Shown here: piece by piece, positions 1 to 64,000 of the stretch
Layout of the letters: every line of letters starts with the position of its first letter
Numbering within the stretch: position 1 is the first letter of the stretch
Origin: Microbotryum violaceum
Taxonomy: Eukaryota
NCBI GenBank assembly: GCA_001244265.2
Contig: CDLV01000005.1
Location: 2,046,001-2,110,000, forward strand
Direction: 5' to 3'
DNA: 64,000 nt
Made by a program: the position numbers and the translations under genes
The notes under the pieces: model-generated
What the model was told of the DNA's origin: nothing
Database searches by the model: none
Seen by the model: the letters and a program-made list of their open reading frames with translations, nothing else

Positions 1-155
1 AGTGGAAGCGATATTCCGGCATCCGCACGGCTGGCCAGAATACGCTCAGCGACCACACGATACAAGCGGTCTGTTCCGAAGTCGTCGATGATCCCGCCAA
101 CAAGCTCAGCTTTGCAAGCCGAGTAGCCTTGAGTGGCGCCCTCAGTCGACCACAT
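1..155 (-). CDS. Possible 5' end of an unknown protein gene running off the window
   Basis: ATG at 155 opens a stop-free frame (MWSTEGATQGYSACKAELVGGIIDDFGTDRLYRVVAERIL...) to the window edge, preceded by a pyrimidine-rich leader. No recognisable motif. Confidence 0.3.
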   Translation of the reverse strand, partial: MWSTEGATQGYSACKAELVGGIIDDFGTDRLYRVVAERILASRADAGISLP

Positions 156-722
156 GCTGAACTTGGACTGGCGAACGATCCACGGAGAGAACACAGGACG
201 CAGTCCAGGAGATGAGTTATAATTCGGGAAAGGCGAGGAAGAAGAAGAAGAAGAAGACGAAGACGAACAAAGAGTTGTGCAGTTCTGCCGGAGAGGAGAC
301 GATGTCCGTGCGCGCTGTGACCACGAGCGAAAAGGGGACGGTGCGTCGAGCGGCCGCAAGTCCGACAACCGGGGAGATCATTAGATCGACGACAGTCCGC
401 TACTTGCGATCTATGGAGATTGGTCTTGAGGTTTGGTGTGCAACCAAGTCTCGTGGCGTGACCGTCGTAGCGATCCTTGAGTAGCAGATCGAGGACGGCT
501 CATGTAAGCAACGCGCTATCGAACAAGCTCAGTCTGGAGGATTCGACGTGCGCAAGGGGACGCGGGCGCGACTTGGGGTTGAAACGGAGTGGACCACCCA
601 TCGGTGGGTTTTTTTCAAACTTGTATAACCCGGACTCCCGTAAATTGCCATACGGGCTCATAGGGCAAAGGCTCCCCCTTATGCTTTTCATAATCGGAAT
701 TAGGTTAATCCCGCGAATAGCA

Positions 723-1045
723 GGGCACTTTGGTTCCGAAAATGGCAACTCTGGTCCCAATCGGAGGCGACTCTGGTCCCACATCGGAGGCGACTTTGGG
801 ATCACATCGGAGCGGACTTTGGACATCCGAGGTCATTCTTGTACCACGTTCATGGGGACTTTGGTACCACATAGTATAGACGCCTGTATCTCTTGCAATG
901 TGTGATGTATCACTTTGGGAACAGTAGTTTGATGCATGTATAGGTCTATAGTACTTCTGGCCGGTGAGACGAAGCGGACGAAGCAGTAGCTACTACATCG
1001 ATATTCTGCCCCGCCTGGCCTCTCCGCGCCCGTGGTGTCAGCGGT
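723..1045 (+). repeat. Left inverted-repeat arm with about 7 degenerate 22-23 bp units (GGCGACTCTGGTCCCACATCGGA)
   Basis: Reverse complement aligns to 18042-18480, e.g. GCCTGTATCTCTTGCAAT, GGTCTATAGTACTTCTGG, CTCCGCGCCCGT. Confidence 0.9.
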
Positions 1046-4000
1046 CCGGCGCCCGAACCGCCAAGGCCGACACTCCCGAACGTGATTGCGCCGACTCGGA
1101 TTAGACCAGAATTGGCACCGGTCCCTCGCTTCTCTCATCCATGAAGAACAATTCATAGAGATCGAACGAAGATACAGATTCTACTAAGTCACGCTTCGAC
1201 ATCGGAGGACTTTTGCTTGTATGATCATTGCAGTTGAACGATATTTAAACGTATTCACATGTAAAAACTTGGCTCGCTTTACCTCTCCTTTTCTTAGTGC
1301 AGCTGCTCAAAGTGAACAAACCAGTTGTCAGCTCTTTCTTGGTATGATGAAACACTAGACTGTACCTACTTCGAGCATGGATGACCTAGATCACACTTCA
1401 ACTTTCGGTCTCGACATTGCGAGCAAGCTTTCCGCCGACTGGAGCTCGGGTCACGCTTTCCGCTGCCGAATGACGCCGCTTGCTGGGAGTAACAACAGCG
1501 GAAGGGCTACTCTCTTGAGGAACCGCAGAGTACTTGCATTTCTTTGGTAGGTGTTCGATATCGCGCGTGGCGAATACTGGCGAAAATGAAGGAAAGGCGA
1601 GCGTTGGTCGGTTTAGGGGCGAATCGGATTGGTCCGATGCAAGACGAGTTCGTGCTGTCGACATGTTGTTTCCTTGTACAGATCCCACGTGTGACAAACC
1701 GCCAGGTTGTGGGTGCTGGATAATGACTGTGTCAGCAGAGGACGAAACATTTCTTGCAAGTCTCGACCCCTCGAAAGTTACGGATCTCGTAGACACAGGG
1801 GTGGAAACTAGAGCGGCGCAGACACGAAGAGAGGAAGGATCATTGAGTGACAATCTGGAATCAAGGGCACGAGCAAAGCCAAGAAGTTGCTTTTTCTGTC
1901 CTGGAACTTACTGTGATGTTGTGAGACTTCTTCCGCGTCGTCACTGCTGTAGCCTGCGCACGAAACAATGGCCGGGTGATGAGATCAGGGGTGAGTCATT
2001 CCGAAACAACAAGGGACATGAGGAGGAGGAGAAGAGCAGAGCTCCTTAAGACAATAGAGCATGCAGGAGCTTCAATATCCTATTCGAACTCACCGAAGTG
2101 ATCTCCAGGCTGTGTATTGCCATGAGGCTTCCTGCTATCCATTGTGTTGTCTGGATCACGAGTAGCACACGAGACGGTTGGAGACTCCGGCGAGCCCGAA
2201 AACCAAGACGAGCTCATGTCGCATCGTAAACGAGAGTGCAGGGTGACATCCAACAGATAGTCTCGAAGCTCCGAATAAAATCTTCCCGGCTCAACCTGTG
2301 GGCCCCAGCTCCAATCGGGTTCCATTTTGGCGACTGCTGCGCATACCAGGGTTTCCATCGCTCGGCACACGAACGCCCCACACGCGTTGCCATCAGTCTG
2401 TTGAGGATATGAATCCGGTTGAGGATGATCGCCGGCCTTCGCCGCTTTGACAATCAATCGCTTCCAATTTCTGTACGGGACCGTCGGTCGATCGATGCCT
2501 CCAGTGATGCGCTCTATCGGTCCTTCTGCACGAGTTTCCAAGAAAGTGATGATTGACTGGCAGGCAGAAAGGGCGAATGACGTCAGCAGCTGCGCAGAGT
2601 TTGAGCGCCTTTGAAAGTGCTTTGTGATGGTCATGGGGATGAACTCACATCGAGACTTTCGTTTGCCTCCTTGCGCATGTTCTCCCTGCCAAAAAGAGAG
2701 TCGTACACCCGAAATGTACAATCCGAAAGGCGTGCCTCGACAAGTATCCAATGATTGGTGACATGAGTTGGGAAGAGTAGAACTGGTGTTCGAGAAAGGA
2801 TAATCTGGTAAAGGGGCAACGCAAACAAAGAGGCAGGCCTCCTGTCAATAATGATAGAAAGATATGCTCGCGAACTCCCATCCGAACTCACCCCCTGCTG
2901 CCGCTCGGTTGGTCGAGTGCCTCCAATTCCCTTGGCGCACTTTCCTCCTTCGAAATAGAATGCGTAGCATGTTGGTTCAAGGTCAAGAACCTCTTTTGAC
3001 CGACCATTGAAAGGCAATTGGCCTTGGAACCGATTGATAGCGCTGCTGAAAGCATCGATGTGCGAAGCCCTCAACCACAAATTGGCGTTGGCCATTTCGC
3101 GCAAGGAGCTCAAGTTCAGGCCTGGTGCGTGGTCGCCGGCGTGAATGTCAAGGAATACGTCTCAATCAACCTTCTGAACCTCGTTGGGAATACGCTTGAT
3201 AATGTCCTTGACGGCGGAAACATTGCTTCGGCGCTCCTCCGGCTGAACTGTATCGTAGATGTCGAGTGGAAGACGTCCTTCTTGTAACGGCGCGAGCTGG
3301 CATGGTGGCCTCTTGTCGTCGCTCAGCTCTTCGATATCTATGACTTCGGGAATGGCCGCCATTCGCTTGGCAGCCGCGTGATCTTTGGTCGAGGATAAGC
3401 TGTTGGAAAATTTCGTCTCACGTGGGCGTCCACGGGTCTTCCCAAACTGAGTGGTTCCGTTCTCAAAGATGGTGTGTTTGGAAGTTTTTGGACGAAGTTG
3501 ATCAGGATTGAGCTTGTCGCGTATCAAACGTCTAATTGCTGCCGTTGCTTTGCCATCGACTCTCCCCGAGTGCTCGAGCGTGACCCCTGAATTTGACTTC
3601 GATTTTGAGAGTTTCGGTTTGGCTGTCTTCTTGCTACGATGGGGTTGCAATGGCCGATTCCTGGCTGATCTGCCTGTGTGACAGAACAAGACCAGATTGG
3701 AACGGAAGTCTCCGTTCCGGCAAGGCGTTCAGACATTGCTCACCTTTGACAGTTGATCAGTTGGGCTGAAATTCAGCAACATCGGCTATATTGGCAGCGC
3801 GTTCGTCCTCGTCCTCCACGTCCGAATCCACCTCGTCGCGTTCGTCGAGTTCGTCCTCTGACAAGGGCTCGTCTGGCTCGTTGTCGCCCTCCAAAGCCGA
3901 TGGCATTTTAGAGTCCAATACTTTGTCGACCAAGGCTTCGACGGAGGCGTCTTGGAGCTTGCTTGATTTTGTTCCGTCCCGCATGTCCGACATTGCTTTT

Positions 4001-5155
4001 GCCGCTGCTGCTGCTGCCATGATGCGGTCTGCAAGAGAAATCCCACACCAATTGTCAGATTGTAGGCTTGTGAAGCCGCTACGAGGGTGATCAAAGCTTT
4101 CGGACGCACTCATCGCTGTGTGGTAGTCGCCATTGTGAACCAGCAGATCGCACGCCCAAAGATGAGCGCATTTATTTCCTGTTTGCTTGAATGCGCGACA
4201 AGGACAATAAGGTAACGCAGAAAAGATGCGAGCGCGGAAGTAAAGCCTTCCGATAGGTGAGGGTGCACAACGCCGAGAAGTCAGGACCACAATGTAGAGC
4301 GAGTGATAATAAGTATTCCAGTAACTAACCTTCCGATAGGTGAGGGTGCACGACGCCGAGAAGTCAGGACCACAATGTAGAGCGAGTGATGAGAAAGCTA
4401 TCAAGAGTAAACAGCCGCGCTGGAAGAAAGCCCCGCGCGCTCCCTAACTTAAACAGATCAAACTACAATACCAAAGTGACTAATGACTAAACGCACGCGC
4501 ATCCGCGCAGATACCACAGGCACAGACACATATCAAACGACACTCCCCCATGCCAAGGTAGCCAGCGAGACCATCCCGAGTCCCTCGCGATGCGTAGCGA
4601 ACTTGAGTTTGGGCAGGGGTTTCGTGAAAATGTCGGCCGTGTTCAGATTGGTCGGACAGTAGCGGAGATCGATATTGCCAACCTCGATTCGTTCGCGTAG
4701 ATAGAAATGATGCACATTCCAATGGCGTGTACGACCTCGAGCTCCGGGATTCTTCGCCAAATCGATGCAAGGTTGGTTGTCCTCATGCAGAACAGTAGAT
4801 TGACCTTGATTGATGCGAAGTTCGGACGCCAGGTTGCGAAGACCGATAGCCTCCTTTGCTGCGGTTGAAGCAGCCAGAGTCTCAGACTCTGCTGTAGAAG
4901 AAGCGACCATCGTTTGTTGCTTCGACTTCCAGGAAATGGCAGCGCCAGCCATAATGACGACATACGCTCCCACAGATCTTCCGTTGTCGTGATCGCAACC
5001 AAACAACGCGTCACTGTACACCTCGAATTTGGTAGAACCGCCTACGCGGTAGAGTAGCCCATAGTCGACGGTGTCAGAAAGATAGCGAAAGATTCGCTTG
5101 ACGCAGATCCAGTCTCCTTCGGTTGGAGCAGCCACGCACTTCGCCACCGCACGAA

Positions 5156-6053
5156 CACCAGTCTAAGTACATTAGAGGCTTACTCGAGCACTACACGTTC
5201 GAAAGCAAGTCGAAGAAGCCGGTCGCGACTCCAATGGAGGATCGCGTCGTTTCGTCTTCTACTGCTCCGTTCGCCGACATTCTCGTTTATCAATCGGCTG
5301 TGGGAGCGCTTCAATATGCTGCGCAACGTGTTCGTCCCGATATCGCGACTGCTGTTCGTGCGGTGGCGAAGTGCGTGGCTGCTCCAACCGAAGGAGACTG
5401 GATCTGCGTCAAGCGAATCTTTCGCTATCTTTCTGACACCATCGACTATGGGCTACTCTACCGCGTAGGCGGTTCTACCAAATTCGAGGTGTACAGTGAC
5501 GCGTCGTTTGGTTGCGATCACGACAACGGAAGATCTGTGGGAGCGTATGTCGTCATTATGGCTGGCGCTGCCATTTCCTGGAAGTCGAAGCAACAAACGA
5601 TGGTCGCTTCTTCTACAGCAGAGTCTGAGACTCTGGCTGCTTCAACCGCAGCAAAGGAGGCTATCGGTCTTTGCAACCTGGCGTCCGAACTTCGCATCAA
5701 TCAAGGTCAATCTACTGTTCTGCACGAGGACAACCAACCTTGCATCGATTTGGCGAAGAATCCCGGAGCTCGAGGTCGTACACGCCATTGGAATGTGCAT
5801 CATTTCTATCTACGCGAACGAATCGAGGTTGGCGATATTGATCTCCGCTACTGTCCGACCAATCTGAACACGGCCGACATTTTCACGAAACCCCTGCCAA
5901 ACTCAAGTTCGCTACGCATCGCGAGGGACTCGGGATGGTCTCGCTGGCTACCTTGGCATGGGGGAGTGTCGTTTGATATGTGTCTGTGCCTGTGGTATCT
6001 GCGCGGATGCGCGTGCGTTTAGTCATTAGTCACTTTGGTATTGTAGTTTGATC
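5156..6053 (+). repeat. Inverted segment of Copia 1: RT C-terminus, RNase H, PPT and first 87 nt of the LTR
   Basis: 5353-6053 is the reverse complement of 4456-5157. Encodes [22 protein letters not shown] start TGTCGTTTGA at 5967. Confidence 0.95.
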
Positions 6054-9000
6054 CCAAGTCGTTGAGCGAAGCCTTGGATAACGAGCCGAGCCTTGTAGCT
6101 GATGATATTGCCTTCAGCGTCTTCTTTGCGAGTGAACACCCAACGATAGCCCAGGGCGCGAGCCCCGGTGGGTAGCCTCGTAAGCTTGAAGACCTTGTGC
6201 AATTTGAATGAGCCCAACTCCTTTTCAGAAGCGGCCATCCAGTGTTTGGCCTCAGGAGAGGCCATCGCCTCCACAAAATTCTTGGGAAGCGGGGGTGACG
6301 AGACAAAACCATAGCAATGAGCTCTGGTGGATGACGGTAGACCGAGCGAGTAGACACGACACGAAGGGCGCCTGTGTGATGCTGAGCACGCAGGCGAGTC
6401 GGTAAAATGTTACCTGCATCGACGTTCTCGAGCGCACCAGGGTTGCGGCCGACACGGTAAGGTCGATACTCGTAACCATCCTCAGGAGGTAATGGTTGAT
6501 CGTGTTCCGCAGGGCTGTCGTCGTCGTCACTGCCGATAGCCTCAACAGCTTCCTCACGTTGATGATCGATCGGGTCCTCTTCAACTTCAGCGTCTTCGGC
6601 CAATGGACCGACAGCCGGGAAAGGAGGAGGAGCAACGTCGTCATCGTCCATATGTTGGAAACGAGGAAGAGGAGCGGGAGCTGGCCGAAAAGCCGGACCA
6701 AGCTCGGGTACGAGCGCAGGCCGTAAAGCCGGAACTTCTGCCTCGGGAAAGAGCGCAGGCTGAAAAGCCAAACCTGCCTCGGGTAGGGGAGCAGGCCGTA
6801 AAGCCGGAATCTGCTCCAAGCCAGGAAACGGTAGTTGGTGTACTAACTCGTGTTCCTGTAGAGGTTCAACTTCGTAGATGCGAGGCTCGACAGCCGAGTC
6901 CGCAATCGAAGGAGCCTTGTCGGAGAAGGTGACATCGGAAGAGACGACGATCTTGAAAGACCGACCGTGTTCGACGCGAACCTTGTAGTTGTACTCCCCG
7001 AATAGCCGAGGAAAGTACCCTTGACAGTATGGTCATCGAGCTTCTTACGAATCGCCTTGGGGACGAGAACGTAGGCAGTAGATCCGAACGCGCGAAGATG
7101 CGAAACGTCGGGTTGCTTGCCAAAGAAGACCTCGAACGCAGTCTTGCCCTTGAGATGTGGGTGAGGACCGCGGTTGGAAACGAAAACAGCCGCTTCCAAT
7201 GCGTAGAACCAATACTTCTTGGGAAGTCCGGAGTCCTTGAGCATGGCACGGACGAGCGCGAAGAGAGAGCCGTTCGCGCGCTCCACTTGACCATTCTGCT
7301 GCGGCGTGTAGCGTGCAGCCAGTTCATGGGTGATGCCAAGTGCCTTGAATTCGCCGCCAAGGAGTTGGTTGACGAACTCGCCTCCATTGTCAGAACGAAC
7401 AAACTTGATCTTCTGACCGGACTGCCTCTCGACCTGCGCTTGAAAGCCGCGCCAGACCTCGAGGACTTCAGATGCCGACTTTGAACCAAGTGGAAAAGCC
7501 CACTTATAGGTTGAAAGTTGGTCGACGATAACCATGTAGATGGATCGTCCATTGGTATCGTCATCGTTGACGAATCCCAGATCAATCGAAACCCGTTGAA
7601 GAACAAGTTCGGGTTTTCGACTGACATGATTGTGAGAGCCCGCGCGCGCCTTCGCGATAATGCACGGCTCACAGTCTTCAATCTTCTTGTCGAGTAAACG
7701 AATTCCAACGATAGCCTTGGATTTGACGAGTTGAAGAATTGAAGAGGGTGCCATGTGTCCGAAGTTCCGATGCCATTCCATGAGCGAAGCTCCAACGGAA
7801 GCACGGGTAGATGCGACGAGCACAGGCGAGGGTGGAGAGACAATCTCAAAATCGAAGACGTAACTTGGTTGTTTGGCCTTCGTCTTGACAGTTTCGGCGA
7901 CGAGAGAGCCGTCAAGCCAAACCTGTTGAGTATCTCCCCCATGGCCATAAACCAATTTCGCGCCTCCAGCGCGGAGCGACGACATTGAGATTAGACCATA
8001 CCTCGATCCAGGGAGGTAGTACATCTCCTTGAATTTGAGAAGGTGACCTTGCGAAGTCTTAACAGACATTCGCCCGTATCCAATGGCTTGACCAAGCGAG
8101 TTGTCGGCCATCTGGACTTGAATCGGGGATTCCTTAAAATCCGAGAGCAGCGAGCGATCGCCAACAAAGTGGTGACCAGCTCCGGTATCCGCGATCCAAA
8201 TGGAGTCGGTATCGGGAGCTCTCGAGGAAGAACCAGCAAGGTAAAGGGAATGGGAGTTCATTGCAACCAACGCGGGGGCTGCAGATGACTTTGAACGGTT
8301 TTCCGGGCACACTGCATCGCTAGACCAGTGTCCCTTCGCTCCACACGCATGACAGGTAGAATCGGGAGGACGGCGATTTCCTTGACCGTCGCGATTGCCT
8401 TTCTTGTGACCTCTTTTGCGACGCGGTCCCTTTTGCGATTCGCCTTGCGCAACGAGCGCAGGAACAGGCGACTGAGCAATGGCGCGTCCGGAAGTCGTGG
8501 CAGATAGTCCATTGATTCGACTTGCCAGCGAGACTTTGAACTGGTAAGACCGTGCCTCGGAAACAATCTCCGAAGGTAGAGCCAGAGGTCGACGCAGTGA
8601 GCTTGTGAACGACTCGTGTTGCGAGTCGAAGACGGAATCGAGCATCAGCGTCGATTGCTGAGCTGGTGGCATCCCAGAGCCACACGCCTCAAGATCTTGC
8701 AAAATTCCATGAATGGTGATCAAGTGGTGCAGTAACTGCCCACGATCGCCAGACGAGAACTTGCGCGAATAGAGCTCAGTCGTCAAGGCGGAAATCTGAG
8801 CGCTCATCGTTCCGAGGTAGAACGTGTTCAGCGAGTCGAGTATGTCGTAAGACGTGTAACAACCCCTGACCAAGCGAAGATTGGCCTCATCGAGAAACTG
8901 AATGATTTCAGCTTGAGTTCGAACCTCCTTCTTTAGCTCCTTGGCGATCTTCGCGTCCATAGCTGCGAAGTCGAGCCGCTCGAGGGGCGAGTGGAAGCCA

Positions 9001-9266
9001 CGCGATCGATCGTCGATTGCGGCTTGGAGAACAGCCTCCGCAGCCGGGCTCATCCGCCTCGAGGCGCAAAGATGCAAATCCTTGGACCCAAGACGACCAA
9101 TCAGACGTCGACGCCAATCCATATAGTTGGCTGCCCGAAGAATTGGGACATGTAATCCACGTTCACTCGTTTCGGTAGAGTGTGTTTCGGTGTCCATTCC
9201 GATGTTGGTGGTGCGATGTGAATCGCTTTGCTGACCCGGGCCTCCTACGCTACCCGTTGGACTCAT
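6050..9266 (-). pseudogene. Copia 1 gag-pol from gag to RT N-terminus, frameshifted and broken at 6050
   Basis: [56 protein letters not shown]. Frameshifts near 6995 and 6290. The RT core with YVDD is absent. Confidence 0.93.
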
Positions 9267-12175
9267 AACCTAACGCAGAAAAGATGCGAGCGCGGAAGTA
9301 AAGCCTTCCGATAGGTGAGGGTGCACGACGCCGAGAAGTCAGGACCACAATGTAGAGCGAGTGATAATAAGTATTCCAGTAACTAACCTTCCGATAGGTG
9401 AGGGTGCACGACGCCGAGAAGTCAGGACCACAATGTAGAGCGAGTGATGAGAAAGCTATCAAGAGTAAACAGCCGCGCTGGAAGAAAGCCCCGCGCGCTC
9501 CCTAACTTAAACAGATCAAACTACAATACCAAAGTGACTAATGACTAAACGCACGCGCATCCGCGCAGATACCACAGGCACAGACACATATCAAACGACA
9601 TAAGGCGCGCGAGTATCGAGAGTGATTGATGAATCCATGGATCTGAGTTTGAAATCCGAAGCATACTCGCCTCAGTAAGGGCTTGGTAGCCAAGGCACTG
9701 GTACCCGTAAAACCTCACCGTAAACTAAGCACCCACTGGCCCTCCTTTTCGGTAGGGCGGAACTGTCCAAGCTCCCAGATGTCCATCGAATTTGCCAGAG
9801 TATCTCGAAGAACATGATCCGGTTTTGCATTCGATACGTCCTTCCAAATGTCATAAACTAGAGCATTGTCGGGTAAGACCACAACGAGATTGTCGATTCT
9901 AGCAGGTGCAGAGCGCAAGCAGAATTGTCAGCTCTTCCGTCGAGATTCGCTCCTTGAGTCCTGTGCTACGCAATACCTCTTGTTGGCTCGGCCGTGGAGA
10001 TGCTCTTGCTGGATGGTCTTGAAGGCTCGTTCAGTCACGTTGTTGGTGTTGATGGTTTCCCGTGAAACGCCAAGGGGTAAACCATCGTTTGTGTATGTTT
10101 CTTCAGGATTGTGGAAATGCGTGAGCCAAAAAAACTGTGAGAGAACACGTAAAGAAGGAATCAGTAAGACTCACCGATCCACTCTTGTACGAACCAGTTG
10201 ACATTGAAATACGCCCGAAAGTTATCCTTCTTTGCTTGTAATTGTTCTTCTTCTCGGCTGTTGCAACCCAGTTCCGACTTCTTGGTGACGTCTGATTTGT
10301 TTGCTGCTGGCTTGCGACGACTTCGGAACTCTTTGTCGATCCATGCGTCCGATTTTTCAAAGAACGCCCGCTTCTTCCCTTCGATTTCAGCCGAGCGCCG
10401 AGCTGTCGCCTCGGCATCTGTTTCATGCTCGGTGCGTATGAAACGAAAGCGCTGGATGATGGATCGAAATTTGTACAAAATGTTGATCAACGTCTTGCGA
10501 GCAATCCGAGAAGGCTTGAGGGTGTTGCCCCTTTCGCCGTCATTCCTGTCACTCGACCACCGAATAATGGCCTGAACCACGTGGAATTGGCAAAGGCGTA
10601 TGTGAAAGTTGAGGTTGTGCTTTTCTTTCCCTATAGTAACGTAGATGCAGAAGACGGCGATCATCAGGAATTCAAAATCGTGAGAGCAGTCTGCACATCT
10701 CATATAGTAGCCCTAGCAAGCAGCGGCGCTTACAGAGTGTCAAGGCGTTGAGCTCAGTCCGACATTTGTCGATCATGAAATTTGGTGGTTGCCACTGATT
10801 TTCCAAGATGAATTCGGCATTTTGGAGAAGATTTGGCAACCTGGGGGACGAGCCGGGTAGATTGGGCCCATTCTCACGAGCTTCTGAAGTACGCATGCAA
10901 ATCGTCGACGGTACGGAAGGGCGTGAGCGACTCCTCTCAAAACTGTCGTGACGCGCAGCACACCCTGGTCAACCCATCTTACAACGCACTCCTTACAAGG
11001 ATCGCGGCGCGCTCCTCGACCAGCCTCTTTACCGTGTCCAAGTAGATGACGAGAGTATCTGCCTTCACATCACTGGAAAGAAGCATAGGACCTGAAGAAG
11101 ACAAAACATAAGCGATGAAATGAGTCTTTGTACTCGTCCGGACCTTCCTTTCAAGTGCTTCCCGGGCTCTCACCTAGCGCAAGTTTGTCTTTCAAGCCAG
11201 TCGCGACGAGGGCGGTGAGGGGGGCGCGGTTCTCGTTCAGGTATCGCCAGCTTGAGTCAAGTCCAACAAACCGCGACCAATCGCCTGAATCGTTCCCAAC
11301 TGTGGCGAAGGAAATCAACACGTCGATGGAGTGGAGGGAGGCAAGGACGCAGATCAACGGCTGCTTCGTTTTTTCATTAAAAGGTTGAAAGCTGACAAGG
11401 GTAAATACCTCCGCCGCTTGTTAGCTCATCAGATCGGCAAGCAGCTTAGATCGTGATCACTCACTAGGCCACTCCGCTTGTCTTGGGCTCCGTTGCATTT
11501 TGAAGGGTGAACGGTCTCAGCTCAGCCGTGCGAGCTAGCGAGTACAAGGCGGATCCATGCTGCGCGTTCTGTCGACCTTTTGCCCTGAACATATTGCGCA
11601 GCTGCTTTGCGCCGACTTTCCTGTACTGCGGGAGAATGATCTCGTTCTGTTTCTCCCAAACCGACATCCGCTGGTTCATATCTGTGAAATGATCGAGTCC
11701 ATCATCGAGAAAGGAACTGATGGTCAGTCTTGAGAAGTGAAAACTTCTTGTGCAAACTTGGAGCACACACTCACTTTGAAATGCAAGCGTGGGCGTGTTG
11801 GCCTGCCGAAAGACTTCCTGATGCGCCAACGCACGAATGAAAGGGGCACCCTTCCTCCGCCGAGCACGGGAATGACGATGCTTATCTGCGATTCCGACAC
11901 CAACACGAGAGATCGTGGACCGCAAGAACTTATTGTCCAGGTGCGCAGTCATCGATGTCCCGATGGTCGACCCAAGTACCAAGTCGTCAGCTCGCTCCGG
12001 TACCCAACACTCTTCGCCGCAGAGGAAAATAGCTCCCACCTCAACACTCCTCTTTGCGGGTTCCACCAAGCCGGGCCGCCCATCGCCAGAAACCGAGAGC
12101 AGATCGACAATGGTGTCCAATTGCGCGAAGTACTTGCCGGTCTCGGTCTGGATGACGAAGACGAACAGGAGGACG

Positions 12176-15100
12176 TGTTAGAAGTGGGGTCTGAGAGCCT
12201 AACTCATTGCTATTAGTCTTGGCTAATACTTTATTCTGCGCGCGCGCGCCTATCTTTGTCTTTGCGTCTTTTTTTCCCTTCTGGTTTTCTTCTCCACGCT
12301 ATTCTCATCATCTCACTCGTGTATCTCGGAGCTGAGTCGTGGAGTACCTCTTAGTCCTTGTTGCAACAGGTTATGAGCTCAACGGGCGAATCCGACTTCC
12401 CCAACGGGTCGGGCAATCGCTTGTATCTCAAGGACACACAAGGGTACAAGAGCTGGTCACAACGTGCGTTTATCAATCTTCGAGCCGACAAAGTATGGGA
12501 TGTCGTCAATCAATCCATCGACTCCCTTGTCGCGGACTATCGGTCCACGCTCGTTATCGCACATGCAACTGCGTCCGTCGCGCCAGTTGAACCAGCCTCC
12601 TCCGGCTTTAGCGGGCTTGGGGGGGGGGGCTCTGGTTCTGCGCGCGCACTCGGACGCCTCGCTCAGGCTCACCAGCGTTCAAGTTGCGGACAAGGTCGCG
12701 GAATATCGCGAACGGGCCATCCGCCGCAACGATTTGGCATGCAAGTACATCGTCAATTCGATCTCTGAGGAACAGATGTCTCACTTGATTCATCTTACCT
12801 CGGCGTACGAGATGTGGGACACCCTCCGTGGTCTGCACTCTCACGGTCGCCCGAGTCGCACTATGGACCTCCTCAACACTCTAGCGCAACCTTACTCTGG
12901 GATATTCCTTTTAAGGAATTCGTCAACAAGGTCAAGATCGCCATGACCGATTTTCAGAACCTCGGAGCTCCGCTTCCGCATTGGCTGTTTGCAGGCATGC
13001 TCGTTCGGTCGCTCCCAGCCCAGTATGACTCGATCGTTGGGAACCTTGCCTCCGACATCGACATCCACATGGATTGGAACACGTTCTATCCGAAACTCCT
13101 GATGAACGTCGAAATGGCTGATTCCCGAAACAAACAAAAGGAATCGTTATCCGCTCGGATCGTTGACGATACTAGCCTCGTCGCCCGTATTTCCACCACG
13201 GCACAAAAGGACTACTCCAAGTCGTATTGTTCGCGCTGCAAAGCACTGGGACACGAGCGTGGTTGGCGTCTCTGTCCAAGCAGGAACAAGGATGCGAGCG
13301 CTCCCGCTTCCTCGGACTCAAATTCGAACGCAGCTGCCATTGGTGTAGATGAATCTGCATTGATGACCTACACTTTCCCCTATTCGCGAACGATGCCACG
13401 TTTTCCATGGATCATTGACTCGGGTGCTAAGGTCCATTGCGTTGGAGACAAGTCGGTCCTATCGGACGTTGTCTCTGAGCCTCTCAAAATTTCTGTCGCC
13501 GATCAATCTCAAATCGAATCTCCCGGTCATGGCTCAGTGACGTTTCTTACCTCATATGGCGCTCGTATCACCATTAAGAGGGTCTAATACATGCCCGGTG
13601 CTCAATGCGGTTTTATCTCCATTGACCGTCTGTTGGAATCGATGACGTACGCTGTTGGTCCCCAAAGCAATCTCATTTTCAGCATCCGCGGCAAGTCGAT
13701 TCTGCGCTCGCTTCCTGGTCGGGGGTTTGTCATGGATGCAGCTCCCGTTCAGCCTATCATGTCATCCTCACCGCCTTCAATGGTCGGAGCCAATTGTCTC
13801 ACTGGAACCTGTACGTTGATGGAAGCACATCGGAAGTTGGGCCATCAATCTCCTGCGACGATCGTTTTGGCCGACAAATCCGGGGCTATCACTGGCATCA
13901 CTCTGAAGGACGAAAAGGTTACTCCTTGCTTCTCGTGCATCCAGGCCAAGTCAAAGCGATCACCCTTCTCCAACAAGAGTACCGAAGCGCCTCATGCACT
14001 CTACTGCGTCTTCATCGATCTTGGGTTTGTCGAACATCCCAATCACCATGGCGATACTATCTATCTCGCTATCGTGGATCAGTATTCGACGGCTAAATGG
14101 ACGATCGTGCTAAAGGACAAGAGGGCTGAGACGATTATCGAAGCATGGTCGAAATTTCAAGCCGAGTCCGAGCGTCAAACGGGTCAGAAGTTCAAGAGGG
14201 TCAGATCGGACAATGGTCGTGAATTCGACAACTCATTGTTCCGGGCTCTTCTTGAAAAGCAGGGCATCATCGTGGAATTCACGGCCCCCTATACTCCGGA
14301 GCAAAATGGTCAAGTAGAGCGACTCAATGGATCTCTCATGGGTCTCGTTCGATCAATGCTCCTCGACTCCGGTCTTCCCATGCGATTCTGGTCAGATGCT
14401 CTGGCCGTCGCGACATTTGTTCTCAATCGTCGACCACATCCTCGTATTCAAGGAAAAACGGCAATCGAAGTTCTTCTCGGCAAGAAGCCTAGTCTTGCTC
14501 ATCTTCAGCCATTCGGATCTACGGCGTTTGTCCACGTTCCCAAGGAGCGTCGCTCCAAGCTTGCACCTCGCTCCATTCAGGGAGTTTTCATCGGGTACTC
14601 CGGTGAATACAACTACCGTGTCTGGGTCCAATCGTCGAAACAGGTCTACGTTTTGCGTCACGTCACATTCCTTGAGACTCCTTCCGTCGTCACTTCGTCT
14701 CAAGATCGTGCGGACGCTTCTGATCCCATTCATCATTCACAACCTCCTCATCCTCCTCATCCTCCGCCAGATGTGTTGCCGTCTACACCAACTTCACCTG
14801 TTGTGGATCCAACTTTGCCGGATCCACAGCCGCCTCGGGTGGTTCCAATTGGAGTTGGTCAACAGGGGGGTATCTTGCAGTCGTTTCTCAAGAACCACTC
14901 GACGGTGAGGCGGAAGTCGCTCTCGCTCCTCGTGAAGGTTACGCCATCGTTCGCACTGGTCCAAATCCTGGCCAATTCGAGAATGTTGATCCTTCCAACA
15001 TCCTTCCTGCTGGTTCTCGTCGTCGACCTCAACCTCCGGAAAATATACTTCCCATCAATTCGGCTATCATGGTCAATGTCTTGGATACTCCACCCATGTT

Positions 15101-16908
15101 CCACAACAAGCTTTCCTACGATGCCTACTGTGCTGCCGTGTTCGCCGAAGAAGACATCGAGATACCTAAGACATTCGAGGAAGCCATGAAGTCACCCTAT
15201 CGCAACCATTCGAGTGCGGCAAAGGCCTCAGAACTTCTACAATTTGATCATCATGGAGTCTTTCAGGAAGTCAAGTGGCACGAAGGAATTCAGGTACTCG
15301 GCACGATCTGGGTCTACAGTATCAAGTGCGATGCAAACGGCAAAATCATTCGTTTCAAAGCTCGTCTCGTTGCTCAAGGATTTGCTCAACGCCCAGGCAT
15401 CGACTACCATGACACCTACGCTCCTGTCGCTCGTTCTTCGACGATTTTGTTCTTGATTGCTCTGGCTGCTGCTCAGGGCCTGTATCTCGAACAGTTCGAT
15501 TTCGACTGCGCCTTTCTCAACGGCAAGATGACCGAGGATGTCTATGTTCGATACCCAAAAGGATGGAATCGTCCTCAATCCCCTGGCAAGTGCCTCAAGC
15601 TTGTGGGTTCCATGTATGGCACCAAACAGGCGCCCCGTGAATGGTATCGAGCCGTCAACGATCTCGTGGTGTCTCGAGGCTACATGAGGGCAACTGCCGA
15701 TGCTTGCCTCTACATCAAACATTCGGGCACTTCGTTTGCTATCATCACTCTCTATGTTGACGACGGTCTCATCGCGTCCAACAATCAGTCCTTCTTGGAC
15801 TCCGAGCTCGGATCGCTTCACAAGGCCTTCCAGCTCAAGCGTCTCGGACCCGTCTCCTACTTCCTGGGCTTCGAAATTCATCGCACCAAAGATTACATCC
15901 TCGTTCACCAAAGCAAGTATGTCCGCACTATGCTCGAGAAGTTCGATTTCGCTTCTCCATCCAAGCGCCGTGCAATCACGCCCATGGACGATCGCCCCTC
16001 GCTTCGAATCGATGCTACTCCGTTTGCCGATGTGTCATTGTACCAATCGGCTGTGGGTTCCCTGCAGTACGCGTCCACTCGTTGTCGACCCGATATCGCG
16101 ATTGCTGTTCGTGCCGTTGCTCAAAAGAACTCCTGTCCAACTGTCGACGATTGGGCTGCGGTCAAGTGTATATTTTGCTACCTCAACAGCACCATCGATT
16201 TGGGAATTCTTTATCGAAACAGTTCCACAACTCGATTGATGGTCTACTCCGATGCCTCGTTTGCGGATGACCCGGAACCTCGCAGATTGGTGGGAGCCTA
16301 TGCATCAATGCTCACTGGCGGCGTTATCTCCTGGCAGTCGAAGCAACAATCTATGATCGCTACATCCACTACCGAAGCCGAAATCCTCTCTGCATCCTCA
16401 GCCACTCGTGAAGCAATCTGGCTCCGTCGTTTGGCTGGTGATGTCGGCATTCCACAAGCACAGCCTACTATCATTCAAGAGGACAACGCCGCATGCATCC
16501 AGATCGCCAAGGATCCGGTCGATCACATGCGAACCAAGCACTTCAACATTGCTCATTTGTTCGTTCGAGAACGGGTTGCTTCTGGCGAGGTCGAACTTGA
16601 ATACTGCCCTACCCACGTCAATGCCGCGGATATTATGACGAAGCCTTTGGGATTTCAGCGCTTTGATCAACTTCGTGCGCTACTTGGAATAGTCTCGTTA
16701 GTCTCTTTGACCGGTGGAGTGTTAGAAGTGGGGTCTGAGAGCCTAACTCATTGCTATTAGTCTTGGTTAGTACTTTATTCTGCGCGCGCGCCTATCTTTG
16801 TCTTTGCGTCTTTTTTCCTTCTGGGTTCCTTCTCCACGCTATTCTCATCATCTCACTCGTGTATCTCGGAGCTGAGTAGTGGAGTACCTCTTAGTCCTTG
16901 TTGCAACA
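12176..16908 (+). mobile_element. Ty1/Copia LTR retrotransposon 2, full length but degenerate
   Basis: TG...CA LTRs at 12176-12368 and 16720-16908 with several differences, TSD GGACG (12171-12175 and 16909-16913), PBS GGTTATGAGC at 12369. Confidence 0.97.
12373..16760 (+). pseudogene. Copia 2 gag-pol with frameshifts and an in-frame TAA
   Basis: CSRCKALGH, WIIDSGA, HRKLGH, RSDNGREF, LYVDD, VYSDASFA, ADIMTKPL. Breaks near 12620, 12900, 13585 (TAA) and about 14870. Confidence 0.95.
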
Positions 16909-18041
16909 GGACGAAGACCGCGACAATGAGGATGAAGACGGCGAGGAAGGGGACGAAGAGGATGGTGATGGCGAACGTACGCGTCTTCGGCTCTTTCTCT
17001 GATGTTCCATTCTGTTTAACGCGCAAGCACAGACTGACATTGAAATTTTGAACACCTAGGACAAAGGTCCAGTAAAGGGGTCGAGGTGGCGAGTCTCGCG
17101 TTCACAATTCTTTGCGCACTACTTGCCAAAGGCGACGAGTACTTCTCAATCCCGCATTGCACCCACGGTCCCTTCCTGGAATCTGTGATTTATGGATATA
17201 CTCCAAGTCGAGACCGATCGACTCTACACATCCGGTTGCATCAAGAGAACCTACACCTCACCACGACCCAAGGCATCAACGGCTTGGCCCCGAACCCAAT
17301 TGGACGTTCGATGACCTTGGGCTCGACGTTCAAGAATAGACCGCGCGACATCACGCAGCGATACCAGGATGCGATGGCGTGCGTTGTCAAACATGGAAAG
17401 CCTCCGCTGCTCATCACGATGACGTACGACCCCGACTCACCGGAAATTAAGGCTACACCGGGGCCGATAAAGCATGCAACCGTCCGGATCTCATTGCACG
17501 AGTGTTCGAAGCCAAGTCCGGCAACAAGCGACATGCAGGCTGTTTCGGCGATGAATGTAAGATGAATGGATTTTGTTTCTTTGCTGTACTTCGTGTTGTG
17601 TTTTCTTAACCTCTGCGCTGATATCATGTAGACTGTTCGAATATCCTGCTATTTTTTGAATTACATCCTCCCGTTAATTTAACGGGTTCCCACTGGTTAT
17701 GTGTAAGAAGAAAGAGAGAGTGGGGGGAAAGACCAGTGAGCGTGTGAAGCTCTGAGGAAAGGAGCTGCTTTCAGGGGCATTCGTGAGTTTGCCGGTGTAG
17801 CCCGTCAAACGACGAGCGCCTGCGAGTTTTGGCGCGGCCCCAGGGCTTTCGCCGAATGTTTGAATTTTCTCGAATAAGGGTGCTAACGATTGCAGGCCTA
17901 AGGAACACTACAGCTCACCCATGTAGTGATTATGCCATTACCGCATAAGTATTCTAGTCAGCAAGAAAAAAAGGTTTGCTCCACCCTATGATATTATTGC
18001 AAGCTACGCTTGCTGCCTCGTGACGATCGGCGTAAGGTTTA

Positions 18042-18480
18042 ACCGCTGACACGGGCGCGGAGCGGCACAGCGGGGAAGAACCCCGATGTAGCAACTACTG
18101 CATTGTCCGCCTCGTCTCACCCGCCAGAAGTACTATAGACCTGTACATACATCATACTACATTCCCCAGAGTGATACATCACATATTGCAAGAGATACAG
18201 GCCTCTACACTATGTGGTACCAAAGTTCCCATGAACGTGGTACAAAAATGACCTCGGATGTGATCCCAAAGTCCGCATCGATGGGATCCCAAAGTCCGCT
18301 CCGATGTGATCCCAAAGTCGCCTCCGATGTGGGACCAGAGTTGCCTCCCGTGTGGGACCAGAGTCGCCTCCGATGTGGGACCAGAGTCGCCTCCGATGTG
18401 GGACCAGAGTGCCTCCGATGTGGGACCAGAGTGCCTCGGACGTGGGCCCAAAAGCCGACCTTATGTGAGCCCAAAGTGAC
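18042..18480 (-). repeat. Right inverted-repeat arm with about 12 copies of the same 22-23 bp unit
   Basis: Tandem TCCGATGTGGGACCAGAGTCGCC units at about 18210-18480, plus a unique inner part matching 860-1045 in reverse. Confidence 0.9.
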
Positions 18481-18794
18481 AAGCGAGTAGAGCGGTTATG
18501 TGTGCGTGCTTTCATAATTTTCGTGCGCGGGTGTGTAGTCCCGAGGCCTCACCGCAGCGTTCACTCTCGGAAGAAGTGGTACTCGTCAGACAGTATGATT
18601 ATCGTCACCACAATACTGTACTATATAGGCATATAGCTTTTTAGATAAAACGGAGAACGGTCGTATAAGGTACACATCCCACAGATTAAGAAATCACACA
18701 CACAGTAACAACCCCGACCAACCCTGGGCCCAAGAAAACACCTACCAAAACCTGATCTAACAACACGAAATCGTGACGAACCTCCCCAAGGTGT

Positions 18795-21092
18795 CTATCG
18801 ACCGACGTACTTGAGCTCTAGGTAGCGGAACGCGGGGTAAACGACCGCGGCGAAACCACCCGAGAGCTCAAAGCCAATGTCGCCACTGCAAAAGGAAAGA
18901 AGGCAAATGTTGGCTTTCATGCTTTGATTGGGTCTTTCCAAGACAGTTGTCATCAATCTCGACTTACCCGAAGGGAGGAGGGCCGATCATCTTGCCGATG
19001 GGACCGACATACCATGTCTGGGACATGCCAACAACGGCGCCGGCGATACCGAAGCAGATCGCACCAATAGCCGCGAGACCGATGGGAAGCTTTGACGGGG
19101 TGTTGTACGCATCGAGATCGTAACCCCTGGCGAACGAGCCCTTGCGGAAGATGTAGTGTTCCTCGAGCAGGACGACGCTGTAGATGATGAGCCAGTACGC
19201 GAGGATGACCAAGAGCGTGTCGAGCACCGATTCAAAGCTGTTCCTCCCGCCGATCGCCAAGCCAATGTAAATGACCGTGCCGATAATGACCAAGAACATG
19301 CGTGGGATCGACTGCGCGACCTTGCCGAACGCTTGGAACGTCAGAGCGAACGAGTACATGTTGGGGATGTTGTTGGCGATGATCGACAGGCCGAGGATAA
19401 CAAGCAAGAAGCGGCCAAAGCCGCCCATGGGACCGACGAGAGGGGCACCGAGCAGGCCACCGAGGTGGTGCGAGTTGTAAGCATCCTCCCATGTCGACTT
19501 TTGCTTAAAAGTAGCCATCATGATCGCGCCGAGGCATTCGACAAAGATCAAGGGGAGGTTGAGACCCATATAGGTCCAGGCAAAGACCTTGGTGTTGGAC
19601 GTTTCGGCGGGCAGGTTGACGGTGTAATCACTCGCGAGCGAAGTCCACCCGAAGGCGAAACCTGCGATCGTAGCACCGAACGAAAGAACCGAGGCCGCCG
19701 TCGCAGCGCCGGGAGGGCCCATGGCGGCCGTAACGTGCGGAGCAGCTTGACCGAGCATAATGACAAAGATGATGACAACGGGGATCGAAGCGTAGCGCTC
19801 AAATGTGTGGACGATCTTGTACCCGAAGAGAGCGACAAAAAGGGTCACACCGGCGATAATAACGATACCGGCGACGACAGGGAGGTTGTGCGTATCGGAA
19901 ACGGCGGCGAGGGCTTGACCACCTGAATTGGGGTGTGCCAAGTGTGCAGGAAGCGGATCAGTGACCTGCAATTCTATCAGAAGCGGAAGATGCTTTCGAC
20001 TTACCGACGATGGTGTTGACGACACTCCATCCGATGCACGCGATGCAGTTGAGAATGATGGGAATGTAGATACCAATAGTACCGAAGGAGTAGCGACCGA
20101 CGATCATCTGGCGCAAACCGGTCGATTTGCCCCAGGTCGAGAAGATGGCGACCGGTATCGTGCAGAGCAGGTTGAAGAAAAGGATGGTCAAGCAGGCGTC
20201 GGTGAGTTCCAAGTACCAGATCGAGTTGCCGAGTGTGCCAAGAGAAAAGGTCGAGATGGTCATGTTCGCCGAGGCCCACAGAGCGCCGGCGTCGGAGGGC
20301 CGTGCGTGGTGTCGCTCGTCCTCGGGACGCGCTCAACACCTCGAACTTCGACACCGAAAGAGTCGGCCCACAGAACAGCGGCCCACATCTGAAGGTACCA
20401 TGATGATTATTGAGGTTCGCATAATTGAGGGGCGAGGGCGCGATACGGAGGAGAAGGGTAAAGGACAGCAGTCGAGGAACACAAGGAAAATTAAAAGAAG
20501 CGTCAGCAGTCCGCGTCAAAATTGCGGAGTTGATTGAGATTCGCTTTCCGAGGTCCAGATGGAAGACCAGGTCGGGTGAGGGGGCCCGAATGCGTTTCGT
20601 GAATAATCTGGAGTGGTATGCTCTCGGATCGTCGAGGCTGCGTCATCCTCCCACTCCCTGAAATTTGCGCGATAAGCCGTGCTCCCGGACCAATGCAAGG
20701 AAGCCTATTCGGGTACCGACCAGCCTATGCCCACGCCGCGGCCGCGCGCGCGCTCTCTCGGGCGTGGGGCGACAAGTCAGGCGTCCGCGTGACAGAAATA
20801 GCCGAATTGGCTGCCCAGGCCGCAGATTGCGGCTGTGGCGCGTGGATCGGGTAGGAATGCGGAATCGTTCGGGGCAGAACGCGCTCGATGCGAGAGGTGT
20901 ACGACTAGCAGCGAAGCGATGATCACGGAAAAAGTTGGGGCAGGAACGTACCTTGCCGAGAATGCCACCGTCTCGCTTGACACCATCATCTGCTGCGACG
21001 ATTTGCACCTTGGGCGACGTCGCATTGGTGTGGCCAGTGACGCCCTTCTCCTCGTCTGCGAACTTGAGCGAGCCTTCAGAACCGGTCGACAT
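18795..21092 (-). CDS. Purine-cytosine permease (NCS1, Fcy2/Tpn1-like), multi-exon, with an apparent 1-bp frameshift near 20324
   Basis: GVEVRGVERVP, WASANMT, GLRQM..RYSFG, ASDYTV, NNIPNMYS and GDIGFELSG motifs, many TM segments, GT-AG introns, stop TAG at 18797-18795. Confidence 0.9.
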
Positions 21093-22071
21093 GGAGACGG
21101 TGGGAGGAAGGATGACGAGAGGAGGCGGCCGAAAGCAGGGCCAGATGCCTAAAAAGAGTGGAAGAAGCGAAGGGGTTCGAGCTGTTGAGGTGATAGAGGA
21201 GAGATAAAGAGTGCGAGGGGCGAGAGATAGCGAACTTCCAGAAAAAAGAGGGGGGGAAAGAAACTCGGCGTGGGAGCGCGTGCACCCTGGGCAGTAGAAA
21301 AAGATTCGTCTAGAATCGGCGGCACCCCCGGTCAACGGCGTGTGATTGCCCGAACGGGCGGCAGGGGCAACCACGAATCGTCGTACAACCCCGCATTATG
21401 ATCGACTTATCAGCCCTTGATTCACATACGAATTTCTTGTCGGAGTCCGTTTTGACGAGCCCGCGGACCCGACTGGCGGAACCCGCGAGCAATGGGTTTC
21501 TGACGCGCTTCACCCGGAACCCGGCCGGAACCCGGGTCCAGATAAGCATTCAACCAATCAAAGTCACGCGACCACCCCACGATGTAAGGCATCGCTGGGG
21601 CGATCGAAGACAAACGCAACGGAATCGCAAATCAACCTGCTCCAAGAGCTGATCAGGTGTTCGACATTAGGCATACAGCCGCTTTGTCCGCTCGTCTCTA
21701 GTCACAAAACTCCGCGCCCGCGCGCTCGGCCGGGCCGGGCGAGTGGCGGCCGGAGCCCCTGATCCCACCAGCAGGATCCGCTGATCCCGCGTCTCTCCGC
21801 TTTCTTTCGCTCGCTGCAGCTCGCTCTGGTGGGCAGGTGCCTTGACGGACGACTTGACTTTCTACAACATTAAACGACTACCTACGTTTCGGACGTACTA
21901 CCCAAGCTTGCAACTTGCACTGCGTACTTACTACCTGCGATACTTCTGACCCTACTGCCCTACTGCTGACCCTTTTGAGATCCCAAAGCCCCACAGAAGG
22001 ATCCCCACATCCTGTCCCGCACCACCTATCACGCCACAAGTCCCTGCTATGCAACCTCATACTAGTATTGC

Positions 22072-25000
22072 TCAGCTCGAATCATCATCCGCCGGTTCAC
22101 CTCGTCTCGCCCGAACTCGTTTCTCTTTGTTCTTTTGCATCAGTTCCTCCGGCGTCCGGCGAGGCGCAAACCCCGCGAGCAGGGTGGAATGCGGCCGAAC
22201 GAGCACGACCCATCCATGTTGCCCTGTTGATGACGAGATAAAAACGATCCGAGACGATCAGCAAGGTCACGACGGGTTTCGTGGCAAGATCATGTGGGCA
22301 TGACGCTCACGTTCGACGGGCAAGTACACGGATCGGTGGGGAGGGAACCACTCGGCCTTCGCAGTCGGGTCCTCCTTGAGGTAATCGTCGAGCAGCTTGA
22401 ACCCCCGTTTCTGTGAGTCGTAAGCAAGAGAAGACGGGTAAGTAGCTGCGACATGGTATCGAATGGGGAAGAAATAGAGGACCTGCCTTTTCAAGATGAT
22501 TCATCATGCGAGATTCGCGCTTGAAGAACACTGCAAACGCACGTGGTGGATGTGTTAGCTCCACTTATGGTTGGAAATTCAATCATCACGACCCTTGCGA
22601 TACGCACTCATAGTCCAAGTCCTGGCGAGGGGTGGAACAGCCTCCAAACTGCAAGCCTTTCGCTCTACATTCATCTCAAGCCTGTCCTTCTCGACGCGCT
22701 GCAGCAGATGCTGAATGAGAATCGACGTTGCGTCGTACGTCTCACCCGTAGACCACGGCACCACGACCGAGAGTAGCAACGAGGCCGTAAAAATGTCCCA
22801 CTCGGCCAAGATGAAGCCGACGACTTCCTTGCCTTCCCTGAGCACGACGCGGGGTCGACCGTCCCGCGACTGTTCGGGAGGGGCAACGCTCTTGGAGCTC
22901 TTTCTCGGGTTCGGTGCGCATGAGCGCATGCACAGGTATCGCCGCGCGTTTTGTGTCGCCTCGACGTCAACTTTGAGCCCGGGATTGATGATCCGCCATC
23001 CTTGGGTAGCCATCGTCACGACTTCGTCGAACGTCTTGGCGATCGAGGACTGCTGCTCGATCACTTCCGGAATCGCGATGTTGCCGAGCAAGGTGTTAGA
23101 AAAAATGCGTTGACCAATCTCGGACAACTCTTCAGCTTCGTAACTGGGAATATCACGGACTGCCACCACGTCACTGTATTCAAGAAAAAGAAAGGGGTCA
23201 GGCTGCCCGCTGTCAAAAGACCAGACGCCTTTTTGACTCACTACAGCATATCCGACATCGCGCCCAAGCGCAGATGAGAGAGCGTGCACGTTTTACGGTT
23301 CCCGACAAAGAGTTGCTTGCACCTCCACTTGCCGACGCCGAGCCGCAGCCCGCCTCCACCGCCGCAGTCAGCTGTCCAAATTCCGTGAGAGGTGGTAAGC
23401 TCAGCCCATTCAGGGATTAAAAAGCGCCAGATAGCTGAACTCACAGCACCGTTGATACATCGAGTCACAATGGGAACACACGACTTCGACGTGAAAGTCG
23501 ATGCGCTGCTTCTGATCGTTCGCAACTACTGCCCCTGAGGCGATGTCGCGCAAGCAGACGTCGCAACTCGTCGTTTCGAGATCGTCGCGCTTGTGCCGCT
23601 TGCGGAATGAAGCGCTGACTTTGATGGGGGGCTCGGCAGGCGGCTCGTTCATGATCGGTTGTCCGAACGTGTCTATCTTCACTGATGCTGAGGAAGCTGG
23701 CGAAGGGTCGGCAGAAGAGGGGGAAGATACTGCGGCCGTCGGCGGGGTCTGGGTCGCGGCCAGATGGTCAGTCTCGTCTACTAGCGATGGTGAGCCATTC
23801 GAGGAATAGGCCTCGTTGCTGCAATTGATGCACGTGTACGCCGCCCGGTGGGGAACGTTGAGCTCCGATTCTGAGCCGCGGCAGATGATGCGAGCGACGG
23901 GCCGTGTGCATACCAAGCAAAAGACGGAGATCTCCGACGTGAGCCGCTTGGCCCCCTTCCGTCCCGACGGCGCGAGCACGACGACAGAGGTCAAATTGCC
24001 TCCGCCCTCATGCTCGTCCGTCTTTTCCTTCATCTTAAGCGGAATCGCCCGCAAGTCCGTCTTGGACTTCTTGGCGAGGTCGATGGTGGTGGCTGCGGGG
24101 GGCCAAGGGCCGGCATCGCCCTTGCTCGGCCGCGGCGCTATCTCTCCGGCGGCGATCTCGACCGCATCCGGAAGCGCACCGGCCGTCTGGTTAGTCTGAT
24201 AAGGCGTTTGATCGTTGGAGGTGGTCGAGGTAGGTGACGGGAGGAGGGAGCTAGGCGAGTTGGAGTCAGTTTCGGTGGGGCGTCGGTGCGATTGCTGCAC
24301 GCGACCACCGTTTTCATCGACGTAATTGACGGCGCCTCGACCGCTTTCGCCGGAGGAGGCCCCTCGGGCCATCAAGGACTGCACCCGAGGGAGGACGTCA
24401 GCGATTACTCGAGATGAAACATGCTTGAGGCGTGCGTTCGGCGGCAATGAGGCGCGAGCACATCTTTGACAGGCACGAACAGAAATCAGGTCAGGCGACT
24501 CACCGCGAGGTCGACACGGCCCGACGGGTGTTCCATCGCGTCGTAGGGACCGAGGTACCCATTCGTACCGTTCAAGGCAGCTTCGGATGCGCCATTCACA
24601 TGCTTCAGCGGATACTCGACCAAAGCTGGCGGGGGATCCCACTCGTGTAGAGGGGTCGTGTGCGACGGTGCCGGCGCGCGGAAGTGATCGAGCGTCGACG
24701 ACGAGTCGATGAGGGGCCGACCGTGCCCGTTTGTGTAGGCTTCGGAGTCGTAGTGAGGTGGCATGACCCGCACGTGTTCGTGCGGGGTTTCGGACGTCTC
24801 GGAGGCAAGAGGCGGTGATGTCTCATAGCGGCCCAACGTGAAGAGATGACGCCGCGGGTCCGAATGCGGTTCCGACGGGTGCCCCAGCAAGCCCTGCTGC
24901 TGTTGCTCTCGCTGCTGCTGGCGCTGGTAATGAATCCAATCATTTGGGTCGTTGAACTGGCTCGGGTGATTACTCGGAGCGACCTGAGGGACCCCTGTCG

Positions 25001-25466
25001 AGATCCACCCGGGTTGAGCATCGATGAGGGGGGGCGGATGAGAAGAAAGGTACGGCGCTGCGGCGGACGCGAGGGGCGGGGGCATCGGGACGGCGCCATG
25101 GAGCGAGTACGAGTCGGACGGCTGGACATTCTCTGGAGGTGAAGCATAGTCGGACGTCACGGGCGATACTGTGGGTAGCGAGTGGGTCGAAGACCCGGTC
25201 GCGTCCACTCCGGACCAGGACGCTCGGTTCGACCACTGCGAATTGGCGTCGCTCTCGTGACTTGGGTATCGCGAAGGCATCGACCGCGCATACGCGGTGT
25301 TGCTGGCCTCGTACTGGTGTCGGGGAGTATGTGTTGGAAGGTACGAGTCGTAGTAAAGCGCTGGTTGCGGCTGCGGCGGATGACTGCTGTACGGCCTCGC
25401 TCGAGGGTCGTCAAAATTCGCCGAGTCGAGGTTGGGCACCGAGTCGTACCCTTGCGGTGGAGGCAT
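22072..25466 (-). CDS. Uncharacterised multi-exon protein: low-complexity N-terminus, several CxxC pairs, globular C-terminal domain
   Basis: ORFs 24486-25466, 23410-24642, 22579-23289 and 22267-22494 join through GT-AG introns. Motifs CLVC..CINC, CDVC..CSHC and DCGGGGGLRLGVGKWRCKQLF. Confidence 0.75.
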
Positions 25467-28107
25467 CGAAGGATGGAGCGCATGCCCCGGTGCAGGACCA
25501 TAATCACGTATTGAGTCTGACGGGTACCTCGGTAGACCATGCGGCGCCAGGTTAATCTGATTCAGATGGAGATGATGTTCCTGTGTGAGATAATGCGCAG
25601 CCGTTTCGAGCGGCGTTCGGATTTGAGACTCGACCTCCGACGCCGAAGTTGCGGGAGCGAAAGAGAACGAGTCGAGGTACGCCTCGGCGTTGGCGATCGC
25701 TCGGGTGGAGTGTCGGGCTTCAATAACCTATTTGGGGAAGAGGGGATGAATCACACCAAAAAGACGATTAGTTTGGAGCAGATTTAGGGCGTGATAGGGA
25801 GGCAGGGGTATGCAGTTGGCCAGGTCCTCGAGTGATCCTCGACGTCAGGACCGCGGGCCAGCTCGTCCAGATGCGCACTGATGTCCGGCGCGGGCGGGTC
25901 TCGGGCATTACAGGCATTACAGGCACATCCTCACCGGGCAAACACAACGCCGTCGAGCCAAATGGCACAGAGTGAGAAAAGCCGTGTGAGAAGTTACGTA
26001 CTGCTTCACGACTTTGTCTCTGTATATAGTCAGCACGATACATCAAAGCGGTCAGCGCCCGGCATTCTGCACTGAGCACGGCTCATTCGCGGATCTGTCC
26101 TCGTGACTTTGGTCGTCTCGGGGCCGAACTAGGCCAACTCACCCGCTGATACATTTCGGGCCATGAATCGACCAGCTCGCCAACGCGGCTCCAGACCTCT
26201 TCGCCAGGGATCGACGAGAGCGCCGTCGAATAGGCGTCGACGGCGCCTGCCATAGCTCTCGCTAGCACCGGGGTCGCTGTGGTGGTGCCTTAAGGCCTTA
26301 AGGCCTGAAGTGCGCAAAGACAAGTTGAGGGGTCGGCGAAGAGTGGGAGGCGTCGGAAGCGGGAACGCGCAGAGGCGCTTCGCTCCCAGTTGATGGCAAG
26401 CCTTAAGTGAGCTTGCACAACAAGGGTCGGGAATGCCTTTGATGCCGAAGCTCTTGAGCGATGGGTTCTCAGGCCGTTCGAGTGGGTCTGAAGTATGGTG
26501 GGTGGCAAGTCGAACACGATCCTTTCGAAGAGAGTGCAGTAGGTCGTACAGAGTCGGTCGTCAGGTCGGGGCACTGGGGGGCCGGAAAGTCGAAACTGGA
26601 GCAAAAGCACGGCCCTTGTCAGCCGCTGGCAAAGACAAGGGCGGCGTAACGCGTCCGCGGCAATAGGTAATGAAATTGGGAGCGTGCCACGAAGAAGACG
26701 TGGTCTGACGTGCTAGAAGATTAGGAAGCGAGTTCGTCAAAAAACAGAAGAAACTCCTATTGGATGGACAACAACAGCAACACCAACAACGCCAGGCATG
26801 CTGCTATACCACCTCTTCGCCCTGACCCTCCCGATCCTCCCGGCCAGGCCCCCGCCACCACCACCAAATCATACTCCACCGCGGGTGCGCTGAGTCGTTG
26901 TCGCTCACGCGCTCACGCTCGCCCAAAGCGCCATGCACTCTGCCGGCTCTGCCCCTGCCCTCATCTCGCTAATCGCATCCGGTTTTGGCCCCCGGGCGCC
27001 AGTTGGATGCAAGCAGCAGCGTCACTTTTGTCCATTGATTTTTGCGACAAAAAGGCATGTCTGATCGCCGAGACCGGACTTTCGAATTAAGGGGAACGAG
27101 AGATTAGTGACATTTACTGAAGGCCGGCACGAATAGGCTTGCACAGCGTATAGATCGGACACCGGTACCGGTGATTTTGAACGTTTAACGTCAGGGCGAG
27201 GTCGGGGGTCCGTGTCTCACATCCCGTCCAGGGCCGTTTAGAGAATTAAGCGATGCGGATTCTCACCGAAGCGGCATGTCGCCTGACCCAAAATCATGCT
27301 TTGATCCGCTTTGACCGTAAACTCTCCTGGTGGTTGAGCATCCACAATCGAGTATTGCCGAGGGCATCAAAGACAGTCAACGGCGTTGATGCAGCTTAAG
27401 CCGTGCGTGCAAGCCGAAACGGTGATCGTCGTCGGGCCAAGGTTTCACCGGTTCAGCTCCGAGTCCCGTTTGGCCGGATCGCGCGCGCCGCTTCACGGGT
27501 GGGTTTTAAGACTCAGCTGGACATGCATAATGTTGAAACCTACTCGCGGCTTTTGAAAGTTTCCGAGATACTCAGCGTCTAATTAATTTCTAAGAGACCT
27601 CCCTGGTCTGGCGAGACGGCACCTGAAGAGCACCAAGTCCGAAGTAGTAAGCGCTGCTTTGTCTGTTCGGAGATTTGATCGACCTGCAACTGCTTCTCGG
27701 CCCCCAAACTCGGGTTCTTCACTTCGGTGTTGAACAAGTATAGCCCAGAATAGGTCTGATCTTGTAGGGATTTGTGTTCCTTAACTACCTTTTATTCACG
27801 TTACTTGTCACAACGTCTTCATCCTCCCAAAAAAGGCCCAGCGCCAATCAGATCCATCTCTTCATCGACTTCCTCATCGAGCTACTTGCATTCCAACACC
27901 ACTCTCTTCTGCCACAAAAAAGCTTCATAAAGACGATTGTTACATGGACGAAAGCGATCGAAATCAGAAAAGAACAAAAGAAAGCAAGCTCGTCCATTCA
28001 ATCCCCCGAATAGGAGGGCCTTCGAGCAAACCCATCTAATTCTACACGACACGAACAACCACAGAATTCACCATGACACGACAATCCATCATCCCCTTCC
28101 CCCCCTC

Positions 28108-30263
28108 TCAAGCCGCCCAAGCATGGCTAATCAAGCGTTGTGTAGCCAACAGGCCATAGTACTTGACGTCCGGGTCGGCGTGGTTCATTAGTTCCATCAC
28201 GCGACCTTTAGCACCAAGCGAGTCGAGGGATCTGTATCGGTTGAGAGAAGGACATGAGCTCTTTGTTCACAATGAGAGGTTGGGTGCATGTATCACACAC
28301 TTCTTGCCTGTATCGCAGAACTTGACGTATTGGGCGATATCGTTAGCCGCGACGGCGAGAACGAGCGGTTCCTGGGCAGTCGCGAGCACGTTGACGAGTG
28401 CCCTGAGGTGTCAAGATCGGGTTCACAATGTCAGCACCGGTCCAAACAACTTCGTATCATGAGAAACGTACTTGAGCAATTCACGTTCCTTATCATTCAG
28501 CTTGGCGGCGTTGTCGCGCCAAAAGTCATCGTTCTTGTGCGGTGGGGTCCACGACAACTGCCCCGACTGCACTTCGGACTTGTACTCGTCGAAAGTACTA
28601 AGAAGAACGAAACCAAACAAATCAGCTTATCTGCCCCTCCAAGACATCGAATGCGTGCCCGCGCACTCACGTCAACCCCTCAAAGCTCTTTGTCAATTCC
28701 TCGACCAAGAATTCGACATCTTCCTTGATCTCATCATCGGACCATTTACGACTCGCCAACGTCTTGACGAACGGTAATAACTTGGCGACCAACATGGCAG
28801 GTAAGTTCTCCGTCGGCGCTTTGGTGACCAAGTTGCGTAAAGCGGCGACGACGATCCGGATCACTTTCTCCTTCAAGGCTTGACGCGCGAGGTCGGCCAG
28901 GAGGGGAATTATGTTGCGGCGGCTGTGGCAAGGGCAGCAATCATCAGAATCAGTAAAACCGTACTTTCGAAAAAAAAAAACGGTTGATGCTGAGCCAGTA
29001 TGTAGGGAGCACCCACGCGTTGATTTTTTCCGCGATCGGGGTATCGAACGTCAACAACCAAAAGCAAAAGCCGAGTTGGTACTGCATCTGCGCGGACGGG
29101 TTCGTCTTCAATAATTGAACGAGGCTGTGGGAAGCAAAATAATAAGATCATCAGCACGTAACTCTACGCGTGCTACATGCCATGCCAGCCTTTTGTAAAA
29201 GCGCACCCTTTGATGGCTTTGGAGGATTCGGCGCCGTCCTTTGAATCGGCTTGCCACGCCGCCGTTCGAATCTTTTCGATCCTCAATGCGCTACCGAGGC
29301 ATTGTACACCCACGTCCTGTGCTTCCGGATCCGCTTGATTGCCTATTCCAGTAAAAGAAACGGTGTGATCTCAGTCGTCCCCCCTTCACTTCTGACACCG
29401 CACGACGAGAGCGCAGATACGAACGGATGAGCGCCGAAAGAGCTGCCAACACTTTGGTGACCACTGCGTCTGGTGGGTTGGGATCGCCACCGATGACGGT
29501 CGAGATGACGGCCGCGGATTTGGAACGAACGAAATCGTCTTGCGAGTCGAGGTGTCTAGAAGGGAGGGAGGGAGGGAGGGTGAAAGGGAGTCAGGGTCAA
29601 GCTCTTGCCGGGTATTCTCGAGCTGGACATACTTGAGTAGAGGTGAGTAGGGATCGTTTTGGGACAAGAACAACGGGATTCGATCGTCCTTATCTGCAGT
29701 CGACCAGAAACGGCACCCAAGACTCAGTTTTGACGGCCTAGCAGTGGGGGGGGAGGGGTAACCTCCGCTCGACTCGGGGAACTGACCATTGAGGAAGTCG
29801 GCGACGAGCACGAGGATATACTGCAGGGTGTCGTTCCTCGACAACTTGCTCAACAACCTCACGTACAAATCCGCGTAGGTGTCCGATTCCTGTAGCGAGC
29901 GACGATGAGGTGGGTCAAGTTCAATTCGACGTTCGGAGCGGGGGTGCTTGTAGCGATGACGGTGTACTTACAGCTTGCAAGACGGACTCGGCTTGGGCTT
30001 TCCCACCCGCGACACGTTGAATTAGCGCAACGTCATCCTGACTGAGCAAGCCCGCACGTTGGTAACCCTGTGTGAACGCAGCGTCGACCGAGCGATGATG
30101 ATGACGATGACGATGACGATGGAGGTTGGTCGTCCGCCCGGGTAGGATCGACGTCAGTGCGGTGTCTTTTGTGGGTCTGGTGTATGGGTTCACTGACCTC
30201 CCAAGGTATGGCTTTACTTCGGATCTTGAGTGACCGATCGCTGAGGTAGACGTTGCTGATCAT
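28108..30263 (-). CDS. VMA13: V-type ATPase subunit H
   Basis: IRSKAIPWE, KEKVIRIVVAALRNL, RKWSDDEIKEDV, LSWTPPHKNDDFWRDNA, LGAKGRVMELMNHADPDVKY across many exons. Confidence 0.95.
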
Positions 30264-30499
30264 TCTTTCCAAGGTGGAGCGAGCGCGCTTGGGAACGAAG
30301 CGGCGGAGAGCAAGAGCCGGCTGGGCGGGTGCGGATAGCGCAGCCGACCTCGAGTCGATCGACAAGGCACTTTTTGCAAGTGGGGTATATTGCGAGGAGT
30401 CTTCTCCGCCACCGACAACTCTGGCTCAGTAATGAAACAACATGGTAGCCATAAAATTCGTACACTCTATCACACAACAACAACCCCACTCGCCCCACT

Positions 30500-32671
30500 T
30501 TAAGAAGCATGCATGCTACTCCTCCTCGCCAATACGAGACCCACCACCAACGCCCCCACCGCCATCAACGTACTCGCATTGAACGCCGCTCGAAAACATT
30601 CCTTGCCCAGTAAGCAAAGATGCGAATGGTCGATTTCACCCCCTGCTCTTTTTTCCATGGTGTCGAAAGAGCGGGAGAGGAGACGGAAAGTTGTCGGCTC
30701 GGTGTGGCCTTTCGAATGATCGACCTTGGCGTCGTAGAGGATCCCAAAGAGCCCGTTGAGCAGGTTACCAAACACCGAAGGGGCTAAAGTGAGAAGACCG
30801 TTGTTGGTCGCGAAAAATCGGACGCCGAAGCGTTCGAGGCAGACGATGGGAGAAAGCGCGAACATGGCTCCGTAGGCGAATCTGAGGAGAGACCAGTCAG
30901 CATCTGGGCGGAAAAGCTCGCCAGGCTGGGAAACTGCTCACCCCGTCAGAGCCGTAGGCAGTAGAAGAGAATCCACTCCATCCGCACCTCTCGCAAACAG
31001 TTGGGAGATGACAAACAACAACGCCGTCGGGACTGCCGGTTCGACGCGGCTTAGCAAATCAGTAACCACACCCTTGGCCCAATTCAAAACAAAGGATGGC
31101 CTAGCCCAGACTGACCGTACCACCAGATCCTCTGGAACCTCCATTCGACGCTAACGTGATGCGTGAAATGATCCGCCGAAAAGCCCGCGGCCAACCGTCC
31201 AAGGCAGTTGCAGATCGAAAGGAGCGAAACGAGATGGGCCTGTAAAGGATTTTGCCCGCTGTTTAGCCCACTGTCATCGTTGGTGACCTTGGCTGATCGT
31301 GGAGAGCTCCTCACCTGAGATGCGGCTACTGTTCGTGGGTTTTCACCGATTAGGAATGTGGCGACTTGGGTTCCGATGTTGTTGATGACTGTACGTCACC
31401 ACAAGCCTCAGTCAGGCACGTCCCGCTTCCCAGCGAATCGCACCACCTTGAACTCACACATCAACCCAATCCCCGCGCACAACCCCAAATACGTAAAACA
31501 CAACCAAAAATCCATCGTCGACACCAACGTCCTGAAATCCGTATCGACCGACGCCAGATCCCTCCCCTCTTTGCCCGTTCGAGGACTCTGACTTCGACTT
31601 CGACTTCGACTTCGACTTGGTCTCGAGCGTCGTGGCCTCCTGATGGGTTCACCGATGAAGAATTCTTCTTCGTCGTCGGAGGCTGACGAGTCGTCTACTT
31701 GGACGGGGGATATGGAGCGATGATGTTGTGTCGCTGTCGCTGTGGTTGCTGGGGTGTGTTCGTCGGACGAGGGCCCGGGCATGGGAGCGTTGAGGCCGTC
31801 GATGGGGAGGTAGTCGTTTCGTCTCGAGACGGCGGGGACGACGCCATTGCGGATGAAGAAGGTACCCAAGAGCATCGAGGAGGTACACCCTACGACGAGG
31901 ACGGTCAGGAACGATGATGTCGGGTCGCTTGACGAGGAAGTAAGGAGCGAGGCGTGGGAGAGGGTCGAGTCTGTGGCAAGGCATCGTACCGGTCTATGAG
32001 CTCTTGTCCGAGACCCAAGATCTCAGTACTCTCTGCTCTCGCACTGACAGAAAAAGGCACTAAGGCCGAAACAGGACACGACCGCGGCGATGGCGCTCCC
32101 TCTTCTTTGCGGGGAGAAAGCTTTGCTCGTCCCGTTGACGGCACTCGACAAGCCGGCCGAGGAACCGAGCCCGGTTGCTAACTCGGCAAGAGCGAGTCCT
32201 GTGACGCCGGAAGAGGCGAAGAGACCGCTGTGACCTCCTGCGTAGATGGCTTTGACGTACGAGTCTGTCGGGAGGTGAGGTTGGTTAGACTCGGCTTCGG
32301 TTTCTGGCACGGCTCGAGGTGGGACCCACATCCGACGAGCAAACAAACAGCGGCAAGAAAGAGTGGCAATCTCGGTCCTTTTCGATCGACGATGATGCCG
32401 AGAAAAGGTCCACTCAGATAGACCCCTTTATGATGAAGCGGTATCGACGTTAGTTGGTATCCGCGACACAGAGAAAGCCACGGGATCACGCAGAGCGTGT
32501 TCACTAACCTGCATTGCCACTTGCTCCGACGATGTTGAGCTGCTTCGAGTTGAGATGCAACCTCGATGCGAGTTGAGGCGCGTAGAGCGAGTAGATGTAG
32601 TTGGTGCCCGAGGAGAGGGACACGATCATCGCGCTGAGGAGCAGCAATTGTTGAGCCGAGAGGATCGCCAT
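30500..32671 (-). CDS. MFS transporter, Mch1/nodulin-like
   Basis: SGTNYIYSLYAPQLASRL, GIIVDRKGPR, FGLSAFF, SLLSICNCLGRLAAG, ERFGVRFFATNNG. Stop TAA at 30502-30500. Confidence 0.88.
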
Positions 32672-32782
32672 CGTGGTGCAGTAGGCTTGGAGGTGGGAGC
32701 GACGTTTCGAGTATCGTTATTGTCCAAGGCGTGTTACAGCCCGTGCGTCGTCACCGGCCTGTCCCCGGATCCGAGGACGTGC

Positions 32783-32847
32783 CTCGACGTGACCGAACCT
32801 CCTGTAAAGACTCGACGTGACCGAGCCTCCTGTAAAGACTTGACGTG
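32783..32847. repeat. 28-bp tandem repeat (about 2.3 copies) in the divergent MFS/KEX1 intergenic region
   Basis: CTCGACGTGACCGA(A/G)CCTCCTGTAAAGA repeated; each unit carries GACGTG. Confidence 0.85.
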
Positions 32848-33198
32848 CCGCTGCCACGAGATGACGAGGGGTGGAGACTTGAAGATGACGGGGATGCTAC
32901 AACGAGCGAGATCAAGGTACACGACTCACACCCCGAGCGCCGGGGCAGCGACGTACTAGCCACGTGCTCAAAGTCAAAGGACGCTCCAGCTGAAGAAGGT
33001 GCCTGAAATTGCTGAAAGGCGCTCCATCTACCCGACGCTCCACTCGGCTTCTCCGCTCGGACCCTCTCGGCCTGCCTTGCCCGCAGCCGCGTCCCGCCTT
33101 GGCCCGCCTCGACGCTGATGTCCTCCTCTGATCGCTGCCCTTGCCGGCAATCAGCCTGTGCCGTAACCGTAACACCGCGTCGAGTGCTCTAGCTCGGG

Positions 33199-36135
33199 AT
33201 GAGAGTCGGACAAGGTGGCAGGGTACCGCCTAGGGTACGGACACCCCAACGACACGACGTCGAGGCGTCGCACACGACACGAGCACCACCCCGGAGCGAC
33301 CTCCTGAGCGGGCAGATCGCACGACGAGCAGCTGAGGAGACCGGCCTCGACGGCCAGACGGACCGACTGCCTACAGCAGCTGAGCTCTACATCTCGCATC
33401 TACCCGGATTGCGTCAGTCTGCGCACGCCGCTGTAAGCTACTCGTGGGGAGAGCTGACCCCGGCCCGACGGTCTCACCCCGTCCAGCTTCGGACGACACG
33501 ACAACCTTGTTCGGTGGCACCTTACCTGCCACCGCTGCAGCATCAGCAACCTCGACCGACCACTCGGACGCGCACCTCTACTTTCTCATGGCCCAACCGA
33601 GGCATATCCCCAATCGACATCGCCTCATCATCTGGTTCAACGGTGGGCCAGGCTGTAGTTCACTCGATGGAGCGTGAGTCCCGCGCGCGAGAATTCGGAT
33701 AAGCGACGAGTCCTCGTCCTCAATCTTGGCTGGTTCCGCTACAGCTTCATCGAAAATGGACCTTTCCGAGTCAACAAGGATGGAAAGACGTTGAAAAAGG
33801 TCGTGTCGAGTTGGAACGAATACGCAACCGTCATCTTTCGTCAGTTTCCCCTCAAAAAGGGAAACTTGCTCGCTCCACCCAAATCATCCCACCAGGCGGC
33901 TGACACTTTTTCACATCCTCACAGTCGACCAACCGGCCGGCACCGGTTTCTCGTACGCCACCTCGGACTTTGTCACCCAACTCGACACCGCCGCGGACCA
34001 AGTCGTCGAATTCCTCATCAACCTCTACTCGATCTTCCCTGAACTATCGACTATGGACACCTACCTCGCTGGCGAATCCTACGCGGGTCAATACATTCCT
34101 TATATCGCTTCGGCGATCCTCGAAACGGCGAGGATCAAGATACCCCTCAAGGGACTCGTCATGGGTAATGGGTGGTACTCACCCAAGGATCAATATCCCG
34201 CTTATCTCGATTATTTGGTCCAACGCAAGTTGGTGACGAAAGGGAGTGCGACGTACAAGACTATTCAAAAGACGACGGAAGAATGTTTGAAAACTTTGCA
34301 CGAGATGGAGGTCAAGGATCCGCAGATGAAGGGATCGACCGTCGTAGGGACATGCGAACAGATCTTGAATGACGTTACAGAGGGGACCAAGAAGGGGTGA
34401 GTACGAGCAGATTGACATGGGATACTTTGCTGAACTCTCGTTTGCCTCCTCTGCAGTGACCTTTGTCTCAATCAGTCAGTTTCGCGCTATCAATTTTGAA
34501 CCCTGACAAGGTGGCTAATGACATGCCCCCCACCAGGTACGACACCTCGTCCTACAACCGATGCGAAGAAGAATGGCCACCCGAGGTCACCCAAGTGCAA
34601 CGTTACTTACGAGTTGAGTTTGAGAAAGACAAGATCCTCTCTTGTTCGGGGCCACTGATCTCTTTCCTTCTTCGCCCTCAACTAGCACCCTAACGTCGTC
34701 TCAGCTTTACACGCGCAAAAGGGAGCACGATGGTCACAATGTTCCTCGGCCGTAGGGTCGAGGTTCTGGGCCTCAAATTCAGTGCCTTCAGTCGCTTTGT
34801 TGCCCAAATTGTTGGATGAGGAGATCCCGTGAGTTCCGGAGAGCCTTGGATTTAGGGCCGAAATTGCTTGTACTGACGAACTTGTTGGTGGCTCGGTCAG
34901 GATTTTGTTGTATTCCGGTGGTCGGGATCTGATGTGTTGTGGCTTGGGTGTGGAGCGGATGATCGAAGGGCTCGAATGGGGAGGCCTTAAAGGATTCGTA
35001 GGTCGGGAAACCTGTCAAGAGGTAGACCATCACCGGCGACACAGTCCTGACAAGTGCCTTGTCCTCCTCTAGAACGATACCCCTGCGCTCGAGTGGAGCG
35101 TCGATGGTCGTTTGGCGGGGAGCTGGAAATCGGCAAGAGGATTGACGTTCGTAAATGTCTTGGACGCTTCGCATAGTCAGTACTCGATTATCCAGTCGTC
35201 GGTGACTCGAAACAACGTTGCTCAGCCCCTTCATTCTCGTCTCCTCACAGTGGTCCCTCGCGACCAACCTCTAGCCGCTCACGACATGCTACGTGAGTGC
35301 TCCTTCGCAACCTTCACCCCTCCTAATCATCCACCTGACCCCCATTTCCAATCCCCCCGCCCCCAAAGTCCGTTTCATGCGCGTCGACACCCTCCACGCT
35401 GCCGGTGCCGCCGCCCGAATCCCTTCCAGAATCAAAGGTAGTTCCGAAACGGGTGATACCGTTTTAGGCGTAACGACACCCGAGGGGAAGACCTTGACGG
35501 ACGTCGTACCTTTGGATCCCGATTCACCTTTATTGGATCGACCGATGGGGGAAGCGGCGGCGGAAGGGAAAGCTGTAGGAGGTTCAGCGGGGTTGGGAGG
35601 GGTGAAGGAGGAAGGCTCGACGACGATGGGAAAGGCGGGAATGGGTGATGGGAGAGGTGGACTCGTCGCGGGAGCTGGAGTGACAGTACCGCTTTTGACG
35701 GAGAAACAACATGAAGCTTTATATGGACCCCGCAGGACATTGTTCCTCGTTGTTCTGCTCGTTGTAGGAGGGTTAGGGATTTGGGCATGGTTGAAGTGGA
35801 GGAGGAAGAGGAGGGTCGCGAGGAGGGCTGGGAAGGGCAAAGGGAGGGAAAGGGAGAGGGAAGGTGTTTATGTGAGGTTGGGGGAGAGGAAGGGGAGCAT
35901 TCGATTGAGGGAGGAGGAGGAGCGGGTCGGCTTTGGCTTTGGGGGACCGAGTCGGATCGGCGGTGGTGCAGGTACGGACGCGGGGTTGGCGGTTGATACG
36001 AGACAGGTGTTTGATATTGGGGAGGATGATGAGGAAGAAGAGGAGGAGCACGAGGACGACGGAGGGGAAGAGGATGAGGAGACGTTGGGTGATTTAGGAG
36101 CGAGTCCGGGGGGGAGGAGAAGAGGGAGCGACTGA
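33199..36135 (+). CDS. KEX1: Kex1-like serine carboxypeptidase (S10), start codon uncertain
   Basis: [42 protein letters not shown] and ASHMVP (across an intron), then a C-terminal TM helix and acidic tail. Confidence 0.9.
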
Positions 36136-36427
36136 GGCAGTAGGGGGGGCAAGAGATTGATTCTCTTCCTCCATCTCTCCAAAGGTCCAGGCGGCATTTT
36201 CTATCTTTCAAGTACCAGTGCCCGCATGGTAATTTCTCGCTTGTTGTAATTCGACGCGCATCTCGCCTTGGCAATTCCCAATGCTGCAAGCTCAAACGGT
36301 ACATACCCCCTGCGTGGGGGAGTCAGAACTCTGTTTCACTTCATTCATGCAACATAATCCTTGCACCAGGACTCCAACGCAAAGGTCACGACTCGCACAG
36401 TCAGCCTGACCGCGGACAATGTGACCA

Positions 36428-38798
36428 TCAATCCAACCTCCGTCGCTTGTCGTCCGGTCCTCTCGGGCTCTGACTCCTCATCCTCGGCCGATCATCCCTT
36501 GTCCTCCGATCGTCGTAATCCGACTTGTCGTTCCTCCTCCCGTTCCCAGTATCCTTCGACCTCGCATCATCATAAGAAGGTCGATCGTTGCGTGATGATG
36601 ATGAAGAATGTCCGATCCCTTCTCGTCGTCGATTCGAGTTAGAGCCGCCGTATCCGTCTCGGTCCCTGTCACGACGATTATAATCCTGATCCCGGTCCCG
36701 ATCCCGGTCATCATACCTCGGTATATCCCTCTCCCTCTCACGGTCCTCGTACCCCTTCCTCGATGACGACCCTTCCCCCCTCCTATCATCCCCGTCCCTC
36801 CTCGGCCTCGGGGCATATCGATCCTCCGCACGACCGCCATCCCGATCATCATCCCTCCTCCCACTTTTTCCTCCTCGGTGGGATGACCATCCCTGATCCC
36901 TCGAAGGGGCGGCGTTGGCCCCTGAAGGCCCAGCAATGGTAGTAGTCGGGCAATCTTTTCTCATCTGCTCCAACAGGGACGAGAAGGTTTGCTTGCGGTC
37001 AGTTCGCCAAGTTCGAAACCTTCAGTCACCCGCTCGGACACCGCAAACTCACGTGCGGTCCCCCGCAATTGAAACAACCCGTGCCCGCACCTCCGCCACG
37101 TCCCCATTTCGCCTCCTTGGACGTATCCTGATCCGCCAAATGGGTGTACTTGCTCTGACTCATCTTGCCAAAGTTCTTGTTCTGCATCGCTTTGGGTAGA
37201 CTCGACATGTCCTTGACGGTCGAGACGGTCGGGGCGGTGAAGTCGTGTTTGGTGAGGATCTCGGCGTCGGCGTAGAAAGCTCCCTTGTGATGGTATTTCT
37301 GGCCAAAGACTGGGGTAGGGGCGGGAATATGGAGTGGGAGCGTGAGTTTATGGGGTTCGCCAGGGTTCGGGCTAGCTCGTCATTATGTGTAACTCACCTT
37401 GGGATCCTTTCTTCTTTTCGTCCCTCGTCTTCTTGGCATAGTCGAGATCCTCCTTGAGGCGCAACTGTTCGGGCATCGCTCGACGAGCCTCGACTTGCTC
37501 CCTCTCCTTCTCCTTACTGAAGCATAGAAGAAACAAACTCTGATCAGCCAACCTTTCTGCGGCCTGTTGCGCAAGCGGGAGGGAAGGACGAGCAATTGGC
37601 GATATACTTACGCATACCTCGACTCCTTGTCCCTCTTGATCCTCATCAACTCTCGCAACTTCCATGCCTCGAACTCGGCTTCCGGGTCCAAACCATCCGT
37701 ATCATCAACGTCGGGGAAGACGGCTTGCACTTCCTCTGCAGAAAACGGGATAGAAATCCGCCTCAGCTCTCGGCACTGTCCCCCTCCAAACGAGTCCACC
37801 TCTCACGCCTCCATCCCATCTCGGGTCGTTGTACTTACTCTGCGCCAACTCTCTGACGATGGACTGCGCGACCAAGTCGTGCGACTGTTGTTTCCTCGCC
37901 TGCAACTCTTGTTCCCTCTGCGCCTCGACGAACGAAGGGTCCAATGCGGCGTCGCGCGTGGCAAGCGTGTCGCGGTTTCGTCTGGGAAGCACGCACAAAT
38001 AATTAGTAAGCAGATTAGAACTAGAGAAAGCCCGATATGGTGAGAATCGGGTCAGACGCCAGCAAGGAAAGGCGGAAGCGGCACCACTGACTTTGAGACA
38101 AAGACGGGCTTGTAGATGGGTGCTCGCGCCTGTAGTTCCTCCTCTTCGGTTTCGGAATCGGTCTCGTATTCACTCGAGGATTCCTATGGGGTTATAAAAA
38201 AACAAAACTGAGATCATGGAGGAGTGGAGGGGCTTGTCGGTCCCGTTGGACTTGGGGGACGAACCTGCTGCTTGGCTGGGGGCGCTCCGAATGTCGATGC
38301 CGTTGGGGGCTGTGCAGCGCCGTGCTCATCTGGTGTACAATCCATCACGGGTTCAGTCCTGCTGTGAGCATGCGAGCGATGTGACACGGTGCAGCTCGCT
38401 CCATCGCGAAACTGACCCTCGTCGTCGTCGTCGTCGCTGCTCCCACTCTCCTCCTCCTGCTCCGGAATCCTCCGTGCGACCTTGACCTTGCCTCTCGCAT
38501 CCACCTCGACCCCAGTGATGGCGACCTGGATCGTATTGCCACTCCCATGGCCACTCGCACTCGCCGAGTCGAGGGTCGGCATCAACTTGAGCCCCTGCTT
38601 GCCCAACTGGTCCTGATCCCACGACTGCTTCCTATTCTCGTCCGGTCGGGCGAGATCGTCTTCGTCTTCGTCCGAATCATCTTCGTCGTTGTGGTAGGCT
38701 GATGCGTTCGACGTCCCGGGTAGGGGTTGGCCTTTCCTGTAGCGTGCAACGGGACGAGCGACTTGGGTCATTTTGGACGATGGTGGTCGAGGAGCCAT
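36428..38798 (-). CDS. MFAP1: MFAP1 spliceosomal protein with C-terminal zinc knuckle and RD-rich tail
   Basis: VDDTDGLDPEAEFEAWKLRELMRIKRDKE, KYHHKGAFY, LPKAMQNKNFGK..KYTHLADQDT, CFNCGGPH. Confidence 0.92.
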
Positions 38799-39923
38799 CG
38801 TGGGCGAGAAAACAGGTAGATACTACGTCCCGGATGGGGTTGGGGTTTGGTAAGAGTTCCTCTACTTCCGATGGTCCGTTCCAAGGATCTGGCCTGCTCT
38901 GTGTATATATAGGGCCGGGGCCTGCGCGGGAAAGAAGAAGCAAAGCTACAGTCACTAATGTCGTCGTCCCCGCCGACGAATCGTCTTTCGCCGTCCGAAT
39001 AATTAATCTTCGCAAGCGTCGTTCCAAACCATCTTCGTTCCCTTCGTCAGATCATCCCATTTACCACTCTTTACGTGCTACATCTACATCCCATTTGCCA
39101 CGCCCTACCTTCTACATCTACGTTCCGCCAGGAGTCAAGGAATAATTGGCGGGACTTCAGTGGACCCTCATTACCATTCTTCAGTGGTGTTTGACGACGA
39201 GCTCGGAACGAGAACGCGCCCTCATAGCCACCCTCCCCGCGGATACGAGTACCGTCTTGAGATGTGAGAGAAATCATAATTTGTATCCACTGACAGCACT
39301 GCTCGAACTCGGCCCAACTATTAGAGCGCGGGATTGCAAATCACTTGTCGCACTGCACCCGCACGGGGCCCCACCCCCACGCGCTTGCATAAATTGCACC
39401 TCAAGTTACCACACACCGAATCGGGTATCATCGCGGAAACCCGACGAATGAGTCTACACGCTCTCTTATATCCATCACACCGCCCTCACCCCCACCCAGC
39501 CCTAGGCTTGGTAACACACTGATCCCGGCCGGCGTTCCGACGGTTGTCTTGGCCGCAAGCTCGCCGATCGAGTTCGACCTCCCAACGACGAGCGTAAAAG
39601 ATGTGCTTACTGTTGAGAGGATTTGGATCTTCGGTCGCTGACAAATCCAAGGGAAGGATTTGGCCCACTTGATCGATTGAGCACTTGCGAGTCGAATCTC
39701 GCGAGCTGGGTCACTGCAGCGAAACTTCGGTTCGAAGTGGAGCCAGCTTCAAGTTCAAGCCTCAGGGACGAGAGGAAGCACTGCACGCGGCCTCATCGCA
39801 GGTGATCTCCTCCTCCGCGGGAGTGAACGTGACGACGCGTGGCTTTAATGTAGCTCCAACTCGCTCTGTCACCCCCTGTTGGGATCAACGATGATCCCGA
39901 AATGATCAACAAAAGAAGAAGAA

Positions 39924-39996
39924 CAGCTGGACCAGGAGTCGAACCTGGGTCGCTTCCTTTAATCGGAAAAGCTTTGACCAACTAAGCTATCCGGCC
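39924..39996 (-). ncRNA. tRNA-like gene or pseudogene with UUA in the anticodon position
   Basis: 73-nt cloverleaf: GGCCGGA/TCCAGCT, GCTT/AAGC, TTTCC-GATTAAA-GGAAG, CCAGG-TTCGACT-CCTGG. Intact A and B boxes and a downstream T-run. Non-canonical G32 and A33. Confidence 0.7.
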
Positions 39997-41086
39997 CCTA
40001 ATATCAGTGCAAGGTCTACTAACACCTTCAACACCCCCGACAGTGGGATCAGTGCTCGATATGGGGGTTCGCCACTGCGCCGCAAAAAGACGCGCACTGT
40101 AAGGCTGGGAGTCCAGAGGGTCTCGCCCAGCTGGTACGCTTGCACAAACTCTAACACTTCGTTTATGATCACTGGAGAGGATAGAAAGCAGAATGAAATC
40201 GAGCGGGTGCAGGTTCTTCAAGGTAAAATCTACTTTGGATCTGCGCTCGCCTGGGTCGTCAAGCAGGAGCGCCGCGCAGACATGGGTCACTACGAATTTC
40301 ATCACATCTTGAGCGGTCAGTTGGCCGCCCCTCGCTCTTGTCCGTAGTGCTCATCCGGCATTTCGTTCATTGTAGTCTTGAATCGCTTCTTCCTCTTCGC
40401 CACTCAATCACGTTGATCCCACAGCGTTTGCGCCGGACGGACTCCGACCTACGATTCCTGGATGCTCGACAACGACGCCGTCACCCGAGCATGAAGCGAG
40501 TGGTCGATTAAGCTGCTCGCTAGGCGTTGCCCTCCGCCACCCACCGCCATAATTTTACAACATCCAGCGTCAAAAACGACGCCGTCTGAGGAAGGGGACT
40601 TTGTTCGACCGCTTCCGCGACTTGAAGTGAGCAAGGCCGCGTTCAACACCAACAACGGCAATGGTGAGGAGCGAGACAGACTTTGATTATGGCCAAATGC
40701 CGAAACTAGGCACAAAACGACGCGCAATTTCGGGTGGAAACCTGCTTGACGCCCTCAAGCCAATGGCATTGGCAGTCATCATGGAAAGTGGGGCGGCAGT
40801 GGCGGAGGCCGCTCGATATGGCGACCGAAGGCTCCTGTTGAGCAGGGCTTCGCGTTGTCCGCACGTACTGAGTTTTCGTGCCACATCGGACACGGACTTT
40901 TCCCCATTTTTGCGTGCACGCTAAACCTCACGTTCTAGTGGTAGGGAAGAAGAAAGGATCTCGGGCACGAATTTACGGCTTTTTTTTGTAGAATCACCGT
41001 TTGTTTTTTTTGTAGAAAACGTTCATCATATTGCCCCCAGTTCCTGTTCCCCCTGTTTTGGCCTACGGAAAAACTAGATGGAAGAA

Positions 41087-42461
41087 TTTTTTTTGTTTTT
41101 TTTTGTAGAAAACGTTCATCATATTGCCCCCAGTTCCTGTTCCCCCTGTTTTGGCCTACGGAAAAACTAGATGGAAGACTACGATGATAACACAAATCGC
41201 CCGCAAAAGTGCGAGAAACGAGCCAAGTCCACCAATCCGAGATTCGGATTCAAATGCCCTAGCCAAGCGGTTGCTCCCCCCAGGAGACTAATGAGAGAGA
41301 GAAAGAGAGATGAAGAGAAAAAAAGAAAGAAAAGAAATGTACTAACGACAGAAGGCCCACCCCACAGCCACTTCCCACTCGGTCAAGACAAAGACAAGAG
41401 AGCGACTACGCAGCTACCCTGACCCGCGAAGTCCCAAGTCTATGCTCGGTCACAACAAGACGCGGTGGAGGCCCCTCAAAACCTCCCCCATCGGCAGTCC
41501 CTGGCCCCTCAAAGCCGACTTTCTGCCTGTGTCCGCTGATCCCTCCCTTGACTCAGAACCCCGAAGCCGAAGAGCGCGAGCCACACCGAGTCGACGCCAA
41601 ATCGCGAGATGGTCCATGATCCGCAACGGTGAACCTGTAACAAATGAAAGATGAAAGCGATCTATTTAGTGTACAGTAGGAGAAAATGATGTCACGAGAA
41701 TTTGGTGTGTGTGTGTGTGGTGGTGGTGGGGGAAAGTCGAACCCAGCCTCTACTGCCCTCTCCTCCCCCAAGCTCCTCCCGCCCTCAGCTTCAACCTCTC
41801 CTCCAAGATGATCCTCCTCCTCCCAACAACCTCCGTCCTCGTCCCCCACTTCTGCATCCCCACCTCCCGCTGCTGACCATCTCCAAGACCAGCCCGGTGA
41901 ATATTTCGATCGTCCTCCCCGCTCCTTCTTGATCGCACAGACTGGCCTTGAGCTTCGGAAGTCCGAACATGCGTTGAACAGCCGTGTAATGCGTGTTGTC
42001 GATCGTGTCGAGCCCCAGTGCGTCACAGAGCACGCTCCTTGCCGCGATCCAAACGTTCCCAGAGACAGCGCAGTCGAAGAAGTAGTGCTCCCGATCGTCC
42101 TTGGGCGCTCCACAGACGAGGCACGCGGGCGAGTCGTCGTGCTTTTGATGAAACTGCAGACTCCGAGTCGGGGTGAAGTTCCTGACGAGCTTGAACCACA
42201 CCTCGCGTTCCCTCGCCGTCAATGCCTTCGGTTGACCCCTTTCCAGAATCCCTTGAGATCGTCGGGCTGCAGCGAGTCCCTGAAACCGATCGTGTCGGTG
42301 AAGGCCTTTGCATTCAAGACTCGGCGGACGCGACGGATGGTGTATGGCCGATCCATGCTGAGCAAGTTGTATTGTGTTGATTGGTCTGGGAGAGCCGGTC
42401 TTGGAAGGCGCTGCGGCGGATCGATCGGATGGGGCAGGATCGACTCGAGCGGCGTGGTGGG
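41087..42461 (-). mobile_element. 5'-truncated LINE, family A (ORF2 C-terminus plus 3' UTR)
   Basis: AREREVWFKL, CLVC..DDREHYFFDC zinc-binding tail; 3' UTR closely matches the 44953 copy. Confidence 0.93.
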
Positions 42462-42798
42462 CCGCCCTTTTTTTTTTGTAGAAAACGTTCATCATATTGC
42501 CCCCAATTCATGTTCCCCCTATTTGGCCTACGGAAAAAACTAGATGGAAGACTACGATGATAACACCGCCCCCTTTTTTTTTTTTTGTAGAAACTGTTCA
42601 TCATATTGCCCCCAATTCATGTTCCCCCTATTTGGCCTACGGAAAAAACTAGATGGAAGTCGACGATGATAACACAAACCGCCCGCAAGATGCGAGAAAC
42701 GGGCCGGTGTCCACCAATCCGATACTTGGGATTCAAGTGCCCGATCCAAGCGGTTGCTCCCCCTCAGGAGACGAATGAGAGAGAGAAGATGAGAGAGA

Positions 42799-43716
42799 TT
42801 TTTTTTTTTTGACTGGGGCTCATAAATTGCAATCCTTCGGGTTGGCTGAGACCGCTACAAAAAGAGCTAAAGGAGGTTATAAAGCAACGACGGCAAGCAG
42901 TTGGGTGAAAGTCAAACCCCTGCGCGCAAAGAGCGCTGCGCAGATCAAAACCCGCCGAGCACCTAACGCGGACTCCAACGGGCGGTGAGTACTGCTGCCG
43001 CTTCACGTCCCAAGCGCGGGAGCGAAGATACTCGAAAACCAGGCAAGAGCGCCTAGAGAAAGAAGGGGGAGAGTATACGGAAAGTCACGACTGGGTTTAC
43101 GGAGAACCAGGAATACTAAGACAGAGAGGAGGGGAACACACCCGAGGGGCCAAGGTAGGGGTCGAAGCCGGAGGTAGAGGTCCCCAGGGATTAACAGGCC
43201 GCAGCCACCGTTTTTTTTTTTTTGACTGGGGCTCATAAATTGCAATCCTTCCACCGCTTTTTTTTTTTTTTGACTGGGGCTCATAAATTGCAATCCTTCG
43301 GGTTGGCTGGGACCGCTACAAAAAGAGCTAAAGGAGGTTATAAAGCAACGACAGCAAGCAGTTGGGTGAAAGTCAAACCCCTGCGCGCAAACAGCGCTGC
43401 GCAGATCAAAGCCCGCCGAGCACCTAACGCGGACTCCAACGGGCGGTGAGTACTGCTGCCGCTTCACGTCCCAAGCGCGGGAGCGAAGATACTCGAAAAC
43501 CAGGCAAGAGCGCCTAGAGAAAGAAGGGGGAGAGTATACGGAAAGTCACGACTGGGTTTACGGAGAACCAGGAATACTAAGACAGAGAGGAGGGGAACAC
43601 ACCCGAGGGGCCAAGGTAGGGGTCGAAGCCGGAGGTAGAGGTCCCCAGGGACTAACAGGCCGCAGCCACCGTTTTTTTTTTTGACTGGGGCTCATAAATT
43701 GCAATCCTTCCACCGC
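42799..43716 (-). repeat. Two tandem 459-bp units, each a longer plus a very short family B 3' end
   Basis: 42799-43257 and 43258-43716 share identical truncation points and near-identical sequence. Confidence 0.93.
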
Positions 43717-44947
43717 TTTTTTTTTTTTTTGACTGGGGCTCATAAATTGCAATCCTTCGGGTTGGCTGGGACCGCTACAAAAAGAGCTAAAGGAGGTTAT
43801 AAAGCAACGACGGCAAGCAGTTGGGTGAAAGTCAAACCCCTGCGCGCAAAGAGCGCTGCGCAGATCAAAACCCGCCGAGCACCTAACGCGGACTCCAACG
43901 GGCGGTGAGTACTGCTGCCGCTTCACGTCCCAAGCGCGGGAGCGAAGATACTCGAAAACCAGGCAAGAGCGCCTAGAGAAAGAAGGGGGAGAGTATACGG
44001 AAAGTCACGACTGGGTTTACGGAGAACCAGGAATACTAAGACAGAGAGGAGGGGAACACACCCGAGGGGCCAAGGTAGGGGGTCGAAGCCGGAGGTAGAG
44101 GTCCCCAGGGACTAACAGGCCGCAGCCAAGCCCCAGCTACTCGTCACCCCGACAGCGCCTGATGTCCTCCCTTGGCTGAATCTCGAGTGCTGGCTGTTGA
44201 GCCGTCGGGGCCGAGAGAAAAGCGATCCAGTACAACGAAACGAGCCTCGCCTTGACGCGAGGATATTGACCAGAAACGAGCGACCTTCCTTCCCGAGCCA
44301 TGCCGTAGATCTTGACCAACGCGAACGAACGAACCATTCAACGGAATCCAACACACGGCTTAGGAGTAAAAGGAGAAGTGGCTGAAGCGTAGTCAACAAC
44401 CGAGCAACAGGAACGAGAAGAGGAAGGGAAGGGAAAAAAGGGGGAAAGGAGAGGGAAAAACTTCACAAAGCCTCCAACGCAAAGACAATCGACCTGGCTT
44501 GCCGATCCATCCAAGAACAAAAAACCGCTACTGCGCAAAGTAGAGAGAGAGAGGGAGAGGTGCGCAGCCTTCCACTGCGCAACAAGTTCCAAGACAGTCA
44601 GCTTCTAAAAGAGGAGTCGACCTCCGAAAAAGAAGGGAGGAAAGGAGGGGAGGAAAATGGGAAGGAAGGACTTAACTCGGTCACCACACCTCCCAATCTC
44701 GAGCCCCAGGCACAAAATCCGCTCGAGAGAGAAAATCTCGCTCAAACGCTCTGAGTGCACTGGGGAGCGAGGGAGGGGCCCTGACCTTGTCCAGCTCGAA
44801 CCGCTGATGAACGCGCCAGCGGAGCAGGTGCAGCCGCTGGAAGCCGATCGCGCAAGCCAGCCGAACCCACATCCATTTCGAGGTCGTTCTCCCACGACCC
44901 CGCAAAAGGGGGAGCCCCATAGTCAGCTGCTCCGGAGTGAACCAACC
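43717..44947 (-). mobile_element. 5'-truncated LINE, family B (last about 88 aa of ORF2 plus about 950-nt 3' UTR)
   Basis: FTPEQLTMGLPLLRG..LHLLRW (44946-44681) parallels YTAVQRMFGLPKL..SGRW of family A. Poly(A) tail; flanked by CACCGC on both sides. Confidence 0.85.
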
Positions 44948-44952
44948 ACCGC

Positions 44953-47900
44953 TTTTTTTTTTTGTAGAAAACGTTCATCATATTGCCCCCAGTTCCTGTT
45001 CCCCCTGTTTTGGCCTACGGAAAAACTAGATGGAAGACTACGATGATAACACAAACCGCCCGCAAAAGTGCGAGAAACGAGCCAAGTCCACCAATCCGAG
45101 ATTCAGATTCAAATGCCCTAGCCAAGCGGTTGCTCCCCCCAGGAGACTAATGAGAGAGAGAAAGAGAGATGAAGAGAAAAGAGAAAGAGAGATGAAGAGA
45201 AAAAAAGAAAGAAAAGAAATGTACTAACGACAGAAGGCCCACCCCACAGCCACTTCCCACTCGGTCGAGACGAAGACAAGAGCACGACTGCGCAACCACC
45301 ACGACCCTCGACGCTCCAAGTCTCTGCTCAGTCACAACAAGACGCGGTGAAGGTCCCTCAAAACCTCCCCCATCGGCAGTCCCTGGCCCCTCAAAGCCGA
45401 CTTTCTGCCTGTGTCCGCTGATCCCTCCCTTGACTCAGAACCCCGAAGCCGAAGAGCGCGAGCCACACCGAGTCGACGCCAAATCGCGAGATGGTCCATG
45501 ATCCGCAACGGTGAACCTGTAACAAATGAAAGATGAAAGCGATCTATTTAGTGTACAGTAGGAGAAAATGATGTCACGAGAATTTGGTGTGTGTGTGTGG
45601 TGGTGGTGGGGGGAAAGTCGAACCCAGCCTCTACTGCCCTCTCCTCCCCCAAGCTCCTCCCGCCCTCAGCTTCAACCTCTCCTCCAAGATGATCCTCCTC
45701 CTCACAACACCCTCCATCTTCGTCCCCCACTTCTGCATCCCCCACCTCCCGCTGCTGATCATCTCCAAGACCAGCCCGGTGAATATTTCGATCGTCCTCC
45801 CCGCTCCTTCTTGATCGCGTAGACTGGCCTTGAGCTTCGGAAGTCCGAACATGCGTTGAACAGCCGTGTAATGCGTGTTGTCGATCGTGTCGAGCCCCAG
45901 TGCGTCGCAGAGCACGCTCCTTGCCGCGATCCAAACGTTCCCAGAGTCAACGCAGTCGAAAAAGTAGTGGTCGGTGTCGTCCACCGGCGCCTCGCAGACG
46001 AGGCACGCGGGAGAAGTGTCGTGATTCTGTTGGTGTTGCAGCTTGCGCGTCGGGGTGAAGCGGAGAATCAGCTTGAACCAAACTTCCCTCTCCCTCGCCG
46101 TCAGTGCCTTCGAGTTGACCGCCTTCCAAAAGCTCCTGAGGTCGTCCGGCTGCGGTGGTCCCTTGAGCCCGAGCGTGTTGGTAAAGGCCTTCGCGTTCAG
46201 GACCCGGCGGATGCGACGGATGGTGTACGGTCGAGCCATGTTCAGCAGCTTGTACTGGCTCGCCTGCTGTGGAAGCACCGGGTCCGGAAGGCGCTGCTCC
46301 ATTGCGAAGCGGGCCACGGGCTTGGGGAGAATCGCCTCGAGCGGTGCGCTGGTGCCGATCCGGGGAGGCACGTTGAGCCGTCCTGCCGCCACCGCCACCG
46401 CCAAGGGCGTGTTCTTGTGTCGATCGACAGTAAACCGGTACCAGGCCGCGATTGCCAGTCGCTGCGGGAGCCCGCGTCGATCGTACTCGCTGTTGTCGCC
46501 GAGCACATCCGCCGGCGGCGTCCAAAGGTGAAACCCTCCACCCGCATACAACTCGCGCCGGTAGAGATCCGCCACCTTCGGGTAGCCCTGGAGACGAAGG
46601 TAGTCAGGTATATGAACCGCGTCGATGGTCTGTCTCCCTCTGATGGGGGTGTGGAGGCTGCCGAGCAAGGTGGGAAGCGCGAGCAGGTTCGCGGTGGTCA
46701 AGGTCCTCGGGTTGACCTGCGCGTCTTGCTGTTTCGGAACCCCCAATGCTGCTCGCCATCGGGGATGGAGGTCGCTGGGGATGGGAGTGGATGGATGTGG
46801 CCAGAGATCGGTGGCCAGGTCGAGGTCGGACTGAGCTCGCTGGAGTGCCACGCGCGCAAGTCCTTGCCAGATCGCGCCCGAACCGCCGAGAAGAACGTCC
46901 CAGATCCGTGCCGCAACCGCGTCCACGACGTCCTGCATCCTGATCACCCCGAGTCCCCCTTGAGCTTGGCTGTGAACACGATATCTCTGCCGTAGCTGGT
47001 CCTGCCCTTGCCCCCACGGACGAAATCGACGAGCATGTCATCGAGCTTCTTGACGACTTCGGGCGGCGGGATGTCGGCTGCAAGGAAGTGCAGGATCTTG
47101 GGGATGGCGTACCGATTGACGTAAAAGGCACGGGTGTGGTGTGTGAGCCAGCGATGCTGAACCCCTTCCAGCGTCGCCTCGAGGCGTTCGATGAGATTCG
47201 CGTAGGCGAGTTCGGTGTCGCCGCTCGGGTCGAAGGGGAGGCCGATCCACTCGAGCGACTCGCCTGCGGCCTTGACGACGAGCGGGCGTTGGCCCGGGTC
47301 CCAGCGGTGTCCGATCGGTAGGACGACCGTCTTGTCCGTGTTGAGCCGGCCATTCGTTGCATGCCTCCAGTCGAGCGCCAGGTCATCGAGCAAGTTGAGT
47401 GACCCCAAGCCCGCGACGGCGACGACAACGTCATCGGCAAAAGCAAGCGATGTAATGGCGCGGCTCTGTGGGTACGGATGAAGTGCAGGTATGGAGAGAT
47501 TCAGCGCGATGTTTCGACGGTGTAGAGCATCCAGAAACGGCTGAAACACGATGTCCCAGACCGACGACGACGCCGGGTCCCCTTGGCCGAGCCCACACGT
47601 CAGTCGTACCGGCGCCGTCAAGAACCCATTGATGATGTAGCGGGCCGAGGTCGAGTCACCCGAGTAGAGCATCCTCAGCACGCGAAGAAAGGTGGCAGGA
47701 GCGCCCAGAGCGTCAAAGATGGCAAAGATCCAGTCATGCTCGACGAGGTCGTAGGCGGACGATTGGTCAAGAGATAAGAGTGCGGCCGCGGGGAACTCGG
47801 TCCTGCGCGCGCCAACTTCCTCGATCAGGAGACGAAGGTGTAGTGCAGCGTCAGCCGATCGGCGGTCCTTGACGAATCCGTGCTGCTGCGGCGGGAGGAG

Positions 47901-48569
47901 ATCGGGTAGAATCTGGTTCAACCGGGCGACATAGACCACGGTAAAGATCTTGTAATCGCACTCGCGCAGGGTGATCGGCCGGTACGACGAAAGTTCGGCG
48001 CGATCGGCGTTCTCCTTGTGTCGCTTGAAGATAAGGCGCACGAAACCTTGGCCCTGCTTGGGAGAGAGTGAACCGCGCTCAATCATCGCGTTGTAGGCCT
48101 TGGTCAGCACCTTGGCCCACGCCTTGGGTGCGGTCTGGTAGAGTTCGTAGGGCACGCCCGACGGTCCCGGCGATCGCCCCGGGTGCGTCGTCCCGATCGC
48201 GGCCACGACCTCGTCCTCGGTGATTGGTCGCTGGAGTAAGTCGTTCTGTGATTCCGAGAGTCGGCGCAGAAAGAGAGGATCCGAGCGCGGGTCGTCGCAA
48301 GTCCGCGCCGCCCTGATCGGCGCGAGGAAATCGTCCCGAAGTCGGTCGACGCGGTCCGGGTCACGAGGCTCGATGTGGTAGAGGCGCTGGAAATGCGCCT
48401 GCGTGTGGTCAAGAGCGACATCAATGTCATGCGTTAGCTCTCCGTTGCTCAAGCGCAGTGCTGTGATCTTGGAGTCCGAGTTCCGCGCCGCGAGCTTGGC
48501 GTGGACCGGCCGCGACAGTCGTTCCTCGGAGGCGATCTCGGGTACGTGGGCTCGGATCCGGAGTAGGCA
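44953..48569 (-). mobile_element. 5'-truncated LINE, family A, with complete RT domain
   Basis: [48 protein letters not shown]. Frameshift near 46955. Confidence 0.96.
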
Positions 48570-49958
48570 TTTTTTTTTTTTTGTATGAAACTCATCGCTA
48601 ATTTGCAAGACGAGAAACCCCCCTACGGAACTAAAGGAGATGCTACCCAGTATGCACGATGATGACCACAACCGCCGCTTGATGCGTTGTAACTAGCAGA
48701 ACAGACCAACCCGATACATCCGAGTTCAAGTCCCCCCACCCACGGTTGCTCCCTCCCAGAGACGAATGAAAGGAAGATTGAAGATAATACACGGGGAATC
48801 TGGAAACGATGGAAGAAATGTTGGTGGTGGTACATGTGTTGTACAGGTGAATCCGATCATAGTTGTACAGTTGAACCTTCTTCGATCTTTTGACTTCAGA
48901 CCCCCCTGAGACTGCCATACTCCTTGAAGCCCCTTAATTCTTTGAGACGCGTCGAACAAGGCCTCCGATGGCACAAACATCCCGCTCAATCCGAATGATT
49001 CACGTGGTCCAAAAGGGGGAATGTAACCCCCTGCGACCGCAGCAATCACATACCCCTTGTACCCGTCTGCGCTGGATCTCCACCGCGGAGTCCAACCCCC
49101 TTTTCGGTTACCAAAGTCTGCCCCCCCTCGCGACCGCACGACCCCAGATCACCCCCATTTCAATGACTGCAACTGCGAAACAGGCCTACTTCGCACAAAA
49201 ACACACAATCCAGAGATTTCCGGGGAAAGTCATGGAGCATGTGACAGTCCATTGGACACGCCTCGGTCTGCAGCGCGGGCGGGTGGCCGTCAACACCGGC
49301 GCGCAGCTGGAGACAAGAGGCGGGGTATACCTTCCGCAGGGGCCTCGCTTCCCTGCGGCGTACTCCCAATCTCGGAACGCACACTCGAGTCCCCTTGTAC
49401 GTGCAGGTGGTTCCCAATCACCGCAGATACTGGGGAAAGAAGGAGCATGAGGCCCACGACGGTGATGTCATTGGGTGGGACCTCGCTCGAGTGTGGATGT
49501 GTATGGCGGTTCGGTACCCGAGTCACCCGCCGCGCGGCCGCGACTCCGAGCGAGCAGCAAAGCAAGGAGAGGCGAGCCACGCAGGCAGTTTGTGCCGGCC
49601 TTGAACAGGAGATCACGGAGTCGCTCGACCGAAAGAGAAGACAGACCCGGCCCTTGAGAGGAGTGGAAAACTCACGGCATAGTCCAGGAGAGGGCCAAGG
49701 GGATCCGTTTTCGCTGTGTGTCATCGTGATGTGGCAGAAGCTCGAACCAAGGGCGACAATGCCCGCCGGCGCAAAGAACCCGAGGCTCCTGGGAGTACGG
49801 AAGCCTATGAGGAGGAATGGCAAAAAGAGCGAGAGAAAACAGGTTCAGTATTCTGGCGTGTTTGGGAGACATTTTGGAGATTGAGAAGGAGGGAAAAGGG
49901 ACTTGTGATTTTTTGGGGGTTTGGTTTTTGCTTGGATAGGGAGGGAGCGCCATCTACT

Positions 49959-52900
49959 TCATCGCGCCAATCTGAGCTTCAACCTCTCCTTCAGTCCCGC
50001 CATCTCCTTGTCCATGCTCGACATCGCTCTGGCGTGGCGATGGAGATCCCAGCGTCGGTTGCTGAGAGTGTCGAGCGCCAGCGCAATGAAGGCGCGGATT
50101 GGACGCTTTTTCGACGTCGGAAGGCGAGCGCGCAGTCGAGAGAGGCCGTGCTCGATCTGAAGTGCCGTGTAGTCGAGGTCGAGGATCGACACGACCCCCA
50201 GCGCGTCGCAGATAATGGACCTAGCTGCTTGCCAAAATTGAGAAGAGTCAGGGCAATCATGCCAAAAGTGAGTAAAGTCATCCTCCACCCCTGCCAGGCT
50301 GCATGCCTGCACAAGGCAGCAGGCCGAGTCGCCATGCCGCTGCACAAACTGGCGCTTCCGCGTTGGCGTGAAGTGGTACGCCAGCTTGAAGTGCACCTCG
50401 CGCTCGCGGGCCGTGGCGGGCCCGGTGTGGAACCACCCCAGAAGAGTCGCCTTTCTTTGGATGTGGCGAGTGATCCAGGGCGTTGTGTGTCGTCGAAACG
50501 TCGATGGTTGATGACGCGTCGAAGTCGCGCAATGGTGTAGGGTCTGTCCAAGCTCAACATTCTCCACTGATTAGCAAGCAAGGGGGCGGAGGGGAGGGGA
50601 AGTCTTTGATCAGGCATGCCGACCGGAGTCGCTCTGGGCAAGATGTGCTCGAGGGGACCGCCGGGCCGGGCTCCAGGTGCTCCAACGACACGAATGACGG
50701 GTGGTCGACGTGCGAGGACGGGAACAGGAGGCGGAAGCGGCGGGATGAAGCGATCGCCTGCGACCTGGATCCACGCCTGGACTTGATCGCGCTTCCATTG
50801 CCAAAGGTTGGACAGCTCCGAGCCGTCGCCTTGGGGATGCTTCTCAGGGGTCCAGGGCACCGTTGGAGCTGCGGGGTATTGAGCTCGAGCATAGATGTCA
50901 GCGATGGTGCGTTCGAAAATGAAATGCTTCGCCAAACGCTTATCCTGCTCCGAGAACGCCCGCGAGTCATGCAGACCCGGTTGGAGGGGGAAAGAGAAAG
51001 AAGATTGGAGACCGAAAGTTTGGCAGGATCGACGACGGCAGGGTAGCGTTCAGCGACCGAGAGCACCGCTCGCCAGCGGGGATGTAGCTCCCGGGGTGCG
51101 TCGGCGTTCCTCCACGTCCACAGATCCGCAGCAAAGTCAAAGGTCGGAAGCGCTCGCCGGATGGAACTCCGAGCCAGATCGCCCCAAATCGCAGTTGACC
51201 CGCCGGCCAGCACATCCCAGATCCGTACCGAGACTGAATCCACCACATCCTGGATGCTCACGACGCTGAGACCGCCTCGCGCCCGTGCCGTGAAGACGAC
51301 TGATTGCTTGTAGTCGCTGCGCCGCGGGCCTCCCTTCACAAAGTCAGCAAGCTTGCGCTCGATCGACTTGATCACGTCGGATGGCGGGATGTCGGCGGAG
51401 AGAGAGTGCAGCACCTTGGAGATGCCGTAGCGGTTAAGATAGAAAGCCCGGGTATGGTGCGTCATCCATCGGTCGCGCACCGATAGAATCACTCGATCAA
51501 CCCTTCGCTCAAGATCATGGAATTCCAGCCTGTTGTTGCCGTCAGGCGCAAACTGGAGACCGATCCAGGGAAGAGACTCGTCCGGTGCCACGAACGACAG
51601 TTTGGACAAGTCCGCGCGATCCCACAACGTCGCGCCCAATGGCATCACCACAGTTTTGTCGGTGTTTAGACGTCCGTTCGTCGCGAGTCGCCAATCCCGA
51701 GCTAACGCCTCGAGCGAAGCAATAGCTTCCGGCCCAGCAACAGCGACGACGGCGTCATCCGCGAACGCCAAATTGGTGATGCATCGAGTCTGCGGACGAT
51801 GAGCCAGCTCCGGAAGAGTGATAGTCAGCGCAATGTTGCGTCGACTGAGAGAATCAAGGAAGGGTTGGAATACCACATCCCAGACAGAAGAAGAGAGAGG
51901 ATCGCCCTGGCCAAGACCGCACAGGAGTCGCACCGTCTCGGTGAGGAAACCGTTGACAATGTACCGCGCTGTGGACGTCTCGCCGTTGTAGAGCATCCGC
52001 AAGACGCGCTGGAAAGGTTCCGGCGCGCCGAGAGCCTCAAACACCGCAAAGACCCAGTCGTGCTCGACCATGTCGTAAGCCGAGCTCTGATCCAGGGAGA
52101 GGAGCGCTGCTGTCGGGAACTCTGCCCCACGACCCCTAATCTCATCGATCAGGAGCCGCAGATGCAAAGCCGCGTCCGCTGGTCTTCGCCCCTTGACGAA
52201 CCCATGCTGTCCGGCCGGAAGAACATCGGGGAGGATCCGGTTCAGACGAGCCACGTAGACCTTGGTGAAGATCTTGTAGTCGCATTCCCGCAAGGTGATC
52301 GGACGATACGATTTGAGGTCGCACCGCGCTGCACCAGGTTTGTTGTGTTTGAACAAGAGGCGCACATTGGCCTGGCTCTGTTGTGGAGTAAGGGAGCCTC
52401 GAGTAATCAGCTCGTTGTAGGCTCGAGTCAAGAGAGGGGCCCAAAGCAGGGGGCAGGCTCGATACATCTCATAGGGGACCCCTGAAGGACCCGGAGATCG
52501 ACCTTCGTGCGTGGTTCGAATCGCTGCGAGCACCTCGGCCTCGCTGATGGGCTCGGCCAGAATGTCGACGTGCGAATTCGAGAACCGCCGAAGGAAGCGA
52601 GCGTCGGAAAGCGGGTCGTCACAAGGTCTTGCTGATCTGATGGGTCCCAAGAGCTCATCCCGCATCGTCACGACCTGTTCCGGATCCTTCGCTTCGACAA
52701 GGTAGTGCTGCTGGAAATGAGAATGGGTGTGCTCGAGCGTGCGCTCCATGTCAGTGGTGAGCTCGCCATCAGCGAGCCGGATACTCTGAAACTTCACATC
52801 GCGGGACCGAGCAGCCAGTTTGGCATGTACCGGACGACTGAGACGTTCCTCGGATGCAATCTCGGGCACGTGCGCCCTGATCCGGGACTGCCTTGCTCGC

Positions 52901-53997
52901 TCGTTCACAAGTTTGGTGAGAGCGTCGTGGGTGTTCGTCCAGTCGATAATATCGAAGGGGCTCAGCACCCGACGAGACTCAATGTCCTGCAGTCGAGATA
53001 CCAGCATCATTTCGAGGGCGTTGCGCTCCCGAAACAGACGCCGAGACAGCTCGAGAGCTTGGACCCGAGACTCCGAGAGTACGCGCTGAAGGTCCGCGAC
53101 CGGATCCCCAGACGGTGCCTGCTCAAGGAGACGAGTGACGAACTCCTTAAACTCGGCGTGTCTGAAGGTCGACGAGTTGATGCGGGTCAGAAAATGAGCC
53201 GCCTGGGGAAGGCAGAGCTCCTTTTCGACCTCGGCACCACTTGCGCGCAGCCTAAATGTGACCGTAACCGGTCGATGATCCGACATGGATCGAGAGATAT
53301 TGTACAGAGTAGAAGCAGAAACGACCCGTCGCTCGTGTCGCCGCTGCACCAGAACAAAGTCGATGCGCGCGCGCGAAATGAGCTGGCCGTCCTTGCTGAG
53401 ATGTGGGCGCGTGGTCGCCGGCGACAGTGGGTGCATGAGCCGAATGGCATCCGTGTACGCCCCGTCGAGCCGAGACATAAGCACAGGCCAGTGGTGGGTG
53501 TTCGGGCGGTCCACCTGTTGCGCTCGATCCACCGCGGGAATAGGGCAGTCGTTCAGATCGCCCGCGATGAACCGAATGTGAGAGGAGACGGTCGCCCGAA
53601 AGTGAAGGGAGGTGAAGAAGAGGAGGCGCTCGGCGGGTTGAACCGGAGCGTAGATATTGTTGAGTTCGACGACGTCCGTCGAACCCCGCACATCGAAGGT
53701 GGTCACGAGTAAGCGCCCGCCAAGAGACTGACGCGTGCGACGATGACCACCGAGAAGAGGAGAAGAGCTTGGAATCAAAGTGAGGCAGTGTTGAGAAAAG
53801 TAGGCCTCGCCCTGGTGGGACTGGGCCTACTCGTGGCGTATGTGAGATTGTCGTGCTTTAGGAACATTATGTTCCTGGAGAAGGATAGCAGAAGGGGGAG
53901 GTGTGAGCGAAGTGAGATACGAAAGAAGCAGACGACGTCGTTCAGGGGTATTGAAGCCCCTGTTGACGTTCCAGGTCATGATGATGAACTCAATCAT
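49959..53997 (-). pseudogene. LINE C ORF2: AP endonuclease, reverse transcriptase, C-terminal Cys/His domain
   Basis: MIEFIIMTWNVN, LLQEH, NIYAP, GDLND, RIDFVL, SDHRPV, GLGQGDPLS, FADD. In-frame TAG at 53829-53827 and frameshifts near 50950 and 50570. Confidence 0.95.
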
Positions 53998-55968
53998 TAC
54001 GATCGCGCCTTCGTTGCAGCAGCAGCTCCCTTGATGGACAACATAGGTCCGAATGTGGGTGACGGGAGAGGGTCCGCAGCAGTCGATTCGTTCCAGTCCG
54101 ATGTGCGCGCAACGCTGGTGAGACGCTGGATACGCTCGGACCGGCGAAGACCCTGGGAAGTTCCTTCTTCCACCTCCTGCTTGGGCTCGGGCTCGGGATC
54201 ACACACTGGACCTGGAGACGGCGAAGGCATCCAACCGGTCACAGACGGGGTGCGGTCCAACTCGGTGATCTCATCGTACAGACCGGCATCCTGTTTGCGC
54301 TCGCGATCCGACACACGATTCATCCAGTCGTCAGGAAGACCGTCCATATCAAGCTGATGGTGACTGGCCGATCGGAACCGCGTCAGCTCAGGGGTCGTCG
54401 AGACAACCTCAGGCATAGACCCCGTCTCGGCCGACTGCGATTCCCCTTCTTCCGCGTCACTCGTCTCCGTGTGTTCCTCCTGGTTCCCCTCCGCTCCGCG
54501 GTCCTGCAGATCCGACAGATCCGAAGGCTCCAACGGCGGCACCTCCTGCTGTGGTTCCAGCTGTGCCTCGACTACGCTCATCTCGTCCTCGAGAGCCTGA
54601 GCGGGCTCCCCCTGCGCCTCTTCGGCCACGTCGCCGGCCAGACTTGCGAATGGGTTTGCGGCGACGATGAAACCGCGAAGGGCGGATGCTGTGGGTGTAG
54701 AGCTTTGTGAACGAGCAGGGTAGACTCGTGGTGAGTTGTTAGTGGCCCTTGTGGGAAATGCGTTCTTCTTTGAACGCTTGGACGCGACAGGGGACATTGG
54801 GGAGAGGGAGAGGCTACATCACCTCTGCGTTGTTTTTGGGGGGTCGAGGTTTGCTCGATGCTGCTTTGGGGCTCGGCCTGGGGCCTTTGGTTGTTGTTAT
54901 TTTTCTGGGCGGCCTGCTGACGCTGGACCGGCTTTTGAACGCAGTTGTCGGAGTGGCCTACAAAACCGCATCGGCGGCAGGAGGCTTCGGCCTCGTAGTC
55001 GTGGCGAAGGGGCGTGAGAGTTGCGAGTCGTCCTCGAAGGTCGATCCTCGTCGGTAGAACCTGTCGAAGTTGAGCACCGTTGTTTTTGAACAGATCGTCG
55101 TCGTCGAACTGGACGATGGCCGCGTAGTTTCCTCGAGCAACGAGATACGAGCCTTGAACGACTGTTAGAGGCTGCTGGAGTTGGAGCAAGTCGCACTTGT
55201 GGCCGTCCCCGGTAAGCTTGGCGACGACGCCTTGCAGTTTGCTCCAGAGGTCGTCATTCGTGTATTCAGCCTCAGGACTGATGATGAAACGCAGTTCGAC
55301 GACGTTCTTGACGAACGCCAAGCGCTTGCGGACTTGGGCAAAGGAGCGTTTCCACTCGATCTTGGTCGCCGCGTCGTGGACTTGGTCGAGCGCCGCTGCG
55401 CTAGCGCAGCGCACCACGAACTTGAACCGGGTGTTGCCGTTTTGGATGATCGACTCCGGCGCGACTCCATGGATGACTGGAGCGTATTTCTGGAGCTCGG
55501 GGGGAGGACAACTCCTGCGGGCAGGTTAAAACACAACGACGTGTCGGGCGACAGGGTACGGAGCACCTTCGAGTACAACTCGGACTTCTCGCGTTCAGTG
55601 GCCACACCGGTGTGTTCGAACGTGACTTCAAGAACGGCACCAGACGTGTCGGCGATTGGTTTCGTTGCATTGAGTGCGCTAAAGCGCAGGGAGGTGGCCC
55701 GGTCCTTGCCGAAGCCGAGTGCTTCTTTGAGCACAAGGATGCGGGTGCCCTGGCGTGTGCCATCTTCGACACTGATCATCTTCAGGATCCTCGCGACATC
55801 CTCCTTCCTCTTCTTCTCTTCATCACGCTTTTCCTGGTACAGCGCTAGGCCGGGGTTCCCTGGTCCCTCGGCGGCATCGGCCTCCGCCCCCGCGTCACCA
55901 CGTGGTTGCCCCGTCGCTGCCGGCTCCGGAGGGCCGCGGCCCGGATCAGGCGGTGCCTGGTCGGACAT
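53997..55968 (-). pseudogene. LINE C ORF1 (Gag-like, one zinc knuckle)
   Basis: [10 protein letters not shown] start, CRRCGFVGHSDNC knuckle, acidic tail. Frameshifts near 55500 and 54800. Stop overlaps the ORF2 start (TAATG). Confidence 0.85.
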
Positions 55969-56040
55969 TGGGTCGATAGCTGATGTAGCGGTTGATGTAT
56001 TCGATGTATTGACGTTTGCCGAGGTAGGGTAGTGCGATTG

Positions 56041-56289
56041 AGATGAAAGATGAAAGATGAAAGATGAAAGATGAAAGATGAAAGATGAAAGATGAAAGAT
56101 GAAAGATGAAAGATGAAAGATGAAAGATGAAAGATGAAAGATGAAAGATGAAAGATGAAAGATGAAAGATGAAAGATGAAAGATGAAAGATGAAAGATGA
56201 AAGATGAAAGATGAAAGATGAAAGATGAAAGATGAAAGATGAAAGATGAAAGATGAAAGATGAAAGATGAAAGATGAAAGATGAAAGAT
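56041..56289. repeat. Perfect heptamer array (AGATGAA) x about 35.5 in the LINE C 5' UTR
   Basis: 249 bp of uninterrupted 7-nt period; element sense TTCATCT. Confidence 0.99.
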
Positions 56290-56353
56290 ACACCTTGCAC
56301 AATTTTTGGGTACCTTAGTAATAGACAAACTACCGCGTCTATCATAACATCTT

Positions 56354-56459
56354 CTCTCGATAGCTCAGTTGGTAGCAGCGCGGGACTGTAATAGGTTCAA
56401 GCAAGCTTGCCTTGCCCATTGTCATCCCGAGGTCACCGGTTCGACCCCGGTTCGGGAGA
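56354..56459 (+). tRNA. tRNA-Tyr(GTA) with a 32-nt intron (56392-56423)
   Basis: CTCTCGA/TCGGGAG acceptor (C1-G72, A73), CGGGA-CTGTAA[intron]A-TCCCG, ACCGG-TTCGACC-CCGGT, followed by a T8 terminator. One extra base in the D arm. Confidence 0.93.
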
Positions 56460-56712
56460 TTTTTTTCGTCTTTTTGCGTGGACTGGCGAGCATCCGCACG
56501 GCGGTGATCTTCGTTGAACCAAAATGGCCCAGTACATGCTCTTAGCGGTGGGCTGCATTGCTGGTGATCGTACATCAAAATTTCACTTTTGCAAGTGCGT
56601 GGATACCATGATATGCTCGGATCTCGGGACTATTGTAACTTAGACTGTTACTCCGAGTCGGGCTTGACCGAGTACTCTCGGGTTCGCCGCGGCCGGCGGG
56701 TTGACGATTAAA

Positions 56713-57400
56713 TTTTTTGGCAGTTACGGGATGTCCTATATTGCACTTCTTGTGGCTGGGACCGCTACAAAAAAAGAACCAGGGAAAAGCTATAAGCCAC
56801 GACTTGGACGATAAGTGGACGCGTCGGGGAGGTGTGGCTGGTCGATCGTCGCAGCTCTTCCATTTCGATCGACAAGATTTTCAAGTCAGGGATTGCAAAC
56901 CGGGGATGTATCTCGTGGCAACAGGGTAGATTGGTTTTTGCGCCTTCCTGATTCAACGTGTAGTGTTGTACAGTTCATGGTTGGCTTTGTACCCCACTCG
57001 AGGGTCCAATCTGACGGCGCGCGGTAATCATGACTAGGGGTCCGCTTCTGTTCTCTCTCCTTCTCCACCATACTTTTGTACAAAGATACTGTGACCCACA
57101 GTCCGTGCAGCTAAGCGTAAGAGTCCACAGTTCAACTCGGAAGAAGTAGTGCCTCGCGATCGCATGATCCCGATCTTTCTTCTCATCGCAAGTCAAAGTC
57201 TCCGTTAATCCGACCCTTCAGCTATTCCCCCCGCATCCGACTCGCCGCTCACCCATGCCCTTCGTTCTTGACTTCCCACCTGGCAGATATACCGTCGTTT
57301 GCTATCTTCCCCTGGGCTCCCACATCTCGTGAGATCAAGGCGACCCGTGGGACTTTGAAACATCGATCGACTCGGACAGATACTATCGCCCAAGACGATG
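56713..57400 (-). mobile_element. Old, diverged family B-like LINE 3' remnant (right boundary uncertain)
   Basis: T-run at 56713, then a 21-nt identity TGGCTGGGACCGCTACAAAAA (56753-56773) to family B 3' ends with colinear flanking similarity. Weak ORF2-tail-like peptide ISARWEVK near 57270. Confidence 0.55.
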
Positions 57401-58037
57401 GACTTGCTCGCACACCGCGGCGGAGGCCATCTCTTCGAGTGAGCTGTCGAGGCTGTCGTCGGGTCGCCAAGAAAAATGTAGTTGTGGACCTAGACCGATA
57501 TTGTCTCTTGCGCCGGGCAAATTTGCAGCAAATACTGGGCAAGCTTACTCAGAACAAGCAAATTTTCCTTGTCCTCGTCGCAAAGTGACTGAGATCAAGG
57601 CTCTTCAAGCGGCTGAATCACCGCAGCCAGTCACTGTTCCTCAGGGAAGTGGGTTGATCGAGACAGACTGCCCAGTGATTGCCAAGGATAAGTGGAGGCA
57701 AGAGTCGAAGAGACATCGCCGCGCTTGCTGACCTGCTTCAACCGACTGACAGAGGTGTCCGTCTGTGTCCGTCGTGCAAATTCTGCCCTCGCCATTTTAC
57801 CTCGTGCCATTTAGTTGTGTTCTAAGCGGTGTTACATTCCATCTGCAGGTAAAGAGACTGACCTAGAGAGCTAGCTGTAAAAAGGTTCGAAGCACTTCAG
57901 AGCGGAGTTTGCGCTTCAATATCCCACCGATACCTCGATTACGGCCTTCCTCTCTTTCCCCTCTTCCAGCACGAGCGACCCTCTTCCTTCGACTAGCAGC
58001 AAGATCGCTTCAGGACTTCCTTCCCCCTCAAAAAAAG

Positions 58038-58418
58038 ATGTCGATCCAACCTCGACCCCCGATCCCACCCATCACCCCCACGCGTTTTACCCAACTGGTC
58101 GAATCCTTTCTCAACCAATCCCTCGCCGTCCTCGTCGCGTCCGATGCGCGTCTACTGGTCGGTTACTTCACCTGCCTCGACCAACAAGGGAATCTCGTAC
58201 TCGACAACACGTACGAATACCCCGCTGAGAAGGACGAACAAGAAGAGGAAGGGGTCTTGCCTTTGAATCGATTGGCAAGTCAAGAAGGTCGGTCGGTCGG
58301 TATGGTGTTGGTGCCTAGGAAGGAATGGAAGGGGGTGTGGTTGCATACGGGCGAACAGACCGCAGACGCAGAGAAAGAGCAGGCAAACACTACCTTTTCG
58401 AACGAGGCCTACATTTGA
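58038..58418 (+). CDS. LSM-domain protein, probably NatC auxiliary subunit (Naa38/Mak31-like)
   Basis: Sm1-like SDARLLVGYFTCLDQQGNLVLDNTYEY and Sm2-like RSVGMVLVP. Confidence 0.8.
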   Translation: MSIQPRPPIPPITPTRFTQLVESFLNQSLAVLVASDARLLVGYFTCLDQQGNLVLDNTYEYPAEKDEQEEEGVLPLNRLASQEGRSVGMVLVPRKEWKGVWLHTGEQTADAEKEQANTTFSNEAYI

Positions 58419-59251
58419 ACGAGCGATCATCCCTCGCCCTCGCGCCGGGTCAACAAAACGCTCTCGCACGAACGATCATGTCGCATCACCGCGCCTCGAG
58501 GTGTTCGCTCGAAAGAAAGTCGGGGTCGTCCGGCCAAGCCAGCCAAGTCTCCGAGTCAGTTGAGATTGGTTTTGAACGCCGTTCTTCAAGGTCTCGGTAC
58601 CGATGCCACTTTCTGATTTGAGCGTCCGTCGCAGAACCTCGATGTACAAGAAACAAAACCTCTATGACTTGCCGGCCAACACGACCTCCGGACCAGACTT
58701 GCCAGCTCACATCAAAGGATTTAGTAGCAACCCCGCATAGCAAAGCAGTTTCCTCTTGTTGTACATCTCTTTCTTTCTCTCTCTCTTCCACTCGCAATGC
58801 AAAAGTCGGAATGTTTTTGTATCTCTGGGTGTTTGGAATTGCAAGGGGTGGGGGTGAGGAGGGAGTAGTAGGAGGAAATTCTTTATTCTCCCCTCCTTGG
58901 TAGAGAACAAAAAATGAGAAACGGAATCGTGAAGAGGAAGAACCAAAAAAGAGACAACACACCGGGGGAGCCCTAGATCAAAGAGAAACATTGAAGGGGG
59001 GGAAGAGTAGAGCGACGACGTTTGGAAAGAAGCGAGAAAAGCAACAGGCGGTAGAGGGAAAGACCTCTACCATTTCCTTTTGGGGCCCACTTTTAGATTC
59101 ACTCGAAACGAATCGAGCGTTTTGGAAAGTTTGTAGTGGATGGGCCTTGCGGGGATCGGGTCGATTGCGCACTTCCTCACTTGCACCTTCTCCGTGACAG
59201 TTCCTCTCGTCATCGCGCATCCCTTCCCATCCTTCCTCATTCCTCAGATAT

Positions 59252-60342
59252 TTAGGCGGCGTGCTTGGCCTTTCCAGCGCGGAGCCTGAGCGAAAGAAGG
59301 GGAAACCCACCGAGATCAGCTTTCCGCCCGAGCAGACACCCGCCAAACACCAGTCTCTCCAAAGCTCACCTTCGGAGGTAGAACTCCAACTCCTTGCCCT
59401 CGAGGATGTAACCATCGGCGCGACCGGATTGACCTGGGCGCGAGGAGATGGAAGCGTACAGACGACCGGCCTGGAACTGCGATTCGAGCAGAGGGTCGAT
59501 CTTGGCCTGCTTTTGTCGTTCGGCCAGGTCACGCTTGACGTGCGACGACTGGGTCTTGGCCTCGCCTTCAACAACGGCGGCACCGGAAGCATCCTTCTTG
59601 AGCCCCTTCTTGGTGACGGGCTGGGCGTAGTGCGCCTCGTACCATTGACGGAAGGGGGCGGCGTCAATCTGGACGATGGCGGATTTGACGATCGTGTTGG
59701 TGCGCACGAGCTCGTTGTTGGACGCGTTGTAGACGACACCGATGATGCGCGTCTTGCGGGTGGCGTGCTCGGATGCCCAGGCAAAGTTGCCCGACTCGAG
59801 ACGAAGCGCACGGTGCTTGGTGTTGCCGCCACGGGTGCGCACGGTGTGGATGCGCTTGGCGCCCAACTTGGTCATGGCCGGTTGGCGACCCAACTCGAAC
59901 TTTCTCTTCTTGCGGTACTGCGCACGTTGAGCACCCTGATGATGGCAAGATGTGGTCGGGTCAGCGATGGGTGTGGGGTTTGGTAGCCGCCGCAGGAAAC
60001 AGCCGAGCGAGCTCGCGCGACCCGCCGTCGCCCAAGCCGGCGCGCCAGGCCCACGCCAGCAGGGCCGATTTGCGTCGTTCGCAGAACCAATCGAACTACT
60101 GGCGGGCCCGGCTGGCCCATCGCGACCACCCCTTTCTCCTCGCCTAGGTAGGTCCGCAATGTACAACAAAATTGCAGACTTACGGTGTGCGAGCGCTTGT
60201 GGCGCGAGTCCCGTGTACTGTAATGCCAAGTCGAGAGTGGAGGGGAGGGTCAGCATCGATCCGCTCCGGCTGCTGCTGGTCATCGTTGTCGTTCGCTCGA
60301 CCCGCGACTGCTCGTTGCTCGGACAGTAACTAACATTCCCAT
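59252..60342 (-). CDS. RPS8: 40S ribosomal protein S8 (eS8), 4 exons
   Basis: [34 protein letters not shown]...[36 protein letters not shown]. Confidence 0.98.
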
Positions 60343-60866
60343 CTGCGAGGTGGTGACGAGAGAGATATAGAGTTGGATCAGTTTCGGAACAGTACCAAGG
60401 TCCACTAGACCCGCGGTGAGGTTGATGCAGGGGGACTGACTTTTGCTTGACGTGTGGAAAGAGGCGAGAGAAAAGAGCCCCGCCCAGTTGGCCCACCTAC
60501 CGCTCACGCCGGCCGCTGAATTCCAAACGGCAGGCAGACAGCGCGAGCGCAATATCCCAGCGCCGCGCGCGCCTGGGACCGCAAGCCCAAAGCCCATCGC
60601 AGCCTCCAAAGCCCATCGCAGGCTGCGATGGGCTTGCAACCGTGCCAACGCCCGCGCCTCAGCTCAACGCGCGCCTTTCAATTTTTTTTGGGCCCACAGC
60701 CAGCCGAGACACCTCCTCCCCTCGCTCGCGCCTGCCTGCCTGACCGCCTGGGCTCACGCGCGCCGCCGCTGGCAGCAGACGAATTCGGCGCCTGGTCGCC
60801 CACGGCGGCCCGTCTTTTGCGAGCTGCGCTTGCCCTCTTTCGTCTTTCCATCCCACACGTAACATC
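60343..60866. promoter_or_regulatory. Probable bidirectional promoter of RPS8 and RPS29
   Basis: 524 bp between two divergent start codons; repeated AAAGCCC(ATCGCAG) motifs around 60583-60620. Function inferred. Confidence 0.6.
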
Positions 60867-61711
60867 ATGGCACACGCAGCTGTTTGGTTCTCGCACCCGC
60901 GAAAGTACGGCAAGGGCTCGCGCGGCTGGTAAGCCTTTGTACCGCTCCTGTAGTCCTGAAGGGATCCATCCTGGACCCATCCACGACCCATCGACGCCCA
61001 TGGCGCCCTACGCCTGTCCCCGCGGCTGGATTGCCCGTACGCCCCGTCACACCGCGCACTACCGCACCATGCTTATAATCAGCACACGACACGACCCCTC
61101 TACGGACAATTCGCTGCACACCTTTATACCGCCGGACGAGATACGACATGTGGGAGCAGGGGCACTAGGGGTCACTGATGGGTGCGACGTGCGCTGGGTT
61201 CGCGCTGGCGTGCGATGGGCGGCCCGTTGGCTGCACTGGGCCTGGCTGGGCTGAGCTGGAGCCGAGTAATATAATATAGGCTCAGCTCAGGACGCACCCG
61301 CCGACGGCCATTGCACAACCCTGACCATGCACCTACATCGCAATCCTACTACACACGATCTCCACAATCATCACACTCTCGACACCGGCACAGCAAAGTT
61401 ATCGTGTTGCATGAGCCCAAAAGTACTGACCTCCCCATAATCCCTCTCTTTTCTGAAATAGCCGCGTCTGCACCCACCCCGCTGGTCTCATCCGCAAATA
61501 CGGCATCAACATCTGCCGTCAAGTGAGTAGCCCATACAAAAACAAACGGATAGGACCGTTCTTTTGACTTTCGACGCCTTGACTCGACAGTGCTTCCGAG
61601 AACGCTCCGACCAAATCGGCTTCGTCAAGGTGAGCTCCCAAAGACTCTTTTCGTCCCTGACATAATTCAAAACTAATTCCCATATCATTTGTCCTCCACT
61701 AGAACCGTTAA
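60867..61711 (+). CDS. RPS29: 40S ribosomal protein S29 (uS14), 4 exons; not in the ORF track
   Basis: [56 protein letters not shown] with GT-AG introns. Confidence 0.97.
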
Positions 61712-62911
61712 AACCACCCCGTCTCGCATACGCAGTAGAAACAAAAGATGTGGATCGCACCCTAACTAGGCCGCGCAACACACGAAAGAATCCCCAAAAA
61801 ACCCTACACGCTGAAACGACTTCTGGACTTTTCTCTGCTCGTTCTCAAACTTCTTTCTTCATTCTCGCCCCTTTGTTCATCTCCTTCCACTCCTCGCCTT
61901 TCTTTGGACACCAAAACAAAAACACAATTCGCCTTTTTTTTACCGCGTGAATGGACCTCCGGCCCGAACCCATCGTCGGATACTTTCTCGGGAGACGTCA
62001 AATTCCGGTCAAGGTCGCTGGATGACATGGTAGGATCGTGAGGAATTCGCTTTTCGGGAACTTGTCGAGTGGAACTGGGGGACGTTGAAGAGAAGGAAGA
62101 GGGAGATGGGGTCTTGCATTGTTTGTTTTGAGAGGGCGTTGTTTTGGTGGAGGGGGAATTTTGGGTTATTCTTTTAGGTGTGCAAAAGCTTGGTGTGGGG
62201 GAACTCTACCAATATGTTTTATTCCTTTTCCGTCTTTAGTTGGGAAGAGAGAGCGAGTGTGAGCGGTGAGGTCTGTTCCAAATTTTCGAAGCGAAAGAAA
62301 AAGAGACATGCACTCGACTGTTTGGATTGGTGCGAGATTTGTCTCTAGTATATGTCAAGTTGTCATAATGCGAGAAGAAAAAAGAAAAGGCAAAGAAAGT
62401 AACGTGATTGAGGAAAAATGACAAGCGAAAAATGTAAGAGAGGTTCAGGAGCAATCGGAAGAGAAAAAGGGAAACTACTCTGGAAAGAGAAAGCGCACGA
62501 CACGTGATGCACAGATGAACGAGGTCAAAACGAAAGTGAGTGATCGGAGATGAAATTTGTGCAAATGCCCAAGGTCGTAAAAAGCGATGACAGAATGCGA
62601 AACGAGATGGGCCGTTAAGAGTGAGAAGAAAGCGTCAAGCTTTCATGTAAGAGGGCGTTAAGTAAGTGCGAGAAAGGCTTTGCGTGCAGAGGAAGTACGT
62701 TCGACGGAAGGTGGACATGTATAGGGATGCGAAGGCGAAGCGAACAGTTTTGGAACGGCGAAAAACGGGTGGGGGATCGAGCAATGTGACGAACGAGGAT
62801 GAAGAAGCGTCGGGTCGCCGGGACCGTAAGGCTTTCGGTCCTTCGGAGAAGGCGTAGAGAGAGGTCGGGTCATATCGTTTGGACCCGTTCTTTTGGGTGA
62901 TATGGGAGAGC

Positions 62912-64000
62912 TCAAACGACTGTGCGAACGGAATTGAAAAAGCGGTGAGTGCAAGTTCGAAGGAGGTTCAAGTGCGAGCGTCCGAGCTTACAGAAATGGG
63001 TATAGGGCCTCGAGCTAGGGTGCACGTCCATCTCCTCCATCTTGTACGAGTTGAGCTCCTCCTTGATCTGCTGCGCCAACGTCGGCGTCAAGCGGTTGCA
63101 CGTCGCCGGCTCGGCACGGCGGTCGTAGATGGATGCGGGCCAGGTCGTATGGACGGACAGGTTGGGCGCAAAGACGATGCGACGCGCGGGCGAGACAGGG
63201 GAACGCAGAGGAGAGGCCGTGCGGCCCAGGCGATCGAGGACAGGGGCCGATACGTTCGCCGATGGGTTCGAATATGGGCTCGTAGGACCGCTCATGCCGC
63301 GGGGCGAAGCGGAACGAGGCGAGTTGGATCCCGAGTTTGCCGGCGGGTGAACGAGACCGTCGAATCGGTTCTCGAACGCCGTCATAGTCGTGATGCGCGC
63401 CGTTTTGCCGCCGTTGTGGAGCTCGTGGGACATGTGCGAAGCGTCGTACGAGCTCGCACGAACGCGAGGGAACTGCGGCTTGGCGAGATCAAACTCGTCT
63501 TGTCGGTACGAACTCGCACCCTTGAGGATCCCACGGGGTACGATGGGACGCAAAGGCTCGCGGCGCAGGCTGTGGTTGAGACTAGGTTCGTATTCGGGCT
63601 CGCTGTCGTGACCACCGACACTGCGGCCGAACAAGGGCTGGTGGGAGAGGATCTCGACGCCATCCGTGGTCGCGCTCGACTGGGTGCGGCCGTCGTGGTA
63701 AAAGTCCGCGACGCCGGTCGTGGGCGGCGTTCTGGGCGTCGGGGTCGATCTCCCCGACAACTCCGCCGTGGTGAGATGCGGCGACGTCGCCGAGACTGAG
63801 TTGGAACCAAAGCCGAGACTCCACTTGCGACGAGGCTTGGTCCGCTCTTTGTCACCTTCAGCCACCGAGCTTTCAGGAAAGTCGGGCGTCTTGGAGCGAC
63901 CCCACCCAACGCCAGCCGACGACGAGACGCTAGCATTGCGTTCGTGGGCAGCAGCGACGGCCTGCGCGCGGAGACGATCGGCCTCGGCAGCGGCAGCGGC
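62912..64000 (-). CDS. Bni4-like PP1-targeting protein, 3' part (gene continues beyond the window)
   Basis: RRIVF (RVxF-type) followed by YDRRAEPATCNRLTPTLAQQIKEELNSYKMEEMDVHPSSR..THF. Frame is open to the window edge; final intron about 62920-62991. Confidence 0.85.
   Translation of the reverse strand, partial: AAAAAEADRLRAQAVAAAHERNASVSSSAGVGWGRSKTPDFPESSVAEGDKERTKPRRKWSLGFGSNSVSATSPHLTTAELSGRSTPTPRTPPTTGVADFYHDGRTQSSATTDGVEILSHQPLFGRSVGGHDSEPEYEPSLNHSLRREPLRPIVPRGILKGASSYRQDEFDLAKPQFPRVRASSYDASHMSHELHNGGKTARITTMTAFENRFDGLVHPPANSGSNSPRSASPRGMSGPTSPYSNPSANVSAPVLDRLGRTASPLRSPVSPARRIVFAPNLSVHTTWPASIYDRRAEPATCNRLTPTLAQQIKEELNSYKMEEMDVHPSSRPYTHFCKLGRSHLNLLRTCTHRFFNSVRTVV

Follow-up and report, generated by a model that had tools for sequence, protein, structure and literature searches.

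This study focused on a stack of LINE retrotransposon pieces that ends immediately upstream of a tRNA-Tyr gene in Microbotryum violaceum, within a window of 64,000 nucleotides (the whole stretch of DNA that was analysed). Repeated insertion at one nucleotide, with duplication of the local target, is well supported at this locus. The most far-reaching reading, given a probability of roughly 0.55, is that at least two related autonomous Microbotryum LINE families and an abundant partner are guided by Pol III to a fixed point about 17 nt upstream of mature tRNA 5' ends, and stack by regenerating their target. That LINEs target the tRNA gene at all is slightly more probable, and should be taken as likely rather than proven. 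Guidance by Pol III or the tRNA is suggested by this one fully resolved locus together with a hint from a second tRNA-like gene in short-read data (X1); no related locus was found in the other sequence collections scanned.

The tRNA-Tyr(GTA) gene occupies 56354–56459 on the + strand (Rfam RF00005, 46.3 bits; ARAGORN with introns), carries an intron of 32–33 nt, and is followed directly by a T7 run, the Pol III terminator (56460–56466, + strand, from the T-run listing). It is intact, and the insertions lie outside it. Upstream, an unbroken head-to-tail stack of 12 LINE pieces extends over 40980–56331 of the window, each piece beginning with a poly-T head of 8–14 nt. All 12 are on the minus strand, opposite to the gene, with their poly(A) ends away from tRNA-Tyr and their 5' ends facing it, so that this part of the original prediction was borne out. 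The right end of the stack is the tRNA-proximal target copy, ACCGC, which was read on the + strand exactly where it had been predicted (56332–56336, or −22 to −18 of the mature tRNA). A 17-nt spacer, GTCTATCATAACATCTT (56337–56353, + strand, by sequence reading), is all that separates the mature 5' end from the reused nick site, and it has no duplicate anywhere in the stack.

From left to right, the order of the pieces is A1, A2, A3, A4, A5, B1, B2, B3, B4, B5, A6 and C, with seven distinct truncation points. The distal edge is ACGGC (40975–40979, + strand), one mismatch from ACCGC, which abuts the first poly-T and is crossed by contigs of X1 and X10. Next come five 5'-truncated 3' pieces of family A: A1 (40980–40999), A2 (41000–41086), A3 (41087–42467), A4 (42468–42573) and A5 (42574–42798). 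B1 to B4 form two 461-bp units (42799–43716; TRF, self-blast 98.7–99.3%), each composed of family B 3' fragments of 397 and 29 nt that end in ACCG and CACCGC, and TRF reports a tandem repeat of 461-bp period over 42799–44128 (2.9 copies, 98%). Because their truncation points are identical to those of B1 and B2, B3 and B4 are most simply explained as a tandem duplication, probably not as new insertions. B5 is a 1.2-kb family B piece (43717–44952) whose homology to other B copies reaches 44942; the letters CAACCACCGC at 44943–44952 are either filler or a target copy, and among the matches listed other B copies extend beyond this point in X10 and X14. A6 (44953–48569) is truncated within ORF2 (RT and zf-RVT, by Pfam RVT_1 and zf-RVT), longer A copies extending beyond 48568 in X7, X10 and X14 among the matches listed, and it meets the poly-T of C through 0–1 nt of filler and no motif. 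The family C element (48570–56331, minus strand) is near full length at 7.76 kb, as indicated by RVT_1 and by tblastn with the Microbotryum gene models P0002, P0003 and P0039. It includes a poly(A) at 48570–48582 and a 3' UTR from there to about 49962, followed by ORF2 (APE-RT, about 53997–49962, with an open frame at 50554–53826 that matches RVT_1), an ORF1-like frame (about 55968–54003), all on the minus strand, and a 5' UTR with a perfect microsatellite, (ATCTTTC)x35.6, at 56041–56289 (TRF).

These elements have the features of APE-type LINEs: a non-LTR reverse transcriptase, an APE, a C-terminal zinc-binding domain without RNase H, poly(A), variable 5' truncation and short target duplications. 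Pfam RVT_1 was matched by C (E 5e-21) and A6 (E 1.8e-20), the closest solved RT relatives being human L1 ORF2p (E about 2e-23), and protein P0001 aligns from residue 47 onward with the endonuclease-RT region of L1 ORF2p. Exo_endo_phos is present in the close homologues P0009, P0010 and P0031, and falls below the Pfam threshold in C's own open frame. The zf-RVT domain was detected in A6 and A3, as well as in P0007, P0009, P0010 and P0031, while a Pfam search of the same six sequences gave no RNase H match; the ORF1-like protein matched no Pfam family. With APE, RT and zinc finger, the elements resemble those of the L1/Tx1 group. A Ty3-like LTR retrotransposon was also considered and rejected, as the pieces are not flanked by terminal direct repeats and none of the array ORFs contains an integrase domain. 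C is 88–89% identical to Microbotryum proteins, and the C-terminal ORF2 part of A3 reaches 95–97%. The original description as three divergent families has to be qualified. A and C, with about 65% identity across the RT and similar 3' ends, are related autonomous LINEs. For B, comparison with 41 LINE proteins gave no coding match, and it could be either a non-autonomous element or a long 3' UTR. In the M. lychnidis-dioicae assembly, LINEs account for just 0.93% of the sequence (PMC4469406), and yet the short-read contigs often show LINEs joined head to tail at other loci too; this was counted in favour of tRNA targeting.

The junctions record how the stack grew. At 8 of 12 junctions, ACCG or CCGC occurs within the 9 nt that precede the poly-T; at random positions the frequency is 0.052 in the whole window and 0.064 in the array (binomial P about 1e-7; 6/10 and P 1e-5 without the two duplicated junctions). 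The motifs reported earlier at 40996 (ACCG), 42462 (CCGC), 42565, 43207, 43253, 43668, 43712 and 44948, and the ACGGC at 40975, are all present, except that the one at 42462 is partly element sequence, its CCG being common to family A itself (A6, 46354–46357) and followed by CCC filler. Three of the 12 junctions, 41087, 42799 and 48570, have no motif. The local copies are 4–11 nt long, and (A)CCG(C) was not found in the 3' flanks of other genomic B and C copies among the matches listed, in the loose ends of short-read contigs before 43717 and 48574. There, the letters before the poly-T are ...GGGGAGCTG (X7) and ...CATCGGCT (X10), and the fillers are CGTAA and CAATTTTTA. The motif is therefore a local target duplication and not element sequence. 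In addition, the 5'-terminal CCA of B1 and the adjoining CCG recur rightward as CCACCGC at 43258, 43717 and 44953, which reads as a chain of duplications that carried the end letters of B1 along. The expectation that each insertion duplicated the same target thus held, and repeated insertion was upheld as far as reuse of one site is concerned, but not for B3 and B4, nor at the three motif-free junctions. Because of the poly-T junctions, the first-strand nick would fall between 56336 and 56337 of the + strand.

The anatomy and orientation of the stack, the reuse of one nick site and the local origin of the motif are shown by these data. How the events followed one another, where templates were jumped and what Pol III factors contribute is inferred in the following scheme. 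The stack would represent at least six or seven separate events of target-primed reverse transcription by Microbotryum LINEs, A and C supplying AP-endonuclease, RT and zinc finger, and B being an abundant, possibly non-autonomous partner. Every event would nick the tRNA-sense strand at ACCG(C)^GTCTATC, 17–18 nt upstream of the mature tRNA-Tyr, and cDNA primed at the nick from the poly(A) tail would place the 5' end of the element beside the tRNA, in antisense orientation to it. The second nick, staggered leftward from the first, would duplicate 4–11 nt, rebuilding the target beside the tRNA and leaving a copy behind each older element, so that newer elements would sit closest to the tRNA. The three motif-free junctions are best explained by a jump of the RT to the poly(A) of another template within one event, or by insertion into an existing tail, and one B-B unit would have arisen later by unequal recombination. 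What selects the site would be its position with respect to the Pol III complex (TFIIIB/TFIIIC), as for Dictyostelium TRE5, and not its sequence.

An unlikely but substantial alternative is that the tRNA is irrelevant: one LINE landed near it by chance, and later copies went into or onto resident poly(A) tails by insertion or template jumping. ACCGC would then be copied every time by a staggered cut that extends into the flank, and the junction motifs alone cannot separate this explanation from tRNA targeting. Apart from LINE tails, this GC-rich genome has almost no long A/T tracts, and the tails contribute 12 of the 18 T runs of at least 7 in the 64-kb window. Zorro3 of Candida, a fungal L1-like element, reportedly integrates at poly(A) tracts. 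Three junctions of the stack, and at least three joints elsewhere among the matches listed (46141->41000, 53539->43717 and 50064->42574), put a truncated 5' end on poly-T without filler. Insertion into tails, or template jumping, is therefore clearly at work and could form stacks with no tRNA involved. What argues against it here is, in part, the required age order. The rightmost element (C, or A6 plus C) would have to be the founder and the oldest, yet the multi-copy consensus is matched best by C and A6, and divergence is greatest in the distal A3 and A5. The founding site also has no A/T tract, and a stack ending by chance no more than 20 nt upstream of a tRNA gene is expected about 0.04 times genome-wide by our own calculation, from 392 LINE copies and 134 tRNAs (PMC4469406, accessible text) and an assumed assembly of about 26 Mb.

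The evidence on relative age comes from self-blast and from a comparison with short-read contigs of four runs, the listing of which gives 40 of 453 differences and 32 of 4611 pieces. In this listing, proximal C and A6 are nearly identical to multi-copy contigs (9 differences in 2284 nt in X1 records 4–8, and 3 in 1124 nt in X10 records 10–11). By self-blast, A6 has 89.5% identity with the distal A3 and 87.6% with the distal A5. The distal edge of the stack is common, among the matches listed, to the coded organisms A, B and C, that is, to two besides its own. The pieces nearest tRNA-Tyr thus weakly appear to be the youngest, so the same nucleotide would have been reused at different times, and the claim that older copies were pushed away is weakly indicated. 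The argument is confounded by subfamily structure, since A3 has its own protein matches of 95–97% in other species.

A second tRNA-like gene also bears on these explanations. This gene (39924–39996, minus strand; Rfam 48 bits, ARAGORN) belongs to a multi-copy family, and its anticodon loop is odd, with 'tta' and an A at position 33. In the window itself no LINE lies beside it at 39996, a point against targeting. In X1, a short-read contig joint (40041->48840, opposite strands) at a depth of 246, the single-copy depth, reveals an extra, 5'-truncated C fragment about 45–55 nt upstream of the gene, its 5' end facing the gene as deduced from contig boundaries. This fragment is absent from the window and from X7 and X10, whose contigs run through 40005/40006 onward. 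It is one hint of a second tRNA-associated insertion with the geometry seen at tRNA-Tyr, and, lying outside any tail, it speaks against chance founding followed by growth on poly(A). The spacings differ, −17/−18 at tRNA-Tyr and about −45 to −55 here, which counts against targeting because a strict tether would give a single spacing.

It is distinctly improbable that the tRNA is a bystander at a local hotspot, where the endonuclease prefers the surroundings of ACCGC^GTCTATC or open or fragile chromatin. A sequence-specific endonuclease would likewise reuse one nucleotide, and growth on the tRNA side would be explained if only the copy next to GTCTATC kept the full recognition site. However, the 3' junctions of other copies among the matches listed have unrelated letters before the poly-T, and the left half of the site is therefore not conserved between loci. 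The X1 site (40041–40051) has no obvious sequence in common with that at tRNA-Tyr, and high word depth, which is not copy number, suggests abundant families, contrary to a rare, long target. Finally, it is very improbable that segmental duplication, recombination or repeat misassembly accounts for most of the array, for although the B1–B4 block is a 461-bp tandem duplication and the window has single-base indels relative to all short-read contigs at 49790 and 50985, and relative to all those of three of the four runs at 46954 (which looks like long-read consensus error), duplication cannot produce seven truncation points in three families, and independent runs bridge the left edge with single-copy contigs (X1, 40051–41033 with 0 differences; X10, 40005–41026) and, among the matches listed, the 41086/41096 junction with an X1 joint at depth 212.

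Among known systems, the closest to the targeting proposed here is TRE5 of Dictyostelium (TRE5-A/B/C, L1 group), an analogue named in the original prediction. Both are non-LTR elements with an ORF2 encoding APE, RT and a zinc finger, an ORF1 of unknown fold and an oligo(A) tail, and the geometry is the same: the element lies upstream of a tRNA gene, is transcribed in the opposite direction and points its 5' end at the gene (PMC5911963). They differ in distance (40–54 nt for TRE5 and 17–18 nt here) and in host (amoebozoan and basidiomycete), and the likeness comes from one locus here. Two further L1-type lineages, NLTR-A and NLTR-B, also insert close upstream of tRNA genes, at 2–6 and 39–64 bp, respectively (PMC5911963, Table 1), but in these RNase H replaces the zinc finger, whereas the Microbotryum homologues have zf-RVT and no RNase H. 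DGLT-A of Dictyostelium, 13–33 bp upstream of the mature tRNA, and yeast Ty3, at the Pol III start site, are likewise found close to the Pol III start region (PMC5911963), but they are LTR elements with an integrase; the present array has neither LTRs nor integrase and displays the poly(A) junctions of target-primed reverse transcription. Other non-LTR elements tied to tRNA genes, NeSL-1_TV (tRNA-Pro) and LIN15_SM and LIN25_SM (tRNA-Arg/Glu; PMC4640811), use a restriction-like endonuclease and insert inside the gene, unlike the APE-type elements described here, which lie outside it. In agreement with the earlier statement that no such basidiomycete LINE had been described, no fungal tRNA-directed LINE was found in the literature searched or in the table of the 2018 review (PMC5911963). 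If the most far-reaching reading is true, Microbotryum would provide the first example in fungi of a tRNA-directed non-LTR retrotransposon system, and the safe-haven strategy would have arisen independently three times, counting the yeast Ty elements and the dictyostelid TRE/NLTR elements.

From 40980 to 56331 the window consists of LINE sequence throughout, with all pieces on the minus strand. Every piece starts, as read on the plus strand, with a poly-T of 8–14 nt, representing the poly(A) tail, and extends towards the tRNA gene, with stop points that differ from piece to piece. From the left, these include five pieces of family A (A1, 40980–40999; A2, 41000–41086; A3, 41087–42467, with a zf-RVT domain; A4, 42468–42573; and A5, 42574–42798), followed by five of family B between 42799 and 44952 (B1–B5), a further family A piece with RVT_1 and zf-RVT domains (A6, 44953–48569), and finally a single family C piece carrying RVT_1 (C, 48570–56331). 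The gene to the right is tRNA-Tyr(GTA), at 56354–56459 on the plus strand (Rfam, and ARAGORN with intron search), which has a 32-nt intron and is directly followed by a T7 run. It is one of two tRNA-type genes that Rfam detects in the window (G+C about 55%), and no further Pol III genes were detected there by Rfam. The other, a tRNA-like gene at 39924–39996 on the minus strand (48 bits), has the anticodon loop GAUUAAA, with A in place of the expected U33 and a 'tta' anticodon, and a C-A mismatch in the acceptor stem. It belongs to a multi-copy family (word depth; 10–23 contigs per run), other members of which vary at 39925, 39958 and 40000, and may represent a degenerate copy of a genuine tRNA gene. 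Remnants of copia-type LTR retrotransposons occur at 4200–9600 and 12700–16900; the Microbotryum protein P0028, whose domains include integrase and RT, matches 7002–8384, 13285–14679 and flanking pieces, and there are near-identical inverted repeats (4456–5163 and 5347–6053) and direct repeats (4207–4542 and 9265–9600). No LINE copies were found elsewhere in the window, the tblastx matches outside the array being short linked fragments and the tblastn matches there copia-like only.

Intact homologues of these elements carry Exo_endo_phos, RVT_1 and zf-RVT domains, without RNase H, and among relatives with a solved structure human L1 ORF2p ranks best. The proteins nearest to P0001, the product of the open frame at 50554–53826, are Microbotryum gene models with 88–89% identity, so the host is an anther-smut fungus belonging to this genus. 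Mapping of such gene models onto C gives an ORF1-like region (about 55968–54003), ORF2 (about 53997–49962), a 3' UTR of 1.4 kb and a tail (48570–48582), all on the minus strand, so that C is close to full length. Families A and C share about 65% identity over the RT and have similar 3' ends, while family B gave no match among the 41 LINE proteins compared. Even with the threshold relaxed to E 1, Pfam gave no family for the ORF1-like proteins P0039 and P0023, and protein-atlas neighbours were generic APE-RT-zf-RVT clusters, giving no hint on targeting. Searches for relatives of the locus (ORF2 query; 10-protein alignment) gave candidate stretches in metagenome and prokaryote contigs, none encoding a relative. 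The 5' UTR of C includes a perfect (GAAAGAT)x35.6 microsatellite (56041–56289, 249 nt, 100% matches), and A3 has two GAAAGAT units of its own near 41645. Since a multi-copy contig of the public short-read run X10 extends 658 nt past 56040, the 5' region of family C may differ from the window copy. At 49790 and 50985 the window differs by single-base indels from all short-read contigs of the four runs compared; the same holds at 46954 in three of the four runs, while at 48731 and 49011 such indels separate it from some contigs but not others. These indels produce the frameshifts in A6 and C; they may be assembly consensus errors instead of genuine decay, and C could then be intact.

The motif ACCGC lies at 56332–56336, and tRNA-Tyr begins 17 nt beyond it. 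According to the original prediction the same motif recurs at the junctions of the stack, and all of the positions it listed were confirmed. At 8 of the 12 junctions the poly-T is preceded, at a distance of no more than 9 nt, by ACCG or CCGC, the background rate being 5.2% for the window as a whole and 6.4% for the array (binomial P 1e-7), and the enrichment persists when two duplicated junctions are left out (6/10, P 1e-5). Recurrence is not universal, however, as the junctions at 41087, 42799 and 48570 are without the motif, and at 42462 the sequence is present but the CCG is family A's own, followed by CCC. In A4 (42468) and A5 (42574) the poly-T is separated from the target motif by runs of extra C (CC, CCCC), which may have been added without a template as the elements were reverse transcribed. 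An origin of the motif in the element 3' end, for example by read-through, was ruled out by other B and C copies, which have unrelated letters before the poly-T, as in loose ends before 48574 (run X7) and 43717 (X10) and in the fillers CGTAA and CAATTTTTA. Comparison with longer copies in the reads places the end of A6 at 48568/48569, with no filler, and that of B5 at 44942, after which comes CAACCACCGC, resembling the native CAAACTACCGC at 56326–56336. The terminal CCA of B1 plus CCG recurs as CCACCGC at the three junctions to the right of B1, which is the copy expected from a staggered cut if the cutting position did not change between events. The most economical reading is a first-strand nick on the plus strand after ACCG or ACCGC, with poly(A) priming and a duplication of 4–11 nt, and the predicted empty site would have the left flank ...TTTACCGC joined to GTCTATCATAAC-tRNA (40979 to 56337). 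One nucleotide beside the tRNA gene has been reused by two or three LINE families, and such a self-regenerating target keeps the order of insertion readable in plain sequence.

The stack is real and far beyond chance. Its 12 pieces are counted as six or seven independent events and not as twelve. The region 42799–44128 is a 461-bp tandem repeat (98%), and since its two units have identical truncation points, a later duplication is the simplest explanation of B3 and B4. The T8-G-T9 head of A3 reappears as T7-G-T8 at another locus (joint 46141->41000), which marks it as the tail of a subfamily and not as a tiny insertion in its own right.

Older copies were also predicted to have been pushed away from the tRNA gene by newer ones. 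Growth beside the tRNA gene and insertion into resident tails would each copy the flank, so the two models cannot be distinguished by the junction motifs. Head-to-tail joints of a truncated LINE to another LINE's poly-T exist at several other loci, with fillers absent or locus-specific, so stacking is a general habit of these families. Under pure tail nesting, with the tRNA gene coincidental, the rightmost element is necessarily the founder. Multi-copy contigs match C and A6 almost exactly (9 differences in 2284 nt for X1 records 4–8; 3 in 1124 for X10 records 10 and 11), whereas A3 and A5 have 89.5% and 87.6% identity to A6. The 40 best-supported of 453 differences include 21 within A1–B5 (4 kb) and 16 within A6–C (11 kb), and the distal edge is common to three coded organisms. 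Divergence therefore favours far pieces that are old and tRNA-near pieces that are young, which would imply a non-tail site reused at separate times; the age argument is weakened by subfamily structure, A3 having its own protein relatives at 95–97%, and by its use of only the best 40 of those 453 differences. On balance, tail nesting beside a coincidental tRNA gene is unlikely.

Run X1 provides a second case, close to the tRNA-like gene. One of its contigs, at single-copy depth (246, compared with 218–231 in the flanks), runs from 40041 into the opposite strand of C at 48840. The flank contig begins at 40051 in X1, and at 40005/40006 in X7 and X10, where it runs straight through. Unitigs overlap by no more than k-1 letters, and given this limit the only consistent reading is that in X1 a C fragment of 271 nt, truncated at its 5' end, is inserted at 40041 to about 40051, with about 9 nt of target apparently lost. 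The insertion is polymorphic, being absent from the window, X7 and X10. Contig boundaries indicate that the sense strand of the fragment is plus, with its 5' end toward the tRNA-like gene 45 nt off and transcription divergent. This geometry is like that of the tRNA-Tyr stack, but the distance is -45 to -55 instead of -17/-18. A hotspot independent of Pol III appears improbable.

The right flank was found in twenty public runs, and the read comparison covered 39500–56040 in four runs from three coded organisms. Single-copy contigs cross the left edge in X1 (40051–41033, 0 differences) and X10 (40005–41026), an X7 contig extends to 40986, and the 41086/41096 junction was found in X1 at single-copy depth. 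Run X14 has no coverage of 40052–40603, which counts neither for nor against the reading. Word depth in the LINE parts is far above that of the flanks and declines toward the C 5' end, although depth is no measure of copy number here. Duplication or misassembly as the source of the array, with the 461-bp repeat in its favour and these contigs against it, is highly improbable.

Guidance by the Pol III machinery is the best explanation, with a probability of roughly 0.6, drawn from one locus and one hint. The targeting of tRNA genes is a textbook case of mobile DNA surviving in compact genomes, and the LINE content of Microbotryum has been much studied in relation to repeat build-up on mating-type chromosomes. 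If true, this would be a fungal case in which an unrelated LINE lineage arrived at tRNA targeting anew, in a genetically tractable fungus suited to asking how an endonuclease/reverse transcriptase tethers to TFIIIB, and the LINE content of Microbotryum would have to be seen as stacks located at some 130 Pol III genes instead of scattered insertions.

LINEs make up only 0.93% of the M. lychnidis-dioicae assembly in the accessible text of the genome paper, which contains no discussion of such LINEs; its additional-file repeat libraries and TE tables may bear on the claim (PMC4469406). A search of full-text literature found no fungal LINE with such behaviour. In the accessible part of a 2018 review, tRNA-directed non-LTR elements are confined to dictyostelids (PMC5911963), and the available text of a comparative study has other amoebozoans without TRE-like elements (PMC5006619). 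The sections of PMC5633606 at hand include no passage on TRE stacking at single tRNA genes. Of the dictyostelid elements, TRE5 lies 40–54 bp upstream in the opposite orientation, TRE3 downstream, NLTR-A at 2–6 bp and NLTR-B at 39–64 bp (PMC5911963). Elements with a restriction-like endonuclease are located inside tRNA genes and are of a different kind from the Microbotryum LINEs (PMC4640811, in the part available).
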